From IMG/VR virus record IMGVR_UViG_3300005253_000523, positions 5,091 to 69,090 of that record: a stretch of DNA of 64,000 nt, one strand, 5' to 3'. The notes under the pieces were generated by a model. The model was not told where the DNA came from. It saw only the letters and a list, made by a program, of their open reading frames with translations, and searched no databases. How positions within the stretch are numbered: the first letter of the stretch is position 1; each line of letters opens with the position of its first letter. Source of the DNA: a virus. A program made the position numbers and the translations under genes. This document shows, piece by piece, positions 1 through 64,000 of the stretch.

Positions 1-4
1 GAAA

Positions 5-1207
5 TTAGCTGGGGACCGCGATGTTCTTCACGAGCGTCAGAGCTGTCAGCTCCTCGATCTGCGCCTGCGCCTTCACCGTGATGGCGAACTCGTTGGCACC
101 CCGGAAGATGTTCCGGTCCCGCTCGATGCGGATGTCGCGGCCGATGGCCAGGATGAGGTTCTTCGGATCGGTGAGCAGCATGCGGCCACCGGTCTTGTAC
201 GTGACCTTGACGGTCGCGCCCGAGCCGATCGTGCCACCACCCAGGCGGGTGATGGTGCCGTTGGCCAGATCGACCGTGTAGTCGTTGCCGGCGCCGGCAA
301 CGAACTGGGCCTCTGGGTTCTTGCCCAGCGCCTGGTTGATCACGACCTGTCCGGTGATCGGCGAGAAGCTGAGCTGCGACGCCGTGGTGCCATCGGTGTT
401 CATGACCACATCCTCGGAGAACTGTGGCTCCGAGGGCAGCAAGGACACCGGCATCATCGGGATGCCGAACGGCCGAGGTGCATCGGCACCGTTGACGGCA
501 GCGTCGCCGAGGCCGGTGCCACGGTTCGACAGACCCTCGCGGTACGCCTGCTCGTGATCGAACGACAAGAACCACCGCATCGCGGCCACGTTCTTGAGGA
601 ACTTGTTGGGCATGGCGCGCTTCGCCTGCCCGAAAACGCTCTGGGCGATCGTCGCGTTCTGCGCGTCGACGACGTTGCCGCCTTCGGCCAGGGCCAACCA
701 ACCCTGAAACAGCGCGAGGTAGCTGTCCTTGACGAACAGCGTGGTGCTCCCACCTTCGATGAGGTCGGTTTCGAGAGCGGCGGGACCATTGGTCAAGCCA
801 CCCCAATACAACTCTTCCAAGTTGTTGGCGAGCTGTCGCGCCATCATCTGAATGATGCGCTCCTCGATCTTGTCGCCCTCGATGTTGTGCTCCTTGAAGA
901 TGTCGCCGATCTCGAACGGCACCATGATCTCGGAGGGCTGCAGCGTGATCTTGCTGGTCGTCACGCCACGACGAAGGTTGGGATCGACCGCCTCGGCCTT
1001 GGGAACCGCGACACGATTGCCGACGCCGATCTTCTCGATCAGTGCCTGCTCGTTGCGGAACCTCTCGACCCGGACGACGTTCCGCATCGACGTCTCGTCA
1101 ATGACGAAGTCGATGAAACGGTCAGCCTGCTTGGGATTGAGCTTCCCGGCATTCGCCAGGGCCGCCGTGGTGATGGTGGCCTTTTCGATCAGCTCTTTGT
1201 TGGTCAT
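5..1207 (-). CDS. Major capsid protein (HK97 fold, PBSX XkdG-like) with a beta-rich insertion near the C-terminus
   Basis: N-terminus ELIEKATITTAALANAGKLNPKQADRFI...IEKIGVGNR resembles XkdG-type capsids; C-terminus LLTDPKNLILAIGRDIRIER; lies downstream of protease and scaffold. Confidence 0.85.
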   Translation of the reverse strand: MTNKELIEKATITTAALANAGKLNPKQADRFIDFVIDETSMRNVVRVERFRNEQALIEKIGVGNRVAVPKAEAVDPNLRRGVTTSKITLQPSEIMVPFEIGDIFKEHNIEGDKIEERIIQMMARQLANNLEELYWGGLTNGPAALETDLIEGGSTTLFVKDSYLALFQGWLALAEGGNVVDAQNATIAQSVFGQAKRAMPNKFLKNVAAMRWFLSFDHEQAYREGLSNRGTGLGDAAVNGADAPRPFGIPMMPVSLLPSEPQFSEDVVMNTDGTTASQLSFSPITGQVVINQALGKNPEAQFVAGAGNDYTVDLANGTITRLGGGTIGSGATVKVTYKTGGRMLLTDPKNLILAIGRDIRIERDRNIFRGANEFAITVKAQAQIEELTALTLVKNIAVPS

Positions 1208-1271
1208 GATTCGATTGACTCCTGTTGTGCCGTTCTTCTCTTGATTGCCGATCTTGGCGAAAAACTATCTG

Positions 1272-2624
1272 CTACGTACCGAGTACACTACCCCATCCGA
1301 TGTCGTCTTCCGATTTCTTGACCTCGGTGGCCTCGGGAGGATCTCCGTCACCAGCACCCGTGGGACGGATGCCCTCGACCGCTTCGAGACGCTTGGTCAA
1401 GTCACCGACCGACTTGTTGATGGTCTCGATCTTCGTGTCGACCTTGCCACCCATGGCCTCGATGGCCTTGGTAACAGGAGTGAGATCGACGGCCGCTGCA
1501 GGCGCGGTCTTTGCGACCTGCTCACCGGCCAGCTCCTTGAGGATCGACTGCAACGCCTCGACCGCTCGCTTGAACTGACTGAGACGGACGCGCTTCATCT
1601 TGGCGCCTGACTTGAACACGATCATGGGATCGGCATCGTTCTCCGAGCCCATGGCCTTGAAGATCTCGATGTCCCTCTTCTCCGTCTGCGTGGCAGGCTT
1701 GCCGTACTTGTCGATGATCGCTCCGAGCGACGCAGCGATCGAACGCATTTCACTACCCTGCGCGTCTGCGATGTCGGCGTCGGCCTCCATCTCACCAAGC
1801 TTGTTGGACAGGGCCGTCAGCTTTTCCATCGCGGCCGTCAGCGCCCGCATCGTCGATCCCTCGACCTTCTCGGTCTTCTTGTCCTTCTCCTTGGCGCTGC
1901 TGACCTGACCGCTCATCAGGTTGAGCTGATTCATGACGGTCTTCAGCGAAGCAATCATCGCGGGACTCAGCGGCTTGTCACCGAGATCCTTGGCCTGGTT
2001 CACGATGCGTGTGATCGCGGCCAGTGCGGTCTTGGCTGACTTGGCACCAGCGCCGGCCTTCACCGCCTTGGTCACCACCTCGGAATCACCGGCCGCATCG
2101 GCAGCGGCGTCCGCTTCACCTTCGGTGGCAGCGGCGTCCGCTTCACCTTCGGTGGCAGCGGCAGCGCCGTCGCCCTCGGTGGCAGCATCGCCGGCACCAT
2201 CTGTGGCAGCGTCGCCCTCGGCGGCAGCAGCAGCATCGCCGTCGCCCTCGGCTGCAGCACCTGCGGCGCCGTCGCCGTCACCCTCGGTGGCAGCGCCGTC
2301 GCCGTCACCCTCGGTGGCAGCACCAGAGCCATCGCCGTCGCCCTCGGCTGCGGCAGTCTCATCGAGATCGCCGAGTCCGAGAAGATCCATCATGCTGGCA
2401 TCGCCGTCTCCGGTCTCCGCAGCAGCAGCGCCCTCGGTCTTCTCGACTCGTTCCCTGCCTTCACTGGCCGTAATCGCTGTTCGTTTGGTGGTCATTCCAT
2501 CCTCCGGTGGGGCGCGTTTGATGATCAGGAAACGTCGACGGATCGCAGGGAAATCAACGATCGAAACCTCTCTGGTTTCAATGTCTTTGAGTTCTGCCTT
2601 TGCATTGGCATTCGTTCCCGCCAT
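1272..2624 (-). CDS. Capsid scaffolding protein carrying the terminal protease strand (XkdF N-terminal-like motif)
   Basis: LKDIETREVSIVDFPAIRRRFLIIK motif, acidic Ala/Gly repeats, coiled coils, directly upstream of MCP. Confidence 0.7.
   Translation of the reverse strand: MAGTNANAKAELKDIETREVSIVDFPAIRRRFLIIKRAPPEDGMTTKRTAITASEGRERVEKTEGAAAAETGDGDASMMDLLGLGDLDETAAAEGDGDGSGAATEGDGDGAATEGDGDGAAGAAAEGDGDAAAAAEGDAATDGAGDAATEGDGAAAATEGEADAAATEGEADAAADAAGDSEVVTKAVKAGAGAKSAKTALAAITRIVNQAKDLGDKPLSPAMIASLKTVMNQLNLMSGQVSSAKEKDKKTEKVEGSTMRALTAAMEKLTALSNKLGEMEADADIADAQGSEMRSIAASLGAIIDKYGKPATQTEKRDIEIFKAMGSENDADPMIVFKSGAKMKRVRLSQFKRAVEALQSILKELAGEQVAKTAPAAAVDLTPVTKAIEAMGGKVDTKIETINKSVGDLTKRLEAVEGIRPTGAGDGDPPEATEVKKSEDDIGWGSVLGT
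2095..2352 (-). repeat. Degenerate tandem repeats encoding AATEG(D/E)(GD/AD) units in the scaffold
   Basis: Repeated gccgtcgccctcggtggcagc and gcgtccgcttcaccttcggtggca units. Confidence 0.85.
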
Positions 2625-2651
2625 CGGTCCGACTTCAGTCTACGCACAAAT

Positions 2652-5015
2652 TCAATCCTCACGCAATTTCACGCGCCGCGCGAAACCACCCATGGAGAAG
2701 CCACGGAACTCTCCGCTCTTGATCTTCTTCCAGATCGACTTGTCGAGCACGTGATACATCACCAACCACGATCCCTTCTTAACTTTCTGTCCACCGATGG
2801 TCAAATTTATGGGTGCGATGTAGCTCTCGAAGATCTCGACGACGCTGTTCACGTTCTTCCGATGCATCAGCCCACGGTTCTGGAACCTGGCCAGCCAACC
2901 ATGCGCTGCCCTCTCGATGGTCACAGGCTTGACGGTATCCTCGTGTGCGTCGACCTCGTCCGGTTCGAGCACAATGCCAAGGACGATGTGCTTGTCCTCC
3001 TCGGCCTTGTCGATCGGAAGCATTCTGATCGTGTGACCATCAACGTCCTCGCGCTTCTCGGTCAGGATCACATCGGCCGGATCGATGCTGCCCTTCTCGA
3101 TTGCTGCCAACCTGGCGAGTTGCGTGGCTGGAGGCGCCGGTCCATTGCGTTGCTGCTCAGGCTTCCCCTGATCGGCCCAGAACTCACCGGGCATGATGCT
3201 GGTGAGTGACTTGCCGTCGAGCTTCAAGCCGTGTGAATGGATCCCGTCGAATGCGGACGACATCACCTGCAGCTCGTGATCGTGACCACCGCCACCTTCG
3301 GTGGTCGTGAATTCCTCTTCGTTGATCAGAACCTTGTGGACGTGCAGACCACTATCTGGAATCGTCTCGTTCGCAGTCGGCCGCGACATCGTGTGTTCGT
3401 GCTCGCCGTCTTCCTCGGTCACGACGCGCGTGCCATCAGCCAGAACGAATAAGTGAATGTGACGACCGTCGTTCTGGGTCTTCTTCGCTTCACGGATCAG
3501 GTTGTGAACGTGGACACCAGCCTCGGGCACCTGGTTCGGGAACCCCTTCAAGATTTTTTCCATGCTGCTGATCTTGATCAGCCTGCGCTCCTTGCTTGGC
3601 ACGAGCGCGAGATCGAACAGCGGCATGTGATCACGGGTCGGTCTTGCCGATGCCTCGTGGAAGTGAACACGGCCACGGTGTTCCTCTGGTACCGATTCCT
3701 GCACGAACGATTCGATGAGTTCTCGCGTCGCCGGATCGACGGGACCGTTGATGAGAATGCCGGCCGCGTCGACGACGATTGCGTTCGATCGCAAGACCAT
3801 CGAATGTCCGAGGCTCTTGAGTAGCTCCTCCATCTTCGCGACGCGCTTGATGTTTTCACAGCGGCCAGTGCGTGAGTTGTAGCGTTTCCCGGGCGGACAC
3901 TTCGGTTGGATCTGCGCTGGCAACTTGCGACCACCAGGATCCAGCGACGGCGACGTGATCGTGTGCGACGCCTTGTTCTCCTTCGGTCGTCCGATGACTG
4001 CCTTCACGCCAGGCGCCAAGGTGATCGTCCGGAAAGATCCAGTCTGAAAATCCCCTGGATTCCGTTGCCGGAACCGGAAGCTGTTCGGCTTCTCGTCGAC
4101 ACCCTTGCCGTCGAATGTCGTTTTGAAATCGTTGTCCTTCAGCCACTGCCGCGCCTGCGCCAGCGAGAACTTCTCCTTGTCGAAAATGATCGTCTGGACT
4201 TCGGTGCTCGTGGGCTCCTGCTTGGCGACTCGCTTCGTCGCAAAGTTGCTGATCACGAAGGTCTTGTATGCCTTGTAGTTCCCACGACCATCGGGAACGG
4301 AATGTGAGATCGCCTGGGTCTTGAAGTTTGATGGACCGGCGACGTCGTACGTGACGATGAACTTACTCTTCACGGTCTTGAGGAAGTTCCAGAACCCGTC
4401 GTGGTCGAACTTCTTCTCGCCGACGTTCTGATCGGTCTTCACGTACGGTGGGTCCAGGAAGAACATCGTCGCCGGCCCGTCGAACTGCTTCATGACCTTG
4501 CGATAATCAGACGAAAATACCTTGACGCCCTTGAGCCGCTCCTTGGCCTTCTCCAACCGATCCGGAACGGTGACGGTGGTACCGATCGCCGTGCGATCGA
4601 TTCCGCCCTTCGGATTGCGCATGAAACCCATCCGTCGTGTCATCACTAACTTGTAGAAGCGCGTGATCTTTGTAGTCGGCGTGGACTTCTTCAACTGATT
4701 GAAGAGTTGCTCGGTCGCCTTCCAGCTCATCCGTTTCAGCGCAGCGAATTCGGCCGGCGTCATGTCACGGATGAACTTGAACGCCTCGGCGATGTCGGTG
4801 TCGAGATCGTTCAAGACCTCCGTCTCGACCTTGGTCTTGGCCCAGAACACAGCGGCACCACCAGCGAACGCTTCGACGTACGACTTGTGTTCCGGGAACA
4901 GCGGGATCAGACGACCAGCCAGTCGCGACTTTCCTGCCGGCGATCCGAAGACCTGGGCACCGACGCGCTTCATCAGCTCGATGGCGTCAGGCGGAAGATC
5001 GTGCGGAGCGTTCAT
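2652..5015 (-). CDS. Polyprotein: Dam/D12-class N6-adenine methyltransferase + unknown domain + His-rich repeats + XkdF-like prohead serine protease
   Basis: GSPAGKSRLA, YVEAFAGGAAVF, LNDLD, FLDPPY (Dam); GxHxH x6; IVLGIVLEPDEVDAH...GLMH...IFESYIAP...KKGSW...IWKKIKSGEFRGFSMGG (XkdF). Start 5015 overlaps the MuF stop (ATGA). Confidence 0.85.
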   Translation of the reverse strand: MNAPHDLPPDAIELMKRVGAQVFGSPAGKSRLAGRLIPLFPEHKSYVEAFAGGAAVFWAKTKVETEVLNDLDTDIAEAFKFIRDMTPAEFAALKRMSWKATEQLFNQLKKSTPTTKITRFYKLVMTRRMGFMRNPKGGIDRTAIGTTVTVPDRLEKAKERLKGVKVFSSDYRKVMKQFDGPATMFFLDPPYVKTDQNVGEKKFDHDGFWNFLKTVKSKFIVTYDVAGPSNFKTQAISHSVPDGRGNYKAYKTFVISNFATKRVAKQEPTSTEVQTIIFDKEKFSLAQARQWLKDNDFKTTFDGKGVDEKPNSFRFRQRNPGDFQTGSFRTITLAPGVKAVIGRPKENKASHTITSPSLDPGGRKLPAQIQPKCPPGKRYNSRTGRCENIKRVAKMEELLKSLGHSMVLRSNAIVVDAAGILINGPVDPATRELIESFVQESVPEEHRGRVHFHEASARPTRDHMPLFDLALVPSKERRLIKISSMEKILKGFPNQVPEAGVHVHNLIREAKKTQNDGRHIHLFVLADGTRVVTEEDGEHEHTMSRPTANETIPDSGLHVHKVLINEEEFTTTEGGGGHDHELQVMSSAFDGIHSHGLKLDGKSLTSIMPGEFWADQGKPEQQRNGPAPPATQLARLAAIEKGSIDPADVILTEKREDVDGHTIRMLPIDKAEEDKHIVLGIVLEPDEVDAHEDTVKPVTIERAAHGWLARFQNRGLMHRKNVNSVVEIFESYIAPINLTIGGQKVKKGSWLVMYHVLDKSIWKKIKSGEFRGFSMGGFARRVKLRED

Positions 5016-7165
5016 GGTCCGAAAGATAGTACCACCGGCTCGGTACGGCACAGCGGATGGAACGGTGGCAGGACTGCCCCGGCCTCGATCAGACGATCGG
5101 TAGCGTCTCCACTTCCCTTATCAGCACCGTCCAGTGCTTCCTCAATCGCAGGGCCAGAGATCCACGGTTGGATCTGTCGAATTTGTTCAGGATTCTTCGC
5201 GTCGAGGAAACGATCGATGTGCTTGCCAGCAGTCTCGACCGTGAATGTCTGACCAACCATTTGCTGGCAGTTGTGTACTACGACATCAGCAACGATGTAC
5301 GTAGGATCATCTCCCTCAATCTCCAGGTTATAGCAAGGCAGGGCCAGCTTGATCGGTTCAAGACGTAGGGGAATCCAACCAATCAGGCAGTCTGTTTCAA
5401 CTTGCGACGCGTCCGTACACCAGCGAGCGCCATGATCAGGGTACGAGTAATGGCTTTGATCGGATCCCTTTTTAGATCGGCCTCTCGGATCCTCACAGCG
5501 ATCCAGCCGTTGCGAATGATGGCTTCCTGTTTTGATTGGCTTATGACCCGCCCTTTTGTGGTGTGCCAATATATTCCATCCACCTCCAAGGCTATCGAAC
5601 CAAGAATCAAGAAATCCACGGATCCATTTCCCGCTTGTACTTCCGCCTCGTATCGCAGACCGAGATATTTCAGGGTCTCCTCGACGGCCAACTCCGGATA
5701 GGTCGCCGCCGTACTTCGGCAGTAGCACGCCTTCGAACAGTAACGCTTGTTCAGCCCTTTGAATTCCCCGCCGCAATGCTGGCACAGTCGTGCTTGAGAA
5801 TATGTCGCACATTTTCGCGAACAGTGTTCTCTTCGTTTTTGCAATAAAACCTCGACGGGCTTCAACCTGAATCTCTTGCTGCACCGCTTGCACCGAGTCC
5901 AGAGCGCTTCCGGTGGCAAACCTTTCCTTCCGGCCTTTCTGCGACATGCCAATGAACAGTGTCTCCAACTGCCTCTGAGGACTTCCGCTCTGCGCCTCTC
6001 GATGACCTTTCCGCAGTGTTCGCAGGCCGTCGTTAACCAGTAAATCTTTTTTTTGTGGCGATATTGGCACTCCCGACCGCAATACTTCTTCCTGTAGTAT
6101 CTGGACGGATGCGTTCGTATCGCTGCCCCGCAACCTACGCACTCTAACGAAATCGGCATCTGTTATCTCCCGAGCCGCCACCCAACCCCTAGCAGTCAGG
6201 ATTTCGTGCTCTGGAGTGATCATAAATCGATGACCGAACGAATTACAGACAAACCAGTCCTCGTTCACCCGTCGTTTTGAAACAGCCTGCACACGCCGCT
6301 TGAATCCGTGCCCTGTCAGGATTTCTGTACCAGGCGTCACGTCTTCGATCGGCAGCTTGCCTCCACTACCCAGGGTCACAAGAGACCCTGGCGCAAAACA
6401 TATCTGTCCAGTACGATCGTCATTGGGATTGGTCAGGCGATAGGTTATGACTCCGCCCTTCTGGAAGCCTTCGATCTTCGAGAAGGTCCGTCCCTGCTGG
6501 GCGGCCACGCTGGAGAGCTGCCGGAAGTAGAGTTCGGGATTGCCGGCGTACTGCGCGGGAATCGTCGGCGCGAATGAAGTGACACCACCAGGCACCAGAC
6601 CGAACTCACGACCGAGCACCGGACCCAGCTCTGCCGACGCCGCCCGGAAGCTCAGTCCCTGGTTGAGGATCACGTCCTCGGTCACGCCAGCGATACGCCG
6701 GCTGAGTTGCTCGCTGTAGAAGTCGCCGACCCAGAACACGTGATGGCGTCGGATCGCCTTGACGGTGCGCGTACTGCGCAATGAGAAGCTGAGCTGAACG
6801 CGCGCTTCACGCTGGGTCAGCTTCAACGTCCGAGAGTAGATCCGCTTCACCAGACCCTCGGTGATCACCTTCTGTGGATTGGTCATCGGCGATGCCAATG
6901 GCGCCGCCAGACGTTTCAAGAACGATGACATCGCCTTGCGAGAACTGTTCCCCGCCTTGCGATACGCGACCAGGCTGCCGGCGAGCGAACCACGTGCGGC
7001 ACGCTTCCAGGATCGGTTGGTGAGTTCGGTGAGCTGCTTCTCCGTCTTGATCGTCATGCGACGGATGTTCGACTCCGCCTTCAATATCGCAGCCAGTGTG
7101 CTCTCAACTTCTTCCGACAACTCCATGAGCGTCGGTGTCGTGAGAGCGTCTAGATCAATCCTCAT
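5012..7165 (-). CDS. MuF-like minor head morphogenesis protein interrupted by an intein
   Basis: DDRTGQI|C and LPPFHPLCRT MuF motifs; located between portal and protease. Confidence 0.85.
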   Translation of the reverse strand: MRIDLDALTTPTLMELSEEVESTLAAILKAESNIRRMTIKTEKQLTELTNRSWKRAARGSLAGSLVAYRKAGNSSRKAMSSFLKRLAAPLASPMTNPQKVITEGLVKRIYSRTLKLTQREARVQLSFSLRSTRTVKAIRRHHVFWVGDFYSEQLSRRIAGVTEDVILNQGLSFRAASAELGPVLGREFGLVPGGVTSFAPTIPAQYAGNPELYFRQLSSVAAQQGRTFSKIEGFQKGGVITYRLTNPNDDRTGQICFAPGSLVTLGSGGKLPIEDVTPGTEILTGHGFKRRVQAVSKRRVNEDWFVCNSFGHRFMITPEHEILTARGWVAAREITDADFVRVRRLRGSDTNASVQILQEEVLRSGVPISPQKKDLLVNDGLRTLRKGHREAQSGSPQRQLETLFIGMSQKGRKERFATGSALDSVQAVQQEIQVEARRGFIAKTKRTLFAKMCDIFSSTTVPALRRGIQRAEQALLFEGVLLPKYGGDLSGVGRRGDPEISRSAIRGGSTSGKWIRGFLDSWFDSLGGGWNILAHHKRAGHKPIKTGSHHSQRLDRCEDPRGRSKKGSDQSHYSYPDHGARWCTDASQVETDCLIGWIPLRLEPIKLALPCYNLEIEGDDPTYIVADVVVHNCQQMVGQTFTVETAGKHIDRFLDAKNPEQIRQIQPWISGPAIEEALDGADKGSGDATDRLIEAGAVLPPFHPLCRTEPVVLSFGP
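5270..6400 (-). mobile_element. Intein in MuF (377 aa) lacking an in-frame endonuclease
   Basis: Block A CFAPGSLVTL, block B ITPEHEILTARGW, blocks F/G CYNLEIE...VVHN|C. Confidence 0.9.
5383..6159 (-). CDS. Zn-finger + DUF559/Vsr-like endonuclease nested in the +1 frame of the MuF intein
   Basis: Four CxxC...C(S/G)xxC ribbons; PE...VDFL...ALEVDGIYWH...GWIAVRIRE; SD GGGAG 7 nt before ATG. Confidence 0.85.
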   Translation of the reverse strand: MPISLECVGCGAAIRTHPSRYYRKKYCGRECQYRHKKKIYWLTTACEHCGKVIERRRAEVLRGSWRHCSLACRRKAGRKGLPPEALWTRCKRCSKRFRLKPVEVLLQKRREHCSRKCATYSQARLCQHCGGEFKGLNKRYCSKACYCRSTAATYPELAVEETLKYLGLRYEAEVQAGNGSVDFLILGSIALEVDGIYWHTTKGRVISQSKQEAIIRNGWIAVRIREADLKRDPIKAITRTLIMALAGVRTRRKLKQTA

Positions 7166-10004
7166 TGTCGTCGAAGCGTTTCAGAATCTGCTGGTCGACT
7201 GACTTACGGAAGTTCTGCAGTTTCTCGATCATATCCTCAGCGATTTCTTCGGCGATCGTTTCACCATTCGGAACATCACCGGAAAGAATCTTGTCGACTT
7301 CGGCCTGGCTCGTTTTTGCGCCGACCTGAGCGAGCGCGAACTGCAACGAGTACGGCACATCGAGCTCGATGCCCTTGGGCTCCGGTCCGAAGTCTTCGCC
7401 GAACACATCCTTGCCGATGTTGTCTGCTCTGCGTGGTGTCATACCACCAGACTTCTCAAGGATGTTTGCCATCTTCACTAGGATCTCGTCGTCGGTGATA
7501 TTCGGGTGCATCGACTTGAACGCATGGAATCGAGCCTTCCATCGGGTCATCACGAATCGATTGAACAACTCGTCGTCGTCAGCACGGTCAGGACCGAAGA
7601 CCTGCTCGTCGCCGACGCGCTTCGAGACGGCTGCCGTCGAACGGTTGTAGTCTTCGGAGTTACCCGAGATCAGGACGCGGCCATTTCGACGAGTGACCAG
7701 CATGCCATTGGGCACCGTGAAGCAGGACACCTTACCCTTGTACGGGACACGTGAAATCTGTTTCTTTTGCAACAGATGACGCTGATCACGATGACCGTTG
7801 CTTACCCAGATTGTCGACCATCCCTCTTCACTACGATCTACCTGACGAGTGGTGAGCGCAATACCAAGACGAACACAAATCTCGTGGAGCTGATCGTTCA
7901 ATAACTTCGAAGTCGTACCGTATGTGAATGATCCTTCGCTACCCATCGCGGGACGACTACCATCGCCATCGATCATTGCATCGAGTAATACCTGAAGCTG
8001 ATCGGCCTCAACGCCGAGAACCCAACGAGGCAGACATTTATTCTTGGCGCCATGACCGCAACTATCACGGAGCCATCGCCACATCCCAACGTGACAGGCG
8101 CTGATATTCAACTGACCGGGATGCGATTCGCAGACCCCTACTTTGAAACTCATCTCCTTAAGAGTCCGGATCATGTCATCCGCAACTTCACCAACATTTT
8201 GAGACAGGTTGAATGGACCAGGCGTTTCGGTCGTACTCCCCTCGCTGACAAAATAACCAAGGAACTTTAAGAATGTCGTGCCGTCGACGTTCCAACCTTC
8301 GCGATCCTCATAGCGTTCTAGATCGCGGGTAGGATTTTTGCTCGGCTTATCAGGATGCCAGGTATTATTCGGATCGTTTCGCGGTACCTCGAAGGCTTCG
8401 TAATAGCGACCGCGCCAAGATGCCGAGACAGGGATTTCCAAACAACCACCACCATTGCCACCACGAACATTCTGAAGATCACCGGCTTCACAAAATCTCC
8501 ACGGGCGCTCAGGCCAAGCACTAGCAGCCGTTGGTCGCGTCCACATTCGATGGTTCGGCGTGACCAGTGCATCAATGCCACGGTTCTTCAAGTGAATCAG
8601 TTCGCCGTCATAGTCGTACTGATGGCGGGCAGTCGGGACTTGATACTCAACTTCTCCGGTCGCAGCGTTGTAGGTTGCAAGAGCCTGCTGCGAACTAATC
8701 TCGTCGTACTTCTGCCAACCACGGTCGGTCAAATACTCCGTATCGGATGAGCTACAACGCCCCACGAAGATCGGCGGCAGGCGGAAGCTCTGGCGGATCT
8801 TGTCGCGGTTGTTCTTGTCGTACTCCAACCACAGCTCGTCCCTCTGCTGGTGTGGCTTGGTCGGCTCGATCCGAATCTTGAACGCAGTCGGATTCGGATT
8901 GCCCTCATCCATCGGCTCACCTTCGAGGATGATCATCGAGCTGTAATTTGCCTCCTGTTGCAGCGACTCGATGAACTCAGTTACGCGCTTAACGCTACCA
9001 TCGGTGAGCGTTCCGTTCTCGACGATGAGAAATAACGACGGGACTGCGTTGTTAGACAGCGTGTTGAAGTTCAGCTCCTGCGCCTTGCGACTGCCGAAGA
9101 ACTCGAAGATCGCTCCAATCCATTCGGGAACGCCGTAAGAAGAGTGCGGCGAATAGATTTTGTGATGGAGAACGCTGGTGGCGCGCATCGGAAACTCGAT
9201 TGGTTTTTCATTCGTGCCGTATTCACCGGTCGTGAAGTCGAGATCCCGTGGATCGCCCGCCTCCTTGAAGAATCGGATCCTCTCCGCGCGGATCTGAACG
9301 TAACGCCGAAAGCGCGAGAGCATCTTGACATTGCCGATCGTCAGATCCTCATTGATCACTGGCACGTCGATGACAACTGGATCACGCTCCAGAGAAGTCA
9401 TGCGAACCGTATGCGCATGGATGTGACCGAGTCCAACGAGTTCGCGGTTGGGTGCATCGATCAGTTCCATGTAGCCATTGCCCGTCTGGACCTTGTCGTG
9501 CTTGATGCGCGCACGGATCTCTGTGAGAGACAGCTTCGGATGGACCGCCGATAGTCGAGTACTCAGCCGGGCCTTCTCCGTGTTGATCTCGGTCTCGAAT
9601 TTCGATCGGATCTTCTCGTTGCGCAGGAGCATCGACTCCTTCAATCGGTGGCCGAACTTCACAGTGTTCGTGACCATCGTGCGAATGTTCTGGCCCAGCT
9701 CGTTGCTGTTATCCATGGCCAGCGCGAGGAAACTCAAGTCGTAGGGTGGATCGATGACGGTGGCGCGGCCTTCGATCTTCGTGTGAAAGAGATCGTCCTC
9801 CTCACTCGATGCGTGGCCAAGACTGCGTCCGCCTTCCGGAACCTGCGGCAGCCCATCCTGCTTCTCGATCTTCCGCAGTCCCTCACGAGGACTGATGATC
9901 GTCGCCCTGAGAACCTGATGGTGGCGCTTGCCAGACTTGTCGACGACTTCGACTGGCAGTGTGCGGACGGTTTCGGCGGTAGCGTCTTTGGCCATGTCAC
10001 CCAC
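7155..10004 (-). CDS. Portal protein (PBSX/XkdE type) with intein
   Basis: TGNGYMELI, YSPHSSYGVPEWIGA, NNAVPSLFLIV, IRQSFRLPPIFVG|SEDYNRSTA. Confidence 0.9.
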   Translation of the reverse strand: MGDMAKDATAETVRTLPVEVVDKSGKRHHQVLRATIISPREGLRKIEKQDGLPQVPEGGRSLGHASSEEDDLFHTKIEGRATVIDPPYDLSFLALAMDNSNELGQNIRTMVTNTVKFGHRLKESMLLRNEKIRSKFETEINTEKARLSTRLSAVHPKLSLTEIRARIKHDKVQTGNGYMELIDAPNRELVGLGHIHAHTVRMTSLERDPVVIDVPVINEDLTIGNVKMLSRFRRYVQIRAERIRFFKEAGDPRDLDFTTGEYGTNEKPIEFPMRATSVLHHKIYSPHSSYGVPEWIGAIFEFFGSRKAQELNFNTLSNNAVPSLFLIVENGTLTDGSVKRVTEFIESLQQEANYSSMIILEGEPMDEGNPNPTAFKIRIEPTKPHQQRDELWLEYDKNNRDKIRQSFRLPPIFVGRCSSSDTEYLTDRGWQKYDEISSQQALATYNAATGEVEYQVPTARHQYDYDGELIHLKNRGIDALVTPNHRMWTRPTAASAWPERPWRFCEAGDLQNVRGGNGGGCLEIPVSASWRGRYYEAFEVPRNDPNNTWHPDKPSKNPTRDLERYEDREGWNVDGTTFLKFLGYFVSEGSTTETPGPFNLSQNVGEVADDMIRTLKEMSFKVGVCESHPGQLNISACHVGMWRWLRDSCGHGAKNKCLPRWVLGVEADQLQVLLDAMIDGDGSRPAMGSEGSFTYGTTSKLLNDQLHEICVRLGIALTTRQVDRSEEGWSTIWVSNGHRDQRHLLQKKQISRVPYKGKVSCFTVPNGMLVTRRNGRVLISGNSEDYNRSTAAVSKRVGDEQVFGPDRADDDELFNRFVMTRWKARFHAFKSMHPNITDDEILVKMANILEKSGGMTPRRADNIGKDVFGEDFGPEPKGIELDVPYSLQFALAQVGAKTSQAEVDKILSGDVPNGETIAEEIAEDMIEKLQNFRKSVDQQILKRFDDNED
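7659..8756 (-). mobile_element. Intein in portal (366 aa) with in-frame LAGLIDADG homing endonuclease
   Basis: CSSSDTEYLTDRGW, VTPNHRMW, FLGYFVSEGS and LDAMIDGDGS motifs, VSCFTVPNG...ISGN|S. Confidence 0.9.
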
Positions 10005-10016
10005 TCAGATGGGTGA

Positions 10017-10250
10017 TTAGCCCTTCTTTGTTTTGATCGTCGCGGAAGCGATGTCGTGCAGGGCAGCGTAGTCCGTGTCCGTGATACCCGCGTCCGCGTC
10101 GAGCTTCGCGTTGACCGCGTTGTTCGTGGCCCGCATCGTCTCGAAGTCGTCGGCGACATCCCGCATGGCCGTGGCCAGAGTCGGAGTGCCGGATCCCTGC
10201 GGCGTGATGCCAGCGAGGCCCTCGCCGAAATTCGATTTGATTATTGCCAT
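10017..10250 (-). CDS. Small putative head decoration/fibre protein
   Basis: SD (GAAGG) and coding bias; NAVNAKLDADAGITDTDY tail typical of small virion proteins. Confidence 0.45.
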   Translation of the reverse strand: MAIIKSNFGEGLAGITPQGSGTPTLATAMRDVADDFETMRATNNAVNAKLDADAGITDTDYAALHDIASATIKTKKG

Positions 10251-10290
10251 GGGTGCCTTCTGGTCAGGGGTTCAGTTCAGCTCATCAACC

Positions 10291-10647
10291 CTATGGGTTG
10301 ACGGGCTCGGGACCACCCCAGGCTTCCCAGGCGAGATCCTCGGTGGTGGTGTCGTTGATATCGGCCAGAACAGGAATGCGGAAGCCCGGATTTCCTGCGC
10401 TGTCGGCAGCCAGGATTGTCACTCCGCCCGTGGCGAGTGTGGTCACTGTGCCTGCCGCGACAGTCTTCTTGTTGCGCTCGGGATTGGCGGAATCACCGAG
10501 ACCCGGAAACCGTTCCACGGTCGCGAGATTGGTGACGTTGAACACCTTGACGGTGTGGGGCTCGAAGCCAAGGCTGCGAACATCGATGATCGCGTTCGTC
10601 GCCTTCAGGCGACCTGACTTGTGCTGAAGTCCGTTGCTCGATGACAT
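10291..10647 (-). CDS. Putative small virion structural protein
   Basis: AAGGAG SD; beta-rich sequence; lies within the head module. Confidence 0.45.
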   Translation of the reverse strand: MSSSNGLQHKSGRLKATNAIIDVRSLGFEPHTVKVFNVTNLATVERFPGLGDSANPERNKKTVAAGTVTTLATGGVTILAADSAGNPGFRIPVLADINDTTTEDLAWEAWGGPEPVNP

Positions 10648-10714
10648 TCGTCGTCTCCTTGGTGGATACCGTCCGAGGTAACTAGTGGGACTCTATGGTT
10701 GCCGCGCTGCCCTG

Positions 10715-12124
10715 TCAAATTAGTCCTGGCTCCTTCCGACGCCGACGCCGAGCGCCACGCAGACCCTGGCGGAACGCCAAGTCGAAGGCATCGTAACTGT
10801 CGTCGCGTTCTTTTCGCAATCCCTTGAGCGCGCAGAGGTGCCGAACAAAGGCGTGCATCGATCGCCGAATATGAATGCCTCCAGGTCCAACGATGGCAGC
10901 AGTCTGGTTCTTGCGCGCGGTCTTGTCCTGGATCTGCCACTGCGGTTGGATCGGGATGTCTGGAAACATCTCGCGCACCTGTTGAGTCATCACGATCTGA
11001 TAGGCGTTCGACTCGATCACCACGCGGACCGTCGCAGGGTACTCCTCATATTTGTGTCGGATGTAGTGAACCTGCTGCGAGAACGGCATCCGTTTTTCCT
11101 GGATGTCGAAGATCCACGGCTCGCGGGTCTGCTTGTGAACACCGAGGGTCGCGTGAGCGAACTTGTCATTGTGTTGCTGGAGACCAGCAGCGAGATCGAC
11201 TCCCTGCCACATGAAGATGTCGGATGGGTAGGCACCATCCTCGTAAGTGAAATGCTCCGGGGTAAAGATCCCACCGAGGCTTTGTCCGGTCGACACCATG
11301 TACTGCCGCTCGAATGCACCCAGGTTGCCCTTCCGAATCCGATGCATCTTCTTGGTCGAGAAGCGTTCCTCCCAGACCGACTGATCATCCTCGCCGAGCA
11401 CCGGGAATCGAACCGTCGTCCCCTTGTAATCCTCCTTCTCCAACCAGCCGAGAAAGTCTTCGTCGTGCCAACGCGTGCCGATCACCCACAGGCGACCATC
11501 TACAGGATCGAGCGTCGGATACAGAGTGTCGTAGAACCAGTCGTACACCTTCTTGCGCTGGGCCGGGGTCTGACTGTTGTCCTTGGTCACGATGTCGTCC
11601 GCGATGATGATTCCAAAATGCCGACCGGGCAGCGCCGAGTCTGTACCCATGCACGTGATCGTTCCTTCACGGTCAAACGACTTTCGTGGCGCGACCATGA
11701 TCTCGCCGTCAGACCAAATCTTGGCTCCGGTCACGAAGTCTCCGAACAGCTTCTTGAGCAATTCGTTGCTCTCGAACTGCGTCTTCACACCACGCAGGAA
11801 GACCTTCGACTGATCTGCTGATTCAGACGCGAACAGGATCTTCACGTTCGGGTTGCAGATGATCTCGCCGATGGCCTTCGTGATCGTACAGAGCGTCGTC
11901 TTCCACGATCCGCGGAACCCAAGCATCAGTCCTTCGTCGACGCTGTCCTGCCAGTCCAGCATGTCGCGATGGAACGGCTGGATCGGAATGTTGAGAACGT
12001 ACTTGGCCAGGATATCGAAGCGCCGATGCTCCTTGATCAATTCGCGGAGCTGATCGTATCGACTCTCACGCGCGACATCGAGACGATCGGACAGATCCGA
12101 TGTCGCTTTGTATGGCGACACCAT
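10715..12124 (-). CDS. terL: Terminase large subunit
   Basis: GFRGSWKTT Walker A, GRHFGIIIADD Walker B, IGTRWHDED, GVDLA and RDDSYDA nuclease motifs. Confidence 0.92.
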   Translation of the reverse strand: MVSPYKATSDLSDRLDVARESRYDQLRELIKEHRRFDILAKYVLNIPIQPFHRDMLDWQDSVDEGLMLGFRGSWKTTLCTITKAIGEIICNPNVKILFASESADQSKVFLRGVKTQFESNELLKKLFGDFVTGAKIWSDGEIMVAPRKSFDREGTITCMGTDSALPGRHFGIIIADDIVTKDNSQTPAQRKKVYDWFYDTLYPTLDPVDGRLWVIGTRWHDEDFLGWLEKEDYKGTTVRFPVLGEDDQSVWEERFSTKKMHRIRKGNLGAFERQYMVSTGQSLGGIFTPEHFTYEDGAYPSDIFMWQGVDLAAGLQQHNDKFAHATLGVHKQTREPWIFDIQEKRMPFSQQVHYIRHKYEEYPATVRVVIESNAYQIVMTQQVREMFPDIPIQPQWQIQDKTARKNQTAAIVGPGGIHIRRSMHAFVRHLCALKGLRKERDDSYDAFDLAFRQGLRGARRRRRKEPGLI

Positions 12125-13464
12125 TACTTGAGCTGTGCAACTTCAAGCCGACTGATCGCAATCTTGTGAAACTTCTGTTTCTGTTCGCAGCCGAGGCCAG
12201 CGATATCGAGTTGCTTGCATGCGACAAGTGTACTGCCGACGCCGGCAAACGGATCGACGACGAGGTGACCCTTGCTCGCGTGCCGTCGTAGCAACCTCTC
12301 CATCAACCACACAGGCTTCTGCGTCGGATGATCGAATCGTTCCTTGCCCCTGCACGTCGGTCCCGTGATGACGTCGTGTGCCTCCGAACTACCGGCGTTC
12401 TTCCACGGCGTGAAGTGCGCGGTGCCTCTCGTAGCCCAGACGATCGCCTCCTTGGCATGCGAGTAACCGGGCCTGGACTGCGGCGCTGGATCTGTCTTGT
12501 GCCAGATCAGTGCACCGCGATACTTCCAACCCATTTCATCGAACACGTTCTGGTATGTGCCCACTGCCTCCACGGAACAGAAACTGACGATGGTAGCGGT
12601 GGCGGACATTGCCTTCGCCACCTCGAACACCCAACTGACGTCGAGCTGATCCCAGCTCGGCGCTTCGCCCAGCGCCTTGCGCTCCTTGTAAGCTATCGGC
12701 GACCAGTGCAAGGAGTACGGTGGGTCGGTCAAACAGAGATCGAACTTGTAGCTCTTGTCCATCCACTTCGGGATCCAGCTCTGCCAGTCGCCGCGTTCCA
12801 CGCGATGAAGACTCGCCCCTGTGCCCTCGTCGTCCGACTCGCTCTGCTTGCGCTGCCGCTGTCGCTCCTCTGCCTTCTTGTGTAGTCGGCGCTCTCGGCT
12901 CATGCGACGGATCTCGGACAGCGCCTTGCGCTCTGCCTCCGATCGTTTCTTGGTGTCGGCGATGCCGTTGATCCGCTTCTTGTCTTCGGCTGACAATGTG
13001 GTCGCCAACTGGATCGCCAACGCAGCCGTCGACTCAGCGATGTGAAGTTGCAGGGCGACATACAGACTGAAGCGCGGTTGCTTCTTTCCATTTTTCGGAA
13101 ACTTGTCAGGTTTAGTATCGAAGATGCCTTTCCATCGGATCAATGCCTCGCCCATCTCGATCGATGAGAAGTTGCGCCGCTGAACGTTCTCGATGATCTG
13201 GATCCGGAGCGCACTCTCCGCGTGCTGGTTCGCAACGATGACGGCAAGCACCTTCCGCTTCAACTTCTTGCACGCCATCATCCGGCGGAATCCCGCGATC
13301 AATTCGTATGGCTTCTTGCCCTTCTGCTTCGATAAGGCAATCGGTGTGATCTGACCGTCGCGTTTGATCGTGTCTGCCAGCGCATCGATCTCGGCGGTGT
13401 CGGTACGTGCGCGCCAACCCAGATCTATTTGAGACGGCTGTACCTGTATGACCCGGTCGTTCAT
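12124..13464 (-). CDS. ParB-like N-terminal domain fused to a beta-class N4/N6 DNA methyltransferase
   Basis: LADTIKRDGQITPI...LIAGFRR...IENVQR (ParB); TDPPY, HPTQKP, VVDPFAGVGST (MTase). Confidence 0.9.
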   Translation of the reverse strand: MNDRVIQVQPSQIDLGWRARTDTAEIDALADTIKRDGQITPIALSKQKGKKPYELIAGFRRMMACKKLKRKVLAVIVANQHAESALRIQIIENVQRRNFSSIEMGEALIRWKGIFDTKPDKFPKNGKKQPRFSLYVALQLHIAESTAALAIQLATTLSAEDKKRINGIADTKKRSEAERKALSEIRRMSRERRLHKKAEERQRQRKQSESDDEGTGASLHRVERGDWQSWIPKWMDKSYKFDLCLTDPPYSLHWSPIAYKERKALGEAPSWDQLDVSWVFEVAKAMSATATIVSFCSVEAVGTYQNVFDEMGWKYRGALIWHKTDPAPQSRPGYSHAKEAIVWATRGTAHFTPWKNAGSSEAHDVITGPTCRGKERFDHPTQKPVWLMERLLRRHASKGHLVVDPFAGVGSTLVACKQLDIAGLGCEQKQKFHKIAISRLEVAQLK

Positions 13465-13475
13465 CGAGGATCAAT

Positions 13476-13736
13476 TCAAGCGCGCTTGCGCGCCTTCTTC
13501 TTCGCTGGCTTCCGCTTGCGTGCCTTGGTCGGACGTGGGTTGTCCTCGTAGTACCGATCCCACCGAGCCTTGACTGCGTTCGATGCACGCGCCGATCGTT
13601 CCTCTGGCGTCATCGTCTCCATCGAACGCTTGCCACCCTTCTTCCCACCACGGCGCCCGATGCGAGCCATGTATGCGGAGACCTGTCCCCTGGTTGGAAG
13701 TGGTTCGGGCATGGGGTTGTTTTCGGTGGTGTCCAT
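13476..13736 (-). CDS. Small basic protein with GRRGGKKGG motif (possible DNA-binding)
   Basis: AYMARIGRRGGKKGGKR...MTPEERSARASNAVKARW. Confidence 0.6.
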   Translation of the reverse strand: MDTTENNPMPEPLPTRGQVSAYMARIGRRGGKKGGKRSMETMTPEERSARASNAVKARWDRYYEDNPRPTKARKRKPAKKKARKRA

Positions 13737-13808
13737 TCTTATCGCGCCTTAGTGGAAACGGGTCAAGTCTGTATCCTACTAAAGCCGTAATGGAATGCAA
13801 GGGCTTTT

Positions 13809-14342
13809 CTAGATCCAGGGCTTTTTACCCGTGGATAGCAGCCTCATGCGGATGCGATGGTAGCTGGCCAGGACGCGCCTTGAATGGGGGCTGTTCCGCG
13901 TGCAACCGCGACCGTTGTACCTACTGAGCGCCCGCTCGATATCCCCACACCGCCTCACATGGCGAGCCAGGCACCGGACCCCGGCCATGACATTGAACCG
14001 GGGACGAAGGATTCTGGCCACGTCCTTCTCGCCGCCAACGCAGTCGTCGCCACGGCGTAGTCCCATGAGACCGATGTCCGCCCGATCCCTCTTACCGCGA
14101 ACGCGAGGGCGGAAGCTGCTCTCGCGTGCAATGAGCGCCACCACCAACAATGGATCGACGTCGTACCGATCGGACGCCTCCAGGATCAACGGCGCGAACC
14201 TCTGAGCGTGCTCGGCCCTCTTGGCACTCGGCCAGGGCAGGACCAGCGAAATCGCGAGCAGAATCTCAGCCACGTGAAACACGCTTGGTGATGACCAGCG
14301 CCTTGCGACCGGCGACGATCTTGACCGCCAGCGAGACCGCAC
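13809..14342 (-). CDS. Lytic transglycosylase (SLT); true start probably near 14280
   Basis: YDVDPLLVVALIARESSF, GLM, ALSRYNG motifs; N-terminal hydrophobic segment. Confidence 0.85.
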   Translation of the reverse strand: MRSRWRSRSSPVARRWSSPSVFHVAEILLAISLVLPWPSAKRAEHAQRFAPLILEASDRYDVDPLLVVALIARESSFRPRVRGKRDRADIGLMGLRRGDDCVGGEKDVARILRPRFNVMAGVRCLARHVRRCGDIERALSRYNGRGCTRNSPHSRRVLASYHRIRMRLLSTGKKPWI

Positions 14343-14442
14343 TGCCCTTGCGCAGCCCGAGCTTCTTGCACAGTACCTTGTCCACGATCACCGCCACGGA
14401 GTGGCCGACCTGGATCGCGTTCTTGTCAATTCGCTCCGTCAC
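14266..14442 (-). CDS. AbrB/MazE-like DNA-binding protein (start approximate)
   Basis: IQVGHSVAVIVDKVLCKKLGLRKGSAV swapped-hairpin signature. Confidence 0.6.
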   Translation of the reverse strand: MTERIDKNAIQVGHSVAVIVDKVLCKKLGLRKGSAVSLAVKIVAGRKALVITKRVSRG

Positions 14443-14617
14443 TGTTTTGCACTCCGAACGTCTTCGCCCACTTGAACGCGAAATCGGCCGAGTATCCGAC
14501 CGTCGACTTCTTCGACTTGCGCGGCCTCGGTTCGTCGCGCTCGATCTGAACCGGCATGACGGCAACGCCATGCGCGCATCGCACGACGATGACTCCCGGC
14601 ATTCGTTTCTTTGGCAT
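14426..14617 (-). CDS. Hypothetical protein
   Basis: Fills the operon between the HD and AbrB-like genes. Confidence 0.45.
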   Translation of the reverse strand: MPKKRMPGVIVVRCAHGVAVMPVQIERDEPRPRKSKKSTVGYSADFAFKWAKTFGVQNSDGAN

Positions 14618-14626
14618 CGGACGAGT

Positions 14627-15196
14627 CTAGCGCACCAGATCAGTTAGCTGCCGGAACCGGGCCAGAAAAATCTTCTCCGCTATGCCGGCACTCAGAGGAT
14701 CGATGCGTTCGATCTTCGATCGGCGAGGGGCGTAGCCATCCAGTCCGCGCAGGTCCATGTCCTCGGCGACGAAGACAGCACGGTCAGCATCCTTCACCAC
14801 ACGGTTCTCGCAGATCCCAACCGGCAGACCGAACCGTTGCTCGATTGCATTCGTCCACATCCCGTCCAGTTCCTTGACGAACGCAAGCTCGGGAAGATTC
14901 TTCAGCGGACCGATCCAGTCGTGCAGGTATGCCTCGGCCCCGTCGTGCAGGAAGCCAGCGAGCGTGAAACGCCACCGATCCTTATCGGCCAAGCCACTGC
15001 ACTCGATTGATACGAGGTCGCTGACGATCACGCTGTGCTGTGCGACCGAGTAATGCTCGGCGTCGATGTAACCGTTGAACCTGCACTGCCGCGACAAGGA
15101 ACGCGCGATGTCCTCGATGTGGATCTTCTCGGGATCCGCGTCGATGACCTGGATGGTCGTTCGGGTTGGGAATGTCAGGAACTCTCCGGGCTGCAT
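14627..15196 (-). CDS. HD-domain 5'-deoxynucleotidase (YfdR-like)
   Basis: IEDIARSLSRQCRFNG, YSVAQHS, LHDGAEAY, VKDAD. Confidence 0.88.
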   Translation of the reverse strand: MQPGEFLTFPTRTTIQVIDADPEKIHIEDIARSLSRQCRFNGYIDAEHYSVAQHSVIVSDLVSIECSGLADKDRWRFTLAGFLHDGAEAYLHDWIGPLKNLPELAFVKELDGMWTNAIEQRFGLPVGICENRVVKDADRAVFVAEDMDLRGLDGYAPRRSKIERIDPLSAGIAEKIFLARFRQLTDLVR

Positions 15197-15258
15197 GACG
15201 CGGTTATAACGGTTATAACGCCCACAATCAAGGGGTCTGTGGGGGGTGAAAATAATCC

Positions 15259-15286
15259 TTGACTCAATCTAAAGCGGCTATAGAAT
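15259..15286 (+). promoter_or_regulatory. Sigma70-type promoter with CTAAAGCGG box in the spacer
   Basis: TTGACT-16nt-TAGAAT. Confidence 0.65.
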
Positions 15287-15332
15287 ACAAGACCTGGGCA
15301 GAATCCTCTGACCCACAAACCAAGGAAAAGAC

Positions 15333-16455
15333 GATGACAACCGAAAAAACAACGACACCAGTATTTGATGGAGTACTTGCAACCACGGCAGAGCGCCGGG
15401 CATTCGCCGAGAAGAGGATGCACGAATACATCCAGCACGGCGTTCCGATCGCGCAATCGATCGTCAACAAGGTACTCAACGAAGTGCCCAACGACCAGAT
15501 CGCCAAGGCGACTGCATTGAACTTCAAGGCGGACGACAACGGCATCACCTACCGTGCCGGCGACAACCACCGGACCATGCACCGCAACGCCCTCGGGCAG
15601 CTCGCGGTGCGCGCGGGCATTCCGATCAAGTACCTCGATCACTTGATGGAGACGGGCAACGAGTGGAAGCAGGATCTGCTCGCGCACACACTGAACCAAC
15701 ACTTCCACAACGATGACCACCGCTACCTGCTCCGCTCGGTCGGCGACGAGACGCGCGCCGTTCTCAGCGACAAGTACAAGCGGATCGACTGCCGGCCGGT
15801 GCTGGACAAGTTGATCGCCAGTGCATCCAAGGCCGGCGCGCTGGTTGTCGACGGTGCGACCAGCGCCATCCGGTCGAACCTGAAGTTCGTGCTGCCCACG
15901 ATCTTCGAACCGGTGCCCGGCGAGTTCGTGGTCTGGGGACTGTCCTGGACGAACAGCGACTTCGGTCGCGGCGCCAACGAGCTGAACATCTTCTTCGGCC
16001 GCGTCTGGTGCTGGAACGGGATGGTCGGCGAGAAGGCCATCCGGCAGATCCACCTCGGCCGCAGGCTCGGCGATGACATCGCGTACAGCGAGCGCACGCT
16101 ACAGCTCGACACCGACACCGCCGTCAGTGCCGTCGCCGACGTCGCCAACCACTACCTCAACCCCGACAAGGTTGAGGGTCACCTGGCCGCCATCGCATCG
16201 GCCCACAACGCCAAGCTCGATCCGAAGACTGCCGAGGGCGCGCTGGCAAAGCGCACCAGCAAGGCCACGGCAAAGTCGGTCGTCGACAAGTTCAACAGCG
16301 CGGACGTGATCGATCTGCCGCAGGGCCAGAGCGACTGGCGCTGGGCCAACGCGATCAGCCTGGTAGCCCGGGACAGCGACGACGGCGATCGCAAGATCGA
16401 CCTGGAGCGGCTTGCCGGCGACGTCCTGACGAAGCACGGACTGAGCATCAACTAG
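15333..16455 (+). CDS. DUF932-like phage protein (start approximate)
   Basis: RAVLSDKYKRID, NSDFGRGA, RVWCWNGM, RQIHLG. Confidence 0.75.
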
Positions 16456-16520
16456 GAGGTGTGCCCTCCCTGCTCGCGGGCGATCGCGGGCAGGCGGGGT
16501 GACATAACCGGAGAACGACC

Positions 16521-16655
16521 ATGGGACGCGAGAAACTGATCGACAAGGTGAAGAAGCTACTGGCGCTGTCCACGAGCGCCAACGAGCACGAGGCTGCGAA
16601 CGCTGCCGCGACTGCCCAGCGGATCATGTTCGAGCACAAGATCGCCGAGTTCCCA
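16521..16655 (+). pseudogene. Truncated DUF2786-domain gene
   Basis: KLIDKVKKLLALSTSANEHEAANAAATAQRIMFEHKI, after which the frame runs antisense into the next gene. Confidence 0.6.
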
Positions 16656-16711
16656 ACGACAATCGCCAGCTCGGAGCCGAGCCGCGTCGCCTCAAATAGT
16701 CTGTGCTTCGA

Positions 16712-17515
16712 TCACTCGCGGTTGATTTCTTCGACCGCCTTACGCGCCTGGTCTGCGAGATCCTGGTGTTGCTTTGCTGTCCGCTCGAATACAGTCGTGA
16801 GCTTCCCGGCAGAACCCATGTCGACGATCATCTTCACGGCTTCGCCGATGGCCTGGCCGTGCCAGCGATGCCGAATCTGAACTCCACTCGCCTTCTCGAA
16901 TTCATCGACGACGATCTTGAGTTCCTGATAGCTGCTACCGACCCGATCCTTCACGCGCTTCTCGGCGTCGGCGATCTCCTTGCGGTGTTTCTCATAGGTT
17001 TCGTTATAGACCTTCTCGCGCAAACGAATTTCGGGAATGTTCATTGCCGCCTGCGCCGAGCGCAACATCGACGCCACGAAGCGACGCGGGATCTCGACGG
17101 GCCGCTTCTGATACGGCGCCTTCTTGATCGTGTGGAGCTTGTCACCCTTGGCAACGATCAGCCCCCACGGCTCTGGCAACTCGTCTTCCTTGACGACGTC
17201 CGGTGTTCCAGCAACGACCCACCACTCGTTGCAGAACTCCCACAAGGGCTCCGCCTTCGCCGGATGTTTCAGCTCGCGACGCCAGTCGCTGCGATGAGAC
17301 TTGAACTCGAAGCCAGAGATCGTGAGACCGCGCGACGGCCACAACCCCATCGCGACCGCGTCGGCGTAGCGCTCGGTGCGGGCTGCGCCGGTCGTGTTGC
17401 GCACCTCCGGGAACAGTGCGTACTGATCGCCTGGGTACCGCACTCGCAGCATATCGTACAGCTCGTTGGACGACTTGGTTTCGTAAACCTTCTTCTTGAC
17501 CGGCATCGGCGGCAT
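16712..17515 (-). CDS. MmcB-like PD-(D/E)XK nuclease
   Basis: EVR...RYADAVAMGLWPSRG...GFEFKSHRSDWRRE...ELPEPWGL. Confidence 0.75.
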   Translation of the reverse strand: MPPMPVKKKVYETKSSNELYDMLRVRYPGDQYALFPEVRNTTGAARTERYADAVAMGLWPSRGLTISGFEFKSHRSDWRRELKHPAKAEPLWEFCNEWWVVAGTPDVVKEDELPEPWGLIVAKGDKLHTIKKAPYQKRPVEIPRRFVASMLRSAQAAMNIPEIRLREKVYNETYEKHRKEIADAEKRVKDRVGSSYQELKIVVDEFEKASGVQIRHRWHGQAIGEAVKMIVDMGSAGKLTTVFERTAKQHQDLADQARKAVEEINRE

Positions 17516-17558
17516 ACCCTACGGAATCCGCATAAGCATGGCAAGCGATTCATTCTCG

Positions 17559-17587
17559 TTGACAGGGTACTCGACCGGCATTAGCAT
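17559..17587 (+). promoter_or_regulatory. Sigma70 promoter, probably leaderless transcript
   Basis: TTGACA-17nt-TAGCAT with ATG at 17596. Confidence 0.65.
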
Positions 17588-17595
17588 CCGGGGCC

Positions 17596-18291
17596 ATGAC
17601 GGTACAGCACGGCGATACGATTCCAGACGCGCACAAGGAGCGGTGGTGCGAGATCCACGGGCAGTCGCATCCCGCGCACCACATCTGCTGCCACTACGGC
17701 GACGCGATCATCGCGGACATTATTCGTGACGGTCCGTTCAATGATTCAGATTCACTGACTGTGGATCGCACGTTCCCAGACTTCCAGACCGTGCTCGCCG
17801 CTGCCCGCGACCACGATCGCATCGCCAAGTTCCTGCTCGACGAATGGCCTGACGTAATCGCCGGCAGCGCGGCCGATACAGTCGTGCCACTGCTCGCCGA
17901 GTACAGATCGCTGCGCCAGGTCGCGGAGATCACCGGCCGTCTCGTCGACAACCCAATGAGCGTGACAAACATCCGGCCAGACATACGAGAGGCCCTCGAT
18001 AACTACGCGAAGAAGCGGTGGCCCACGGGACAATTCTTGAGCGCGGTTCTGTCCAACGATCTCAAGGGAGCGACTGGCCATGCCGACGCCGACAACATTC
18101 GCGTGCTGCCGGCGATCGTCTCCTACATCTACAACGATCTGCCCGCGCCATGCTGGGGCAGCAAGGAAGAAGTCGTCGCCTGGCTCGCTGCTCGCTGCAA
18201 GACGTGCAACGGCACTGGCACGACGCCTGACCACGACGAGAACGATCCGCTGAGCAAGTGCACCGAGTGCGATGGGAAGGGCCACCAATGA
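17596..18291 (+). CDS. Hypothetical protein with C-terminal DnaJ-type CxxCxGxG zinc finger
   Basis: GQFLSAVLSNDL...PAPCWGS; CKTCNGTG...CTECDGKG. Confidence 0.65.
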   Translation: MTVQHGDTIPDAHKERWCEIHGQSHPAHHICCHYGDAIIADIIRDGPFNDSDSLTVDRTFPDFQTVLAAARDHDRIAKFLLDEWPDVIAGSAADTVVPLLAEYRSLRQVAEITGRLVDNPMSVTNIRPDIREALDNYAKKRWPTGQFLSAVLSNDLKGATGHADADNIRVLPAIVSYIYNDLPAPCWGSKEEVVAWLAARCKTCNGTGTTPDHDENDPLSKCTECDGKGHQ

Positions 18292-18617
18292 CTGCCGCGT
18301 ATGAACAGCGTGCCCGCGCTCGGGAACGTATCGGACACGATGACTTCGAGAAATTGTCGACCGCGCTATACGGACGAGAGAGGTACTACAACGGCCACGA
18401 AGGGATCTCAATGGGAGATAACCTGGCCAGCATTGCCGTCGAAGAAATGATGACGATCGTTGTGGCGAAAATCCGCGCACGTGAAAGAGATCTTCGGGAA
18501 CTCGGCGAAAAAATCTGGAACGACAAAAACCAAGAAGTGAATTCGAGACACGATCAATCAGATCGCTACGCCGAGCGCGCATCTGAACTCGAACAACTAG
18601 CAGATCAAATGGAGTGA
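18288..18617 (+). CDS. Hypothetical coiled-coil protein
   Basis: ATGA-coupled to the upstream gene. Confidence 0.55.
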   Translation: MTAAYEQRARARERIGHDDFEKLSTALYGRERYYNGHEGISMGDNLASIAVEEMMTIVVAKIRARERDLRELGEKIWNDKNQEVNSRHDQSDRYAERASELEQLADQME

Positions 18618-18618
18618 T

Positions 18619-19545
18619 ATGGGTGACAAGACGAAGATCCAGTGGACCGCCACCGTAAATAAAGACGGAACGGTCACACCAGGAGCAACGTGGAATCCGA
18701 TCGTGGGTTGTCGGCGCGTCTCGGCCGGCTGCGAAAAATGTTATGCCGAACGCCTCTCTGCCACGCGTCTGAGTCAGACGCCGAGGTACAAGGGCCTGGC
18801 AGTCATGCGCAAGGCCGGACCACGGTGGACGGGCAAGACGCGGTTCATTCCCGACGAGTTAGTGAAGCCACTGCGCTGGCAACGACCTCGGAAGATTTTC
18901 GTGTGCGACATGGCCGATCTCTTTTACAAAGAGGTACGGCCGGAATGGATCGCGGCCGTGTTCGGTGTGATGGCATCTGCACCACACCACACATTCCAGG
19001 TCCTGACCAAGCGGCCGGAAATCGCAGCCGACTGGTTCAAAAACTGGCAGCCCGAGGAATGCCAGAAGATCGCGATGAATCTCGTGCCGTGGAAGGGATT
19101 CCTGAATACGAAGTTCGTCGACCGCTGGCCGCTGCCGAATGTATGGCTCGGCACCAGTATCGAGGATCAGGCCACTGCCGACAAGCGGATCAACTACCTG
19201 CGCAAGTGTCCGGCCGAGATCCGATTCGTGAGCTACGAGCCAGCGCTCGGTCCGATCGACTTCGAGGAACACGTCGTGAACAAGCGACCGCTCGACTGGA
19301 TCATCGTGGGCGGCGAGAGCGGTCCAGGTGCAAGACCGTTCGACGTCAACTGGGCACGTAAGACGATCGACATCTGCCGCGACGAAGACGTCGCCTGCTT
19401 CGTCAAGCAGCTCGGCGCGCGACCATACGACAGCACATCCGGCGCCGCGCCCTATCTCAATGATCGCAAGGGAGGAGACATCACCGAGTGGCCGCCTCCT
19501 CTCCGCGTCCGGCAGTTTCCGAAAACCAGGAAGAGGGCAGCATGA
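18619..19545 (+). CDS. Phage Gp37/Gp68 (DUF5131) radical-SAM-like protein
   Basis: TWNPIVGCRRVSAGCEKCYAE, FVCDMADLF, FQVLTKR, WIIVGGESG. Confidence 0.9.
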   Translation: MGDKTKIQWTATVNKDGTVTPGATWNPIVGCRRVSAGCEKCYAERLSATRLSQTPRYKGLAVMRKAGPRWTGKTRFIPDELVKPLRWQRPRKIFVCDMADLFYKEVRPEWIAAVFGVMASAPHHTFQVLTKRPEIAADWFKNWQPEECQKIAMNLVPWKGFLNTKFVDRWPLPNVWLGTSIEDQATADKRINYLRKCPAEIRFVSYEPALGPIDFEEHVVNKRPLDWIIVGGESGPGARPFDVNWARKTIDICRDEDVACFVKQLGARPYDSTSGAAPYLNDRKGGDITEWPPPLRVRQFPKTRKRAA

Positions 19546-19790
19546 AGATCGCAATCCGTCTCGCGCTGAGCGCCGTGTTCATTTACTACATCTATGCCCA
19601 GACCACGAGCTGGATGCTGGCCGTGGTCCTGGCAGCGATGACGGTCTCGATGGAGCTGCGGGATTTCAACATGAACGTCACGCGCGGTGTACTGATGCGT
19701 GTTGCGAACAACCAGAAGCAGATCGTAGACATACTTGCCAAGGATCACGGCATCGATCTGCACAAGCAAATCGACGCCGAGCTCAACTGA
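19542..19790 (+). CDS. Small membrane protein
   Basis: Two hydrophobic helices; ATGA coupling. Confidence 0.55.
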   Translation: MKIAIRLALSAVFIYYIYAQTTSWMLAVVLAAMTVSMELRDFNMNVTRGVLMRVANNQKQIVDILAKDHGIDLHKQIDAELN

Positions 19791-20143
19791 TGCGCCGCAT
19801 GTCTTTCTCGCTCACGGAGCGACAATTTCTAGACGGAACCAAAAATGTTACGAGAAGGACTGGCTGGCGCGGTCTGCAAAAGGGTGATCGGTTCATGGCC
19901 GTACGGAAGTGCATGGGTCTCAAGAAGGGAGAGAAGCAGGTCGTGCTCGGCGAATGCGTCGTCCTCGGTGCGCGTCGCGAACGTCTCTCCGAGATCACCA
20001 AACACGATTGCATCCGCGAGGGATTTCCTGATCTCACGCCAGATGAATTCGTTGATATGTTCAATCGGCACATGCGATGTGGTCCGAATGCACGTATCAC
20101 GCGCATCGAGTTTCGCCGGGTCGAATCACACCGCTATGTATAG
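19790..20143 (+). CDS. ASCH/PUA-like domain protein
   Basis: MSFSLTERQFLDGTKNVTRRTGW...DCIREGF...TRIEF. Confidence 0.75.
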   Translation: MRRMSFSLTERQFLDGTKNVTRRTGWRGLQKGDRFMAVRKCMGLKKGEKQVVLGECVVLGARRERLSEITKHDCIREGFPDLTPDEFVDMFNRHMRCGPNARITRIEFRRVESHRYV

Positions 20144-20848
20144 CTGTTCGAGATCACGAAGTACCGTGCCATATAGATGATGCCAGCGCTCCTGTAGGTC
20201 GATTATCCGACCATTGATGTCGGAGTAGAGCCGACGAAGCTCATCATTGTTACGAACACAAACGTTGTAGTCGGATGCCAGTAGGCTGGTAAGCCGCATG
20301 AGTTCTGCATCGATCTTGTCTTTAGCGTTGTTTTGTTTGTAATTGTTTTTTTTGTAATTGTGTGGCTGACAGAATTCAAGCAGAAGATTCCGATCATGAT
20401 CTTCCAATCTCTCTCGCCATCCTTCAACTTCCACGATTCCATAAAATCCGTAACCCCTCGAAGTCGGTTTTTTCCCAGCTAAAACATTTAAAAAAATGCC
20501 AGCGATTGAGACGATCCCTTGATCTGTGCGCAATGATTCAAGTTGACCGGAAAAATCCGGATCGTTTGCGAGAGATCCAATACAGGCACGTCTTAGTTCT
20601 TGTCCTAGTTGCCACACCACATGGACGTGTTCTGAATCCTCCTTGTACCCACAACCCTTCCAGAAATAGTTAACCAAACCCCACGGGACTCCAAAGAGAG
20701 CATCATCGTCAAGATCGATGATCTGCTCACATGGAAGTTGTCGGAATACAGACATGGTCATCTGCCGCTTACCAATTTGTAAAACACGAATACTTATCGA
20801 GGTCGTGTTGATCTTCGCATCTTCAACGGTCATCAATTTTGTCGTCAT
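20126..20848 (-). CDS. Hypothetical protein in a lower-GC segment
   Basis: GGAGAG SD, own promoter, AT-richer codons. Confidence 0.7.
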   Translation of the reverse strand: MTTKLMTVEDAKINTTSISIRVLQIGKRQMTMSVFRQLPCEQIIDLDDDALFGVPWGLVNYFWKGCGYKEDSEHVHVVWQLGQELRRACIGSLANDPDFSGQLESLRTDQGIVSIAGIFLNVLAGKKPTSRGYGFYGIVEVEGWRERLEDHDRNLLLEFCQPHNYKKNNYKQNNAKDKIDAELMRLTSLLASDYNVCVRNNDELRRLYSDINGRIIDLQERWHHLYGTVLRDLEQLYIAV

Positions 20849-20901
20849 GCCGATCTCTCCTGAATGGAATCCTACTAAACCTGAGATAGCACGGGTCGAA
20901 T

Positions 20902-20933
20902 AAAAAGGCCGGGGACTTGCGCTGTCCCCGGCC
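20902..20933 (-). terminator. Rho-independent terminator
   Basis: GGCCGGGGAC/GTCCCCGGCC stem followed by T5 on the minus strand. Confidence 0.7.
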
Positions 20934-21222
20934 CATTCAACTCCGCCAGTCTAGGGCGGCGATCTGATCGGCTGCATGGCAACCACCTCGTTTTATAGAA
21001 TGTATGTGCGTAAATCGCTTTTGCGTTTTGGCCGGCTGTTCGTCCCGCCGGTAGGGTCGTGGATTCTGGGTGGGTGGCCTCCTTGATGGGGGTTCAAGTG
21101 CGCAACACCGCCATCCTACCCTGACCGCCACGTCGCTGTATGCGTGGCCCGCTCCGGGGCGAAGGCAGCCCGCCCGGCAGCGTGGCCCGGCCGGCGGTAG
21201 CACCCCACACAGGGGCAGACGT

Positions 21223-21310
21223 GGCGTTTCCCGCCCGGAGCAGTGCGGCGGTCGATTGTGGTCGATTCTTCTCGACTTCCTACTAAACCGGGTTTAGATT
21301 GATACCCATG
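21223..21310 (+). repeat. Promoter-cassette repeat, copy 1 (about 88 bp)
   Basis: ggcgtttcc..ccggagcagtgcggcggtcgatt...TCGACT-17-TAGATT-7nt-ATG. Confidence 0.8.
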
Positions 21311-21511
21311 AACCGCCCCACCCCGCCAGAAGGTCGCAGCTACTACATCGGACCCTACAAGGGCGACAAGATGATCGTCGAGGTTGGCAGCGAGGAAAAG
21401 GCTGCCACGGTGAGCGAGGCCGGTTACGGATATTTTCATGTCACTGCCGACGACGGCACCAGGATCAGCAGGCCATATCACGTTGCTGACAAGAACTGGC
21501 GATGGGCATGA
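21308..21511 (+). CDS. Small hypothetical (early) protein
   Basis: Leaderless ATG after repeat promoter. Confidence 0.6.
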   Translation: MNRPTPPEGRSYYIGPYKGDKMIVEVGSEEKAATVSEAGYGYFHVTADDGTRISRPYHVADKNWRWA

Positions 21512-21598
21512 GGCGTTTCCGCCCCGGAGCAGTGCGGCGGTCGATTTCTCCAGATATTTCTCGACATGCTACTAAAGCGGGTTTAGATTAGGTTTATG
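21512..21598 (+). repeat. Promoter-cassette repeat, copy 2
   Basis: Near-identical to 21223-21310; TCGACA-17-TAGATT-6nt-ATG. Confidence 0.8.
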
Positions 21599-21814
21599 GA
21601 CAACACAACGACACTGATCAAGAAGCACACCGCCTCCATCGCCACCCGCTGCGGCTACGAGGTCAACCACAATGGCACGATCGTCGGCTGGGTCGCGCAG
21701 GATGCGAAGGGCCGCTGGGTGCCCTGGATCTCCAAGGATGGCCCCCACTGGAACAAGGCAACCAAAACCCGCAATGAGGCCGTCGACTACACGATCCGCC
21801 ACTTCGCGCACTAA
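21596..21814 (+). CDS. Small hypothetical (early) protein
   Basis: Leaderless ATG; followed by a terminator. Confidence 0.6.
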   Translation: MDNTTTLIKKHTASIATRCGYEVNHNGTIVGWVAQDAKGRWVPWISKDGPHWNKATKTRNEAVDYTIRHFAH

Positions 21815-21835
21815 AGCTGGTTGCGCATTGCGCCG

Positions 21836-21864
21836 AAGGCCCCCGGGAGACCGGGGGCTTTTTT
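21836..21864 (+). terminator. Rho-independent terminator
   Basis: GCCCCCGG-gaga-CCGGGGGC followed by T6. Confidence 0.85.
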
Positions 21865-21950
21865 CGTTCGGACAGCGAGTCGAAAAAAAAAGATCCAAAA
21901 AAAGCGACGTAGGGGTTGCATACTAAAGCGGCTACTGTATAGTGACACTC

Positions 21951-22254
21951 ATGGACGCGACGATCACCTTCGGCAACCCCGGCAGCGAGAAGACCCTGCG
22001 AGGTCCGCCGGATCTCGCTCACCCTCGGCCGCAGCGACGCGGGAACCTGGTCCTCGTACCTGGCGATCAGTTACGACGACGGCGGCAAGGTTGCCTGGGT
22101 TCGGATGCAATCGCAGCCCCGAGCACGCCGCCAGGATGCGTTCGCCGATCTGATGGCCAACGTCGCCTGCTACTTCGACGGCCTGCCGGCCGGATACACC
22201 TTCACCCTCAACGGCAAACGCCGGAACGAGATCCCCAGCTACCTCAACCGATAG
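21951..22254 (+). pseudogene. Hypothetical gene with apparent frameshift near 21995
   Basis: Removing one C joins MDATITFGNPGSEKT to CEVRRISLTLGR...EIPSYLNR*, which ends at the next SD. Confidence 0.5.
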
Positions 22255-22264
22255 GAGAACGACG

Positions 22265-22558
22265 ATGGCCATGACACTCACAGAGAAAAGAGCACGCCGC
22301 ACGGAACGCGCAGAATCGAAGCGCCGCATCGAGCAGGCGCAGAAAGAAACCCGCGCCATCGTTACGACCGGCATCTGCCCGGAATGCGGATCGGGTCTGC
22401 AACAGAACCTGGCACTAACCGGCTGGTGGCAGTGCGATCAGTACGGCGCTGACGGGTTCCGCAAGGACGACTCGAAGCCAGCATGCGGCTGGCAGGGATT
22501 CACCAAAGATAGGAGAACGACGATGCGAACCACACGAGAAACACAATGCCGATCGTAG
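22265..22558 (+). CDS. Small Cys-rich (zinc-ribbon) protein
   Basis: AGGAG SD; CPECG...WWQC...CGWQGF. Confidence 0.6.
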   Translation: MAMTLTEKRARRTERAESKRRIEQAQKETRAIVTTGICPECGSGLQQNLALTGWWQCDQYGADGFRKDDSKPACGWQGFTKDRRTTMRTTRETQCRS

Positions 22559-22764
22559 TACCGAAGAACAACCGAGTGCCATCGTACTTCTACCTGGCGA
22601 TGCCAGGCATGCCGGTTGTCTGCCTGACCATGATCGAGTACCTGGCGCTGCCAGTCGCACGACTCAAAGACAGCAACGTCACCAATTCTCGCGATCGCGC
22701 CCTGCGCTGGGCGGAGAAGGATGGATCTAACATCGTCCCGTTCGACATGGAGCTACTGCGATGA
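22546..22764 (+). CDS. Hypothetical protein
   Basis: Coding-like; may begin at 22523 via an indel. Confidence 0.5.
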   Translation: MPIVVPKNNRVPSYFYLAMPGMPVVCLTMIEYLALPVARLKDSNVTNSRDRALRWAEKDGSNIVPFDMELLR

Positions 22765-22767
22765 GAT

Positions 22768-23035
22768 TCATTCGTCCAGAGCGTCGAGCAACATCCGAAG
22801 CCAGAACCGGTCGCCCTTGTTGATCTGAAGATCGAAGACCTTGTCTGGCCCTGGCCAGGCGGGGGGGGTCGTCGTCGGCACCGCGTAAGCACAGGCGCTC
22901 GGTGTTGACGTCCGGGCCGTGCGGTACCGCCTGGGGCAAACGGCCGACACAGGCGCTGTCAAGCGCTCGTCGTACGTAGTTGCAGTCCTGGTGCGGGCAC
23001 CACGACGGGCGTTCGTTGGGCCAGGACTTTGCCAT
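22768..23035 (-). pseudogene. Hypothetical gene split at a C8 tract (22861-22868)
   Basis: MAKSWPNERPSWCPH...DDDPP continues in another frame as AWPGPDKVFDLQINKGD. Confidence 0.5.
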
Positions 23036-23210
23036 GGGCAGAGTCTATCATTCCGTTGCGCGGTCGACTTCTATACGTTCGATCTCGTTCTCCAGCGCCT
23101 GCACCCGCAGCTTCAACTTTTCGCGATCGTGGGTCATGGCAGTGAGCTGGTCCTTCGTCGCCTGGTGGGCGGTGCGCTCGCGCGCAAGATCGCCGCGATA
23201 TTTTCCATCG

Positions 23211-23543
23211 TCACCCCACATGCGGCAGCTCGTCCTTCAGCACCGCGCGCACTGACTCCATCGGCATCGGCATCGGGCGCACGTCGTTGAGTCGTTTCCA
23301 CACGCGCTCGGCGAGATCATCGACGTCGATCTTCAGAGCATCTCGCTCGCGTTCAATCGCTGCCAGCTTCATCTTCGTATCCTGGTACGCGTGGCGCTCG
23401 TCAGCGGCGTTGGCCTTTCGCGTCTGTCGAATCATGTCATCCAGTTCCTCCTGCGTGATCGGCTTGTTGCAATGACGCCACGCGATCCAGGTAACAGCGC
23501 TGCCGACAACTACGATCGCAAAAATGTAGATCAGAAAATCCAT
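23211..23543 (-). CDS. Membrane-anchored coiled-coil protein
   Basis: N-terminal TM helix; AAGGA SD. Confidence 0.55.
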   Translation of the reverse strand: MDFLIYIFAIVVVGSAVTWIAWRHCNKPITQEELDDMIRQTRKANAADERHAYQDTKMKLAAIERERDALKIDVDDLAERVWKRLNDVRPMPMPMESVRAVLKDELPHVG

Positions 23544-23774
23544 CTTGTTATCCTTTTCGTTTCTCCAATGCCTCCAGGACAATGTCAGCAGCCTCGCCGA
23601 ATCCATCGAGGTGCCGCATGCGGATCGCTGCCGTGAGTGTGTGCACAGTCGCCTGTGCGAGTTCCTTTTCACTCGGTGGGAATCCTGTCACGGGATTCAG
23701 AGATACCTGAGCGCGTGCCAAATGCGCCGTCACCTCCTGGCGGATCCGCTGCTGATCTGCCCATTGCCGGCTGG

Positions 23775-24242
23775 TCATTCGATCACCGCTTGAATGTTTT
23801 CCGGAATTGTCCAGAGACCGAGCGCGCCTCTGCACGGAATCGGTTTCGGTAGCTGGATGAAATCGGTGAGCAACCAACCGACCGGTCCCTGGAACCACGG
23901 ATCGTCCTTGATGAATTCGAGGCAGGTCGCCGGATCCGTCCATTCACACTTTCCATCGCGCTTGTCGTACCAGGCAGATACAACCGCAGTCGACACAATG
24001 GCTGCGGAGATACCGCCGGCTTTCCTGATCGCGGCGTGGATAGCGATCTCGCACGCGCGATCGTGCTTCGACACACCTCGCGCCCAAGCCGCATACTCGG
24101 CGTTCCACTTCTTGCCGGCGTGGATCGCGATGCGCTGCCCGAAGACACTGGCGTGCGGTTTCCACTTGCGGTTCTCGACGCTCTTGAGTGGCTGGTGACC
24201 CATCATCGAAGCCACCGGCTGGTGTAACGTCAGCGCTCTCAT
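23775..24242 (-). CDS. ASCH-domain protein
   Basis: MRALTLHQP...KSVENRKW...RIAIHAGK...PIPCRGALGLW. Confidence 0.85.
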   Translation of the reverse strand: MRALTLHQPVASMMGHQPLKSVENRKWKPHASVFGQRIAIHAGKKWNAEYAAWARGVSKHDRACEIAIHAAIRKAGGISAAIVSTAVVSAWYDKRDGKCEWTDPATCLEFIKDDPWFQGPVGWLLTDFIQLPKPIPCRGALGLWTIPENIQAVIE

Positions 24243-24264
24243 GAATCGTTTCCAAGGTCGACCA

Positions 24265-24555
24265 TTACGTGTCGTCCTCTGCAATCTCTCGCACGTGGGC
24301 GCGTGCGCGGCCAACGTCGCCCTCTGGCTGGCGTTCGCACGTCGTGGCGTTGTGGCCAGGATTCCCGCAGATCGCACAGTAGACGGGCCGTGTGCCGCCG
24401 TCAGGGTGCCGCTTCTGGCGCTTGCGATCCCGATCCCACTGCCGGCACACCGAACAGTACGGATCACCCTTGCGGTTCCCGCAACGGGTGCAGACGCCGA
24501 GCGCGATCCGGGCAGCGTACAGGGCAGCGTAACTAGTATTCACGCGCTTGCTCAC
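24265..24555 (-). CDS. Zinc-finger protein with CCHC knuckle
   Basis: CTRCG...CSVC; CAICGNPGHNATTC. Confidence 0.6.
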   Translation of the reverse strand: MSKRVNTSYAALYAARIALGVCTRCGNRKGDPYCSVCRQWDRDRKRQKRHPDGGTRPVYCAICGNPGHNATTCERQPEGDVGRARAHVREIAEDDT

Positions 24556-24965
24556 GGCTTCACCACCATACCGTCCGCATTTACGAGCACGTCGCCATTT
24601 TCAAACGACATCGTCCACTTCCATCCTGATACGCCCCTGACGATGGTTTTCCAGTCGTCGTTACCGCGCATATTGCTCCGAAGAATCTCCTCACCCGGAT
24701 CGTTGCGGGCCTCGAACTCGGCCAACGTTTCCAACTTTCCGTTGATGTAGTGTGTTCCCGATTCACCAATGCGCTTCGGCTCCCAGCGACCATCGCCGCC
24801 CTCTTCCGTATGGAACCGAAAACCGTAGGGACGGGAGTTGTATCGTTCCGTGATCTTCGACGCCCTCTTCACGGCCTCTCTGACATCCCACTCGGGGATC
24901 TCTTGGATGGTTCTCTCGGACACGAACGTGCCAGGGCTGTAGAACGTTACGAAGTGTTTGATCAT
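24552..24965 (-). CDS. Conserved phage hypothetical protein
   Basis: KHFVTFYSPGTFVSE...RYNSRPYGFRF. Confidence 0.65.
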   Translation of the reverse strand: MIKHFVTFYSPGTFVSERTIQEIPEWDVREAVKRASKITERYNSRPYGFRFHTEEGGDGRWEPKRIGESGTHYINGKLETLAEFEARNDPGEEILRSNMRGNDDWKTIVRGVSGWKWTMSFENGDVLVNADGMVVKP

Positions 24966-24983
24966 GGTTTCACCAAATGTCCT

Positions 24984-27900
24984 TTATTCGTTCGTTGCCT
25001 CCGCGAGCTGTTTCTTCAGGTCCTCCATATCGCGATCCTCGCGCCGTCGCTCTTTGACAAGGCTGTACGCCTTCGCGCCCAGCTCCGCGATCTCCGCGAT
25101 GATCTTGGCCTTGTCGAGCTTGCTCACGGCGCCTCCTGCAATACCAGCGGGAAAAGCTGGCGCGCAACGATACGCGGCCACGCTACGCAGGCGAACTCAA
25201 ATGCCGGCTGCGCGTCCTCGCGCCGTGCCTGGAATCCCTTGACGTAGAATCCAGAATTGCAGGCTCCACGCTTGTCACCCGATCGATCCCACCAGACGAA
25301 TGCGAACCAGCAATCTGGTCGACCGCCGCACGTCCAATGCACGCGACCATCAGGCTTATCAGGAACCTGGCGATTTCTCAGAAGACCACCATCGAGATGT
25401 TCGATCTTCCACGGACTGCCTGGCGGTGGTTCGAGACTGAGGCGATCCTTACCGCCCTGCAGGAAGTGACCACTACCTGGCGCGAAGCCGAAATAGTATG
25501 CAAATTTCTCAGCCACCGGATTCCTGTTCCAACTTGACTCGAATGGCGCGGTACTCATCCAGGCACCGCAAGATCGTCGTCAACTCGATAGCCAACTCTG
25601 GCGGCAATTTCATCATCGCGGTGATGATCGACTTCCTCACCACTGTGGCAGCCCTCTCGATATCTTCGATCGTCGACGGCTTGCCTGTCGCGTCTTCCAT
25701 TTCAACTCCCATGACTTCCTCCTATGTTGCCTCGTGGCCCTGCCCAGCCGGTCCTTCCAAGCCACACGCCCAGCAGTGCTTGCCTGCGCGGACGTTGCCT
25801 TCGCACGCATCACACGCCTTGCCCGGATCGTCGAAAGACATGGCGCCGATCGACGACACGCATTCGTCGACAACACGGTTGCGGTAGTCGCCATAAGAGT
25901 TCTGCGGCCCAGGCATCTTGTTCCGCTTGCACGCCTCGATGGCACGTGCGCGGCCGGTCTCGACCTCCGCCCGAGCAAACTTGGTCACCTTCCTGGCGAG
26001 TGGTCCGAACTTCTTCGCGCGATCAAACATGATCATCGCGGCACCCATATCTTCCAGAGATGGCAACCGCTGCACTGGATCTGCCTGTGCGTCTTGCCCT
26101 TCTTCCTGGCCCACGGATGCCAGTCGGCGGATGCGTTCGGCGCTGTCGTGTGGTTCTTCGCGTTCGGGCACAGACTCGATATGAACTGATCCTGGCGATC
26201 CATCTCGGCTATCTCAGACTGGATGCTCACTTCGGAAGCTCCGATTCAGAAACAGCAACACGAACCGCTGTGAGAATCCCGTCCAATTGAACCGCGTTGA
26301 AGTTGACCAACTCTCTGCGCACCTTGTTGAGTACCAGTTCCACGTCTATCGGCTTGGGTGATCGGAACCAAGTTACGGTTTCGTCGTTAACCCAAAAACC
26401 GAGTTCGCCTTTCCACAGTCCAAGATGTTTACCATTGCTGTCGCGTAGCGCATCCTCCCAGTCGCACGCCACTAGGTCTTCCGTCCCGGTCGTCACACGG
26501 AGAATTGTCTCCGCTCTGGCATACCAATGGTTTACGCGATTGTTCACGGCTTCGATCACATCGCGCAGTCTCCACAGCGCCGCCCTTGTCTGCTTGTTGG
26601 CGTCGCCAGAAATGGCTTCGATTTTATTTCTGGCAGATTCCAGCATTCTCGGTAGCTCGTCGGTCACGTCGTTCCTCCTTCGCTCAGGATACGGGCCATG
26701 TGCACGGCACGATTGCGCTGGTTCCGCAGTTCGCCGAACTTGTACACTAAGACTGCCGGCGTCGGATCGGTTTCAAATACCTTTCCGGCTGCGCGCTTCT
26801 CCTCGCACTGCGGACAGCCCTTCTTGAAGAACCGCTTTCCGAACGCGTAGGTTGGCACGCCTTTTCTATGGTAAGTGCACTGCAAGATCCAGATTTGTTT
26901 TCGTGACATTATTTCTTTGTAGTGAGGAGCGCGTATTCCATCGAGTCGTTGTCCATCGTGATCTGACCAAGAAGCTGATCAAGACCACCGTCGTTGAACT
27001 TTGAAACGCGACCGCGATCGTCGTACCACCGATCGTCATCGCCGCGTGTCAGCGTCTGCTCAACGGATCGCTTCCACCACAGAAATCCAACCCGATAGCG
27101 AATTCGTACGGTCGTAGAAGAGACCGCTGGGCTCTCATAACCAATCAATTCAACCGTGCTCGGATACATCAGTCCCTCCACTTTTCGCAGCGTCGCGCGC
27201 CACATCATGAATCGTCTTTCCTGCGGTTGGATCGTCCCAGAGTCCGTTGCACTTGCTGCAGACGAGTCCAGACAGATACGTACCGCGAAAGAAAAACTGA
27301 TCATGTCGCCGATCTTGGGATGGCTCATCGTCGCCTCCGTCTGGCCTTGACCCACTCGTAGGTATCCGCGCCCAGCTTGCTGCTGATTGTCCAGATCGGA
27401 TTGATGACAGCGATGAACACCAGCAACTCCCACAGCTCGAAACTGATCGTGATCTCGTTCATCGTTTCTCCTTGTCGATCGCATCTGGCGGCGCGATGCC
27501 CGGCCGCATGTTCGATCCACCCATGAGCTGCGCGTGCCAGTTCGCGCACGCTGCCGCCGTCGCAATGATCCGGTGCAGTTTCTTGAGCAGGTCATCGGGA
27601 GGTGTCGCGAGCGCCTTGCCACCGAGATATCCGATCAGCCAAAACCAATCGGCGTCGGTCTTACCGGCGTCGTCGCTGCCCCAGCGCTTCTGCTGGTGCG
27701 TGGCCTCGGCCGGCAGTGCGCGCAGAAAGTCAGTGTAGATCGGCGCGTCGAGCAGAGCGCTGACGAGATCGTTCACGACCTCGGCGCCAGCATGGATATC
27801 GTGCTTGAGCAGCACACCAGTCACGCGATCGACGATGGCGTCGACTGGTGTGCTGAGTGGATCACCGCCAGTCTTGACCAATTTAAAACACGCCTCACAA

Positions 27901-30900
27901 GTGAAATCATCCGGATCGAGCGACCACTTATGTTCGATCGGCCAATGGAACGGGATGTCCGTTGTGAATCCGCACATCGGCAGACCATTGAGCAGGCCGT
28001 GGATAGTCACGGTCATGTGGCCAGCTTCTTTCGTGCGTAGTCGAGTGCAACGCTCACGACGTCGTCGTCATATGGCAGCGGACCATCGTCCTGGGTCGCG
28101 TCCCAGACTGCCAGCAATACCTCTTCGATGATCTGCTGACGTGTGAACGCAACCTCCTCAACCAACGACGTGCCCTCGAACGCGTCCATCATTTCGCCGC
28201 ACGCAAAGTAGACCTTCGACATCAGTCCACCGACATTCGGTTCCTCGCAGAAATGCAGGAAGCGCTTCAAGGTCGATTCTGAATTCTCTGAACTCTGTCG
28301 ATCGAACCACCAATCGCTGCAGCCGTCCCACTTCACGCGGCCGTGGGCATAGAGTTCCTGATCGTCGACATTCTTGGGAAAGTTCCTCACCGTTTCAAAC
28401 AGTTCGAACTCGACCCGTATAACCGTGCCATCGCCATCGTCGACTGGCGTGGCTACCAGCGTCCAGTTCGGATCGATGACCTTGGTGATCTTCTCGGTCA
28501 TGCGTGCGCCTCAACCTCGATGGTCTTGATGTGCTTCGGCCGGCATACCGGGCAGTAGTCCATGATCGTGTCGTCGACCTTGTCGTCGCGCCATCCCTGT
28601 CGCCTGGCCGCGCGTCGGATGACGTGGGCGATGCTGTAGTTGCCGCGAGGGATGAACCGCCGGCCGCAACCGCCGTCGCAGATGATCCGCATGCCACTTC
28701 CGTCATGACGGTGGTCGATCATGTTTTGACCTTCAGTGCGCGGATGCGGTCGGCGGCAGCCTGTAGGATCTCCGCTTCTAGTTTGTGATCGGGATTCCCG
28801 CTCTGCGGTTTCCAGTCCTCGCACTCGGCGATGGCTTTATCGAGTACCTCGTCGACGCCAGAAACGCGCAGCCAGATCGCACCGAGGTGCTCGCCGCGAT
28901 GGAAGGTCAGCCAGGCAAGACGGAAGCGCAGCTCGGGCATAGAACTCCAGTCGTCGATCTTGTCCTCGACGATGCACAGCCCGCGCGACAGCACCTTTCG
29001 ATCCTTGATCGCCCCGTCGAAGAGGCACTCCACGAACGGCGGTGGGATCGTCTGTGCGGACAATTCTTGCGCGAGTTCGGTGCCTGGATTCGGGCCGAGT
29101 TCTTTCCCGCAGTCAGCGCAGTACGGAACGATGGCTCGCGGATCATCTTGCATGCTGACCGGATTCGTGTGCTGGCAATCAGCACCTACTGGGTCGCGTC
29201 CACCAGCAACGTGATCAGGGTTCCGTTCTCCAGGGCGATCGATATCTGACTGGATACGATCGTCACGTCCATCGTCTCCGGTGCGTGGTTCAGAGTTTTC
29301 TCCAGCCACCGCATCGTTTTCTTCGAGACCTTCTTGCCGGCCCGGCCGCCGATCAGTGTCAGCTTTTTGTTCATCGTTTTCTCCTTGGTCAATGCGTTTG
29401 TGCGCGCGACCCACGTCAGCGGCCACCAAATCCAATGCATTAGCAATCGTAAACGCAAGCCGCGATCCTGACTCCGGTGGCGTCCGATCTGCGACCTCAC
29501 GTATCCGCGCGATCGATTCCCTCAGTGCATCGCTCATAGCTGATCCTTCAGTTCAGCGAGAGCGCGGTCGAGACAATTCAGCAGCGTCTGTATGTCGTCC
29601 TCGCAGGACCAATGCCCATCGTTGCCGTCAGGGGCCTGCTCGTCTTTACGCAACCATTTGTGATTGTTCCTGCGCGCTCGAATGGCTTCGACTTGGGCGA
29701 GTTCTTCACGGGCGACCTGCGCCAGCGCACGCTCACCAATTGCCCGCGCTAGTCGTTTGTCGTACCTCTCCTGCCAACCAGGGATCTGCCCTGCCAAGTC
29801 GCGCGCCTTTTCATCTTGCGCAGCCTTCACGCCATCGGTGACAGCCTTACGTTCCTCCGTCGTCAGTGGGCCACTGTCGTGTTCGAGGTCAGCAAGGATC
29901 TCGTTCAGTTCCTCGGCGTTCGTCATCGCTTATCCTTGCGCGTGATCTGTACCGATGCGACCAGCAGGTTCACGATGACGGTACTGCCGCCGACGTCGAT
30001 GCCAAGCCGGTAGTCCCACCCACCACCGAAGCGGCCCCAGTGATGTTTCGGGTCTCGCCGTTCGTAGTTGAACTCGAAGCCTGCCATCGACCAGTGCCGC
30101 TCGCTGGACCGCTGCGGATGCGCCTCGTTGTGCTCGACCATGGCCGCCGCGAATTCTGCCTTCGAACTCATAGCACCCTCGCAACTCGATCGAGCGCCCA
30201 GCACGCCGCCCACCCGCGCAACCAGATGACCGGCGTGTGACCACCGAGAAACTCTGGTGCCGAGCGCGTAAACGACAAACTGCAGTGACCGTCGTCGTGT
30301 TTGAGCACCACCTCGGTTCCGATCGGAACGTCGACCCAGTCGTCGACGAGGTCCAGATTCTCCTGGTGCGATCGGAGCTTGTGATTGCACTTCATGCGTC
30401 GTCCTCGAATGCTTCTGCGCACTGGCCGCATTTCTGGTAGCGGGAGATCGCCGCGTGGTGGGCGATGGCAATGTCTGCGATCTCCTTGGCATTGCGAAGG
30501 TCAACGTCTGCGCCGGCAACGCGATGGTTTTGCTCGGCGAGACGGCGTGCGATTTTTTCAACCAGGGTCATTCGTACCACCGTGGAAATTCTAACTTGCT
30601 GGTCTTGAGGGCTTCGTCCGCGATCAGCGCTGGATTCTCGTGACCAACTGCAATGGCACGAAGAACATCACCGCGCAGTTCGTCTTCGGCGATGTGCGCT
30701 TCAGGAGAAAGCGGCATCCGCGCCAGCTCCCGGATCTTCTCGACGCGGTCCTGTACCTCTGTAAGCGTCATTCGGCTCCCATGTAGATCACCAGGCCCGA
30801 CGTCGGGCACTGATCTTCGCAGAAGGCATCGGCCTTGCTCTTCTCGTTGAACATCGCCATGACGTGGGCGTCGGAGAAGTCGTGGTTGTCGTCTGGCTTC

Positions 30901-30986
30901 AAACGACTAGTCCAGACCACCGCCCACCGCATTTCGGATTCCACGGTGACTTCGATCTCGGTCTTTAACTTGATATTCGGCACCAC
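24984..30986 (-). other. Operon of about 20 small, translationally coupled hypothetical genes (e.g. 25509-25712, 26227-26667, 26664-26909, 27459-28016, 28013-28501, 28719-29537, 29534-29926, 30768-30986)
   Basis: Contiguous minus-strand ORFs with (A/G)TGA stop/start overlaps; no recognisable domains. Confidence 0.7.
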
Positions 30987-31015
30987 CGATCAATACACTA
31001 AAGCGGGTAGAGTAA

Positions 31016-31621
31016 TCAAGCCCTAAAAGCTGCGGCCTTCTTAACCGGCTTTATAAACGGGTATTTTGCGGGACTTACGACCCACGGGCTATCCACGTAA
31101 GGCAGGCGGGAAAGATGACTGGGGTGCCCGCCCTTGGTAGTCCCGGCCACGATGGTCCGGCACCGCCAGGCGCTGCAAGTGAGAAATTTTAGAATCAGCG
31201 CGATCCGGACCTCGCACTCCATTTTTATCTTCGGTATCGGATTACCCCAGGCAAGACAGACCGTGCTGTGGTTGATCAAGTCCATGGCCTCGATCGGATT
31301 GACACCGACTTCGTGACCGGCGCGAATGCGCGCGACCAACTCCGATGGATCCGTCGCCACGTACTCGAATAAGTTATATGCGATGTACGCGCCCCATCCC
31401 CAGCGCTTCGCGAACCCAACCATCTTGGTGGCCGTCATGTCATCGACGTCACCATTCGCCATGCCAGGGTTCAAGCCTATGAACGCACCGGTCTCCTTCC
31501 CCTCGTCCCAGACGCGTAACAACGAGGTGCGGAAGCCTGGACCGGAAAAGTGCGCGCCACGGCGGATGGCATTCACTTCGTCGCGACCCTGATGACGGCG
31601 TCGAAGACCCAGCAGCTCCAT
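31016..31621 (-). CDS. DUF1643-family protein
   Basis: RTSLLRVWD...FIGLNP...DDMT...GFAKRWG...NLF..ATDP...AWG. Confidence 0.8.
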   Translation of the reverse strand: MELLGLRRRHQGRDEVNAIRRGAHFSGPGFRTSLLRVWDEGKETGAFIGLNPGMANGDVDDMTATKMVGFAKRWGWGAYIAYNLFEYVATDPSELVARIRAGHEVGVNPIEAMDLINHSTVCLAWGNPIPKIKMECEVRIALILKFLTCSAWRCRTIVAGTTKGGHPSHLSRLPYVDSPWVVSPAKYPFIKPVKKAAAFRA

Positions 31622-31626
31622 CTGTT

Positions 31627-33464
31627 TCAGTTCTTCGCGGATGACAGCTCCTTGGGAATCGCGCTGACGTTGAAGGTAGCGTCCTTCAGGACCGGGATCA
31701 CGCTGCCTGCCTCGACCAAGTCAAATGAACTGTGCTCGATCACGGCGTCGAAGACCTGCCGCTCCCAGTCCTCGCGCACGGATACCACCACCGATCCTTC
31801 CGGGATGCCGTCCTTCACGACACGGAACGCCTTGTCCGATGTGAGAATGCTGGTCAACGCATCGTGGGAGATCAAGACGCGGGCGAGTCGTCGCGGTGGC
31901 TTGTTCATGGGTCCTGTCTTTCGTTCACGGGTAGTAGGAGGCGCTGGCGGATCTGAATCGCGACTTCATTGCCGATTGGATCGGGAAACTGTTTGCGGTC
32001 CTCCAGGACCTCGATCATACACATCGCCTTGTGTAGTAGCTCGGCGTCGGTAAGAACGCCACCCATGCACTTCCCGCACCGGCAGTGCTTGTCGTCGCGT
32101 AGCCGCTGCACCTCGCGGCAGATCTGGGTCAGCGTCACCGGGCCAACGTCTTTCGCCCAGCGCAGACCAACCCAGTGCGGGCGACGATCCGGGCCAAGCA
32201 TGTTCTCTAATTCGTCGAGCGTCACCGGAATAGCGTCGTTGTATCGTGGCCACGGCTTTTTACTCGCCCTGCAAATGGCATTGGCCGCGCGCACGGATAA
32301 CAGAATCGTCTCGCCGGATTCCAGTTTGCTCGCAGTTTGTTTGGGTGCTCCCATGTCAACCAATCCGGTCCCGCATGAGCAACCACAGGAATGTGTAGAC
32401 CATGTACTCGGAGTCAATGTTCACAGAAAACTTGCACGGATTCTCGCTGTGCGGGCCGAACTGAACTTCCTCGGGGAACCCTTCAAAAAAGCAGTTATCC
32501 CAACACTCGCCCAGGATGTAACCATTGGGGAACCGCTCGCGATCATCGTCGCTATAGTCAAGCTTGAATCCGCGTATCACGTCGGTGTTGATGGGCGTCT
32601 CCGAGAGGACCGAGACATTCCAGTTGTAGTAGTTGTGGCGCAGGACGATTTGCAGACCGATATCCGGGCGCTCCAGGGAGTAAACCGGCAGCCGCACGCT
32701 CTTGGATGTGTGCTCACCGATGACGTAAACGTCTATCTTGCAGTCGTCGCGCGGCGGCGGTGCCTGTTCTCTCTTGCCATAGGGTACGTCGGCCCAGAAA
32801 AGCCCAGCCAGTTGATTTCGCACGAAGTGAACCTGGTAGAGCCGGGGGTCGCTCGGGATCGCGTAGATCAGCCTGGTATCCTTGTGCTCATCGAGCCACT
32901 TGTCGTACCAGGGTTGCAGATGTTCTTTCATCAGTCCTTGTCCCATCGGATATCGTGGTCGTACAGGAAGGCTCGGACGTCGACGTCGCTCTCGACCGTA
33001 AACTCGTGACTGTTGTGGTCCTCGGTCTCTGCAGTGACACGGCTGCCAGCTTTCAGGAGAAAACCATTGCGCACCTGTTCCGGTTCAAGACGGATTGATT
33101 GGGAGTCCTTGGCTATGTAGTACACGTGAGGCTGATGCGCGAATGGTCCAATGATTGCGATGTCGTCGTTGTTCACGCGATCGGTTTCCAGATTGTACGC
33201 CTCGACCGCAATGGCCATGAACACGGGATCCATCGCATAGCCGTTCTTGTCGGCCCACAGACACATCCGTCCGGGATGCGGGATGTGACTGCTCTGCCAC
33301 ATGTCCTCTTCGCCCTTGGTCGCGTCAACGCGCCCACTGACAGGCTGCACGACGAAGACGCTGTACCATTTACCGTCATCCTCGCCGGTCACGACCGGGC
33401 GGTCGTATCGAGGATCGCCCTGGTAATGCAAAAGGTTCCCGCTATGACTCTTGAGTTCGCCCAT
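31627..33464 (-). other. Four hypothetical genes (31627-31908, 31905-~32354, 32356-~32931, 32931-33464)
   Basis: Coupled ORFs downstream of the promoter at 33471-33500. Confidence 0.65.
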
Positions 33465-33470
33465 GGCGCG

Positions 33471-33500
33471 ACCCTACTCTAAAGCGGGTCGAGTAGTCAA
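33471..33500 (-). promoter_or_regulatory. Leaderless sigma70 promoter with inverted CTAAAGCGG box
   Basis: TTGACT-18-TAGGGT-6nt-ATG. Confidence 0.6.
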
Positions 33501-34261
33501 TCAGGATAATTTGCGTTCGCCTTTGCAAGTGCCATGACCTCAACCTGGCGCAGCCGTTCACGTGTAATGTTCATGGCCTCGCCGCAGGCGTCGAGGGTCA
33601 GGCCATCGGGATTGGCGTCGGCGATGTCCAATACACATGATCGATCAGGTTTCATCTCGTGCGGTTCGATGCTCGGATCGTGAATCTTGATGATCCCATC
33701 CTTGTCGCCAGGATCCAGATATAAATTTTTGCTACAGCCGACATATGGACACGGTCGGGGGACGTTCGCGCAGCCGGCGCGAGTAGCCGGCATGTTCGGA
33801 AACTCTTCGTCGCTCGCATCCAGAATCTCGCGGATCTTCTTTTCACGCTTGGTGAGGTAACGACGAGCGATCGTGGCGCCCTTCGGGCGGCCGTTGATAT
33901 CGTGCTTCACGTTCTCGCGTAGCTTCTCGACTTCAGGATTGCTGACGTCGTCCGCACTCAGCGTGACCAGCGTGAGGTGGACGACCTTCTTCGGTTTCGG
34001 TTCCGGTTCCTGGACTGGCTTCGGCTTCGGCTTCGCTGCCTTGGTTGGCTTTGCCGTCTTCGCCTTGCGGACTGGACCCGGTGGCAGGCGCGGCCAGATC
34101 GGTTCCGGTTCGCCGATCGATTCAACTGGCTTCGGTTCTGGATTCGGCCGGGCAGGTTGTTCCGCCCGGCCTACTGAGGGCGGGTGAGACGCCACCCCTC
34201 CGCGTGCAGTCGTCTGAGTGCCTGGCAGACCATCGTCTGCGCACGTGTCGATGGGTTGCAT
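33497..34261 (-). CDS. Cys-rich protein with C-terminal sigma70 region-4 HTH (start uncertain)
   Basis: CANVPRPCPYVGC...SCVLDIAD...GLTLDACGEAMNITRERLRQVEVMAL. Confidence 0.8.
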   Translation of the reverse strand: MQPIDTCADDGLPGTQTTARGGVASHPPSVGRAEQPARPNPEPKPVESIGEPEPIWPRLPPGPVRKAKTAKPTKAAKPKPKPVQEPEPKPKKVVHLTLVTLSADDVSNPEVEKLRENVKHDINGRPKGATIARRYLTKREKKIREILDASDEEFPNMPATRAGCANVPRPCPYVGCSKNLYLDPGDKDGIIKIHDPSIEPHEMKPDRSCVLDIADANPDGLTLDACGEAMNITRERLRQVEVMALAKANANYPD

Positions 34262-34434
34262 TTACCCAATCCGTCCGCATCGAGTGACGTCATGAACGCA
34301 GTGGCGGTGATGTGGCCAGAGCAGTAACCATCGACCAGCTCGCCCAGTTCGTTGAGATCGGCCTCGCGAATCGCAACAGATCCGCCGAGCTTCGTCCCGC
34401 TGGTAGTGAGCGCCTTCTGTAACAACGTCGACAT
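34171..34434 (-). CDS. Hypothetical protein
   Basis: MSTLLQKALT... coding-like ORF. Confidence 0.45.
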   Translation of the reverse strand: MSTLLQKALTTSGTKLGGSVAIREADLNELGELVDGYCSGHITATAFMTSLDADGLGKCNPSTRAQTMVCQALRRLHAEGWRLTRPQ

Positions 34435-34827
34435 GGCCCCAGTCTGGCATCGCGGAACACCACCGCCATAGAAAAATGCGGCGGGAGGTCGTATCCTCCT
34501 GGCCAGCTTCCCACGCTCGCTAAAACATGGCCCGGCAGCGTCGCAGGACCAGTATAGCTCGGCCGCTACTTGAACGGACAACGCTCGCCTATGCGCCGGT
34601 AATGACCGTGGTATCGGCCGCGACGTGGGCACGACGGGACGAATGGGTGGCGGCGTTTGCGTTTCATCGCTCGTCGCGGCCGACCTGGATAGTACGACGC
34701 TCTGCAGTCGTGTACTTGCGTGTACCCAGGCGGGCGATCGGTGGATCGTAACTGCCGTGATGCGATTTCCACGGCTTGCACATCAAACAGCCGCGCCGCT
34801 GGTGCTTTGGTCGTTTCCGTTTGTGAT

Positions 34828-35163
34828 TCATCTATTCGCCGTCGCCAGGATACCGCGATCAAGGTACTGCACAACCACGTCATCCAGCAACACGTCGATG
34901 TCCTCCATCGATGCGCGTGGCTCGGAGAGCTGGATGCAGTTGAGCCAGTGACCACAGATGCGGCGGACCTCATCCTCTTCCATCGGCGGATCAGCCATGA
35001 ACTCGCGCACCGCCGCGACCATACCCTCGCTAATACCAGGGTATCGAAACACGCTCAGGAAGCGCCAACGAACCACACCGTCTCGAAAGACGACCACGCC
35101 GACGTTCAGGCGTTCGTCGGCAATAGCATCCGGCACCAATCGCAGGACCGCGTAGAACGTCAT
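34828..35163 (-). CDS. DUF3037-like protein
   Basis: YAVLRLVPDAIADERLNVGVVV. Confidence 0.75.
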   Translation of the reverse strand: MTFYAVLRLVPDAIADERLNVGVVVFRDGVVRWRFLSVFRYPGISEGMVAAVREFMADPPMEEDEVRRICGHWLNCIQLSEPRASMEDIDVLLDDVVVQYLDRGILATANR

Positions 35164-35470
35164 CCCTCGCCGCTCCCGTCTCCATCATCCTTCGCGGTTC
35201 CGATCGCGACCTCGTCGTACAAGATATCCATCGCCTGATCGAAGGCAGCGGATGCCGATGCCTGCGGATCGGAAACGCACAAGCCACCAGTCTCAACGTA
35301 CACGCCCGGTGGATCGTCGGGATGTGGTGACCGATCGGGGTTGTAGCTGATCAAACACTCCCAGCCCTTGATCGTGCGACTGCTACCTTCGAGCTTCAGC
35401 TCAGCGCGCTGGTACGTGACCGCGATCTCTCCCTCGAACTCGCGGCCGTCGAGGTTGGTGACGTGTAGTC

Positions 35471-35722
35471 TCATCGCCAGCGGAACTCGGGGCGATGACC
35501 TGGCTTCGGAATCGTGATTGGTAGGTTGGGAAAACGGCCAGGGTCTTTCGACGACAGATCCAGCCATCCAGTGATGCTGACGTTGTCATTTCCGGGCGGG
35601 AGCTTCACGACACGGCATGGACCCACCTCGAACGAAGTGACCCCCCTCGGTGCGGCCTTGGCCTTGGCATTTCGAGCAGACCACCAGGCGGCCAGTGCAG
35701 CGAATAGGGTTCGGCGCTTCAT
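35471..35722 (-). CDS. Small protein with twin-arginine-like signal
   Basis: MKRRTLFAALAAWWSARNAKA. Confidence 0.55.
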   Translation of the reverse strand: MKRRTLFAALAAWWSARNAKAKAAPRGVTSFEVGPCRVVKLPPGNDNVSITGWLDLSSKDPGRFPNLPITIPKPGHRPEFRWR

Positions 35723-36138
35723 GCCCACGTCATATCCGGTGGGCGTCCTGCCTGGATCATGCTCCAGAAAAACTTCGCAGATGGATCGACGTTCTCAAAT
35801 CGAATGTCCTTGACACTTCCGTTGGCCGGCAGCTCCACACTCCAGGCAGGATCGGATCCGTTGTAGACATTCACCGCCAAAGGCCACGACGGTCCGATGA
35901 GTCTCATTTGTCCATCCAATGCCATCGCGGCCCAGAAGTGACGAGCACATCGCGATGTCACACCAGCACGGCGAACGACACGGCCATCTTTCAATACCAT
36001 GGCTAGCTCGGATCCATCGTCGTCGTAGAACGTGATCACGAAGTCAACGATGTGCAGATCGCCAGCGTGGGCAGATCGCAAGGCCAGTGCACCGACCGGG
36101 GCTAGTGCTGCAACCTGGATTATGGTTCGGCGCTTCAT
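35719..36138 (-). CDS. Small protein with twin-arginine-like signal
   Basis: MKRRTIIQVAALAPVGALALRSAHA|G with AxA cleavage site. Confidence 0.6.
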   Translation of the reverse strand: MKRRTIIQVAALAPVGALALRSAHAGDLHIVDFVITFYDDDGSELAMVLKDGRVVRRAGVTSRCARHFWAAMALDGQMRLIGPSWPLAVNVYNGSDPAWSVELPANGSVKDIRFENVDPSAKFFWSMIQAGRPPDMTWA

Positions 36139-36543
36139 GTCGCTACCTCGACGTCCTCGGGTCGTAGCGCGGCCAGCGTCGCTCTCACATCCCGTTTGAC
36201 CATCCGAAGCACCATCGCTTCCTGTGCTGGCCTCGGACTAACGTCTCCGTTCGGTGTGGTCCCGTGTTGGTAGACCTCTTTGATCAAACGTTCGACGACT
36301 TTATTTGGAAAGGTCATCGGCCAGATTCTCTCAATGCCGATCGGATCTTCGTGATTGTGTCGGAGAGAGGTTGCGTGTCGAGCGGCTTGAACTTCGGTGA
36401 TCGGCCGGCGTGGTTCCAGAGCCAGTGAAAGAAAACTCGCACGCGCAGGTACGGCGGTCGCATCGCGTGCCGGCAGTACTTGCAACGGACCCCGCACAGA
36501 TCATCCGTCATGCGCACGGCGCGTGCGATCAGTTCAGCCTGCG

Positions 36544-37278
36544 TCATCCCGTTGCCTCCTTCGGATTGTAATCGAACGCGACGCCACGACGTTCGCGGTT
36601 GTGCAGGACGGCCTCGACGTACTTGCCGACCGCCTCGGGAACCGTTTTGCATTCGCGGTGCAGGCCATAGATGGCGTCGTCGCCACAGTCCCAGGAGTTC
36701 TCACCCTTGCCAGGGAACTGTGGAGCCTTGCCACCTCTCGGGATTTCAACCTCACACATCGATCTTCGATCGGCGAACCAGCGCGGTCGCTTCCAGATGC
36801 CGGTGTACATCTCGACCGTGCCGGGATAGCTGCGCTCGGGAAGCGGCAGGAGAACATCGACGACGCGCTCGTCTTCCTTCCAGTGCTTCACCTTCCCGAG
36901 TAGCACGTCGAGGAAGTGAAACGATCCATCGCGCCAGCGCGGTCGTTGGTTGTTCCAGCAATCCGGATCGGCCCACACACGCCACCACAACGTCCAGTCG
37001 TGTATCGACAAACTGAGATCGCGCTTGTCCTTCTTGTAGGAGCCCGGATATCCGAGCGAAACGTACAGGGCGAAGAACGGCAGACCAATCGAGAAGCCGT
37101 AGCCGCTCTCCTCGTCATGCCCGATCGAAAACTTGCAACGCAGTCGCGGCGAGAACACCCACTGCCATGCGAGGTTCCATCCGGAGTCCTTGCCGAAGTG
37201 CCACCAGGCTCGACCGTTGAAAGGAACGCGGCGACGTCGCTTGTCGTCTTCGCTCAGGTTCTGCCAGTGGAAGTGCAT
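36544..37278 (-). CDS. Trp-rich conserved phage hypothetical protein
   Basis: PGKGENSWDCGDDAIYG motif; ATAGGA SD. Confidence 0.65.
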   Translation of the reverse strand: MHFHWQNLSEDDKRRRRVPFNGRAWWHFGKDSGWNLAWQWVFSPRLRCKFSIGHDEESGYGFSIGLPFFALYVSLGYPGSYKKDKRDLSLSIHDWTLWWRVWADPDCWNNQRPRWRDGSFHFLDVLLGKVKHWKEDERVVDVLLPLPERSYPGTVEMYTGIWKRPRWFADRRSMCEVEIPRGGKAPQFPGKGENSWDCGDDAIYGLHRECKTVPEAVGKYVEAVLHNRERRGVAFDYNPKEATG

Positions 37279-37282
37279 CGTC

Positions 37283-37716
37283 CTATCGCTTCGGGCAGTC
37301 GATTGCGTGTTGTTTCGGGATTGCAATCTCGCGTCGGCTCCCGTCCAAATCGATCATCGCCGTCGTGTATCCGCCACCGGCGTCGATGTGGCAACGCATG
37401 CATGATGGATCGACGATCGAGAAGCTGTCGATCACCATCTCACCGCGCTCGTCGTAGTGACCGGCGGCACCGATACCCATGCCGAGTTTCTCTGGTTCGT
37501 TCATCGGCGGCGTGCGATCTTCTTGGCGGCATCGCGTGCGCGGTTGCGATGGTCGCGGGTCGCGGCGCGGATTTTTCCATCCGCCATCGCAGTCAGGCGC
37601 GAGACGCGATTGAGTTCCAGTACCTCGCCATGCTCGCGCGGACTCAGCGGAACCGCCTCCTCGTCGTCGAAGGAAGCCATCGTGTCAACGTGTCCGGTGT
37701 CCGGGCTCATGGTCAA
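37283..37716 (-). other. Two small hypothetical genes (37283-37504, 37501-37716)
   Basis: Coupled ORFs at the head of the operon. Confidence 0.5.
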
Positions 37717-38160
37717 ACCGTAGCATCACTCCTCGTTAGAATGCGCAAAACATAAAGTCGCCCAATCAATTCGGGCAGGTACGTCGCTCTGCAGAACTCT
37801 CAAACTCCTCGGCCCCGCACTACCGCGATTGTACTAAGGCGGGTGAGTACCCGACCACGGTGTCACCACCGGCCGGGAAGGGTGCCGCCGCACGGGCTGC
37901 CAGCGCTGGCCACCGACTGCATCGCCCACCAACCGCAACAGCGGGATCAGGACGAGGACAACGACGGGAAGCAAGGATCGACCCTAGCACCACATTGAGA
38001 GCACCGCAGCAAGAGGAAACGTCGGGGTTCCGGGCGGTACAACGGGACTGCCGTAGTTCGCAGAAACCGTCGTTTCGCGCAGATGGACTGTACCGGGCCA
38101 GCCCTCAATCGAGCCGGCAAAACAGGAACGGCGCCACGTGGAACATGTTACATTAACAGT

Positions 38161-38508
38161 GTGAAAGCAGGAAATCACAGGCTCTGCACCAGGTGCCAGG
38201 TGAACTGGCATTCGAGGCAGGCCTGGTGCGTCGATTGCCAACGGTCCTACGGGGCAGCGTACATGAGGACCTGGCGCAAGACCCATCGGCTGAAGGGCGA
38301 TGCCAGACGAAAGATGAACGCGCGATCCTATGCGCACGTGTACCTGTCTCGCGGCAAACTGAGCCGGGAGAACTGCGTGGACTGCAGATCGCCCAAATCC
38401 CAAATGCACCACGCCGATTACAGCAAGCCGCTGGAGGTCACCTGGATCTGCCGACCGTGCCACCTCGCTCGTCACGGGATAGCTGAGCGGACGAATCATC
38501 CGGCCTGA
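38161..38508 (+). CDS. HNH-like zinc-binding nuclease
   Basis: CVDC...MHHADYSKPLEVTWICRPCH. Confidence 0.75.
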   Translation: MKAGNHRLCTRCQVNWHSRQAWCVDCQRSYGAAYMRTWRKTHRLKGDARRKMNARSYAHVYLSRGKLSRENCVDCRSPKSQMHHADYSKPLEVTWICRPCHLARHGIAERTNHPA

Positions 38509-38599
38509 AACAATCGCAGAGCCACTGGAGCGCCGCAGCGGAATATTTTTGGGAATAATTCGGCGGATCCCAGTGGGATTCACTGAGGCTCAACGGGAT

Positions 38600-39034
38600 T
38601 CAACCGTGAAACGGCATGCCGGCGCTCGGTGTCTTCGTCACCGGAGGGTTCGGCGGGCCGGTGTTGGGCGGAGTCCCAGGCGCCTCGGGCGGCAACGGGG
38701 GGCCGGTGTTCGGGGGCGGCTGCTCCGATCTGCGCGCGGCAAGGGCCTTGTTGGTCGCCTCTTCCAGTCTCCACGTGGCCATCCCAGTGTCCGATGGCGG
38801 GTCCACCAGATGACGCCAGAGATGCAACGGCGGCGCATCGAGATCGACGCCGGCAAGGAGGTGCTCGGCCAGCTCCTCGACATCCGTCTTCAACAGCCAG
38901 CGGCGGACGGCTTGGCGCTGTTCCTCGGTGTGCGGCTGGTACGGAATCGGTCGCTCGGAACCGGCGGGGGCGGGTGTCTCTAACTCCCCGGGCGGGGGCG
39001 GTGGTTCCGGCCAGCGGTTCGTCGGAAAGATCAT
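38600..39034 (-). CDS. Tandem paralog 3 (Pro-rich)
   Basis: AVRRWLLKTDVEELAEHLLAGVDLDAPP. Confidence 0.65.
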   Translation of the reverse strand: MIFPTNRWPEPPPPPGELETPAPAGSERPIPYQPHTEEQRQAVRRWLLKTDVEELAEHLLAGVDLDAPPLHLWRHLVDPPSDTGMATWRLEEATNKALAARRSEQPPPNTGPPLPPEAPGTPPNTGPPNPPVTKTPSAGMPFHG

Positions 39035-39297
39035 CCCTGCACTCCCGTGACCGTCTCTTCCAGTTCCTTGAGACGTCGCGCAGCCATCAACCCAGGTGGA
39101 TCGATCGCGGACGTCCCGCCTCGTGGTAGCACGCAGAACAGCTCAGGCGGTGGGTGGTCGAGATCCACGCCGGCAATGACGTGATCGGCGAGGTCCTCGA
39201 CGTCGGTGCGCAGGATCCATCGGCGAATCGCATCGCGCTCGTGTTTCGGATCCGGGCGGTAGCCCATCGGACGAGGGCGGCCGGTCGGTTTCACCAT
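39031..39297 (-). CDS. Tandem paralog 2
   Basis: AIRRWILRTDVEDLADHVIAGVDLDHPP. Confidence 0.65.
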   Translation of the reverse strand: MVKPTGRPRPMGYRPDPKHERDAIRRWILRTDVEDLADHVIAGVDLDHPPPELFCVLPRGGTSAIDPPGLMAARRLKELEETVTGVQG

Positions 39298-39300
39298 GAT

Positions 39301-39501
39301 TCAAACACCACGCACATAGGTCGCCCCGTACGGCAGCGGTGACACCAGATCCATCGGCGGCCGGTCGAGGTCAACGCCATCAAGCACGAGATCGGCGAGG
39401 TCCTCGACATCCGTGCGGAGAATCCAGCGGCGGATGGCGTCGGGATCGTACCTCGGATCTGTCTTGTACCAGATCAGCCGCCCGGCCCCCGCGATACTCA
39501 T
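39301..39501 (-). CDS. Tandem paralog 1
   Basis: AIRRWILRTDVEDLADLVLDGVDLDRPP. Confidence 0.65.
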   Translation of the reverse strand: MSIAGAGRLIWYKTDPRYDPDAIRRWILRTDVEDLADLVLDGVDLDRPPMDLVSPLPYGATYVRGV

Positions 39502-39545
39502 GCGGGGATTGTACACGGGAGCCGGTCTCGGAACGCGCCAACCCA

Positions 39546-40211
39546 TCAGGCTACCTGCCTCCAGATCTCGCGGTTCACGATCTGGCGGACCGTACTTCGA
39601 GCAACACCGTATCGTCGCGCCAGCGCACCCTTCGATTCACCGGTCTGGTGAAGCCCGCGCAACTCGCGAATTTTTTCTGTGGTGAGCTTCGAACTGTGTT
39701 GAGCCTCGCCGATGCCAGTGCGATTCTGAGTCAGCACCGCCGCAACAGGATCCATGCCATCGTAAATCCGCTCGGTGATCGTGCACGCACGCACCTTCGC
39801 AATGCCTGCACGAACCCAGCCATGGGCGGTGCGACATACACCGTCGATCTCGATGCGAATACACATCCGTCGGTTGTCGTTCTGTTCTGTCTGCGTCGCC
39901 CATCGCACGTTGCCGGGTTCATAGTTCCCGTCGTTGTCGATGCGATCGAGGCTCCATCTTCGGCCGAGGCCAGGTGGATCGCCAACGTCCTCCAAAAATT
40001 TCGAGAATTTTTTCCAGCGATCACAGACAGAGATCCCGCGGCCTCCATAGTAGTGGAAGGCCCGATTTTTCGGATTGCCACACCGCCCACGGATGGCACT
40101 CCAAACGCGGCGAACCTTACGGCGAACGGGGCTCATGGATCCAAGGCTACCTCGGCGGAAGGCCCGATCGTCAGGATCATTCTTATCCATGGAATGGCGC
40201 CAACCCCCCAT
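39546..40211 (-). CDS. Free-standing HNH homing endonuclease with C-terminal HTH
   Basis: YGGRGISVCDRW...SLDRIDNDGNYEPGNVRWAT; GEAQHSSKLT...LARRYGV. Confidence 0.85.
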   Translation of the reverse strand: MGGWRHSMDKNDPDDRAFRRGSLGSMSPVRRKVRRVWSAIRGRCGNPKNRAFHYYGGRGISVCDRWKKFSKFLEDVGDPPGLGRRWSLDRIDNDGNYEPGNVRWATQTEQNDNRRMCIRIEIDGVCRTAHGWVRAGIAKVRACTITERIYDGMDPVAAVLTQNRTGIGEAQHSSKLTTEKIRELRGLHQTGESKGALARRYGVARSTVRQIVNREIWRQVA

Positions 40212-40807
40212 CCTCCCCCCCAGAGCAGCGCGTCGTAAAGTGTAACCCCCCCTACCCTTTCCTATGGCAGAGTAAAACAGGGCGGTACCGATCCGGAAGC
40301 GCGGCCGGCTACCAGGGGATCGACCGGCACCCAGACTCGCCCCGTCGCCGCCACGTGGGGGGGACGGGGCGTTCCGATCCTACGCGGGACCGGTGGGGCC
40401 ACGGCGTTGAACGATCAGCACAGCGCCTCTCCGTACACCGTGCTGGGAGAGCCGACCACTTACGGGTGGGTACGTGGTCAGGCGGGCCGGGCCATCCCCG
40501 GCAGGGCCACGGGTGGGAGCGCCGCAGGCGTTTCACCGTACGCGAGAAAAGTTCACGCACTACTTTAACGTTACGTCTGCGCGGGACTCACGCCGATCGT
40601 TCGCGCAAGCACGCGATAATGCACCCATGATGCCGGTCGCCGAAAGCTAGGCCGGGAAAGACGGACCCCTGGCAGGGGGCCGCGTGAGATCCTCGCACCG
40701 TTACACCGCTACAGGATCGCGGTTCGTATCAATCCGAAACACGATCGCAGTACCTGGAACGATCCGAACCGTCCCGCATTCTAATCACTGCGATCGCAGG
40801 GCTTTAC

Positions 40808-41827
40808 CTACTCGGGGACTGTCGCTGCGCGAGCCGCCTCGACTTCACGTTCCAGGTCATCGTCGCTGGTCGTGTCGTCACCGCCGAAGTCTTTCCGATC
40901 GCCTGATCCCGGCGTCAAGGTTCCGAGACCACCTCGCGCAGTGGCACCACCACGAGACGCTTTGATCTTCACTCGTCGCGTCCGCGTGGTCTGCGTTTCC
41001 TCGACTTCCAATTCAGCGACGAGATCGGTCAGTGCCGACAGCTCTTTTCGAAGCGTGGCGATCATGCCCGTGCGATCGTTGCTGGCCTTGTGAGTTTCGG
41101 GTGCGCGCGTTTCAATCACACCCATTGCAACGCCGCGATCGAATAGCCGTTCATAGATATCCGACTGTGCCTTGCACGCTGATACGAGCGCGTTGTATTG
41201 CTTCGAGTCCGGGTCCTCCATGAACAGCTTGCACGCGTGTTCGAGTTTCCGAATCACTCCGATCTGGAAACTGATGTATCTGACGAAGTTGTCGCGGTGG
41301 TTTGCCGATGCCCACGACTTGTATTGCTCCTCGACACCGGTCCGGATCAATGCAGCAGCCTGCTTGCCTTGCATATCGAGTTGGTCGCCGGCATAGCCAA
41401 CCGTTCCACCGAGTCCAAAGTGTTCGAGTAGGACCACGATCGCGTCGCGAGCTTCTTTCGGTTTCAGTCTCTTGCGTTGTGCGATCCTGTCCTGCGCTCG
41501 TTTCCGCACGTCGCCCTTGACCACCTTGACTGCCCGCGTCCGCATCGTTCCGAGAATCAGGATGTGGTCGCCATCGTCGCCAGTCACACGTCGCAAGGAT
41601 CCGGGCTCGAACACGGCCGCGCGTCTCTGAACGTATTGCCACTCCTTCTCGTTGTGGCGACAGACCTTCCACGAGTATCCCTGAGCTGCGACCCACGCAC
41701 TCGCATCCTTCTCCTCGAACTTCTTACGCGGCAGTGCCACGATGAAGACGTGCCGCTCGCCCTCGAACGTATCCGGGCCGTGCTTGCCCTTCCTATCCTT
41801 CAACGTCGCCATGGTCGATGATAGCAC
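40808..41827 (-). CDS. Hypothetical protein (possibly TerS-like); N-domain resembles the middle domain of the Dam-protease polyprotein
   Basis: KF...A..W...QR....F..GS.R..T pattern; helical C-terminal half. Confidence 0.5.
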   Translation of the reverse strand: MLSSTMATLKDRKGKHGPDTFEGERHVFIVALPRKKFEEKDASAWVAAQGYSWKVCRHNEKEWQYVQRRAAVFEPGSLRRVTGDDGDHILILGTMRTRAVKVVKGDVRKRAQDRIAQRKRLKPKEARDAIVVLLEHFGLGGTVGYAGDQLDMQGKQAAALIRTGVEEQYKSWASANHRDNFVRYISFQIGVIRKLEHACKLFMEDPDSKQYNALVSACKAQSDIYERLFDRGVAMGVIETRAPETHKASNDRTGMIATLRKELSALTDLVAELEVEETQTTRTRRVKIKASRGGATARGGLGTLTPGSGDRKDFGGDDTTSDDDLEREVEAARAATVPE

Positions 41828-42263
41828 CCGTGGTCGTATCGAATATGTACAGCTTCGGAATCAAGCCGACTGCCAACACGATCACAGTACCCTCTGCCAG
41901 AGGTCCCTTCGCAGCAAGAAGGTCACGGATGGCAAACACCACCTCGGATGTCGTCGGCATCAGAAACTCGCGAACGATCTTGACGTCGGTCGGCAATGGC
42001 TGCGCCGCCTCCTCTGCATCGCGCGCCGCACGACCAGCGTCGGTGTACGTCGTGAACTTTCGGTGACACTTCACGCAGATCAACACGGCCACGTGTTGCG
42101 TTACTTCATGAGCGACTAGATCCCGTCCCTCATGATCCGGACACACGTATACGCTGCACTCCACGTCCACGCCGTCGTCAACACGATCGATCGCACCGCA
42201 CGTCCACGCTTCATCGTCGGGATCCCTGACCAGCTTCGCCTTCGGATGTTTCGCGCAACCCAT
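41793..42263 (-). CDS. Zinc-binding hypothetical protein
   Basis: Several Cys/His pairs; coupled ORF. Confidence 0.5.
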   Translation of the reverse strand: MGCAKHPKAKLVRDPDDEAWTCGAIDRVDDGVDVECSVYVCPDHEGRDLVAHEVTQHVAVLICVKCHRKFTTYTDAGRAARDAEEAAQPLPTDVKIVREFLMPTTSEVVFAIRDLLAAKGPLAEGTVIVLAVGLIPKLYIFDTTTGAIIDHGDVEG

Positions 42264-42793
42264 TATGCATTGCCTTTCTCTTTGCCGTCCTTGTCGAGAT
42301 ACGCCGGTACGAACCTCGCACGCGGTTCGCCTTCCGGCTCCGGTTCCTTCTCTGCCTCTGCATCGGCGGCAGCACGCACCTCACCCAGTGCGTGGTCCGC
42401 TTCCAACTTGTCGCGCAGTTCCTTGACCGCCTGGTTCCGCTCGCATCTCTTCGCGTTCATGTACTGCTTCAGCATCGCCTCGTAACAGATGCGGACCATC
42501 TGCGGCGGTAGCACGAACGAATAACTATCGTCGTCCTTGAGGTCCAGCTCAGACTCGGTCTGAATGATCCTCTGTATCGTCCTCTTCCAATCGTCGAACT
42601 CGGCGAGTAGTTTTCGATGTGCCACGGCCACGTCCTGTCGCTGCACGGGATCGGTTATTCCCCGTCGTCGTCGTGCCAGGGCTTCCGGCCAGTTCACCAG
42701 CGTGGCGCCTAGTGGCTTGCCGAGTGACTTCTGCTTTTTGGATTTGCCGAGTGACTTCTTCTTCGTAGTGCGCATAGACATTGCAGTTCTCAC
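42263..42793 (-). CDS. Hypothetical protein
   Basis: Coupled ORF. Confidence 0.5.
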   Translation of the reverse strand: MRTAMSMRTTKKKSLGKSKKQKSLGKPLGATLVNWPEALARRRRGITDPVQRQDVAVAHRKLLAEFDDWKRTIQRIIQTESELDLKDDDSYSFVLPPQMVRICYEAMLKQYMNAKRCERNQAVKELRDKLEADHALGEVRAAADAEAEKEPEPEGEPRARFVPAYLDKDGKEKGNA

Positions 42794-42989
42794 ACGTCAT
42801 ACCTTCTAAACCAGCACGACTAGCGGCGTCAAGGCACCCTGCGTGGCTCGGGCAGTCGTGGAACCGGGCCGGTGGTATCAGGGGATTGTCGCCCTCGTCG
42901 AGGTCAGTCGGCCTCGGTTTCAGTCCACCGACCAGCGGTAGCCGCTCGATCAGAACACCGAGATCCTGCTTGCGCGCCATGCGTGCCAC

Positions 42990-44087
42990 TTACGGCAACT
43001 GTAGAGCAGCGATGCGAGCCGTCAATGCCTTTTTGGTTTTGGGTCCTACCACACCGTCCGTCTTCAGCACGTCGCGAGCACGCCCGCGCTTCCTAAACGC
43101 CGATGTACTCCTCTGAAAAATGCGTACCGCACGCGATCTGTTCACAGGATCTCCGGTGACGTGATAGCCCATTCGATTGAGTAGCCGATCCACCTCGTTC
43201 GGATCCTCCTGATCGATGAAAGCATCTGGCTCGTCCCACGGCACCACGATCGGTTCGAGGTCGCAGCGCACCTCGTTCGCTTCTACGTCCCACCAAGTGC
43301 CGTCGTCGTCGGCACTGTGACCGAGGTCAGGGTACTCGCCGAGATCCATCCCACCAGAGTCCGGACTGATGTCGCTGACGATGTTTGACCGTAGCTGCGC
43401 GATCGGGAACACGAATGGACTACCGGTATCACTCTTCGTTGCCCACACGCCATGGTGCGGAAGCATCCATGTGGGATCGAGTGGTTCGTTCCAGTAGCCG
43501 GTCATCACGTGACCGATGTTTGCGTTCGCAATGATCTGTCCTCTGGTGAACGACTCGTACACATTGACGTTGGCACCGATCTTCATGATCTGGCCCTTCA
43601 CATCGACTGCGGGTTTGTCCAAGATCATCGTCGTGCCATCCTTGGCAGTCCCGATCGATGGACCTCGACCCATGTTGCGGTTCTCGATACCGAGGCACAC
43701 GTTGTTCGACCAGTTGCCGTGCCACGTCCCCAGGTCCCAGCTCGCGTTTATGATCGTCGGTACCGGGAACAATGCCTGCATCGACTTGTCCGCCAACCGA
43801 TCCCACCGCTCGCCGGCAGTGTTGTCAGGTTTGCGATCGAATACCGTCACGTGCCACGAGCTGCCCGTGTTCCCCCAGCCCGGATGGTTGCACCACTTCA
43901 AAGCCTTGATGCCGCTCGCACCGCCCGTGTAGTGAAAGAGAATGCCCTTCGGTCTACCGTTCCGCCAGCGCCGTACGCGTCTGGGAAAGTCTGGCTCGGG
44001 TCGGCAGTTGATAGATCGCAGTACCTCCTCGCTGATCCACTTGAGTTCCCGGTACACCTCGCGCGCCTCGTTGTGATCGATGAGCAT
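42990..44087 (-). CDS. N-acetylmuramoyl-L-alanine amidase endolysin with C-terminal peptidoglycan-binding domain
   Basis: GILFHYT, SSWH, TWHG..N...LGIE, HH....KSD; AVRIFQR...DGVVGPKT. Confidence 0.85.
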   Translation of the reverse strand: MLIDHNEAREVYRELKWISEEVLRSINCRPEPDFPRRVRRWRNGRPKGILFHYTGGASGIKALKWCNHPGWGNTGSSWHVTVFDRKPDNTAGERWDRLADKSMQALFPVPTIINASWDLGTWHGNWSNNVCLGIENRNMGRGPSIGTAKDGTTMILDKPAVDVKGQIMKIGANVNVYESFTRGQIIANANIGHVMTGYWNEPLDPTWMLPHHGVWATKSDTGSPFVFPIAQLRSNIVSDISPDSGGMDLGEYPDLGHSADDDGTWWDVEANEVRCDLEPIVVPWDEPDAFIDQEDPNEVDRLLNRMGYHVTGDPVNRSRAVRIFQRSTSAFRKRGRARDVLKTDGVVGPKTKKALTARIAALQLP

Positions 44088-44098
44088 GGTTGTTTCCC

Positions 44099-44422
44099 CT
44101 ACCAGTGCGACTGCTGCTGCTTGCGTTCGCTGTTCTTGTCGTCGATCTCCAATTGGATCTTCATCTGTAGCCGCGCCGCTATGGCTTCGATGATTGTCCG
44201 GATCGCCTGCGCCGTACGACCGCCGCGTCCGATCACCTTGCCGATGTCATTGCCGGCAGGTCTAACCGTAATGATCAAGGTGCGACCTTCGGCAGACGCC
44301 AGCACTGCAACCGTCAGACCGTCGCGGTCGTCGACAAGTTCCTTCACGATACTCTCGACCATGGAGTGGATACGATCTGCTGGTTCATCCATGGCTGGTC
44401 TTCCTGTGGTGTCTGGTTTCAT
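44099..44422 (-). CDS. khpA: KH-domain RNA-binding protein (KhpA/UPF0109-like)
   Basis: IVKELVD...DIGKVIGRGGRTAQAIRTII...IQLEI. Confidence 0.85.
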   Translation of the reverse strand: MKPDTTGRPAMDEPADRIHSMVESIVKELVDDRDGLTVAVLASAEGRTLIITVRPAGNDIGKVIGRGGRTAQAIRTIIEAIAARLQMKIQLEIDDKNSERKQQQSHW

Positions 44423-44933
44423 TCCATCGCAGCCGATCGATCAGATCCGGATAGTCGATCTGTACAACCACATCCTTCTCGCGCTGGGTCAGTGGTGCTG
44501 GCGTGAAGAGTTCATACAATGCCATCAGCGTTCCCATTCGCACCGTGACCTGGATCGATTGCCGACCCTTCTCCCGCGTGATCACGATCGGTAGCTGGTC
44601 GCTGCCCGTGTCGTAAATGTCCTTCTCGGCCTGCGCCAGTTTCCGGATCGGGCTGACGCCTGCTGACGTCGACAGCTCGAACCACCACGCACAATCCTCG
44701 ACGACGACGTCTGAGTGCTTCGCGCCTTCTGACTGCCGCGCACGCCGCACCCGCGATCGCTTCAGTAGTTCACGGTGTAGCTTTGGGAACCGCGATGCAT
44801 CGACGAGCTTCTTCACCAGTCCAGGCGGATCGAAGACGTCGCGCAGATCTCTTGCGATCTCTGCTTCGAACGTCTTGCCCTTCAACCGGGATCGTCGTCC
44901 TACTTGGGAAGGTGTGCTCTTTGGTCGTGCCAT
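44385..44933 (-). CDS. Holliday junction resolvase-like PD-(D/E)XK nuclease
   Basis: SRLKGKTFEAEIARDL...SDVV...WWFEL...LAQA..D...PIVI. Confidence 0.7.
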   Translation of the reverse strand: MARPKSTPSQVGRRSRLKGKTFEAEIARDLRDVFDPPGLVKKLVDASRFPKLHRELLKRSRVRRARQSEGAKHSDVVVEDCAWWFELSTSAGVSPIRKLAQAEKDIYDTGSDQLPIVITREKGRQSIQVTVRMGTLMALYELFTPAPLTQREKDVVVQIDYPDLIDRLRWNETRHHRKTSHG

Positions 44934-45033
44934 CGGATCCGTCTGGTATCGAGTTCGTACTTCGGTAATGTCTCCGCCCGCTGTACCCCGCGCCCTATCA
45001 CGTAGCCGAATATAAATGCGAGGACCAGCGCTG

Positions 45034-45279
45034 TCATTTCCTAGCCTTGATCAAGGCAGCCGTCGCCTCAGCCAATTCGTTCGGCGTTCCCAGTGCCTTC
45101 TGGTAGGACGCCAGCACGCCTTCAAGCTGCACGATGCGGGTCTCCTGATCGTCGATCACGTCGCAGACATCATCGAGTGCATCCATCAGCACCGTGATCG
45201 CGCGCATCTCGGATCCCTCCGTCGCCCGGAGTTCTGGACTGATCAGTTTCAGCCTCTCGCGTATATCGGCCGTCGTCAT
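45034..45279 (-). CDS. Small coiled-coil protein
   Basis: ATGA-coupled ORF. Confidence 0.5.
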   Translation of the reverse strand: MTTADIRERLKLISPELRATEGSEMRAITVLMDALDDVCDVIDDQETRIVQLEGVLASYQKALGTPNELAEATAALIKARK

Positions 45280-45767
45280 GGATGCTCTCGATAACGCGGA
45301 TGTACGGCTTTTTCGAAGTGGCTGCCGTAGTACGGATGCTCGCCACGCAACGTCGCCGTCAGCATCGCCATCAAGATCGCAATCAGTCCGCCGAGCGCCC
45401 ACCACGTTGCTGGTATCCACCACGGGATTCCAAACACGTTCATCACCACACCGATCGCGATCTTCTCGAATGCCTCCGACGTCATCTGTTCGCCGTGCCG
45501 CAGTTCCGCATCCCACAGCGGACGGTCCATGTCTTCCTTGACCATGATCATATGAGGCCCGAACGTGCTGCCGCCCCACTCCTGATAGAACTTGCGAGTG
45601 AACCAGCGGTTCAATCCAAGCTCCATAAAGAGCGCGCCTCGATACGTGAAGAACCGGTGACCGCCAAGCGCATACATGAACAGCAACCCGATCAGACCAA
45701 TCAGGTTGGCTCCTGACGTCGCGACGTAAATGATCGGGTAGCCGATGATCTTGAAAAACGTTCGCAT
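45276..45767 (-). CDS. Membrane protein
   Basis: Several hydrophobic segments. Confidence 0.6.
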   Translation of the reverse strand: MRTFFKIIGYPIIYVATSGANLIGLIGLLFMYALGGHRFFTYRGALFMELGLNRWFTRKFYQEWGGSTFGPHMIMVKEDMDRPLWDAELRHGEQMTSEAFEKIAIGVVMNVFGIPWWIPATWWALGGLIAILMAMLTATLRGEHPYYGSHFEKAVHPRYREHP

Positions 45768-46030
45768 TACTTGGAGCGACCTCGTCGACGACCCTTGCTC
45801 GGCATCATCGGCGGCGGTGACTCAGCGTCGGTATCCTCAGCCGTCGCTGCTGCCGTCTCCGGTGGTCCCACGTCCGGTGCTTTGATCGGCGGTGCGGTCT
45901 TGCCTTCGAGCATGGCAAGTGCCTCGGCCTTCTTCAGCCCGCCCTTCACGATATCGTTGTTCGCATCGATCACCATGTATACGCCGCCCTCGGCTCTCAC
46001 TATCCACGGTGTTGGGTTGTTCTCAGTCAT
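45767..46030 (-). CDS. Hypothetical protein
   Basis: GGAGGAGG SD. Confidence 0.6.
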   Translation of the reverse strand: MTENNPTPWIVRAEGGVYMVIDANNDIVKGGLKKAEALAMLEGKTAPPIKAPDVGPPETAAATAEDTDAESPPPMMPSKGRRRGRSK

Positions 46031-46053
46031 GGCTTCCTCCTCCTGGCATCATA

Positions 46054-47679
46054 TCAAACTCCCCACTCAACTCCTGCAGTGCTGCGTGGACTACCGAGTA
46101 GCAGTCGCTCGCGGGCACGTGTAAAAGCAACGTAGAACGTCCGGCGCACGTCGTCCTTGCCATTCGACGAACACCAGTGACCGAATCCATTCGGTGAGAG
46201 ATCCGGCCAGATGCTGACTACATCGGATTCAGAACCTTTAACGCTGTGAACCGTGCCCACGACTACCTTCGGTGTCTCCGTGATCAGTTTGGGATCACGC
46301 CGTATGATCCGGATCGGATAACTGAACCCGCGCTGCTTGGGTGGCAGGATGTTCCGCTCGTACCAGTCGAGGTCACCGTTATAGATCGCAGATCGATGCT
46401 CGGGTCGAAAGAACTCCTCGTCTCGGATCACATCGTTCGGTGTCTCCTTCGCAAGCTTCTTCAGTTCCGACTTGGCACCGCGACGTGCGAAGACGGCGGC
46501 AGATAAGTGCTCGGCCCACGCATAGACCTCCTTCGCGGTCCACACTTCCAGGAACGCGCCGTCGCCATGGATGGTGCTGTTGCGTGACAGGAACGTCCAC
46601 AACCGATTGGCCAGCGATCCTTTTGCGTTCCGCAGTGGGTTCCAGTCACCGCGAGTCAGTCGGTACGGGTTGTGAAACGGAATGCCCTCGTCGCGCAGTA
46701 CTGACACGATCGGGTTCAGCATGTAGCTGCACGCCGCCAGCACCATGAACGTACGACCGGCAGCGATCTCAGTATTGATCTCGTTGATGAGTGGCTGCAC
46801 GTGCCGGAACGTTGCTGATGTCGTCTCTATCGATCCTTCTACGTCCCTCGGCAGGTATGGCTTGGTCACGCGGGCACTGATCTTCTCGATCCAGGACATC
46901 GCGAACGAATGGATCACTCGTGGCACGCGGTAGCTCTGCGACAGGATCCGTTTCTGATTTTCGGAAATTGGTGCCTCGATGAGGCTGTCAGGCGTCGCGC
47001 CCCTCCACGTGAACAGTGCTTGATCGTCGTCGTACGCGATCACTAACTTGTCGAAGTGCTCCGCCCACTGCCGCATGAGCGTAAGTTCAAGCTTCGTCGA
47101 GTCCTGTGCTTCGTCGAGGATGGCAACGCGCACTCCGGCAGGCGGTGGCACCTTCTTGGTTACACACGTCTCGATGAGATCCGTGAAATCCATGTAGCCC
47201 TCATCGTCCTTCCACTTGCACCAGCGGCGATAGAAACCCTGCGCCTCTGTAGGCCACGCAGTGAACGGAGTCATCGTCGCGCGCATGCGTTGAACCATCG
47301 ACATCTTGTCGTCGCCGGCACCGAAGCCAGAACCGTTCCAATCCGGATCCTCGAAGTCCTTGGCGCCACACAGTTGATCGCTGGACGCAGCGACCTCGTT
47401 CCACTTCGCAATCATCTTGTCGGCGATCTTGGGTTGGTCGAGTAGATGGAAGCAGATCGAGTGCAGCGTACCCACGCGCGCTGCAGTGGTTCGATCCTTG
47501 CGACGTCGCTTACCTGCCTCGGGATCGATCCGCGCAGCAATCTCGGCTGCTGCCGTGCGCGTGAACGACACCACCATCACCCCGCGTTCGTCGTACCGCT
47601 CCCGGGCCGCTTTGATCTGCCGCGTCAGATACGTGGTCTTGCCCGTGCCCGGCGGACCCAATACGTGGAACTCTTGCAT
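46054..47679 (-). CDS. UvrD/Rep-like SF1 helicase
   Basis: GPPGTGKT, SFTRTAA, TLHS, LDEAQD, DDDQA, QSYR, TVHSVKGSE, YVAFTRAR. Confidence 0.92.
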   Translation of the reverse strand: MQEFHVLGPPGTGKTTYLTRQIKAARERYDERGVMVVSFTRTAAAEIAARIDPEAGKRRRKDRTTAARVGTLHSICFHLLDQPKIADKMIAKWNEVAASSDQLCGAKDFEDPDWNGSGFGAGDDKMSMVQRMRATMTPFTAWPTEAQGFYRRWCKWKDDEGYMDFTDLIETCVTKKVPPPAGVRVAILDEAQDSTKLELTLMRQWAEHFDKLVIAYDDDQALFTWRGATPDSLIEAPISENQKRILSQSYRVPRVIHSFAMSWIEKISARVTKPYLPRDVEGSIETTSATFRHVQPLINEINTEIAAGRTFMVLAACSYMLNPIVSVLRDEGIPFHNPYRLTRGDWNPLRNAKGSLANRLWTFLSRNSTIHGDGAFLEVWTAKEVYAWAEHLSAAVFARRGAKSELKKLAKETPNDVIRDEEFFRPEHRSAIYNGDLDWYERNILPPKQRGFSYPIRIIRRDPKLITETPKVVVGTVHSVKGSESDVVSIWPDLSPNGFGHWCSSNGKDDVRRTFYVAFTRARERLLLGSPRSTAGVEWGV

Positions 47680-47830
47680 AATAATGGTGTAACAGGTGCT
47701 GTAACGAGAAACCGCGTTAATGTAATGGTGAGTATTGAATGATTCTAGTGCTGTAACGCCGTACACCTGTAACACCAAAGTTTTCTGGCCTATGCCCCGA
47801 AAACATTTCTCGCGTGTACGGGGTTACAAA
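47680..47830. other. Putative replication origin with TGTAAC iterons
   Basis: TGTAAC at 47688, 47700, 47752, 47768, TGTAAT at 47722, inverted GTTACA at 47823; AT-richer gap between primase and helicase. Confidence 0.6.
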
Positions 47831-47843
47831 CGTTCCGATCATG

Positions 47844-49601
47844 TCAATTCGCATGGTTAGGAGCCTCGGCTTGGAGGTACGCCGACAGCGCTATTACCGA
47901 ACTACGGTTTCCGGACGCCCATGCCGCACTGATCACGTCGACCAGAGGCCGCGTCCAGCGACGCATGACGCCAGCTTCATCGCTTTTAACGCGGACTGGC
48001 TTACTCGTCCAGCCGGCTCTTTTCAGCGCCAGGCGGGCCTCGGACAGCGTGATCTTGTCGGCCCGGCCAGGCGCACGAAGGAAGTTCGCCACCAAGTGGC
48101 TGATGTTGATGCACACGGTTTTCGTGTCGTCGATCCGCTTGATGAACGGACTGCGATCGTCCGGCACGCTGTCCTCGATATCGACGTCGATCGGTTTGTG
48201 TACGTTGAGGTAGCCTACGATCCAATCGTCGACCATGCCTTCGTTGGTGGAAGCCTCGTCGAGTTCGAGCGGCTCCACTACATCGAGCATGAGTTGGAAG
48301 ATCGGATTCCAGTCACTCTTCTTCACTTCGTCGATGACCTTGCCCGTGACGTCTGACACCGCTGCCTGAAACCGATCGTGCTTCTGCAGTGTCGTGATCG
48401 GACCGACCGGGTACTGCTTGCCGTTGACCACCAGAATGTACACTGGTTTGTCCTCAACGGTCTTGAGGATGCTGTCGAACCGCACGCCTAGATCCTTTTC
48501 AAGTCGGTCGAGGCGGTCCTTGCGGTACTTGACCTTGTGATCGTCGTTGGTGGCACTCTTTCCGATCTGCGCAAGCATGTTGCGCTCGTCGCTATCCGCG
48601 TCGCGCTTGGCTTGTTCGTCGGCGTATGCCTCTGCCTTTGCGATGGTGGGTACGAAGTAGCTGTCGCGCATCTTGTCGTCGAGACGGAACCCATGCTTCG
48701 ATCGGAACGCGATCATCAGGTTAACGATCTCCTGCTCGCTCCACTTGAACAGCGCCGCTCTGTTCGCCAGGGCCTGATCGTATCGGCTCGCATTGTTGTG
48801 AAGCTCTGGACGTTTAACGTTCCACGTGTCCGCGAACTCCTTGTCGTTCTGCAATGCGATCGCGAACTTCTCGGCCGGGGGCTGCGCCTCGTGATGGTAC
48901 GTCCAGTTCCCTTGCACGCGACCTGGGCCGGCGTCCTTGTAGTCTTCCTCGGTGAGGTACTCGTCGAAGTCGCCAAGCGTCCGCGCTCGCGTCGGTCCGA
49001 GATCAGGCAAGAGACACGGGACCTTCTTGCCCTTGTAGTTGTCTGTGCCGGCGATGCGCATGATGCGACTGAGGTCTCCCACGTTGTCGATCTGCCAGCC
49101 GTGGGCACGCGCCTTGCGAATGATCAGGCGATTCCAACCACGTGATATCTTCGCCGCCTCGAACCGCTCCTCTGCCTTCTCGAATAGATGCAGCTCGGGC
49201 AGTAGCCACCAGGGCTGTAGACCGTGGCCGCTGTGAACGATCAAAGACGGTGCGATCGGTAACTCGGCGATCAACGACCGTGCTGCTGCTTCGTCTGGCG
49301 GATAGCTCTTGCCCTTGTGCGCGTCGCCAGAGATATCGATGTCCGCCCAGAGACCTGGGATGCCGATCACCTGATCTGCATTGGCGCGCTCGTTGTCGGA
49401 CAGTCCCCTGGGACCGATGCCGGCGCCGACGTAGGTGTCGCCCTTGTTCTGGTAGGCAGCGTCGACAGCGCTCTCGATACTACTTGCCCAGTACGACCGC
49501 TTCCCGCGAGGCGTCCAGATCAGGATCGCACCCTGAGCTGGCACCTCGGGAAAGAGCGTGCTCATGAAGCGCGCTATGACCTCGCGGTCGGCCACGTTCA
49601 A
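47844..49601 (-). CDS. RepB/AEP-like DNA primase
   Basis: LWADID, PSLIVHSGHGLQPWW, DLSRIMRIAGT.N.K, SRYDQALA helical domain. Confidence 0.8.
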   Translation of the reverse strand: MNVADREVIARFMSTLFPEVPAQGAILIWTPRGKRSYWASSIESAVDAAYQNKGDTYVGAGIGPRGLSDNERANADQVIGIPGLWADIDISGDAHKGKSYPPDEAAARSLIAELPIAPSLIVHSGHGLQPWWLLPELHLFEKAEERFEAAKISRGWNRLIIRKARAHGWQIDNVGDLSRIMRIAGTDNYKGKKVPCLLPDLGPTRARTLGDFDEYLTEEDYKDAGPGRVQGNWTYHHEAQPPAEKFAIALQNDKEFADTWNVKRPELHNNASRYDQALANRAALFKWSEQEIVNLMIAFRSKHGFRLDDKMRDSYFVPTIAKAEAYADEQAKRDADSDERNMLAQIGKSATNDDHKVKYRKDRLDRLEKDLGVRFDSILKTVEDKPVYILVVNGKQYPVGPITTLQKHDRFQAAVSDVTGKVIDEVKKSDWNPIFQLMLDVVEPLELDEASTNEGMVDDWIVGYLNVHKPIDVDIEDSVPDDRSPFIKRIDDTKTVCINISHLVANFLRAPGRADKITLSEARLALKRAGWTSKPVRVKSDEAGVMRRWTRPLVDVISAAWASGNRSSVIALSAYLQAEAPNHAN

Positions 49602-50344
49602 CCGTTGGGTCGGTCTCTTTGATCCAGGACGACAACCTCGAACGCACCACGCAGTGGTTCGATGATCGTTCTGATGTGATCGATGTCGGTCTTCTCCATT
49701 CGCCTGGCCATCTTGAACGTGGCCTGGTGGTACTCGATGCCGTCGTTGTTCTTATCCTTGGTCAGACCGATCTCGGTGATGACACCTGGGTAAGCGACGA
49801 CGCCAGAGGTCAGTCGCGTCAGGTACTTCTTGAAGTTCGATAATGACGTCGGCGGCAGGCTCAGCACGCGAGGCATCAAGCTGTCGGGCATCATCAAGAA
49901 CAGAAGCTTCCGCTCCTGGCACGCCTTGCCCTTGCCCTTCTTCGCGCTCTCGAATTCGTTGAGCGGGCAGCCGATGCAGCTTCCGCCCGGCTTGCCGATG
50001 CCCATCTTGCCGTCGTTGCTGTAGCAGTCCGGTGGGCTATTGCCACCACCGTCGTCGAGCGACTTCTCCCAGTACGCACGGGCCACGCGGTAGTACACGA
50101 TCACGGCCTCGATGGTCTTGACCGACTTCTCGCCTTCCTCAAGATCCGGAACCATGAACATGGACGTGCTGCCCGTCGGGATCTGGATCTTGTCCAGGTC
50201 CCGCTGCCCCAGTTTCTCGTCGCCGAAGTTCTCCTGCAGCGCGTGCGCGAATTCAGCTGCGTTGAGCTTCGCGATCGCGAAACCCTTCTCACTGAGCACT
50301 TCCAGTGTCGTTGTCTTCTTGTCTTTTCCGTTCTTGGTCATCAT
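49598..50344 (-). CDS. Putative ssDNA-binding/recombination protein
   Basis: RAYW...PPDCYSNDG...CIGCPLNEF.S...GKAC...LSLPPTS family; replication context. Confidence 0.55.
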   Translation of the reverse strand: MMTKNGKDKKTTTLEVLSEKGFAIAKLNAAEFAHALQENFGDEKLGQRDLDKIQIPTGSTSMFMVPDLEEGEKSVKTIEAVIVYYRVARAYWEKSLDDGGGNSPPDCYSNDGKMGIGKPGGSCIGCPLNEFESAKKGKGKACQERKLLFLMMPDSLMPRVLSLPPTSLSNFKKYLTRLTSGVVAYPGVITEIGLTKDKNNDGIEYHQATFKMARRMEKTDIDHIRTIIEPLRGAFEVVVLDQRDRPNG

Positions 50345-50366
50345 CGTTCTCCTGCTGGTTGGTCGT

Positions 50367-50813
50367 TCACTTGCCTTTACGGACGCGCACGGAGTACTTA
50401 TCCGATACGCGAATCAAATTCTGTAGATCGTTTGGTAGGTCGAGCTTCTTGTTCAAGTCATCGGTGCTGATCTCGTCGGGGTTGGCCTTCTCATAGTCCG
50501 CGATCCGCTCGCGCACCCACGCGCTGAACGTGTTGCCGTTGATGTTGTCCTTGACCAGTTCGCCGTGACCATGCTCGCGGAGTTTCGCATACCCCGCATC
50601 CTTATCGGTCAATGAAGCGTAGAGAGATCGCTGCAGGTAGACAGTGCTCTTACCCTTTGTAATGTTCTGCAGACCGTGGTCCTGGAAGTACTCGATCAGA
50701 CTCGCTTCCATCGTCGCGATTTTGATCTTGACTCCGTCTAGTTTCGCTTCGAGATCCTGTTTTGTGGTAACGAGCTTGACGTAGGCGTCGGCAGTCTTTA
50801 TGGTCGCTCTCAT
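50367..50813 (-). CDS. Phage replication-cluster coiled-coil protein
   Basis: ELVKDNINGNTFSAWVRE motif. Confidence 0.55.
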   Translation of the reverse strand: MRATIKTADAYVKLVTTKQDLEAKLDGVKIKIATMEASLIEYFQDHGLQNITKGKSTVYLQRSLYASLTDKDAGYAKLREHGHGELVKDNINGNTFSAWVRERIADYEKANPDEISTDDLNKKLDLPNDLQNLIRVSDKYSVRVRKGK

Positions 50814-50853
50814 TGCTGGCTCCGATGTTGGTTGTTGGTAATCTGGTCGTTCA

Positions 50854-51756
50854 TCAAGGGACGAGCCCGGCCTCGGTCGGGCTTTTCTCTTTTTGGAAAA
50901 GCATCTGGAATGCTAACGCCGCTTGCTGCGGGACGACGGCGTTGCCGAGACATCCAATTCGGTCCACCCGCTTTGGAACCCCATGAGCCACTCGACCCAC
51001 GTCGGGTTCAATGTTCCACCAGCCACTATCGGTAGAGGTTCGCTGCCGATCGAGTTCGCCCCCCTTTTGGCTCCCTTGAACGTCCTTTGGTCGCGCCGAA
51101 CAGGAGTGGGCCACATTTTCACGGCTGCGCCGAGACTCGGGTTCCCCTTTTGATACATCGTCGGGCCCCTGTCGCCATCCGATCTTGTCGGCGTCGGCCA
51201 CATGCCGCGCGCCACTCCGTCCAGCGTTGGGCGAAGCGTCCCACTCTTGTCGCGCTGCCATCCTCCCGCCTCGTTCGCTCGCGGCGTGGGCAAGAATAAA
51301 GACTCGACGCCGGAGATGGGGCGCTCCAACGTCGGCCGCTCGAAGCACCGACCACTCTGCATCGTACCCGCAAGCGGCCAAGTCTCCGAGTACACGGTCG
51401 AGTCCCCGGTTAACGAGAGCTGCGACGTTTTCAATGAACACGTATCGGGGTCGAAGTACGCGAATGATGCGGGCGAACTCTGACCAGAGTCCGGACCTCT
51501 CTCCATCGATGCCGGCGCGCTTCCCTGCGTTGCTGATGTCCTGGCAGGGGAACCCTCCACAGATGATGTCTGGTCGTTCCGTTTGCTCATCCACTTCCCT
51601 CACATCATTGTATCGCTTGACCTCTGGCCAGTGCTTGGCCAATACAGCGCGGGCATATGGATCCGACTCCGCCTGCCAGATCACTGGACCCAGACCGCAC
51701 ATCTCAAGGCCAAGTTCAAGGCCACCGATGCCAGAGAAAAGAGATCCGATTTTCAT
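50854..51756 (-). CDS. dcm: C5-cytosine DNA methyltransferase, alpha subunit
   Basis: SLFSGIGG, GGFPCQD, ENV, GAPHLRRRVF, LGNAVVPQ; motif IX is missing in this frame. Confidence 0.9.
   Translation of the reverse strand: MKIGSLFSGIGGLELGLEMCGLGPVIWQAESDPYARAVLAKHWPEVKRYNDVREVDEQTERPDIICGGFPCQDISNAGKRAGIDGERSGLWSEFARIIRVLRPRYVFIENVAALVNRGLDRVLGDLAACGYDAEWSVLRAADVGAPHLRRRVFILAHAASERGGRMAARQEWDASPNAGRSGARHVADADKIGWRQGPDDVSKGEPESRRSRENVAHSCSARPKDVQGSQKGGELDRQRTSTDSGWWNIEPDVGRVAHGVPKRVDRIGCLGNAVVPQQAALAFQMLFQKEKSPTEAGLVP
50913..51590 (-). CDS. C5-MTase beta subunit (TRD + motif IX) nested in the +1 frame
   Basis: (L/W)PTP repeats and LNPTWVEWLMGF.SGWT; GAGG SD. Confidence 0.75.
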   Translation of the reverse strand: MSKRNDQTSSVEGSPARTSATQGSAPASMERGPDSGQSSPASFAYFDPDTCSLKTSQLSLTGDSTVYSETWPLAGTMQSGRCFERPTLERPISGVESLFLPTPRANEAGGWQRDKSGTLRPTLDGVARGMWPTPTRSDGDRGPTMYQKGNPSLGAAVKMWPTPVRRDQRTFKGAKRGANSIGSEPLPIVAGGTLNPTWVEWLMGFQSGWTELDVSATPSSRSKRR

Positions 51757-54647
51757 TCGCCCACTTTCGATACTAGCGACATCACGAAGTCAACGATGCT
51801 CCGCTTGTCGTGCAGGGACCTGTAGATCCCTTCGTCGATCGTCTTGCTGGCCACCATCATCACGTTAGTTACCTTGCGGGTCTGACCCGGTCTATGGACG
51901 CGTGCCTTCGCCTGATCCAATTCGCCGAGGCTGTAGCCGATCGAGTAGAACACTGCATACCGCGCACGCGTGAGATCGACGCCGAGCCCACCGGACTGGA
52001 TCTGCACTGCCAGTATCGGCGCGCCGCCCTCCTGCCACTCCGCAAGCTGATTGCGGCGTCCCGATAGTTCCAGGCAGTTTGTGTCGACTGCCTCGGCTGC
52101 AGCGTGAACGTTGTCGAGGTCGTGGTGGAATCTGCAGAAGACCACCATTGCCTCGCCGGCACTGGCGCCGGCCTCCTCCATCACCTCTTGCAAGACCTTG
52201 GCCCGGCTATCACCCACTTCGTGGATTTTGCCGTCGTCGTCCTTGGCATAGCCCGACGTCGCCTGTTGCAGCTTGAGCACCTTCACCAATGCATTGGCGG
52301 CCGTGACTTGTTCGCCCGACTCGACCCAGGCAATCAGATCGCGGAAGAGTTCGTTGTGTAGCTTGCGCTCCGCCTTGCCCAGCGGCACGTCGCGAGTCAC
52401 GTCGATCACGTCTGGAAGATCGAGAACGTCGCGGCTCACGTGCAGGGTAATGGTATCCATGCGTGCCTTGAGATCGTCGAGGTTCTGGTACTGCGACGTC
52501 TCTGGATAGTGCATGGTCTTTTTCGCCTGGCTGATCAGATTGGCATAGACGTTGATCTTCCAGCCGACGTCCTTGTTAGCGCGATCGCCTCTGTCCCCTG
52601 CGAGTTCGATCGTGTCGACGATCTCCTGATCGGTCATCTGAAACTTAATGCAGCGGATCACGAGCGACAGCTCACGGGAGAAAATGTTCTTGAACTTCTT
52701 CTCGCCAGTGAAGATCGCTTTGAAGTCGGCGTCGTTGGTCAGTGCGACCTGTAAGCGATCGGGCTGAGATGGATCCTTCTGCACCTTGAACGTTGCTGGC
52801 GTGATGTACTTGAGCTTGAATTTGGTATAGCTGTCGCCATAGATGCCTGGGTCCAGGGCACGGAACTCGGCGAAGACGTCAGCGGGACCGTGAGGCATGA
52901 GCGTGCCCGACAACCCGGTCGCATGCTTGGTGCTGTGTCGGAGCGTGCTACAGAACAGCGACGCGCGCCCGGTGGGACTCTTGATGCGGTGGCAATTATG
53001 AACAAGTAGCCCGTTGGCAAAGTAGTTGCCAGTACCCGTTTCTAGGTTGAAGACCTTACGGCTTTTAACACTTCCTCCATCACATGATCCGTTTTGTCGA
53101 TCACAATCTGATTTGGAAATCTCAGAACGGTCCATCCTCGCCGCCGAAGAAACCGATCTTTCTTCCTGTCCTTGGCTTTTACGGTTGACGTCGTATGGGA
53201 CCACCCGTCGACCTCGATCGCGATTTTGAGAGTCGGTTCTGCAATATCGATCTTGTAGTGTGTCGGGAAACCTGGTCGTCGCGGCTTTATCGAGATGATG
53301 TGTTCGATCGGCCAACCGAGACGTGCTGCCAAGAGTTTCTGTGGGATTGTTGGCTCCCTGCCGTTGCCACCGTTCAACTGCCGATATCCTTGCTCTCGTA
53401 ACGTTGCTTGTCCTTTGGCTCTGATCTTTTTCGCAGTTGCAGGATTCTTGAAGGGATTGCGATTTGAAAGAAGATAGGTAGCGAGTTTCTTTCTGAACTC
53501 TGGTTGTCGCTGTTGATTTTTCATTCTCTCTCGTGCCAGCTCTCGTCTCCGTTCCGTGTCCAGCGTTGCCACAAAATCCGGACGAGACATGCGCCATTGG
53601 GCTGAGCAACTCCTTCCGCAAAATCGTGTCGGACGGCTCTTGACTTTCTGTTTGTACTTCCGCCCGCACCATTCGCATCGCGACTTCGGATCCGCCATTG
53701 AAAATGCGTTTTAACTCAATGTGGGTCACAAAGTCAAAATTCGATACATCGCCTGCAGGTACATAACCATGTGTTGTCCACACAGGATGATTCGGTGTCA
53801 GCATCGTATCGTTGACACGGACTAAACTGTTCGAGGTTTCCCTGCGGAAAGTGAATCGAATCGGTGTCTCGGTTACCTGACATTCGTTGTCCATTCCGTA
53901 GACCAGATCTCCTTCGGCCAGTTCGCTAATCGGTCGATCGCCTTCTGGTGTCGCGATCATCGTATCGCCAGGTACACATTCATCCATGACCACCAGATCC
54001 CACGGCATCACCCGAGCCCAGTCGCCGAACGGATCCCGCCAGGCACCCTCGTAGTTGATCACGAACATCAAGTTGCCGCCTCCGGACGGCGCCGCATTGG
54101 CTGCGGCGAATATCTTGTCGGCGAAGTCAGTTCGCTTCTGGATGGTGCCGTCGCGCAGGGCCACGACACGTATGTCCACGGCCGCGTACTTCTCCACCTC
54201 CAGCGGCCATACCGATATGACGGACGCAGGGCAGAGCACCAACGTGCGGCGGAGATCGTAGTTCGTGATGGCGTCGATCACGGATCGGGTCTTGCCCGTG
54301 CCCATGCCGCCGTCGATGCAGGACGCACCGAGCTGACCGATCATGTTGGTCGCCTCGATCTGGTGTTTCCAGGGTGGCGGATCCTTGGTGATGAGCTTGG
54401 TCGATGCGAGAGGCACGTCCATGGTCGCGTATGCGAGCAGATCACCTCCGTCGATAGTGAACTTGTGACGGGTCAGGCAGGCGCGCAAGGCACGCGCCAC
54501 TGCCGGCGTGCGATCATAAGACCATGCCCGCTGCGCTTTGTTCCAGCGCACGGTCGGGATCGCCTTCAGGTCTTTGTTAAGCGTCTGGTCGAACGGCGTG
54601 TGAACAAAGAAGTGGTCATCCTGCGCTTCGATTCGTGCGGTTGGCAT
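51753..54647 (-). CDS. SNF2-like helicase with intein
   Basis: GMGTGKT, DE|CH, LSGT, QSGGLGVDLT, QAKARVHRPGQ. Confidence 0.92.
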   Translation of the reverse strand: MPTARIEAQDDHFFVHTPFDQTLNKDLKAIPTVRWNKAQRAWSYDRTPAVARALRACLTRHKFTIDGGDLLAYATMDVPLASTKLITKDPPPWKHQIEATNMIGQLGASCIDGGMGTGKTRSVIDAITNYDLRRTLVLCPASVISVWPLEVEKYAAVDIRVVALRDGTIQKRTDFADKIFAAANAAPSGGGNLMFVINYEGAWRDPFGDWARVMPWDLVVMDECVPGDTMIATPEGDRPISELAEGDLVYGMDNECQVTETPIRFTFRRETSNSLVRVNDTMLTPNHPVWTTHGYVPAGDVSNFDFVTHIELKRIFNGGSEVAMRMVRAEVQTESQEPSDTILRKELLSPMAHVSSGFCGNAGHGTETRAGTRENEKSTATTRVQKETRYLSSFKSQSLQESCNCEKDQSQRTSNVTRARISAVERWQRQGANNPTETLGSTSRLADRTHHLDKAATTRFPDTLQDRYCRTDSQNRDRGRRVVPYDVNRKSQGQEERSVSSAARMDRSEISKSDCDRQNGSCDGGSVKSRKVFNLETGTGNYFANGLLVHNCHRIKSPTGRASLFCSTLRHSTKHATGLSGTLMPHGPADVFAEFRALDPGIYGDSYTKFKLKYITPATFKVQKDPSQPDRLQVALTNDADFKAIFTGEKKFKNIFSRELSLVIRCIKFQMTDQEIVDTIELAGDRGDRANKDVGWKINVYANLISQAKKTMHYPETSQYQNLDDLKARMDTITLHVSRDVLDLPDVIDVTRDVPLGKAERKLHNELFRDLIAWVESGEQVTAANALVKVLKLQQATSGYAKDDDGKIHEVGDSRAKVLQEVMEEAGASAGEAMVVFCRFHHDLDNVHAAAEAVDTNCLELSGRRNQLAEWQEGGAPILAVQIQSGGLGVDLTRARYAVFYSIGYSLGELDQAKARVHRPGQTRKVTNVMMVASKTIDEGIYRSLHDKRSIVDFVMSLVSKVGE
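52995..53978 (-). mobile_element. Intein in SNF2 Walker B (328 aa) lacking an in-frame endonuclease
   Basis: CVPGDTMIAT, LTPNHPVWT, VFNLETGTGNYFANGLLVHN|C. Confidence 0.9.
53042..53698 (-). CDS. Zn-finger + DUF559/Vsr-like endonuclease nested in the +1 frame of the SNF2 intein
   Basis: CEWCG...FCGRSC; YKIDIA...IAIEVDGWSH...DRKKDRFLRRRGWTVLRF.N. Confidence 0.85.
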   Translation of the reverse strand: MADPKSRCEWCGRKYKQKVKSRPTRFCGRSCSAQWRMSRPDFVATLDTERRRELARERMKNQQRQPEFRKKLATYLLSNRNPFKNPATAKKIRAKGQATLREQGYRQLNGGNGREPTIPQKLLAARLGWPIEHIISIKPRRPGFPTHYKIDIAEPTLKIAIEVDGWSHTTSTVKAKDRKKDRFLRRRGWTVLRFPNQIVIDKTDHVMEEVLKAVRSST

Positions 54648-54837
54648 GTCTCTTTTGCTGGCTGGTGGGTTTCAATTCGAGTTCGATCAGACCGTCTAGC
54701 CAGACCCTCACGATGTGAGCCACATATGGACTGCGCTTCTGTCCATTGACGTGAGCCGCACGGTCAAGACGTCGTACCAGAGTAGCCGGCAGTGAGAGGT
54801 TGACCTGTCTGGTGGGCATCGGGATCGGCACCTTCAT
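54616..54837 (-). CDS. Ribbon-helix-helix DNA-binding protein
   Basis: RQVNLSLPATLVRRLDRAA...RSPYVAHIV. Confidence 0.7.
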   Translation of the reverse strand: MKVPIPMPTRQVNLSLPATLVRRLDRAAHVNGQKRSPYVAHIVRVWLDGLIELELKPTSQQKRHANRTNRSAG

Positions 54838-54863
54838 TCATCCGAACCGATCCGTCAACGGAA

Positions 54864-54878
54864 TATAGGCCGCCTATA
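54864..54878. promoter_or_regulatory. Palindromic operator TATAGGC-C-GCCTATA upstream of the RHH/replication operon
   Basis: Perfect 7-1-7 inverted repeat. Confidence 0.5.
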
Positions 54879-55061
54879 AAGTATGGCTGTGGTCAAGCTG
54901 TGGATGGAACGCCGTGGCCGCCCGGAATGACGGCGGTCTTCGCGGTCTGCCGCCTGTGGCGTTTTGTGCGCCCAGCGTGCCCCTGTCCCGGCCGTTCTCA
55001 GGATCCCGGCCCGGTAGTGTCCGGGACAACGGCCGGCCCACACAACCGCGCTGTGGGCCAC

Positions 55062-55098
55062 AACTGAAACGCCCCCTGGTATGGCTTGCCAGGGGGCG
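55062..55098 (-). terminator. Rho-independent terminator
   Basis: CGCCCCCTGG/CCAGGGGGCG stem followed by TTTCAGTT. Confidence 0.65.
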
Positions 55099-55123
55099 CG
55101 TGGGCGGCGAGCCCGGTCGGCGC

Positions 55124-56092
55124 CTACGCTGCCTCCCTCTCACCCCAGCCGGTGACGCTCGCCTTGCTGGGCCGGGTGAAGATCGCGAAGTGGGCGTCGC
55201 GGCCCTGCTTCAGTGTGGCGGTGAACTCGACCGCGCTACCGCGCAGGTCTGACCGACCCGGTCCGGTCCGTGTACCGTTGCTGAGTTCGCTCTGCAGATC
55301 GTTCAGGTCCAGGCTATCGACCTCGGCGTTCCAGGCGTCGCGCAGCCGGTTGTCCTCTGCGTGCTGCGCATCGAACAAGGTCTGCGGGCAGGTGCCCCAG
55401 GCGAGCCAGGTGCCGGCGTCGGTAACTACCTTCACCGTCATCTTGAACTGCGTGCCCCAGTCGGTCTCGCGGCTCTTCACCGAAACGACCGTGCCGCGCA
55501 CTGTGACCCGGCCTTCCGGTGCGGGTACGTTCTGCTCGGGCGGGCGGTTGGCCGCGTCGGCGATCCGGCGGGCCGTCTTCATCACCGCCGCGACCTGGGC
55601 CGGGCTGAGCCAAGGCTTCCGCTCGAAGCGGGCGGCGACGTCCGCGACGAAGCTGTTGTCGACCGCGAGCGCTTCTTCGAGGCCGGGGTGCTCGGCGAGG
55701 AACGCTGCGCGCTTCTCAGCGTTGAGGCGGGCCTCGGTCACCTTGGCCTTCTCCGCCCGGCGTCGCTTCTGTTCCAGGTTCCACTCGGCGCGATCGGCAT
55801 ACAGCTCATACTTACCCGCGCAGTCGTGGCCCATGTGGATGTGTTCGCCATCCTCGTGCTTCCAGATGTCGCCGTGGACGAAGTTCGCGCCGCAGACATC
55901 GCAGCGGCCGGGTTGGCTGGCGCGCTCTGGGTGTTGAAAGAAGCGGACCGCAGGATCACTCTGCAGCGCCCGAACCCGCTCCATGTTCCAGATCGGGAAC
56001 GAGGCGCTCGGCAGCGAGTAGCTGGTCACCCAGGTGTACTCGGCCGGGCGGATCTCGCTGACCCGGTGGTTGTCGTTTCGTGTGGTTGTCAT
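55124..56092 (-). CDS. Hypothetical protein with Zn-binding motif and OB-fold-like C-terminus
   Basis: CDVCG...MGHDC; EGRVTVRGTVVSVK...F.RP; ACAGGAG SD. Confidence 0.65.
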   Translation of the reverse strand: MTTTRNDNHRVSEIRPAEYTWVTSYSLPSASFPIWNMERVRALQSDPAVRFFQHPERASQPGRCDVCGANFVHGDIWKHEDGEHIHMGHDCAGKYELYADRAEWNLEQKRRRAEKAKVTEARLNAEKRAAFLAEHPGLEEALAVDNSFVADVAARFERKPWLSPAQVAAVMKTARRIADAANRPPEQNVPAPEGRVTVRGTVVSVKSRETDWGTQFKMTVKVVTDAGTWLAWGTCPQTLFDAQHAEDNRLRDAWNAEVDSLDLNDLQSELSNGTRTGPGRSDLRGSAVEFTATLKQGRDAHFAIFTRPSKASVTGWGEREAA

Positions 56093-56106
56093 CGTCGTGC
56101 TCCTGT

Positions 56107-56334
56107 CTAGTTGGTTTTCCAAATTGCGTGACCGCGCTTCCGGTCGTAGATGACCGCGCGATCATAGTGTGATGGGATCTGTGCGACTGACTCGTGCTGA
56201 GCAGCTTCGATCGAATCGAACTGACCGAGATCGAAGGCAGCCCCGTCCGCGTAGGCCGTAACGCCGTAACGCGCCGACTCGCAGGGAAACGCCTTCGCGC
56301 CGTTCAGGTAGTTGCCGGTGTTGTTGGTTGCCAT
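56107..56334 (-). CDS. Small hypothetical (early) protein
   Basis: Leaderless ATG after repeat promoter. Confidence 0.6.
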   Translation of the reverse strand: MATNNTGNYLNGAKAFPCESARYGVTAYADGAAFDLGQFDSIEAAQHESVAQIPSHYDRAVIYDRKRGHAIWKTN

Positions 56335-56395
56335 AGGTACTAATCTAAACCCGCTTTAGTAGTAGGTCCAGGGATTCGTACAGAAATCGACCGTC
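56332..56395 (-). promoter_or_regulatory. Third copy of the promoter cassette
   Basis: cggtcgatttct...TGGACC-tactactaaagcgggtt-TAGATT-7nt-ATG. Confidence 0.75.
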
Positions 56396-56442
56396 CGCGT
56401 GCGTTATTTGCCGTAAGTCCCGGACACCGCTAGAGTTGTCCG

Positions 56443-56862
56443 ATGGACCAACCGAAGACCGTGACCGTGGAAAAGGCCATCAACTTGCGCGATGGCGAGG
56501 AGCTGCAGGGTTTCATCAAGGAGGCCATCTCTGCCATCCGCCGCGTGAAAGGCGTCGACGGCAAGGCCAACGACGACATGTTTCTCACCGGGATCTTCAA
56601 GGACCATCTCGTCGCGCGCACCCTGGAGAAGGGAAAGTTTTTCCGGTTCCCGTTCACGCGCGATGGCAGCGGCGTCCTGAAGCTCGGCAAGGGAATGGAA
56701 GTGAAACAGATCTTCGCGCCGGTCGCGGCGTCGGTCGAGAAGTCAGAGGATCCGGATCAGCACGTCGAGGTGATGCTCGCCATCGCCAAGAGTGCATCGA
56801 TCGAGACAGAGGAACATCCGATCGTCGACGACCCCGGCTGGGGTTCTGTTCTCGGAACCTAG
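56443..56862 (+). CDS. Orphan protein ending in the scaffold's C-terminal peptide (candidate capsid cargo)
   Basis: Ends DDPGWGSVLGT versus scaffold DDIGWGSVLGT; VEKA/VEKS/IAKS motifs. Confidence 0.7.
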   Translation: MDQPKTVTVEKAINLRDGEELQGFIKEAISAIRRVKGVDGKANDDMFLTGIFKDHLVARTLEKGKFFRFPFTRDGSGVLKLGKGMEVKQIFAPVAASVEKSEDPDQHVEVMLAIAKSASIETEEHPIVDDPGWGSVLGT

Positions 56863-57092
56863 AACGCGGTCGCCGGTCGCTTCGCGCCGTTGGTGATCTC
56901 GTCCCAGCACTCGCCGCAGACCTCGGTGTTCCACTCCGTCTCGTAGTGGGCCGGCTGCTCGTTGCACTCTTGACACGGCCGCTCCTTTGAATCGGTCTGG
57001 TTTCTATTCTCGATGAAACGCCGCGCGGTGATGACCAGCGTGGTCAGTTCATCAAGTAACCGTTCAATCCGTTTTCGCGTCTCTCCGTGCAT
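56859..57092 (-). CDS. Small zinc-finger protein
   Basis: CQEC...CGEC. Confidence 0.5.
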   Translation of the reverse strand: MHGETRKRIERLLDELTTLVITARRFIENRNQTDSKERPCQECNEQPAHYETEWNTEVCGECWDEITNGAKRPATAF

Positions 57093-57702
57093 CGATCTCT
57101 CCGGTGATGAGTTTCTGTAAGCTGGATGCCTTGGTCACGTAAAGGGAATCGATCTGCAGCACTTGCTCGTACAGGACGCAGCGCTGAACCAAGTTGTGGG
57201 CGACGGCATGCCGGTTGCGCCAGCTATCGATCCGAGCATTGCGTTCCCGGCACCGAGCGACGTCCTCTGCCAGGTCATCCATCTCTGCATCGACCGCGTC
57301 CTGGACAGCGAAGGCAAGGTCGCCGGCTTCGTGTATCGGCGCAATGAACATGGCCGACTCCATCGTGGACAGGATTGCCTTGAACGCTTGCAGCTCGGGC
57401 AGGTACGGCGCGGCCACGAAGTAGAGCCCACCGTTCCACGCGCGCAGGGATACGGCGCCGAGGTATCCGAGCAAGGCACGCGTGATCATTTTCCGAATTT
57501 CGGAAACAACGTAGACGCCGCCCTTCTTGTCGGGAGGCATGTACGACTGATCCAGATCCATGCTGACCATCATCTCTCGGAGGTTGGTCACGTCGACGCG
57601 CAGGTCACGGCCGAGCGACCACCACACCAGGAATCCGATCGGCGGTTCACCGAACCAGAGTCGCTTGACCAGCTCTGGCCGGACCTGTTTAGCCTTCGGC
57701 AT
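57064..57702 (-). CDS. DUF6744-like hypothetical protein
   Basis: IGFLVWWSL...AVSLR..GGLYFV. Confidence 0.55.
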   Translation of the reverse strand: MPKAKQVRPELVKRLWFGEPPIGFLVWWSLGRDLRVDVTNLREMMVSMDLDQSYMPPDKKGGVYVVSEIRKMITRALLGYLGAVSLRAWNGGLYFVAAPYLPELQAFKAILSTMESAMFIAPIHEAGDLAFAVQDAVDAEMDDLAEDVARCRERNARIDSWRNRHAVAHNLVQRCVLYEQVLQIDSLYVTKASSLQKLITGEIDARRDAKTD

Positions 57703-58356
57703 TGGTATCATCCTGCGCGTGGAAATAGCGCCAGTCATTGGAATCGACTCCAACGAAACACGTTGACACAAAGTCTGCCGACCTCACTTCGAATAGGTTG
57801 CTGCCTGTCGTGTTTGGTGGTGGGTGGTCGATCGCGATGATCGCGCGAAGCTCCCAACCCTGAACGCCGAAGTTCACCTCAACCTCATCGCCGCTCGATG
57901 GTCGGACACGTTCGGTATCTTTGCACTCTGTCACAAGCCGTATTGCCAAGTCGGCCAGCTCTCGCCACTTCTCTTTACCGGCTTCGCTGTGGTACTCCCA
58001 CGCTGACTCGTCTGACCATTCGTAACAGCACAGTTCTTTCGCGATCAGGTCGCGTGCCTGTTTAGCCTTCGGCATTGTCAGTCAATCCGACCAGCTTCTG
58101 CGGCCGTATATCAGAGAACTCTTTCAACAGCGCGGTCTCGCCTGCATCCGTAGCAACGAAATCACCCTTATCATCTCTACGAGCCCAACCATTGCGTACG
58201 CACTCATTTGCCGTGGCATGACTGATTGTATCGCCAGGGAAAAGCGGACCATTCCGATAGATGTTAAACAATTCTTCGACAACGTGTTTTAGGGCCATGA
58301 ATTTCGTTTCTCCTTTTTGATCAACTCGGGCCGCGCCTGTTTAGCCTTCGGCATTG
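57684..58356. repeat. Three exact 21-bp direct repeats CCTGTTTAGCCTTCGGCATTG (57684, 58057, 58336)
   Basis: Read directly; each marks a NAEG*/MPKAKQ gene junction. Confidence 0.9.
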
Positions 58357-61300
58357 AGCGGCGTCCTTGCGCGTGGCTTGCCGCGCTCGATCCAATTGGC
58401 GTGAGCCTCGCGCACCAGCTCCTCGACCTTGACCGGTACGTCGGGACCGTTCTGGCAGGACCGTGCCGCGATCGGTTTCTCGATGTCGCAGCAATCCATG
58501 TTCACGGTCTGCCGTTCCGGGTGGCATTCGATCTCGAAATCCCAGCCAGCCTCAGTAAGTTCCGCTGCCAGCGCCTCGACGTCGTCCGCCATGTCGATGA
58601 ACTCTGCGCTGCGACCACCATGCGGGAATGTGAATTGCGTGAACTTCATCAGTCCTCCTTTGCTTCGTTCACCGTGCCTCGATCTGAACTGCGGCAGGTT
58701 CTGCACAGTTCGATGGATTCATGTAGTGGTACAAATCTTCTTCAAAGATCCATCCATCTTTAGTGACTTGCTTGCACTTCGCAAAATTCAAAACGCGGAA
58801 AGCATCACACCGCTTGATGTAATCGACAGCGAGGATTGAGTGAAATCCATAGTGGGTCTCCCACACGCTTAGCACTAGAGGTAACTTGAAAACGTCGATA
58901 CTGGGGCTGAAATGTTTCCATACTTTGCGTTGCTTCAAAGCCATCGCTTTGAGTGCTGGTTTTATATTGATGCACGATCCGGCTCTGCACCCACAAGCCT
59001 GAATCATCTTGTGGTACGCAGGAGAGTCCGTGCTACAGAACGGCTTGCCGTGATGAAAGATATAGGCATTCATCGCAGCGATCAGTTGACAGTCCGCGTA
59101 CTGATCAGAGTTCTTTTTGAAATATTTGTCCCACTTACTCATTGGTTCCGAACCGCCGCTAGGTCTCGCGCGGTTTCTTGTTTGCACAGCCAGATCGCCG
59201 GCTCCATTGGCTTTGATCCCGTCAACATTTCATCAGGTCCGTACCAGCCGACCTCCACCTTGCCAGTCAGTGGTTCCTTACAAATAGCCTTGCGGAATCT
59301 TCCGTCTCCACCAGAGCGTTCGGCGTCGGCATAGTTACACTCGACGTATCCGGAAGCCAACCGATCAATCAGTCTGGTCTTGTCTTGCTGACGCTTGTTG
59401 TGCAAGGCCCTGATCACTGCGGCTGCGACGTTCATGTCGCTGCCAGTTGCCGCTCTGCCCACGTCCCACGCATGCCATCTGTCTTCGCTGCCTTCTCCAG
59501 CATGTCAATACGGCCGGCGTCGGTCGTGGCTTTTCGCAGTTCGCAGTCGGCTGCCTTCGCGATCGTCTCTGGCCAGCCAGCGGCGATCACGCGATCGCCT
59601 TCCTGATCGCAGGCAAGCACCCACGTCTCGCCGGTCGGCTCGTGAAACACGTGATCGTTCGCTCGAAATTTTCTATCAGTCATCTGTGGTGTTTCCTTCC
59701 GATCTCAGCATCCCGGCATCTATTGATCGTTGCTCTCCGGTTTCAAAACTGTCCCCAACAGAAGGGGAGTTTGTGGTGGACGATTTTCAATTCCTGATCG
59801 TCAACACGTTCAACCCAAATATCATAGCAGTGTGCACGCTCGGATTGCTCCTTCTCGTAGAAGACGATCACGTGCTCGAAGTCCGATGGCGATCCACCAT
59901 CGGGTCGATCGATTCCCGTAAGCAGATCCTTCCAAAAGGGTTTCAGCACGTCGACGAATCGCTCTGTGTTGGTGTAATTGCCGACGACGCCCCAGGTACA
60001 CAGACCACCCTTGTGGCCACAGTGCCCGTCACCTTTGCGCTTGAGTAGATCCTCAAGGAAACGTTGAGCCTCTACGGCACCGTCGCGGTGCTGGGAAAAT
60101 TCTACTGCCTTGCGAACCTCCGGGAGATGTTTTTCGACCGTGGGATGAATCTCGTTGTAGTCATCGCACGCGAACGTGATGGACAGATGGACATCGAATG
60201 CCATTACGCTGCTCCCTTCATTGCGACGACTGCCTCGTGCAGCGTCTCGTAATCGGAACCGTCGTTGAAATAATACGTGTCGAAATTGTCAGGCTTGATT
60301 TCCAGCGATCGACCTTCCTCGCGCATCTTTGCGACGGCCTCATCCCAGCCACCGATGTACTCGTCGGTCTCGTTGTCGTACGGCAGGACACCGCCCGGGA
60401 ACTGATCGGTCACGCTGTACGACGTGAACACTGGACCGACGCCCGGCTTGCGCATTAGCGCGATCACATCGTCCCAACCCATGTCATCACGGATCACGTG
60501 CGCAGCCAGAGCTTCCTCGATGACGTCAGCGAACCATCCTCGATTCTGGTCGTCGACCCAGGCATGGATCTCGCACTGGCCATGTAGTCGCGCGGCCAAT
60601 TTGACAGCGCGCGATCCAAGTTTCAGCGCAGAGTTGAGAGCCAGAGTGAACTGCTCGAACTCCTTGTCTCCGACTTTGAGCTTGCCGCTGCCATGCCTGA
60701 GCGAGCTGATGAGAAATTGCTCGTGGGTCCCACCAACACCTATCAGCGGTAGAATCCAGTGATCTCTATTGTCGTGTGTGTCGAGATCCAATAGCACCTC
60801 GGCAACCCGGTTAACGATGCTCCCCATCATTGCGCGGTCAGCTCCCGATACCTCGGCTTCTTCGTCTTTGGCGTGAAAGTAGATGCGGCTCATGCCGTCG
60901 CTCCCTGGAAAGTCGAGAGCGGCACGTCGACGTTCGTCGTTTGCTGTGCAGGTTTCTCTTCGCGCAGTTTGGTCTCGTCGATCTCGTCAGGATCCAGATC
61001 GCGACTGATGTGACCGCCGATGTGGCAGTGGCCATCGTCCATGACGTTCATCGTGAGGTATCCCATCATCGCGATCATCGTGTGCGCGACGATGTTCAGC
61101 TTTTTTTTTTTTTCAAGCAGAAGACGGCATACGAGATTGATGAACACCATCCGGTATGGCGCTCGACCGTCCTCGCTGTACCAGTCGTTCGACTCGACAG
61201 TTACATCGGGGATCCCGATCAACTCCTGCGCCGCCTCGTTGAACTCGTCCTTGGTCATGCTGTCGTCCTCCGTGTGTCGTTGTCAGGATCTTCTGGTCTC

Positions 61301-61729
61301 GGTGGAAGTTTCCCGCAATAGGCGCACCATGCGCGCGGGTCGTTCTCGTGGTCACCGATCGGGCAGGTCTCGATTCGTCGCATCCACAATTCGACTTGTT
61401 CTTCGTTGAGGACACCTGTGTATCCTGCGAACGCGATGGCACCCTTGACGTAGTTCATGGCCATTGGATTGGCGTTGTCCTGCAGGTCTTCCCACATGCC
61501 GCGCAGTGCTTCCTCAACCGTCTGGCTCATGGCTTCACTCTCCGCCACGATCCGCGACGCTTGCCGCGCCGATAGATGCGCGGTTTCGGTATTTCCATAT
61601 TTCTACCAAATCCATCCCAAGTGATGCCGCCACGGTCGTCAGAACATGGATTTGTTCTCTTGGCGGCAATATCCTGAGTTGCAACCGAATGCGATGGTAG
61701 ACGGTCTTTGGTTGCAGATAATTACTCAT
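57689..61729 (-). other. Operon of small hypothetical genes (57689-58075, 58062-58298, 58341-58649, 58669-59142, 59139-59435, 59432-59683, 59743-60204, 60204-60893, 60890-61258, 61255-61530, 61535-61729)
   Basis: Coupled minus-strand ORFs with SD motifs. Confidence 0.65.
61101..61137 (+). other. Illumina P7 adapter + poly-T (sequencing artefact)
   Basis: T13 followed by CAAGCAGAAGACGGCATACGAGAT. Confidence 0.97.
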
Positions 61730-61799
61730 GTCTCCCCGCTCTCGCTCTGGGGTGGGTGTAGCATCGGTTTGTTACAGATCGTGCAGTTTGCCTTTGGCA

Positions 61800-62501
61800 T
61801 TACGCTGCCTCCAGGATCCGTTGCACCGTGGTCACGTACCAGCGCCGGCCGCGAGGCTGGAACGGTCCCGCGTTCAGCTCCGACGTAATCGATCGGAGAC
61901 TGCGGTCGGCGTTGTGCATGTCCACGATCGCGGTCACCGTCTCTCGCTCCTTCTCATCCTCGACGAGCCAGGACTTCTCCTCGTCGCCCTCGCCACGCAT
62001 CTCACTTCGGAATCCGAACGGGACACTGCCGACGCGCCGGCCGCGCTTCTTGAGGTGCTGCATGATAAGTCGCGTGCGATCGCTGGTGTGGTTGCGTTCC
62101 AGTTCAGCGGCAGCGGCCATCACCGTCAGCATGAACTTGCCCATGGCAGTGCTGGTATCGATCGCCTGGCCACCGAGATCGACGAGGTGCATGGCTACGC
62201 CTCTGCGTTCCCACTTCGTGGTCACGTTCAAACAGTCGACTGCATTCCGAAACAACCGGTCGAGCTTGATCGCGCAGATGAGATCGGCTTCCTTACGGTC
62301 GAGGGATGCCAGGGCCGATGCACCCGCCGGTCGTTTGTGCAGCGGCGTGAACGCACTGACGCCGGCATCGACGTACAGCTCGACCAGCTCGATCTGCTTG
62401 AAGGAGAAGTACCGCCGGATCACTTCCTCCTGGGCGGCCAGCGAGTAGCCCTCGCGGCGCTGCTCCTCGGTCGATACCCGTATGTATCCGATGCCCTTCA
62501 T
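61800..62501 (-). CDS. Serine recombinase (resolvase/invertase family with short recombinase domain)
   Basis: GYIRVSTEEQ, DAGVSA, RP, KLDRLFR, AELERN..SDR, PFGF. Confidence 0.92.
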   Translation of the reverse strand: MKGIGYIRVSTEEQRREGYSLAAQEEVIRRYFSFKQIELVELYVDAGVSAFTPLHKRPAGASALASLDRKEADLICAIKLDRLFRNAVDCLNVTTKWERRGVAMHLVDLGGQAIDTSTAMGKFMLTVMAAAAELERNHTSDRTRLIMQHLKKRGRRVGSVPFGFRSEMRGEGDEEKSWLVEDEKERETVTAIVDMHNADRSLRSITSELNAGPFQPRGRRWYVTTVQRILEAA

Positions 62502-62558
62502 AGTTACGACTCTAGATCACTAACTCCGGTGCAAGGAGTTGTCAACCTAGATTCGCAA

Positions 62559-63083
62559 CTAGAACGCAACCTGCTCGGCGTTGGCTTCCTGGCGTACGTC
62601 AGCGGCTTTGCGCAGCGCCGGCCGCTGGACGTGGCCATAGTCCTCTTCCGCCCTGGCCGCCTCGGCAGCCTTGGTCATGAGCCGCTCCAGCGGCGTCTCG
62701 GCGGTCCCCTCGCCAGGACCGTCCACGGCAGCCGTTCCGGGCCGCTGTGGGCCGCTCGCTCCCGGCCGCGAGCCACCGGTCCCGCCACCCCCGCGCCTGG
62801 CAGAGCGCCGCACAGGGCGCCGCGTTGGGCTGCCCTCGTCGTACATCGTGAACAGGTCCTCGTACGTGACGCACTGGTCATGGAGCGCTTCGATGTCCTC
62901 GGCGTTGGCCTGGATGTTTTGGTGGATCGCCGCCTCCTGCAGATCCCGGATCTTCTGTTCGAGATGCACCTCGGTGCTGGTGTCCCGCTCCTCCAACCAT
63001 TCGAGGAACCCGGGCAGGGCAGCGGTCAAGACATACACCACGACCGCGAGAGGATGCTTGGCTGCGCCAGCGAGCTTGCTCAT
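62559..63083 (-). CDS. Membrane-anchored hypothetical protein
   Basis: N-terminal TM segment and coiled coil. Confidence 0.55.
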   Translation of the reverse strand: MSKLAGAAKHPLAVVVYVLTAALPGFLEWLEERDTSTEVHLEQKIRDLQEAAIHQNIQANAEDIEALHDQCVTYEDLFTMYDEGSPTRRPVRRSARRGGGGTGGSRPGASGPQRPGTAAVDGPGEGTAETPLERLMTKAAEAARAEEDYGHVQRPALRKAADVRQEANAEQVAF

Positions 63084-63418
63084 ACCGGTGCCGGGCGGTG
63101 GCGGACGCGCCGGCTCAGCTTGCGGGCAGCGTCTCCGACGTCGAAGATCGTTCGCTGCGTCTTGCGATGGCTCTGCTCGGCCAGCTCACTGATCGCCAGT
63201 GCTTCCAGTCGTCTGCTTCCCGACCGCAGACCAGACTGTACGCGCAGAGCTACCTGTAGGTCGGTGTCCGTGATGATGTTTTCGGAGACCATCATCTTTC
63301 CGATCAATAGATCTGCCGGCGCCTCCTTCTGGAAGGAGATCATCTTATCCAGATCGCACCGCTCGACCTTGCCCATGCGTACCAGCAGCTCGCCAAGAGT
63401 GTTGTCGTCGTTCATCAC
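63080..63418 (-). CDS. Stand-alone MshEN/GSPII_E N-terminal-like domain protein
   Basis: TLGELLVRMGKV....LD.....Q and LIGKMMVSENIIT..DL..AL..Q tandem motifs. Confidence 0.7.
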   Translation of the reverse strand: MMNDDNTLGELLVRMGKVERCDLDKMISFQKEAPADLLIGKMMVSENIITDTDLQVALRVQSGLRSGSRRLEALAISELAEQSHRKTQRTIFDVGDAARKLSRRVRHRPAPV

Positions 63419-63639
63419 TTTCTCCTGATGAGTTCCTTCTTGACGTCGTCGAGTGCGATCTTGAAATCGAGGGCGGCGCTTCGGAACTCCGACGACGACT
63501 TCACGCTTGCCATCCCAACATCGTACAGTTTATTGCTCAGGACCACATTCCTCCGCCACAGCACAACGACCGCGATGGCGAACGCCGCTGCTAGGATCCA
63601 TCCCTGTTCGATCAGGGTTGTAATAAGTGTGTGTTCCAA
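63415..63639 (-). CDS. Putative holin
   Basis: 74 aa, single TM segment (LIEQGWILAAAFAIAVVVLW), basic C-terminus. Confidence 0.5.
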   Translation of the reverse strand: MEHTLITTLIEQGWILAAAFAIAVVVLWRRNVVLSNKLYDVGMASVKSSSEFRSAALDFKIALDDVKKELIRRK

Positions 63640-63660
63640 GGTAGGCCCGATCGTATCACA

Positions 63661-64000
63661 TCAACGACTCATCGCGCTTGCCGCCGCACACAGTCCTCCC
63701 GCAACTACATTGCCCATGACGAAGTTAAAATACGGCGACTGAAAGAACCCGCGCTTGTCGCTATGGCAACGATCGAGGGCAGCCTCTACCAGCTCCATCT
63801 TCTTGTCGCAGCCAGTGATGCACAGCGATCGCTTCTGTTGTTCGCCGTCGACCTTGATCTCACAGATCAACTTCTCGCGACGGACCAGGATCTCTCGCTC
63901 GCGCATTGCCTTGTCGCGCGCTGCCTCCGCCGTAGCCACCCGCGCTTCGAGATCGGTGATGATCTTCGACAGTGCATCTGCCGTCAGCAACCGTCCTGCG
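63661..64000 (-). CDS. Putative spanin-like coiled-coil membrane protein (5' end outside the window)
   Basis: Coiled coil with C-terminal hydrophobic segment next to the holin-like gene. Confidence 0.4.
   Translation of the reverse strand, partial: AGRLLTADALSKIITDLEARVATAEAARDKAMREREILVRREKLICEIKVDGEQQKRSLCITGCDKKMELVEAALDRCHSDKRGFFQSPYFNFVMGNVVAGGLCAAASAMSR

Follow-up and report, generated by a model that had tools for sequence, protein, structure and literature searches.

In the window, the whole 64,000-nucleotide stretch of viral DNA analysed here, a precursor ORF assigned to the gp7/MuF family of minor head proteins lies in a head module, directly downstream of a portal gene (7155-10004) that overlaps its start. 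The precursor contains a class-1 intein, and over the middle of that intein lies a second ORF, whose offset of 1006 nt from the precursor start places it in the +1 frame (Table 1). A promoter scan of positions 4900-7400 returned no sites, with 0.9 expected, and the three terminator-like sites in the same interval, with 2.2 expected, are uninformative. Positions 5000-7200 gave no blastn match to named phages, and a whole-protein search at near lengths returned the window's own protein as its sole hit.

Table 1. Features of the precursor gene, its intein and the nested gene, in window coordinates
Feature	Position	Strand	Extent and remarks
Precursor ORF, gp7/MuF-family minor head protein	5012..7165	(-)	717 aa including the intein
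N-extein	6401..7165	(-)	255 aa; C-terminal end ...NPNDDRTGQI
Class-1 intein	5270..6400	(-)	377 aa, precursor aa 256-632; CFAPGS...TPEH...VVHN
N-terminal splicing region, blocks A and B	6160..6400	(-)	upstream of the overlap; intein frame only
GGGAG Shine-Dalgarno-like motif	6167..6171	(-)	7 nt upstream of the nested ATG; putative function
Nested +1-frame gene, putative homing endonuclease	5383..6159	(-)	258 aa and stop
Four Zn-ribbon modules, presumed DNA-binding array	5725..6141	(-)	nested aa 7-145
Vsr/EDxHD-like nuclease domain	5440..5715	(-)	nested aa 149-240; PE...VDF...EVDGIYWH
"Shadow" part of the intein frame	5383..6156	(-)	precursor aa ~337-594; free of stops; no domain recognised and no confidently predicted fold
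C-terminal splicing region, blocks F and G	5270..5382	(-)	after the nested stop codon
C-extein	5012..5269	(-)	85 aa and stop; from CQQMVGQTF to the family motif LPPFHPLCRTE

Contigs from four runs (three samples and two studies; one run may be the source sample itself) contain no inserted or deleted letters wherever they cover positions 5000-7200, and three of them cross the A8 run at 6048-6055, inside the overlap, without an indel. The compensating indels that might have hidden a nuclease lying in frame with the intein, a concern raised in the initial annotation, were looked for in these contigs and none was found. One contig, from an independent study, carries C>T at 6157, which would turn the nested ATG into ATA and an intein Ala into Thr; at a depth of 2, this may be an error. 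Frameshifting at the A8 run was considered and rejected, since the run is not conserved and the closest relative, protein P0001 on contig L011, reads LRKTYW at this point.

The intein and its host gene

The intein carries all of the class-1 splicing residues, and from these residues it is predicted to splice. The position-1 nucleophile is precursor Cys256, in the motif CFAPGS, and the same Cys is kept in L011 and in the related inteins P0006 and P0007; the TxxH motif of block B reads TPEH in the window and TPSH, TPDH or TPNH in relatives; and the C-terminal end reads YNLEIEGDDPTYIVADVVVHN, with the His-Asn of VVHN followed directly by the extein Cys. Intein-free alleles with the site motif have this +1 Cys natively; the motif is present in 30 of 32 homolog rows and absent from P0025 and L026. 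The splicing blocks lie where they had first been placed. Vint (PF14623), with a cutoff of 27 bits, reaches 28.6-29.2 bits, over the N-terminal part only (intein residues 1-81), and other Hint families score under their cutoffs on the intein. Past this N-terminal Hint part, the Pfam search of the intein frame found no family in the middle of the intein, which agrees with the earlier reading of this stretch as lacking a recognisable domain. Between the window and L011, the N-terminal splicing region is 48% identical, with a normal codon-position pattern, and the C-terminal splicing region is 66% identical. A WCT triplet in the shadow peptide, the signature of a class-3 intein, was also considered and set aside, as it lies about 55 residues before the HN and is missing in L011.

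The extein halves of the window itself have no Pfam match, and their only PHROG match is to phrog_13868, a family of unknown function, on the C-extein. Among intein-free homologs, TIGR01641 (SPP1 gp7 minor capsid) is matched by all ten that were tested, with E-values from 6e-11 to 5.5e-5 and its cutoff exceeded in just one of the ten, and PF04233 gives sub-threshold matches in 8 of 20. The label "MuF" in the initial annotation therefore stands at the level of the family, through the homologs and TIGR01641, and does not extend to the window's own extein halves, which match neither profile.

The nested gene

As judged from profiles and models, the nested ORF encodes a Zn-ribbon array followed by a Vsr/EDxHD-type nuclease fold, for which cleavage activity is predicted. 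The four Zn ribbons and the DUF559/Vsr-like nuclease that had been read in the +1 frame are borne out by four cysteine modules of the form C-x2-C...C-x3-C, by profile and fold matches to one nuclease structure, and by sub-threshold Pfam matches. All 16 Cys of the modules are invariant between the window and P0001, phrog_1271 matches nested residues 4-80 (E=1.4e-12), and the AlphaFold model of the nested protein, with a mean pLDDT of 82.2, has strand-strand-helix units in this region. For the C-terminal domain, Pfam returns MTES_1575 (E=2.1e-7; 31.3 bits against a cutoff of 38.2) and Vsr (E=3.7e-4; 20.7 bits against 27), both under their gathering scores, such that the curated family score is not reached. 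A profile search matches PDB 3R3P, the nuclease domain of I-Bth0305I, with E=2.5e-4, and the same structure is the best fold match of the model (TM 0.71-0.73 on the target, rmsd 3.2-3.4 over 96 columns, probability 1.00, E=2.2e-3), followed by Vsr (1CW0), with Foldseek E-values above 0.001. Set side by side, HMM searches of the two frames return Hint (Vint, above cutoff) in the intein frame and a Vsr-like domain (sub-threshold) in the nested frame.

Over 11 relatives, T153, E156, Y197, W198 and H199 are invariant, and D182, E192 and D194 are nearly so. Four positions of the EDxHD motif are present in the window, as E156, D182, D194 (x) and H199. The position of the last Asp, Asp222 of I-Bth0305I, aligns with Ser207, a Ser also in P0001, and because of this substitution at the fifth EDxHD residue the catalytic site may be altered. 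The GGGAG reported before the nested ATG was read again at the same place, and the position of the nested start and its Shine-Dalgarno motif is not conserved among the other loci with a nested gene.

Constraint across the overlap and its recurrence in relatives

With the nested ORF as it stands, stops can arise in the intein frame only where a nested codon ending in T is followed by a codon starting with AA, AG or GA. Of the 258 nested codons, 42 end in T and 64 are risk codons of the second kind, and the two never coincide (hypergeometric P=1.8e-6). The frame stays open in none of 20,000 codon-order shuffles and in none of 20,000 synonymous shuffles, and the third frame has 13 stops. The same avoidance is seen in relatives, with P-values of 1.3e-4 for L011/L036, 7e-10 for L037, 2e-6 for L038, 1e-4 for L039 and 1e-6 for L053; all of these homologs have an open intein frame, and the stops that would have spoken against a dual-coding intein are not found in them. 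These data support selection for a stop-free intein frame, in the window and in its relatives alike.

What is selected in the intein frame appears to be openness far more than amino-acid sequence. Between the window and L011, the nested protein is 52% identical and the shadow peptide 34%, and the mismatch by nested codon position (0.40/0.33/0.61) matches that of ordinary coding parts in their own frame. In this one pair, substitutions across the overlap follow the nested frame, not the intein frame, as judged from mismatch rates by codon position. Shadow amino acids look constrained only in a short stretch just after the nested start, where 11 of 15 positions are identical. Thus, of the initial suggestion that both frames are under selection, we retain selection of the intein frame against stops; its amino-acid sequence looks constrained in about 15 codons only. 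In the precursor model, pLDDT falls below 50 at residues 318-381, 388-412 and 414-607, and the flanking splicing parts range from 55 to 87 by 10-residue block; this low confidence in the shadow part is weak evidence, because the model as a whole is poor (mean pLDDT 51.6) and the intein is covered in no more than 4 of the 13 rows of the alignment. The view that the endonuclease has a gene of its own within the overlap, and that the in-frame middle of the intein is a passenger peptide, gains support that is comparative in kind, from the conserved layout, the open frame and the substitution pattern.

An identical layout at the identical site was found in four to five further distinct viral or metagenome contigs for which DNA is available, along with L040, a near-duplicate of L039. 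Among 80 viral loci with the nuclease, six have it nested in sense orientation, all six in +1 and none in +2; gp7/MuF-like extein motifs occur in the host ORFs of the five sense-nested loci that were read, and the GC content of the other +1 loci is 51-66%. We infer a +1 nested gene in P0006 and P0007 as well, from degenerate back-translation of the proteins, which scores 291 and 237 in the +1 frame against a maximum of 85 in 36 shuffles; viral scans for the DNA of these two returned intein-free or distant relatives only. In the site-B inteins P0009 and P0018, the nuclease signal is absent from five alternative frames, with scores of at most 67 against the null maximum of 85. The tolerance of a +1 overlap can be traced to the code itself: host-frame stops all arise from nested NNT codons, for which the synonymous NNC is always available.

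The nuclease is also found in other arrangements. A heuristic classification places 54 of the 80 loci as free-standing, some with long extensions, and 18 as antisense, although no HN|C signature is seen in 8 of these 18, which may be frames left open by chance. Free-standing relatives in 17 Mycobacterium phage records, some of them annotated as endonucleases, are about 26% identical over 90-97% of the length, and further inteins such as L006 and L101 carry in-frame versions, both of which pass DUF559.

The four site-A intein alleles are scattered among intein-free alleles, which amounts to four changes on the extein tree, forced by the starred branches: P0006 is sister to the intein-free L020 (100), and P0007 is sister to L021 (97). 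The tree comes from a quick search and leaves 15 of its 30 inner branches unresolved. This scattered distribution is compatible with mobility of the intein.

A probable mobile intein, its possible origin and known systems

Overall, we believe, with a probability of about 0.75, that the locus is a mobile intein in an SPP1 gp7/MuF-family head-morphogenesis gene, the homing endonuclease of which is a separate gene in the +1 frame over the middle of the intein. The general course of events can be outlined as follows. Ribosomes on the late head mRNA would read through the overlap, so that a linker without structure would connect the two splicing halves, and protein splicing would then take out intein and linker together, restoring the conserved motif DxRTxxx-CxxMxGQ. 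Other ribosomes would initiate internally at the nested ATG, behind the GGGAG, and make a 29-kDa nuclease. Consider, then, a mixed infection: the nuclease would cleave intein-free alleles at the DxRTxxx-CxxMxGQ motif, and repair would copy the intein in.

We consider it unlikely that the nested gene is instead a relic, a former homing endonuclease now unexpressed or inactive, in an intein that is inherited vertically and keeps its frame open only for the sake of the head protein. The Ser in place of the fifth EDxHD residue and the possible ATG>ATA start variant in a single low-depth contig would both fit such decay, as would the roughly equal divergence of inteins and exteins among the four alleles, in which no recent transfer is visible. 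Against this, the window and the four to five other distinct DNA loci all keep the nested ORF intact, all 16 Zn-ligand Cys and a coding-type codon-position pattern are kept in the nested frame at 52% identity to P0001, and intein alleles are scattered among intein-free ones. A split gene is far less probable still: here the head protein would be made as two polypeptides and joined by trans-splicing, with the endonuclease gene between them, as in the fractured genes of Dassa et al. (2009), for which this same Vsr-like nuclease family is reported, and the nested gene does have its own start and stop; the 377 intein codons, however, hold no stop, the frame is open far beyond chance in the window and five relatives, and a restart signal would be unnecessary. 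Finally, that nuclease and intein really share one frame, either because sequencing errors that compensate each other hide it or because programmed ribosomal frameshifts lead into the nested frame and back out again, can be given almost no weight: the A8 run and the in-frame versions in L006 and L101 might suggest it, but contigs of four runs from two studies (three across the run) have no indels, the +1 offset is repeated in four to five other distinct loci, L011 lacks the run, and stops close the nested frame on both sides.

Within the favoured reading of a mobile intein with a separate +1-frame endonuclease gene, a likely origin is the invasion of a mini-intein by a free-standing phage endonuclease gene of the Zn-ribbon/Vsr-like family. 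More tentatively, and with the odds against it, one such family might have colonised the same gp7/MuF intein site in sense +1 (6 of 80 loci), antisense (at least 10 of 80) and in frame (L006; L101 at other sites). If these arrangements share ancestry, they form a natural series, which would show how mini-inteins take up free-standing endonuclease genes and how the two afterwards become fused in frame. The series would also point to a code-based rule in which +1 is favoured, since synonymous NNT-to-NNC changes in the nested gene remove any host-frame stop; such a rule would predict which overlaps can persist.

The locus is a well-supported and conserved example of a rare, recently described kind of element, in which a mobility gene and a splicing domain share DNA but not frame. 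Its stop-avoidance signal is strong and repeated in six independent sequences, its host is a structural protein and not a DNA enzyme, and related genes contain its nuclease family in four arrangements (free-standing, antisense, out of frame and in frame); taken together, the signal, the structural host and the four arrangements make the model of mini-intein invasion directly testable. There is also a consequence for annotation, in that gene callers will list the long ORF alone and overlook the nuclease, and intein surveys will score such inteins as having no endonuclease.

The initial annotation proposed a distinct new class of mobile intein, a claim that does not stand, since inteins with out-of-frame or antisense endonuclease genes are already described in recent preprints (Gosselin, Arsenault & Gogarten 2025, bioRxiv 10.1101/2025.01.02.630785; Phillips, DeSimone & Gogarten 2026, bioRxiv 10.64898/2026.09.14.751524); on sequence grounds, the window's intein is a further case of this described kind, with a Vsr-like gene in sense +1 orientation inside the intein of a gp7/MuF-family protein. 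Gosselin et al. describe non-canonical actinobacteriophage inteins, propose that they arose through invasion by a free-standing phage endonuclease gene, and include among the hosts minor capsid proteins (IPR006528, gp7-type), whose inteins they call "exclusively" non-canonical. In their inteins, as in the window's, the in-frame middle is without a recognisable fold. As far as the text of that preprint describes them, VSR-like endonucleases are antisense only, and a single out-of-frame type, an endonuclease VII-like one in frame 3, is on the sense strand, whereas the window's VSR/EDxHD-like gene, with its four Zn ribbons, is sense +1 and belongs to uncultivated phages from sediment metagenomes. 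The cyanobacterial dnaX intein of Phillips et al. resembles the window in having its endonuclease in a frame that overlaps the intein on the same strand, a sporadic distribution, and, as they describe it, purifying selection that tracks the endonuclease frame, while protein-level constraint on the intein frame is relaxed; it differs in having a LAGLIDADG endonuclease in a +2 ORF within a cellular replication gene, as compared with a Vsr-like gene in +1 within a phage structural gene.

Three other systems share parts of this architecture. The fractured genes of Dassa et al. (PMC2677866), reported mostly from phages, have a free-standing gene of the same nuclease superfamily, with its own start and stop, between intein halves, but there the host gene is in two ORFs and the product is joined by trans-splicing, whereas the host frame in the window is continuous, with no stop. 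I-Bth0305I (Taylor et al. 2011, PMC3239194; PDB 3R3P), the EDxHD prototype, which ranks first for the nested C-terminal domain in both sequence and fold searches, resides in a group I intron and is described as binding DNA through NUMOD/helix-turn-helix elements, in contrast to the Zn ribbons of the nested protein; the two share E, D, x and H, and the last motif Asp is Ser in the window. The ShiLan-type hidden HNH insertions in phage methylases (Arsenault et al. 2025, PMC11855218) likewise combine an out-of-frame endonuclease with a stop-free host frame, as in the window, but the element, as described there, is without a splicing domain, whereas the window has the full set of intein blocks.

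Two reading frames within one intein

The initial annotation had proposed an intein in a head-protein gene and, in the +1 frame of the same bases, a separate endonuclease gene. This two-frame architecture is present with the coordinates and motifs correct: intein blocks, nested ORF and GGGAG motif were all found as placed, the GGGAG lies 7 nt 5' of the nested ATG, the intein frame has no stop across the intein region (the third frame has 21), and the +1 frame is stop-bounded immediately before and after the nested ORF. The C-terminal end of the intein is YNLEIEGDDPTYIVADVVVHN, followed by Cys.

Coordinates of the genes and inteins discussed (window positions unless a contig handle is given)
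Feature	Position	Strand	Description
Precursor ORF	7165 to 5012	minus	717 aa
Intein	6400..5270 (precursor residues 256-632)	minus	377 aa; start CFAPGS, block B TPEH
Nested ORF	6159 to 5383	minus, +1 frame	258 aa; offset 1006 nt
Adjoining portal gene	7155-10004	minus	949 aa; canonical in-frame intein
In-frame DUF559/Vsr-like endonuclease intein	L006:2766-5561		single Zn ribbon
In-frame DUF559/Vsr-like endonuclease intein	L101:494-3253		two inteins in one protein

Profile searches of the intein frame gave family matches limited to the first ~80 intein residues, where Vint scored 28.6-29.2 bits (cutoff 27) and the remaining Hint families were sub-threshold; the ~260 middle residues, described at the outset as having no recognisable domain, matched no family. 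The +1 frame had been read as four Zn ribbons and a DUF559/Vsr nuclease, and that reading stands: in the nested protein, four CxxC...CxxxC modules precede a nuclease-like domain at the C-terminus that matches Pfam MTES_1575 (E=2.1e-7) and Vsr (E=3.7e-4), both below the gathering score, and a two-sequence profile matches PDB 3R3P (E=2.5e-4), the catalytic domain of homing endonuclease I-Bth0305I (PMC3239194). Its one close relative, P0001 (258 aa, 52-53% identity), is encoded on a 15,891-base metagenome contig, L011; further relatives include several free-standing Zn-ribbon/DUF559 proteins.

As modelled with confidence by AlphaFold from 11 relatives (mean pLDDT 82.2), the nested protein has a Vsr/EDxHD-type nuclease fold, with 3R3P as the best structural match (TM 0.71-0.73 on target, probability 1.00, E=2.2e-3) and Vsr as the next. 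T153, E156, Y197, W198 and H199 are invariant across the relatives and D182, E192 and D194 nearly so, and the conserved residues match positions E, D, x and H in the I-Bth0305I EDxHD motif (PMC3239194). A caveat is that the last Asp of that motif aligns with Ser207 in both the window protein and P0001. The Ala residues of 3R3P in the alignment are there because the crystal is of the D196A/H213A mutant (PMC3239194). A model of the whole precursor, poor overall (mean pLDDT 51.6, with the intein covered by 4 of 13 alignment rows), falls below 50 at residues 318-381, 388-412 and 414-607 and is higher in the splicing parts.

The adjoining portal gene product has LAGLIDADG_3 above the Pfam cutoff at residues 673-741 and a Phage_portal match at residues 144-421; canonical and non-canonical inteins are thereby carried in adjacent head genes of one phage.

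Selection on the overlapping frames

With the nested gene taken as given, a stop in the intein frame is possible solely where a T-ending nested codon precedes a codon starting AA, AG or GA. The nested ORF has 42 T-ending codons among 258 and 64 codons at risk, and none coincide (hypergeometric P=1.8e-6); the intein frame stayed open in 0/20,000 codon-order shuffles and 0/20,000 synonymous shuffles. That the open frame exceeds chance, at first argued from uniform base composition, is now supported by a stronger and better-conditioned estimate.

Between the window and L011, the nested protein is 52% identical over the overlap and the shadow peptide (the intein-frame translation of the same stretch) 34%, with mismatches of 0.40/0.33/0.61 by nested codon position, a pattern like that of the exteins and splicing blocks in their own frame. 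The overlap is therefore under protein-level, purifying selection in the nested frame, and the intein frame is, judged from these sequences, selected mainly to stay open. The ~15 codons that open the nested gene are the exception, being conserved in both frames (ITDADFVRVRRLRGS versus VTDADQVRVHQLRGS in the intein frame, 11/15 identical by manual count; MPI... in the nested frame). The proposal that both frames are selected is thus upheld for the nested protein sequence and, in the intein frame, for stop avoidance, but not for protein sequence outside those ~15 codons. A host-frame stop would need a nested NNT codon, which always has the synonym NNC, so the nested protein would pay nothing for an open host frame; this may be the genetic-code rationale for exclusive use of +1.

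Compensating indels would have placed the nuclease in frame. Four sequencing runs (three samples from two studies, one possibly the source) supplied contigs that were aligned to 5000-7200; none had an insertion or deletion in the parts covered, which speaks against an assembly artefact. This includes the A8 run at 6048-6055 (coding strand; read as HKKK by the nested frame and as QKK by the intein frame), which three contigs cross without indels and which is not conserved in L011. One contig of the independent study has, at depth 2, C>T at 6157, changing the nested ATG to ATA and an intein-frame Ala to Thr; this could reflect an error or the loss of the endonuclease in a decaying allele.

Recurrence and distribution of the layout

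The layout recurs. L011 has the same anatomy as the window, with a homologous head-protein ORF, a 378-aa intein at the matching site and the nuclease gene in +1. Viral contigs scanned with a profile of the nuclease gave 80 loci, which a simple script sorted into 54 free-standing loci, 18 lying antisense within a longer open frame, 6 sense-strand loci nested in a longer ORF and 2 possibly in frame. All six sense-nested loci (L036, on the L011 contig, L037, L038, L039, L040 and L053) use +1. Five were read directly, L040 being a near-duplicate of L039, and in each a gp7/MuF-like protein hosts the intein, which is inserted at a common motif. When these homologs were checked for intein-frame stops, the frame was open beyond chance in L011 (P=1.3e-4 at 64% GC), L037 (7e-10), L038 (2e-6), L039 (1e-4) and L053 (1e-6).

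Ten of the 18 antisense loci (L041-L046, L050, L051, L054 and L055, on viral contigs) have an HN|C intein end at the DxRT|C...HN|CxxC site of MuF-like proteins, and eight do not; the ten look like the antisense VSR-like type as Gosselin et al. describe it. The in-frame versions, L006 and L101, both exceed the Pfam DUF559 and Hint thresholds. On L012, a 1482-base metagenome contig, a nuclease relative lies over two frames (49% identity across residues 65-199), either a frameshifted or decaying free-standing gene or a sequencing error.

Searching 1.84 billion representatives with the N-extein gave 294 matches at E<=0.001, the best including intein-free proteins of ~330-350 aa as well as P0006 (719 aa) and P0007 (752 aa), which carry an intein at the window's site without an in-frame domain. 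For these two, known from protein alone, we asked whether DNA encoding the shadow peptides could read as the nuclease elsewhere: back-translation scored 291 and 237 in +1 and <=61 in other frames, against a maximum of 85 over 36 shuffles, and positive controls gave the expected outcome.

The host had been called MuF. The window's own extein halves matched no family in profile searches, but ten of ten intein-free homologs tested match TIGR01641, the minor capsid domain of SPP1 gp7, over a stretch spanning the insertion site, and one of them exceeds the curated cutoff. PF04233 (Mu F) is sub-threshold in 8/20 homologs, and the precursor gene comes directly after that for the portal; 'MuF-like' therefore appears to fit at the family level. 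In many family members (L037, L038, L053; P0008, P0014, P0020) the protein continues C-terminally for several hundred residues past PPxHxxCR, with an HExxH-like motif seen by eye in this extension of P0014 and P0020 (HEAGHAVD, HETGHAVD).

Intein alleles are scattered. In a tree of 33 N-exteins, a quick search with half of the inner branches unresolved, accounting for the four intein alleles at the window's site takes four changes, each dictated by well-supported branches: the sister of P0006 is intein-free L020 (support 100), that of P0007 is L021 (97), and a clade with support 100 groups L011 with intein-free alleles and alleles of a second site. This distribution would fit homing that repeatedly inserted the intein, or many losses; among the four alleles, divergence is about equal for inteins and exteins, so no recent transfer is visible. 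The second site lies inside the C-terminal PPFHxxC|RTE motif of the homologs P0009 and P0018, whose ~370-aa inteins lack an in-frame domain. Back-translation of these inteins gave no signal for the window's nuclease in any of the alternative frames; another out-of-frame gene may lie within them.

A proposed mechanism and known inteins

On sequence evidence, the dual-frame intein is real and under selection, and the best reading remains the mechanism first proposed, splicing combined with separate translation of an overlapping endonuclease. The head mRNA would be translated through the overlap into a precursor with a structureless linker between two splicing-domain halves; splicing would excise the intein and restore the motif DxRTxxx-CxxMxGQ; and internal initiation at the nested ATG would yield the nuclease, whose targets would be intein-free alleles in co-infecting phages. 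A promoter scan found no promoter-like site within 4900-7400, making a shared transcript the simplest assumption. The other sense loci have candidate starts with purine-rich upstream motifs, not conserved in position.

The further claim of a distinct class does not survive, since out-of-frame and antisense endonuclease inteins already appear in Gosselin et al. (bioRxiv 10.1101/2025.01.02.630785) and Phillips, DeSimone and Gogarten (bioRxiv 10.64898/2026.09.14.751524). The former describe antisense LAGLIDADG, antisense VSR-like and frame-3 endonuclease VII-like types, find minor capsid protein inteins exclusively non-canonical, propose invasion by free-standing endonuclease genes, and note earlier intein-associated VSR-like endonucleases in split inteins only; the Vsr-like family was reported between split intein halves by Dassa et al. 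2009 (PMC2677866). The latter analyse a +2-frame LAGLIDADG gene in a cyanobacterial dnaX intein and trace the out-of-frame idea to Gorbalenya 1998. A full-text literature search found no paper describing the Vsr/EDxHD-like sense +1 gp7/MuF combination, although preprint supplements could contain one. In the types as Gosselin et al. present them, the VSR-like gene is antisense and the sense type is endonuclease VII-like in frame 3, whereas the window's Vsr/EDxHD-like gene is sense +1. The window intein is thus an addition to a known, rare kind, and what is new, relative to the available text of these papers, is the combination: a sense +1 Vsr/EDxHD-like Zn-ribbon endonuclease housed in a gp7/MuF intein, in phages known from uncultivated sources, and conserved across deep divergence.

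What the first reader, a model, noticed from the sequence alone, without database searches (positions are those of the whole stretch)
52995..53978. Second, independent dual-coding intein in the SNF2 helicase Walker B
Seen: the intein splits DE|CH, and its middle ~219 codons are an uninterpretable but stop-free stretch. The +1 frame (53042-53698) encodes a Zn finger + DUF559 endonuclease (YKIDIA..IAIEVDGWSH..DRKKDRFL...GWTVLRF). It has the same architecture and frame offset as the MuF intein but a dissimilar sequence, which argues for a recurrent design rather than an assembly error. A possible internal promoter, TTGACT(53737-53732)-18-TAAAAC, lies 9 nt before the nested ATG. Inference: the endonuclease could be regulated independently of the host gene.
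Basis: partly seen in the sequence, partly recalled or inferred. Interest (0 to 1): 0.9.

Follow-up and report, generated by a model that had tools for sequence, protein, structure and literature searches.

The report
Intein hiding an overlapping nuclease gene
A self-splicing protein insert in a phage helicase gene carries the gene for its own DNA-cutting enzyme in a second, overlapping reading frame; this layout is common in related viruses but has only recently begun to be described.

Summary
The SNF2-like ORF 51753..54647(-) holds a 328-aa class-1 intein (52995..53978) between DE and CH of the Walker B/DExH box. A 218-aa ORF (53042..53698) in the +1 frame encodes a zinc ribbon plus a DUF559/Vsr-like nuclease.

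It is not an assembly error. Contigs from a second sample are identical, with no indels. The same +1 layout occurs in 83 of 86 related viral or phage loci and in 18 of 18 MAG loci.

The host frame is kept open by selection: 0 of 20000 synonymous-codon shuffles are stop-free. Protein-level constraint follows the nuclease frame in 3078 of 3081 pairs.

A natural intein-less allele, exactly 984 nt shorter, exists in another study's metagenome.

The internal promoter proposal is not supported. Relatives instead carry Shine-Dalgarno motifs before the nested start.

Inteins with out-of-frame endonucleases were reported in 2025-26 preprints. A sense-strand, +1, Vsr-like nuclease at Walker B sites of helicases, clamp loaders and terminases was not found in print. 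I rate it a new variant of a known kind.

The parts
51753..54647 (-). SNF2-family helicase precursor ORF, 964 aa (N-extein, intein, C-extein)
   Evidence: ORF. SNF2-rel_dom 32.2 bits and Helicase_C 30.7 bits, both above their cut-offs; the closest homologues, 49-50% identical in the C-extein, are 622-670 aa and lack the insert.
53979..54647 (-). N-extein, 223 aa, ending ..WDLVVMDE (Walker B / motif II Asp-Glu)
   Evidence: The intein-less homologue P0050 reads ..LIVYDE-IHKIKAP at this point.
52995..53978 (-). Class-1 intein, 328 aa (Cys1 .. His327-Asn328), followed by a +1 Cys
   Evidence: translation. C1, H64, V326 and N328 invariant, and T61 and H327 at least 90% conserved, in 32 inteins. 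TIGR01443 18.4 bits, above its 15.6 cut-off. Hint fold; another metagenome holds an allele lacking exactly 984 nt here.
53649..53978 (-). N-terminal splicing domain (intein residues 1-110, blocks A and B)
   Evidence: pLDDT 92-98 in every ten-residue block except 91-100 (78), all beta strands; 47 PDB matches at E<=1e-3, the listed ones Hint domains or inteins.
53067..53648 (-). Host-frame linker (intein residues about 111-304): stop-free, predicted disordered, not conserved as protein
   Evidence: pLDDT 36-56 and almost no secondary structure; stop avoidance; host-frame identity 0.196 against 0.372 in the nuclease frame.
52995..53066 (-). C-terminal splicing region (about residues 305-328, ..VFNLETGTGNYFANGLLVHN)
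   Evidence: pLDDT 75-98; intein_Cterm; the last two residues are HN in 73 of 79 relatives.
53042..53698 (-). Nested +1-frame ORF, 218 aa plus stop: putative homing endonuclease
   Evidence: 44 full-length homologues of 140-316 aa. AF2 mean pLDDT 91.3; 1108 cluster representatives at E<=1e-10, and the best 150 are all 115-353 aa.
53606..53677 (-). Zinc ribbon of the nuclease (C8-x2-C11 .. F-C27-x3-C31), FCS/MYM-like
   Evidence: all four Cys invariant in 25 sequences; weak profile matches to MYM/FCS zinc fingers, E 0.02-0.1; one homologue (P0008) carries precomputed PF06467; its name is recalled.
53057..53290 (-). DUF559 / Vsr-like nuclease core (residues 137-214; K149, D151, E162, D164, H168, D177)
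   Evidence: DUF559; these residues invariant or at least 90% conserved; 3hrl and I-Bth0305I 3r3p, TM 0.71-0.72; 3hrl 9.6e-11, 3r3p 2.1e-4.
53649..53698 (-). 5' true dual-coding stretch: nuclease codons 1-17 overlap structured strands of the N-splicing domain
   Evidence: Coordinates; strands E97-105 and E108-110; pLDDT 93 for residues 101-110.
53042..53066 (-). 3' true dual-coding stretch: the end of the nuclease (..VRSST, stop) overlaps splicing block ..VFNLE; its TAG stop lies within the host codons cTA Gaa
   Evidence: in relatives the nested stop lies a median of 7 aa before the intein end.
51753..52994 (-). C-extein, 413 aa plus stop, starting CHRIKSPTGR (rest of the SNF2 DExH..K motif, then Helicase_C)
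53708..53737 (-).
   Evidence: sequence; not called; 0 found against 1.6 expected; not conserved in close relatives.

Best explanation
This is a two-gene mobile element inside one host gene. A class-1 intein sits in the Walker B (DE|xH) codons of a phage SNF2 helicase. Its homing endonuclease is not a domain of the intein. It is a separate 218-aa protein (zinc ribbon, helical middle, Vsr-like/DUF559 nuclease) read from its own ATG in the +1 frame.

Shown by sequence and comparison: both frames are open; the host frame is kept stop-free by the arrangement of synonymous codons; amino-acid constraint follows the nuclease frame; the splicing residues are intact; the element is precisely absent from a near-identical allele.

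Inferred:
(1) The helicase is translated through the intein. The roughly 190-residue middle acts as a disordered tether, and the N- and C-terminal Hint halves fold together and splice, giving a 636-aa SNF2 protein with a DECH box.
(2) The nuclease is made by internal translation initiation on the same mRNA.
(3) It cuts intein-less alleles at or near the Walker B coding sequence. Repair from the intein-bearing copy then copies in the whole module plus a few flanking codons, which is homing.
(4) The layout arose when a free-standing endonuclease gene landed in the loop of a mini-intein. Only insertions that left the intein frame open survived. The +1 offset is easy to keep open because every host-frame stop needs a T at a nuclease third codon position, and NNT always has a synonymous NNC.
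For: Real sequence: contigs from a second sample cover 52714-53554, 53573-54101 and 54083-54300 with 0 differences and 0 indels.

Recurrence: 83 of 86 related phage or viral loci (two of them cut by a contig end) and 18 of 18 MAG loci have a long sense ORF spanning the nuclease, with the nuclease at +1. None is at +2.

Stop avoidance: 0 host-frame stops against 8.56 expected, and 0 of 20000 shuffles stop-free. There are 37 NNT codons and 61 codons starting AA/AG/GA, giving 10.4 expected T|AA/AG/GA junctions; 0 are observed.

Selection by frame: identity is 0.372 in the nuclease frame and 0.196 in the host frame, and the nuclease frame is higher in 3078 of 3081 pairs. Nucleotide differences at nuclease codon positions 1/2/3 are 0.50/0.458/0.643.

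Folds: the nuclease model has mean pLDDT 91.3. Its best PDB matches are 3hrl (DUF559) and I-Bth0305I 3r3p, TM 0.71-0.72, and the profile search gives 9.6e-11 and 2.1e-4. In the host-frame intein model, residues 1-110 and 301-328 are confident and the middle has pLDDT 36-56. It has 47 PDB matches at E<=1e-3, and the listed ones are Hint domains or inteins.

Splicing residues in 79 relatives: Cys1 in 79 of 79; terminal HN 73, SN 5, GN 1; +1 residue Cys 70, Ser 9.

Mobility: a contig from another study matches 52928-52973 (0 differences) and 53989-54296 (7 differences in 308). It skips 1015 nt and holds 31 other letters there, a net loss of 984 nt, which is the intein length. The closest extein homologues are intein-less. 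GC is about 0.50 in the intein against 0.57-0.62 in the flanks.

Own start: a Shine-Dalgarno-like motif precedes the nearest ATG in 28 of 74 loci, against 287 of 3779 control ATGs. Examples are AGGAGG 10 nt before the ATG in L088 and AAGGAG 5 nt before it in L009.

Free-standing relatives exist: L007, L078 and L081. No fused form was found: none in the 'longer' search, and the best 150 of the library search are 115-353 aa.
Against: There is no experimental or RNA evidence for splicing, for translation of the nested ORF, or for cleavage.

The window's own nested ATG has no Shine-Dalgarno motif. Most genes of this phage also lack one: by eye about 3-5 of 20 have one.

The Pfam Hint_2 score is just under its cut-off (28.1 against 28.4), and TIGR01445 is under its cut-off (18.7 against 24.5).

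The Foldseek E-values for the nuclease are only 6e-3 to 8e-3; none is <=1e-3.

The intein-less allele rests on one 567-nt contig at depth 5.

No close, non-identical relative of this particular element was found, so selection is shown for the family and not for this copy.

Relatives were found through the nuclease, so the uniform +1 frame may reflect one ancestral event rather than an advantage of that frame. Only the best 80 of 294 viral hits were examined.

The Mantel correlations (nuclease against splicing domain r=0.41, nuclease against extein r=0.46, 0 of 999 permutations each) are confounded by shared ancestry.
Confidence: 0.8

Rival explanations
1. The architecture is real, but in this phage the nested nuclease is a recently inactivated or never-expressed passenger. 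On this view the intein is effectively a mini-intein with a long junk linker, and the open nuclease frame merely reflects recent arrival.
For: There is no Shine-Dalgarno motif before the window's ATG. No RNA holder is listed, so expression is untested. No close variant exists to measure selection on this copy. Decayed relatives exist: L076 has 2 internal stops in the N-terminal part, and P0045 is a deletion-fused form.
Against: Every column that is invariant in 25 homologues is intact in the window's copy, which is the alignment's reference sequence: C8, C11, C27, C31, N81, GGNG110-113, K149, D151, E162, G165, H168, D177, G188, W189. The fold is predicted at pLDDT 91.3. The ORF has a start in the same place as its 69%-identical homologue P0004. 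Most genes of this phage lack a Shine-Dalgarno motif anyway.
Confidence: 0.12
2. Sequencing or assembly artefact: two compensating frameshift errors at the ends of the nested ORF, so that the nuclease is really an in-frame intein domain.
For: This is the a priori worry for a metagenome contig. The D. radiodurans Snf2 intein was once mis-sequenced in this way (recalled; not checked here).
Against: Contigs from a second sample are identical across both ORF ends, with no indels. 101 of 104 independent related loci, including five isolate phage genomes, show the same +1 offset. Stop avoidance over 218 codons cannot result from two indels. The nuclease has its own conserved N-terminus and its own stop.
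Confidence: 0.01
3. The nuclease is not started internally. It is produced by programmed +1 ribosomal frameshifting from the helicase/intein frame, as an N-extein/N-intein/nuclease fusion.
For: It lies on the same strand at a +1 offset, and the window has no Shine-Dalgarno motif.
Against: A start codon lies just upstream of the zinc ribbon in 77 of the 78 loci with a CxxC motif scored. Shine-Dalgarno-like motifs are about five-fold enriched before it. Gene callers predict stand-alone proteins of 115-353 aa. Free-standing copies with the same N-terminus exist. No slippery-site search was made.
Confidence: 0.03
4. The nested nuclease mainly serves the phage: it degrades or excludes co-infecting intein-less competitors, or host DNA. 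Intein spread would then be a side effect.
For: Targeting the Walker B site of essential replication and packaging genes of rival phages would be an effective exclusion weapon. The module sits in SNF2, UvsW-like, XPD-like, clamp-loader and terminase genes.
Against: Nothing distinguishes this from homing with the present data. Precise presence/absence at one site, with altered flanking codons, is the classical homing signature.
Confidence: 0.04

Closest known systems
'Non-canonical' actinobacteriophage inteins with the endonuclease in another reading frame (Gosselin, Arsenault and Gogarten, bioRxiv 10.1101/2025.01.02.630785; I read the abstract, sections 8 and 15, and search passages; supplements not seen)
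   Same: A contiguous intein whose in-frame middle is unrecognisable, while an overlapping ORF encodes the endonuclease. It is proposed to arise by invasion of an intein by a free-standing endonuclease gene. It occurs in phages, including 'minor capsid' (MuF-like) hosts. Vsr-like nucleases are among the types.
   Different: That paper reports Vsr-like and LAGLIDADG nucleases on the antisense strand. Its only sense-strand case is an endonuclease VII-like gene in 'frame 3'. Its host proteins are DNA polymerase, minor capsid, terminase and thymidylate synthase. Here the Vsr-like nuclease is on the sense strand at +1, in an SNF2 helicase Walker B site, in a marine-sediment phage outside PhagesDB, with more than 100 relatives in many host genes and phyla.
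Cyanobacterial dnaX intein with an out-of-frame LAGLIDADG endonuclease (Phillips, DeSimone and Gogarten, bioRxiv 10.64898/2026.09.14.751524; abstract and search passages read)
   Same: A sense-strand overlapping ORF with a Shine-Dalgarno motif. The intein frame is predicted disordered. Selection depends on frame (low omega in the nuclease frame). Intein-plus and intein-minus alleles coexist. The host is an AAA+ clamp-loader ATPase, as in 12 of the loci found here (by the post-junction motif; one confirmed by Pfam).
   Different: The nuclease family differs (LAGLIDADG against Vsr-like/DUF559 with a zinc ribbon). That case is a cellular gene in a single lineage and a single host gene.
Fractured genes: split inteins with a free-standing Vsr-like endonuclease gene between the halves (Dassa et al. 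2009, PMC2677866; search passages read)
   Same: The same nuclease type, in the same position between the N- and C-splicing halves, mainly in phages, in DNA-metabolism genes and terminase. The 3' end of the nuclease gene overlaps the downstream intein part.
   Different: There the host gene is broken into two ORFs and rejoined by trans-splicing. Here the host frame runs uninterrupted through the nuclease gene in 101 of 104 loci. That paper states that Vsr-like nucleases were not then known in inteins.
I-Bth0305I, prototype of the 'EDxHD' homing endonucleases (Taylor et al. 2011, PMC3239194; abstract and search passages read; PDB 3r3p)
   Same: The C-terminal nuclease core is alike: Foldseek TM 0.72, rmsd 2.8 A over 108 columns, and profile E 2.1e-4. 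The design is bipartite, with an N-terminal DNA-binding region and a C-terminal Vsr-like nuclease. It is linked to self-splicing elements in phages.
   Different: I-Bth0305I lies in a group I intron and has NUMOD/helix-turn-helix motifs at its N-terminus. The protein here has an FCS-like zinc ribbon and sits inside an intein coding frame. Its closest solved relative by sequence is the DUF559 protein 3hrl (9.6e-11).
ShiLan insertion in a phage methylase with a hidden out-of-frame HNH endonuclease (PMC11855218; only the search listing and the start of the abstract were seen)
   Same: An in-frame, stop-free insertion in a phage gene that hides an out-of-frame endonuclease.
   Different: It carries an HNH nuclease. 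Whether that insertion is an intein was unclear in the part of the text I saw.

Membership tests
Intein (class 1, Hint fold) | Cys/Ser nucleophile as the first residue | tested here: met
   Cys1 directly follows ..MDE. The first residue is Cys in 79 of 79 related inteins.
Intein (class 1, Hint fold) | Block B Thr-x-x-His | tested here: met
   The window has T61-P-N-H64. H64 is invariant and T61 at least 90% conserved in 32 inteins.
Intein (class 1, Hint fold) | C-terminal His-Asn followed by Cys/Ser/Thr | tested here: met
   H327-N328 followed by Cys. In relatives: HN 73, SN 5, GN 1; +1 residue Cys 70, Ser 9, of 79.
Intein (class 1, Hint fold) | Hint fold formed by the N- and C-terminal parts | tested here: met
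   In the AF2 model, residues 1-110 and 301-328 are confident. Foldseek gives 47 PDB matches at E<=1e-3. The listed ones are Hint domains or inteins, for example 2lwy, 1at0, 2in0 and 7cfv.
Intein (class 1, Hint fold) | Curated profile thresholds | tested here: inconclusive
   TIGR01443 intein_Cterm scores 18.4, above its 15.6 cut-off. Hint_2 scores 28.1, below 28.4. TIGR01445 scores 18.7, below 24.5. Intein_splicing scores 13, below 35.8.
Intein (class 1, Hint fold) | Precise in-frame insertion that is absent from homologous alleles | tested here: met
   P0050 (633 aa) reads DE-IHKIK with no insert. The X4 contig lacks exactly 984 nt.
Intein (class 1, Hint fold) | Protein splicing activity | not testable with these tools
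   This needs expression of the precursor.
Vsr-like / DUF559 ('EDxHD'-type) homing endonuclease | Match to the DUF559/Vsr-like nuclease profile | tested here: met
   PF04480 scores 49.2 bits against a 20.6 cut-off. Profile against PDB: 3hrl 9.6e-11, 3r3p 2.1e-4.
Vsr-like / DUF559 ('EDxHD'-type) homing endonuclease | Vsr-like restriction-endonuclease fold | tested here: met
   Mean pLDDT is 91.3. 3hrl and 3r3p give TM 0.71-0.72 normalised by the target, probability 1.00, but E is only 6e-3 to 8e-3. 1vsr gives E 0.2.
Vsr-like / DUF559 ('EDxHD'-type) homing endonuclease | Conserved catalytic Glu/Asp/His/Asp set | tested here: inconclusive
   D151, E162, H168 and D177 are invariant and D164 is at least 90% conserved in 25 sequences. 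I did not map them one-to-one onto the published EDxHD residues. In the HMMER alignment, I-Bth0305I has N where this family has D164.
Vsr-like / DUF559 ('EDxHD'-type) homing endonuclease | Site-specific cleavage of the element-free allele | not testable with these tools
   The empty-site sequence is now known, so the assay can be designed.
Inteins with an endonuclease in a separate overlapping frame (2025-26 preprints) | The endonuclease ORF overlaps the intein's middle in another frame, and the in-frame middle is unstructured | tested here: met
Inteins with an endonuclease in a separate overlapping frame (2025-26 preprints) | Purifying selection follows the endonuclease frame | tested here: met
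   Shown at family level: 3078 of 3081 pairs, with the third codon position of the nuclease frame the most variable. This could not be tested for this copy alone.
Inteins with an endonuclease in a separate overlapping frame (2025-26 preprints) | Same nuclease type, strand, frame and host gene as a reported case | tested here: not met
   The reported cases are antisense Vsr-like, antisense LAGLIDADG, sense endonuclease VII 'frame 3' and sense LAGLIDADG '+2ORF'. None is in an SNF2 or other helicase host. Supplements were not seen.
Fractured gene / split intein with free-standing Vsr-like endonuclease (Dassa 2009) | Host gene split into two ORFs around the endonuclease gene | tested here: not met
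   There is one uninterrupted 964-aa ORF. The same holds in 101 of 104 relatives.
SNF2-family helicase (the host gene) | SNF2-related N-terminal domain plus Helicase_C, with DExH..K motif II | tested here: met
   Both Pfam hits are above their cut-offs. Motif II is restored as DE+CHRIK on removing the intein; this is inferred from the alignment to P0050.

The most novel reading that the evidence does not exclude
This may be one member of a large, old and so far unrecognised clade of obligately overprinted intein/endonuclease modules. The library search found 1108 nuclease cluster representatives at E<=1e-10, and genomic context was checked only for 104 loci. In this clade a zinc-ribbon Vsr-like nuclease is never fused to its intein. 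It is always read at +1, the one offset in which every host-frame stop can be removed by a silent T-to-C change. The module has specialised on the Walker B (DE|xH) codons of P-loop NTPases and has hopped between SNF2, UvsW-like, XPD-like and other SF2 helicases, clamp loaders and terminases, in phages of at least a dozen bacterial and archaeal phyla. Current intein catalogues would be scoring these as mini-inteins or decaying inteins with long linkers.
Probability: 0.4. Interest if true: 0.75.

Novelty: new variant of a known kind. Interest (0 to 1): 0.62.

Why it matters
First, it shows that two overlapping genes with different selective regimes can be maintained for a long time. One frame is constrained as a protein. 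The other is constrained only to stay open, and to encode splicing blocks at the two ends. The family offers more than 100 natural replicates for studying overprinting.

Second, annotation pipelines and intein surveys miss the nuclease. All 40 phage-database matches lie under a single annotated helicase, P-loop, coil-containing or hypothetical-protein gene. These inteins would therefore be scored as endonuclease-less and immobile.

Third, it links the 'fractured gene' split inteins, free-standing endonuclease genes and contiguous inteins through one nuclease family. That bears on how inteins acquire endonucleases and how split inteins arise.

Fourth, it points to a nuclease family that appears to recognise Walker B coding sequence. 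That explains how an intein can jump between unrelated ATPase genes. The family could be a source of new sequence-tolerant nucleases and of compact inteins that tolerate about 200-residue inserts.

Fifth, a natural empty allele is now in hand, so homing can be tested directly.

Tried and rejected
- DNA search of 52700-54300 against phage records in 'distant' mode: no match.
- Single-protein scan of viral contigs: one locus, L007, which proved to be a free-standing copy.
- Literature searches for 'alternative reading frame' (0 papers), DUF559+intein (1 unrelated paper) and 'different reading frame' (2 unrelated papers).
- Internal promoter: the sigma-70 scan of 51700-54900 found 0 sites against 1.6 expected in shuffles, and there is no conserved upstream motif in six close relatives. 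I rejected it as unsupported; it is not disproved.
- RNA evidence: no RNA holder is listed for this stretch, so transcription start and expression could not be examined.
- Earlier notes of this scan: none for this genome.
I repeated it with the 8-sequence alignment A3.
- Lead from NCBIfam: the host-frame intein (residues 143-328) weakly matches NF038136, the 'intein-containing Rv2578c radical SAM protein' (E 3.7e-6; also L103 and L102). I asked whether that cellular intein hides the same nuclease. 23 of 401 Actinomycetota genomes carry it above the cut-off. That tally includes 7 genomes flagged unpublished: G002, G019, G049, G089, G149, G175 and G392; nothing else was taken from them. In the 7 published loci tested, 0 had a tblastn match to the nuclease family. 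L117 shows an ordinary in-frame LAGLIDADG domain by eye. Lead rejected.
- Fused in-frame forms of the nuclease: none among 1042 longer candidates (the tool itself calls this weak evidence).
- PHROGs: only weak hits to the nuclease core.
- MuF-nested nuclease relatives: 17 mycobacteriophage records and 10 viral loci, with 0 of the 10 viral loci nested. That second case has no known overprinted relatives.
- The Shine-Dalgarno count (58 of 78) chose the best candidate start and used loose motifs. I replaced it with the fixed-rule test.

Full report
WHAT IS THERE. The window is part of a 69,090-base IMG/VR virus record. On the minus strand, ORF 51753..54647 encodes a 964-aa protein with SNF2-related and Helicase_C domains above the Pfam cut-offs. 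Between ..WDLVVMDE and CHRIKSPTGR.. lies a 328-aa insert (52995..53978) that begins with Cys and ends with His-Asn. The closest extein homologues in the 5.8-billion-protein collection are 49-50% identical and 622-670 aa long, so they lack the insert. P0050 reads ..LIVYDE-IHKIKAP.. straight across the site. The insert therefore sits inside motif II (Walker B, DExH..K) of the helicase.

THE INTEIN. Cys1, Thr61-x-x-His64, His327-Asn328 and the +1 Cys are all present. In an alignment of 32 related inserts, C1, H64, V326 and N328 are invariant. An AlphaFold2 model built on that alignment is confident for residues 1-110 (pLDDT 92-98, except 78 for residues 91-100) and for 301-328 (75-98). Residues 111-300 score 36-56 and have almost no secondary structure. 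The model has 47 PDB matches at E<=1e-3. The listed ones are Hint domains, mini-inteins or bacterial intein-like domains, over about 118-160 aligned columns, and none shows an endonuclease domain match. Curated profile scores are mixed. TIGR01443 is above its cut-off; Hint_2 and TIGR01445 are just below theirs. Taking the catalytic residues, the fold and the precise absence from homologues together, I file it as a class-1 intein. Splicing itself is inferred.

THE NESTED GENE. ORF 53042..53698 lies on the same strand and is offset by +1 (54647-53698 = 949 = 3x316+1). It encodes 218 aa and spans intein codons 94-313. It scores DUF559 at E 5.6e-13, 49.2 bits against a 20.6 cut-off.

The large protein collection holds 44 homologues at 32-69% identity. 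Most are full-length; they range from 140 to 316 aa, and nearly all carry PF04480. In an alignment of 25, the invariant columns are four Cys (C8, C11, C27, C31: a C-x2-C...F-C-x3-C ribbon), N81, a GGNG motif (110-113), K149, D151, E162, G165, H168, D177, G188 and W189.

The AF2 model has mean pLDDT 91.3. Its best structural matches are the DUF559 protein 3hrl and the catalytic domain of the homing endonuclease I-Bth0305I (3r3p), at TM 0.71-0.72 normalised by the target and rmsd 2.8-4.4 A. E. coli Vsr ranks further down. All E-values exceed 1e-3. A profile search of PDB sequences gives 3hrl 9.6e-11 and 3r3p 2.1e-4.

An exhaustive phmmer run over 1.84 billion cluster representatives finds 3193 at E<=1e-3, 1108 at E<=1e-10 and 70 at E<=1e-30. 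The best 150 are all 115-353 aa. A search restricted to longer proteins found nothing (weak evidence). So this nuclease is seen as a small stand-alone protein and never as a domain of a long one.

NOT AN ARTEFACT. Logan contigs of four public marine-sediment runs were laid on 52700-54300.
- X1 may be the source of this DNA and is identical.
- X2 and X3 come from another sample of the same study. They cover 52714-53554, 53573-54101, 54083-54300, 52746-53101, 53130-53614 and 53766-53925 with no differences and no indels. These pieces include both ends of the nested ORF.

STOP AVOIDANCE AND FRAME-SPECIFIC SELECTION. I kept the nuclease's amino-acid sequence and codon usage and permuted synonymous codons. 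The host frame then acquires 8.56 stops on average, and 0 of 20000 permutations are stop-free, as the real sequence is. The third sense frame has 9 stops against 8.05 expected, which is neutral. The three antisense frames have 6, 6 and 7 stops.

The mechanism is visible in the codons. There are 37 codons ending in T and 61 starting AA/AG/GA. That predicts 10.4 T|AA/AG/GA junctions, and none occurs. In the +1 arrangement every host-frame stop needs such a T, and every NNT codon has a synonymous NNC under the standard code. The host frame can therefore be kept open at no cost to the nuclease. This last point is my inference.

Across 79 distinct related elements (3081 pairs), amino-acid identity over the same nucleotides is 0.372 in the nuclease frame and 0.196 in the host frame. 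The nuclease frame is higher in 3078 of 3081 pairs. Nucleotide differences at nuclease codon positions 1, 2 and 3 are 0.50, 0.458 and 0.643. Protein-level constraint thus follows the nuclease frame. The host frame is constrained only to lack stops, except at the two ends. There, nuclease codons 1-17 overlap strands of the N-terminal splicing domain, and the last roughly 10 codons overlap the ..VFNLE.. block. The nuclease's TAG stop lies inside the host codons cTA Gaa.

RECURRENCE. A tblastn search of the nuclease against 50,697 phage records gave 40 records: Vibrio 37, Corynebacterium 2 and Pseudomonas 1. Every match lies under an annotated helicase, P-loop, 'coil containing' or hypothetical gene. 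In the five records I fetched (Corynebacterium phage phi673; Vibrio phages 159E43-1b, CP-T1 and 1.088.O; Pseudomonas phage MR14), the match is +1 relative to the annotated CDS.

A profile-guided scan of IMG/VR found 294 relatives, and the best 80 were kept. Of 86 external loci in all (L001-L005 and L007-L087), 83 have a long sense ORF of 489-2542 aa spanning the nuclease, with the nuclease at +1. None has it at +2. Two of the 83 are cut by a contig end. The other three (L007, L078, L081) are free-standing copies between unrelated genes. Stops inside the tblastn matches were C-terminal overruns in 15 loci; only L076 has internal stops.

A scan of one genome per prokaryotic species gave 18 loci in MAG contigs labelled Acidobacteriota, Bryobacterales, Solibacteraceae, Patescibacteria, Spirochaetaceae, Chloroflexi, WWE3, Kapaibacterium, Clostridia, Anaerolineae, Riflebacteria, Akkermansia, Woesearchaeota, Dependentiae and Microbacteriaceae. 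All 18 show the +1 layout.

WHERE THE MODULE SITS. Both junctions could be placed in 79 loci. The N-extein ends ..DE in 66 of them..DExH in 8, and otherwise in 5. In the DE class the C-extein starts CH in 54 of 66. Inteins are 270-440 aa, median 320. Pfam on 10 host ORFs gave:
- SNF2: 4
- DNA polymerase III delta'/AAA clamp loader: 1
- SF2 helicase with Helicase_C only: 1
- DEAD plus Helicase_C_2 (XPD-like): 1
- ResIII plus UvsW_N: 1
- T4-type terminase: 1
- Terminase_3: 1
. The nuclease ORF starts a median of 87 aa after Cys1 and stops a median of 7 aa before the intein end. That is the position where in-frame endonuclease domains sit in canonical inteins. Nuclease distances correlate with splicing-domain distances (Spearman 0.41) and with extein distances (0.46), with 0 of 999 permutations reaching either value. 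This is compatible with the module travelling as a unit, but shared ancestry confounds it.

MOBILITY. A 567-nt contig from a different study (run X4, depth 5) matches 52928-52973 with 0 differences and 53989-54296 with 7 differences in 308. It skips 1015 nt and carries 31 other letters in their place. The net loss is 984 nt, exactly the intein.

Read by hand in gene orientation, the junction of this allele is V-F-D-E-V-H-K-I-K-S-P-T. The window has V-M-D-E, then the intein, then C-H-R-I-K-S-P-T. So a natural intein-less allele exists whose flanks are about 98% identical. Its 31 nt around the site are much more diverged, by synonymous and non-synonymous changes, and include Val in place of the +1 Cys.

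Intein-bearing relatives share C-H-R/K at +1 to +3, while the two empty alleles (X4 and P0050) have V/I-H-K. I read the patch as a co-conversion tract brought in with the intein; this is an inference. GC falls to about 0.50 across the intein from 0.57-0.62 in the flanks, which agrees with foreign origin.

EXPRESSION. No similar motif is conserved in six close relatives. Using one fixed rule (the nearest ATG upstream of the zinc ribbon), a GGAG/GAGG/AGGA motif 4-12 nt upstream is present in 28 of 74 loci. The figure for all other ATG triplets in the same host ORFs is 287 of 3779. The relatives include textbook cases such as AGGAGG 10 nt before the ATG (L088) and AAGGAG 5 nt before it (L009).

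The window's own ATG is preceded by an A/U-rich stretch without such a motif. Most genes of this phage also lack one: by eye about 3-5 of 20 have one. Internal translation initiation is therefore the best-supported route. A separate transcript cannot be excluded, because no RNA holder is listed.

THE SECOND CASE IN THE WINDOW. ORF 5012..7165(-) carries Hint/Vint hits. I did not verify that it is MuF-like. A nested +1 ORF, 5383..6159, encodes 258 aa with several zinc ribbons and a Vsr/MTES_1575 core. It shows the same stop avoidance. Its nuclease resembles the SNF2 one only in the core: hhalign probability 81.6%, 23% identity over 70 columns. The two inteins resemble each other only around block B. 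Its relatives are free-standing genes in 17 mycobacteriophage records and 10 viral loci, with 0 of the 10 viral loci nested. This supports two independent captures in one genome.

WHAT IS KNOWN.
- Dassa et al. 2009 (PMC2677866) described Vsr-like endonuclease genes standing free between split-intein halves, and stated that Vsr-like nucleases were not known in inteins.
- Taylor et al. 2011 (PMC3239194) characterised I-Bth0305I and named the EDxHD family.
- Gosselin et al. (bioRxiv 2025) reported contiguous actinophage inteins with the endonuclease in another frame. Their types are antisense LAGLIDADG, antisense Vsr-like, and sense endonuclease VII-like in 'frame 3'. Their hosts are DNA polymerase, minor capsid, terminase and thymidylate synthase.
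- Phillips et al. (bioRxiv 2026) described a sense-strand out-of-frame LAGLIDADG gene in the cyanobacterial dnaX intein, with frame-dependent dN/dS.
- A 2025 paper reports a hidden out-of-frame HNH in a methylase insertion (listing only).

Eight full-text searches found no report of a sense-strand +1 Vsr-like endonuclease inside a contiguous intein, nor of any such intein in an SNF2 or SF2 helicase Walker B site. Supplements of the preprints were not available to me and could hold such cases.

VERDICT. The finding is real and the 'recurrent design' reading is right. The kind of thing is already in the recent literature, so it is not categorically new. This nuclease type, strand, frame and target-site combination, its breadth (101 of 104 loci; at least seven host protein types; phages of many phyla) and the quantified stop avoidance appear to be new. 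The promoter idea should be dropped in favour of internal translation initiation. Interest 0.62; new variant of a known kind.

Noticed in passing
The host frame shows 0 stops against 9.33 expected, and 0 of 20000 shuffles are stop-free. Its nuclease relatives are all free-standing: 17 mycobacteriophage records, and 0 of 10 viral loci nested.
   Followed up: partly
window 7155..10004 (-): A 949-aa ORF has a Phage_portal hit (30.9 bits, below the 39.1 cut-off) and an in-frame LAGLIDADG_3 domain at residues 673-741. This is probably a third, canonical intein in the same phage.
   Followed up: no
window 50854..51756 (-) and 50913..51590 (-): The C-5 cytosine methylase ORF directly downstream of the helicase matches Pfam only over residues 1-160 of its 300. 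The rest is overlapped by a 225-aa ORF on the same strand in another frame, which has no Pfam hit. This could be another overlapping-frame insertion or a frameshift. By eye the 225-aa ORF carries repeated WPTP motifs and an ..LNPTWVEWLMGF.. stretch, which I recall from phage methylases.
   Followed up: partly
window 2652..5051 (-): A 799-aa ORF combines an N-terminal D12-class N6-adenine methyltransferase domain with a C-terminal XkdF-like serine protease domain. This is an unusual fusion next to the structural genes.
   Followed up: no
window 52999..53055, runs X1 and X2: Short contigs (700 and 258 nt, depth 2-3.5) match only these 57 nt, with 7 differences, and then run on unlike the window. 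They probably come from the C-terminal splicing block and nuclease end of a different intein of the same family in the same community.
   Followed up: no
protein P0045 (316 aa): In one metagenome protein, a helicase N-extein plus about 45 residues of intein (..LVIDE-CFVAGTPIL..) runs in frame into the C-terminal two-thirds of the nuclease. This looks like a deletion that fused the two frames, a decayed or transitional form.
   Followed up: partly
loci L007, L078, L081: Three members of the same nuclease family stand free between unrelated phage genes, with no intein. L078 and L081 have two or three tandem zinc ribbons. They are candidates for the free-standing ancestors of the overprinted form.
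   Followed up: partly
window 52995..53978 host frame against NCBIfam NF038136: The host-frame intein weakly matches the 'intein-containing Rv2578c radical SAM' model (E 3.7e-6). That family's intein turned out to carry an ordinary in-frame LAGLIDADG domain, and 0 of 7 loci tested have the Vsr-like nuclease. Why the linker region scores at all is unexplained; composition may be the reason.
   Followed up: yes

Follow-up and report, generated by a model that had tools for sequence, protein, structure and literature searches.

Why should a small gene lying about 55 kb from the head genes of a phage, and on the strand opposite to that of the major capsid protein (MCP), end in exactly the same eight residues as the phage's scaffolding protein? 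The question arises in a stretch of 64,000 bases (the window), which corresponds to bases 5091-69090 of a linear viral record of 69,090 bp that is estimated to be about 72% complete. The stretch is present in public sequencing runs, which are marine-sediment metagenomes, with no RNA data set listed among them. Neither a tRNA nor an Rfam family was found in the window.

A head module occupies the minus strand at the left end of the window. The MCP gene (5..1207, 400 aa) is recognized by phrog_1623 at 2e-70, and its product has tblastn matches to annotated major capsid proteins of Streptomyces and Stenotrophomonas phages. Directly upstream of it lies the gene for a 450-aa scaffolding protein (1272..2624), which has a weak match to phrog_3017. 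The genes that follow, all on the same strand, encode a 799-aa fusion (2652..5051) of a D12 N6-adenine methyltransferase (PF02086 at 2.2e-15, residues 40-228) with an XkdF-type prohead protease (PF14550 at 2e-28, residues 680-794), a MuF-like protein with a Hint-type insert (5012..7165) and a portal protein with a LAGLIDADG-type insert (7155..10004). Joining of the protease and scaffold reading frames by read-through was considered and is ruled out by two in-frame stops (TGA and TAG) between them.

The peptide and the displaced gene

Translated in six frames, the window has exactly two instances of the peptide GWGSVLGT directly before a stop: at the C-terminus of the scaffold (1275..1298, minus strand) and at that of a 139-aa ORF on the plus strand (56443..56862, with the tail codons at 56836..56859). 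The looser pattern W..[VIL]L..stop gave no occurrence in the window beyond these same two tails, and a loose-pattern search of the whole 69,090-bp record produced no further convincing tail. The likeness extends into the flanking residues (DDIGW in the scaffold, DDPGW in the 139-aa protein), such that 10 of the 11 residues of DDPGWGSVLGT are those of the scaffold end, and the segment VEKSED at residues 98-103 of the 139-aa protein has a scaffold counterpart in VKKSEDD. By an order-of-magnitude estimate, made by reckoning and not by a program, about 1e-8 exact eight-residue C-terminal matches would be expected by chance among some 100 genes.

The two tails are nonetheless written in different codons, GGA TGG GGT AGT GTA CTC GGT ACG in the scaffold versus GGC TGG GGT TCT GTT CTC GGA ACC in the 139-aa gene, with synonymous differences in five of the eight codons and no non-synonymous difference. 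An earlier note on this DNA had reported the common end, the VEKSED segment and the codon differences, and had concluded from the last that the match is one between proteins and not a recent DNA copy; each of these points is confirmed here, and the codons of paired tails in relatives (see below) bear out the conclusion.

The 139-aa ORF looks coding, because its GC content by codon position (0.63/0.36/0.81) resembles that of the MCP gene (0.59/0.41/0.87). Its product has one close homologue that is 97% identical, with a one-codon deletion, and another that is 65% identical. Nor is the local arrangement an assembly artefact, since contigs from another sample and from another study reproduce the stretch: one (run X2) covers 55521-56788 with 0 differences, and the other (run X4) spans 56509-58000 and differs by 26 substitutions and by the 3-nt deletion also seen in the 97% homologue.

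The neighbours of the gene are all on the minus strand and have no assigned function, and helicase, primase-polymerase and methyltransferase genes lie nearby; the genes among which it sits are of the early type. Its stop overlaps the stop of a convergent gene (56859-57092) in the palindrome CTAG. A promoter-like repeat of 15 nt, AAACCCGCTTTAGTA (56347..56361, plus strand), stands 82-96 nt upstream of the ATG in the orientation of the gene. This repeat has seven matches in the window at up to three mismatches, versus 0.25 expected, all co-oriented with the local genes, and about 60 nt around it are common to the copies at 21570 and 21281. No sigma-70-type promoter, terminator or satellite feature was found near the gene, the sole terminator-like site (56055-56069) being about 370 nt upstream of the gene start. 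Because the variant contig from the other study departs from the window at 56331, just upstream of the promoter-like element, the 139-aa gene and this element together look like a mobile cassette.

A family of head-module proteins

We built a profile from the 139-aa protein and its two closest homologues and searched it against 1.84 billion representative proteins, which yielded 87 proteins at E<=1e-3, 35 of them at E<=1e-10. Most are 100-250 aa long and align to residues ~6-105 of the query. The gene had been described in the earlier note as an orphan, a description that does not survive these 87 matches: it is a displaced member of a large family of head-module genes. The 139-aa protein has no Pfam and no PHROG match, and no family of either kind is common to the 85 aligned members; it defines a large phage family outside the Pfam and PHROG models. 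PHROGs 29592 and 2859 are matched by a few members. Searches with single sequences were barren, tblastn of the 139-aa protein and of members P0019 and P0013 giving no match in 50,697 phage records, and viral-contig scans with the single 139-aa protein or the single window scaffold as query giving no relatives.

The 139-aa protein consists of an N-terminal domain (about residues 5-95), an acidic linker and a free C-terminal tail; the compact alpha/beta N-domain and the acidic linker recur across the family. Its alpha/beta N-domain contains the family motif V-x-K-x(3)-L-x(2)-G-E-E-L, and near-invariant residues in the 85 family sequences are K11, L15, G18, E19, R73 and V87. A strict tail, [LF]-W-x-G-[VI]-[LI] within the last 12 residues, is found in 58 of the 85 members and a W-x-G variant in most others; the tail of the 139-aa protein is the GWGSVL variant of this motif. 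An AF2 model from the 85-sequence alignment (pLDDT 83.9, pTM 0.69; a 3-sequence alignment gave an unusable pLDDT of 41) has a helix on an antiparallel sheet (residues 5-91), against which a helix (106-117) and a strand (121-127) pack back, leaving the tail free.

The modelled compact alpha/beta domain does not match the elongated, mostly helical type of phage scaffolds, and hhalign of the family against the scaffold detected homology only in the N-terminal strand motif, and there only for certain long members. Foldseek with the model returned nothing from the PDB at E<=0.001. The best VIA-align match, 3hie_A (Z 7.7, rmsd 3.1, 68 aligned), is within the range common by chance, and cystatin-like matches reach Z 5-6.6; the comparison, which took NTF2-like and PH-like folds into account as well, brought up common folds only and suggests no function for the N-domain. 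Among viral structure predictions, weak resemblance was seen to long proteins annotated as prohead protease or 'chromosome segregation protein'. A few members are composite: in P0096 the family domain is fused after an XkdF protease, and in P0073, P0076, P0080 and P0093 (280-456 aa) it lies behind a scaffold-type N-terminal strand motif.

The tail is found across the clade on scaffolds as well. The window scaffold is laid out as an N-terminal strand motif (EVSIVDFPA...), a Gly/Asp/Ala-rich acidic spacer, a helical region and the C-terminal tail, and homologues with 33-51% identity end in GWGSVLAGQGGKQ, NFWAGVL, NFWSGVL or KFWAGILD. Scanning viral contigs with an MCP alignment gave 60 related loci with MCPs 45-61% identical, and 59 ORFs just upstream of the MCP in these loci match the scaffold profile. 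The strict tail motif is present in 44 of 49 distinct scaffolds, versus 151 of the 3670 other ORFs of these loci. The family protein P0002 ends in GWGGVLAGAGG and the scaffolds P0005 and P0006 in GWGSVLAGQGGKQ, and their common AG-x-GG extension hints, though only suggestively, that P0002 and P0005/P0006 may come from one phage; a genome-contig scan with P0006 as query found nothing. In the cultured phage DLP_5, the scaffold gene likewise follows that of the protease, yet the tail differs and no member of the family is present.

To place the family gene in related genomes, we drew on the MCP-scan loci and on the whole records of 13 relatives, seven of which have a family match; this gave 17 further genomes with a scaffold as well as a family member. 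Each of the 17, unlike the window, has the family gene 1-11 kb from the MCP gene and on its strand, with the family gene on the portal side in eight and downstream of the MCP in nine. It never adjoins the MCP gene, in the window or in any relative, unlike the scaffold genes. In L003 (a complete genome of 93.8 kb) and L004, it stands directly between the portal and MuF-like genes, a slot that is empty in the window, where those two genes overlap directly; in L020, the order is family gene, methyltransferase, MuF-like gene. The profile search found no member in two of five complete related genomes (G007 and G008): either the family is dispensable or the profile misses its members there. A protein 42% identical to the 139-aa protein (L074, on a 4-kb metagenome contig) is also encoded among small non-head genes, for which reason the subclade nearest to the 139-aa gene may generally sit outside the head module.

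Tail co-variation and tails on unrelated proteins

Whether the two tails co-vary in relatives, a check proposed in the earlier note, was assessed over ten residues anchored on the aromatic, in 16 scaffold/family pairs in which both proteins are tailed, the window pair included (the tail was absent in two of 18 family members tested, L042 and L051). Within-genome tail identities amounted to 66 against a permuted mean of 41.7, a value that 0 of 20,000 permutations reached; with the window pair removed, p was 5e-5 for identity and 3e-4 for BLOSUM62, values that overstate the number of events (fewer than 16 being separate) because related genomes are not independent. The likeness is clear in L003 (KKSFWGGRFLG and KADFWGGKFSLK, i.e., FWGGRF/FWGGKF), in L004 (LFSNIIG and EWSNVLG, i.e., FSNIIG/WSNVLG), in L019 (KKSMWEGVL and KKSLWEGVI), and also in L025 and L027. 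Co-variation thus stands overall, as judged by permutation, but it is not universal: in three of the 16 pairs (L007, L012 and L052) the tail from the same genome ranks only 10th to 16th of 16, and in L020 the scaffold ends in LFSNIIPI and the family protein in LWKGVLF. The same codon is used at 24 of the 56 residues common to paired tails, L003 being an exception with five of five codons identical. Because codons differ at most matching residues, the likeness appears to be kept at the protein level and not by recent DNA copying. Comparison across the clade thereby supports the view that the tail is a conserved and presumably selected element common to the scaffold and the family.

The tail is also carried by ORFs outside the family on the head strand of relatives. 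One of these, in L020 (849-1754), is a D12 N6-adenine methyltransferase (PF02086, 5.6e-17) that ends in KKSVSWKGII and is 45% identical over 253 aa (E 2e-74) to the methyltransferase domain of the window fusion. A 785-aa fusion of methyltransferase and protease is encoded by L020 as well, where a tail-like KESSVWRGF, here internal, closes a methyltransferase domain. The tailed methyltransferase is a single case, none of 17 database homologues (24-36% identity) having the tail. A second tailed family is made up of four proteins of 87-100 aa (L031, L042, L052 and G004) with FWGGVL-type ends, and it matches residues 280-315 of the window methyltransferase-protease fusion (hhalign 93.7%, E 1.9e-7). 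Two putative passengers, the methyltransferase and the small domain, therefore alternate between a scaffold tail and fusion to the prohead protease, the pattern to be expected if each offers a way into the procapsid.

Candidate roles of the tail

We read the tail as a scaffold-derived peptide that probably targets proteins to the capsid, and the 139-aa gene as one for a relocated accessory cargo or head protein, with a rough probability of 0.6. A capsid-targeting tag had been put forward in the earlier note, and the family-wide occurrence of the tail, its within-genome co-variation and its portability all fit that proposal, while capsid binding and entry into the procapsid are steps that we infer. 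In P22 and phi29, the extreme C-terminus of the scaffold contacts the capsid protein, and it is by analogy with these phages and with phage 80alpha that the MCP is taken as the likely partner of the tail. For 80alpha, Dearborn et al. (2017, PMC5644958) describe binding of the last 16 scaffold residues, which include an RIIK motif, to the N-arm of the capsid protein. A complex prediction for the MCP (39-row alignment) and residues 96-139 of the 139-aa protein, run with no controls, scored 0.00 and speaks neither for nor against such binding.

Under the capsid-targeting reading, the tail would dock on the inner face of the MCP, at the site occupied by the scaffold tail while the procapsid assembles, and the 139-aa protein would ride into the procapsid alongside the scaffold, and in competition with it, with its compact alpha/beta N-domain as the passenger. 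The tail of the clade, [VI]-[EK]-K-x(1-6)-[LFM]-W-x-G-[VI]-[LI], would then be a portable capsid address, carried by the scaffold, the 139-aa family, the small domain family akin to a segment of the protease protein, and the Dam-like methyltransferase; direct fusion to the prohead protease would be the other way into the head. The 139-aa gene would have moved out of the head module to the opposite strand, with a promoter-like element of its own, and would yet track the scaffold tail exactly.

Several known systems resemble this arrangement in part. The capsid targeting sequence of T4, found on IPI-III and Alt, is a short portable peptide that brings unrelated proteins, an enzyme among them, into the prohead for delivery with the DNA; it is N-terminal, binds the scaffold core and is clipped by the prohead protease. 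The tail described here would be portable in the same way, but it is C-terminal and copies the end of the scaffold. The nested or fused protease-scaffold genes of lambda (C/Nu3) and P2 (gpO) give products that have a common C-terminus and enter the same procapsid, but there the same DNA is translated, whereas here the peptide is preserved, in different codons, by two separate genes that lie 55 kb from each other.

In encapsulins, a short C-terminal cargo-loading peptide on unrelated cargo proteins binds the interior of an HK97-fold shell. Here, too, a short C-terminal peptide is common to unrelated proteins (the 139-aa family, the methyltransferase, the small domain family and further ORFs), with binding to the capsid presumed. 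The setting is unlike that of an encapsulin, a shell that is no virus and has neither a portal nor DNA packaging: here the capsid is that of a genuine phage, complete with portal, MuF-like gene, terminase, prohead protease and a separate scaffold, and the peptide has another sequence. We regard it as tentative, at somewhat less than even odds, that this clade practises an encapsulin-like form of cargo loading, in which a transferable address of ~10 residues, derived from the scaffold and co-evolving with scaffold and capsid, would take changing passengers to the next host. These passengers would comprise the alpha/beta family, the Dam-like methyltransferase and those small domains that elsewhere are fused to the protease, and the tagged gene in the window would have become an independent cassette that lies outside the late operon and has a promoter of its own.

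A covalent route of the same kind is known as well: as described by Iyer et al. (2017, PMC5512222), effectors such as methyltransferases enter the head as 'polyvalent proteins', fused to MuF, portal or other head proteins. By that description, the methyltransferase-protease fusion in the window is a linkage of the polyvalent kind; unlike such a fusion, the link proposed for the 139-aa protein would be a short, non-covalent docking peptide. Neither this family nor a C-terminal tag of the scaffold type on accessory proteins encoded by the phage itself turned up in a limited literature search.

The strongest competitor to the cargo reading, though one that we consider unlikely, holds that the 139-aa protein is an auxiliary scaffold or assembly factor, i.e., a structural helper and not cargo, which might for example bind the MCP with its tail and the portal, the MuF-like protein or the protease with its N-domain, thereby bridging them, and be removed on maturation as the scaffold is. 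Such a role would suit the position of the gene on the portal side of the MCP in eight of 17 relatives, between portal and MuF-like genes in two genomes, as well as the fusion of the domain behind the XkdF protease in P0096, its place behind a scaffold-type strand motif in four longer members, and the scaffold-like or protease proteins among the weak structural look-alikes. However, the position varies, with nine of 17 genes downstream of the MCP and that of the window 55 kb off, and the family was not found in two of the five complete relatives. The N-domain has no profile similarity to the body of the scaffold and is a small globular alpha/beta domain where an elongated helical scaffold would be expected, and the same tail occurs on an enzyme with no assembly role. 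It is because the N-domain is globular, the gene apparently dispensable and mobile within genomes, and the tail present on an enzyme that we favor a cargo or accessory head protein over an assembly factor.

Less probable still is that the tail binds some other partner common to scaffold and family, such as the prohead protease, the portal or a chaperone, or serves as a degradation tag, in which case the proteins would have regulation or turnover in common. The alternation of tailed domains with protease fusions also fits a peptide that docks on the protease, and cleavage could take place at the conserved [VI]-[EK]-K that immediately precedes the tail. Genome-specific co-variation, however, favors a phage-encoded, co-evolving partner over a host protease, and in the systems solved so far the very end of the scaffold touches the capsid protein, as in 80alpha (PMC5644958).

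The earlier note had offered, besides a targeting tag, an auxiliary or decoy scaffold that alters capsid assembly. A decoy would occupy the scaffold sites on the MCP and thereby change capsid size or block a competing or superinfecting relative. The model for such a protein is CpmB of SaPI1, whose C-terminus is homologous to that of the 80alpha scaffold and competes for the same N-arm site (PMC5644958). The 139-aa protein is like CpmB in being small and in joining an N-terminal domain of its own to a scaffold-type C-terminus; a tail identical to that of the scaffold, the separate location, strand and promoter-like element, and the mosaic break just upstream of the cassette in the variant contig would likewise suit a decoy. 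But CpmB is encoded by a satellite and redirects capsid size, whereas the 139-aa gene is one of the phage's own genes, from a widespread family whose normal place is the head module, and the helical dimerization domain of CpmB and the RIIK motif contrast with an alpha/beta domain and an unrelated W-x-G-V-L motif. With the gene kept in the conserved head module of relatives, no satellite features nearby, a family that is old and widespread, and an N-domain that is compact alpha/beta and not a coiled coil, the decoy is not borne out and we hold it to be very improbable. Chance resemblance or a non-coding ORF, for which only the shortness of the motif could be pleaded, is effectively refuted by the exact 8-mer at both C-termini and its mere two occurrences in six frames, the coding-type GC3, the homologues with synonymous differences, the 87 profile matches and the co-variation.

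If, as the preferred reading has it, the tail is a capsid address, the proteins that uncultured phages package and inject would become predictable from sequence, and candidates would include anti-restriction enzymes such as the tailed methyltransferase. Such an address would link phage scaffolds mechanistically to the cargo loading of encapsulins, and foreign proteins could be loaded into phage capsids of the HK97 fold by means of a short C-terminal peptide.

Repeated motif and surroundings of the 139-aa gene

The window carries seven matches to a promoter-like motif, AAACCCGCTTTAGTA, against 0.25 expected: six on the minus strand (21281, 21570, 21809, 21921, 30996 and 37832) and one on the plus strand (56347), every copy pointing the same way as the local genes. 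Four of these copies are grouped at 21.2-22 kb, in a stretch poor in ORFs. A further site on the minus strand (13777), with the form GCTTTAGTA, lies 3' of TTGCAT at 13777-13800, upstream of late genes. In this AAACCCGCTTTAGTA/GCTTTAGTA repeat we see a candidate for a promoter of the phage or for a regulator site.

From position 56331 onward the window is matched by a contig of another study; before that point the contig continues with sequence unlike that of the window. This mosaic break lies a short way 5' of the promoter-like motif that belongs to the 139-aa gene (56443-56862, +). At its other end, this gene converges on a minus-strand gene (56859-57092), and their stop codons overlap at 56859-56862 in the palindrome CTAG. 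Close to the right end of the record is a gene for a serine-recombinase-type integrase or invertase (61800-62501, -; phrog_95, 1.1e-53; phrog_125).

Inserts in head genes and in family members

Two adjacent head genes contain inserts that are probable inteins: the portal (7155-10004, -; 949 aa, versus 561 aa in the complete related genome L003) has a LAGLIDADG_3-containing insert, and the MuF-like protein (5012-7165, -; 717 versus 340 aa) has a Hint/Vint insert. Homologues of the 139-aa protein in three related loci (L067 1594-2214, L020 304-870 and L070 1525-2265) carry an insert in the linker that joins the N-domain to the tail. In L067 and L020 it is a Cys-rich, zinc-ribbon-like segment; in L070 it comprises about 70 residues (W-S-G-A-F-V-N-N-L-P-D-S-S-F-L...), and the same segment stands at the start of protein P0052.

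Scaffold start and methyltransferase-protease fusions

A strand-like motif, L-x-D-[IL]-E-x-x-E-V-S-[IV]-V-D-x-P-A-x-x-R-x-F-L-I-[IV]-K, opens the scaffold (2514-2624, -) and is conserved in relatives (from 9974 in L003, 3816 in L004, 6363 in L020 and 4125 in L073). The motif-bearing start stands immediately 3' of the protease gene, and in cultured phage DLP_5 it is likewise directly behind that gene. The motif resembles the final strand of S78/XkdF-type proteases, and through it the protease may therefore be docked to the scaffold in trans. Simple read-through from protease into scaffold is ruled out by two in-frame stops.

Three methyltransferases are encoded in the window. One (50854-51756) matches phrog_363; another, the second of the late region, is a ParB_N/N6_N4 DNA methylase fusion (12124-13464, -) that adjoins the packaging genes. 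The remaining one is part of a 799-aa protein (2652-5051, -), in which a D12 N6-adenine methyltransferase (residues 40-228) is fused to an XkdF-type prohead protease (residues 680-794); its middle part is rich in His. Fusion of these two domains is recurrent (PHROGs 13242 and 1530). In L020, a 785-aa protein (3986-6343) consists of two methyltransferase-like parts followed by a C-terminal protease, and retains the tail-like KESSVWRGF internally where two domains meet; it looks like the product of a fusion between the protease gene and a gene for a tail-bearing methyltransferase. The 799-aa fusion predicts that its methyltransferase would enter the capsid together with the protease.
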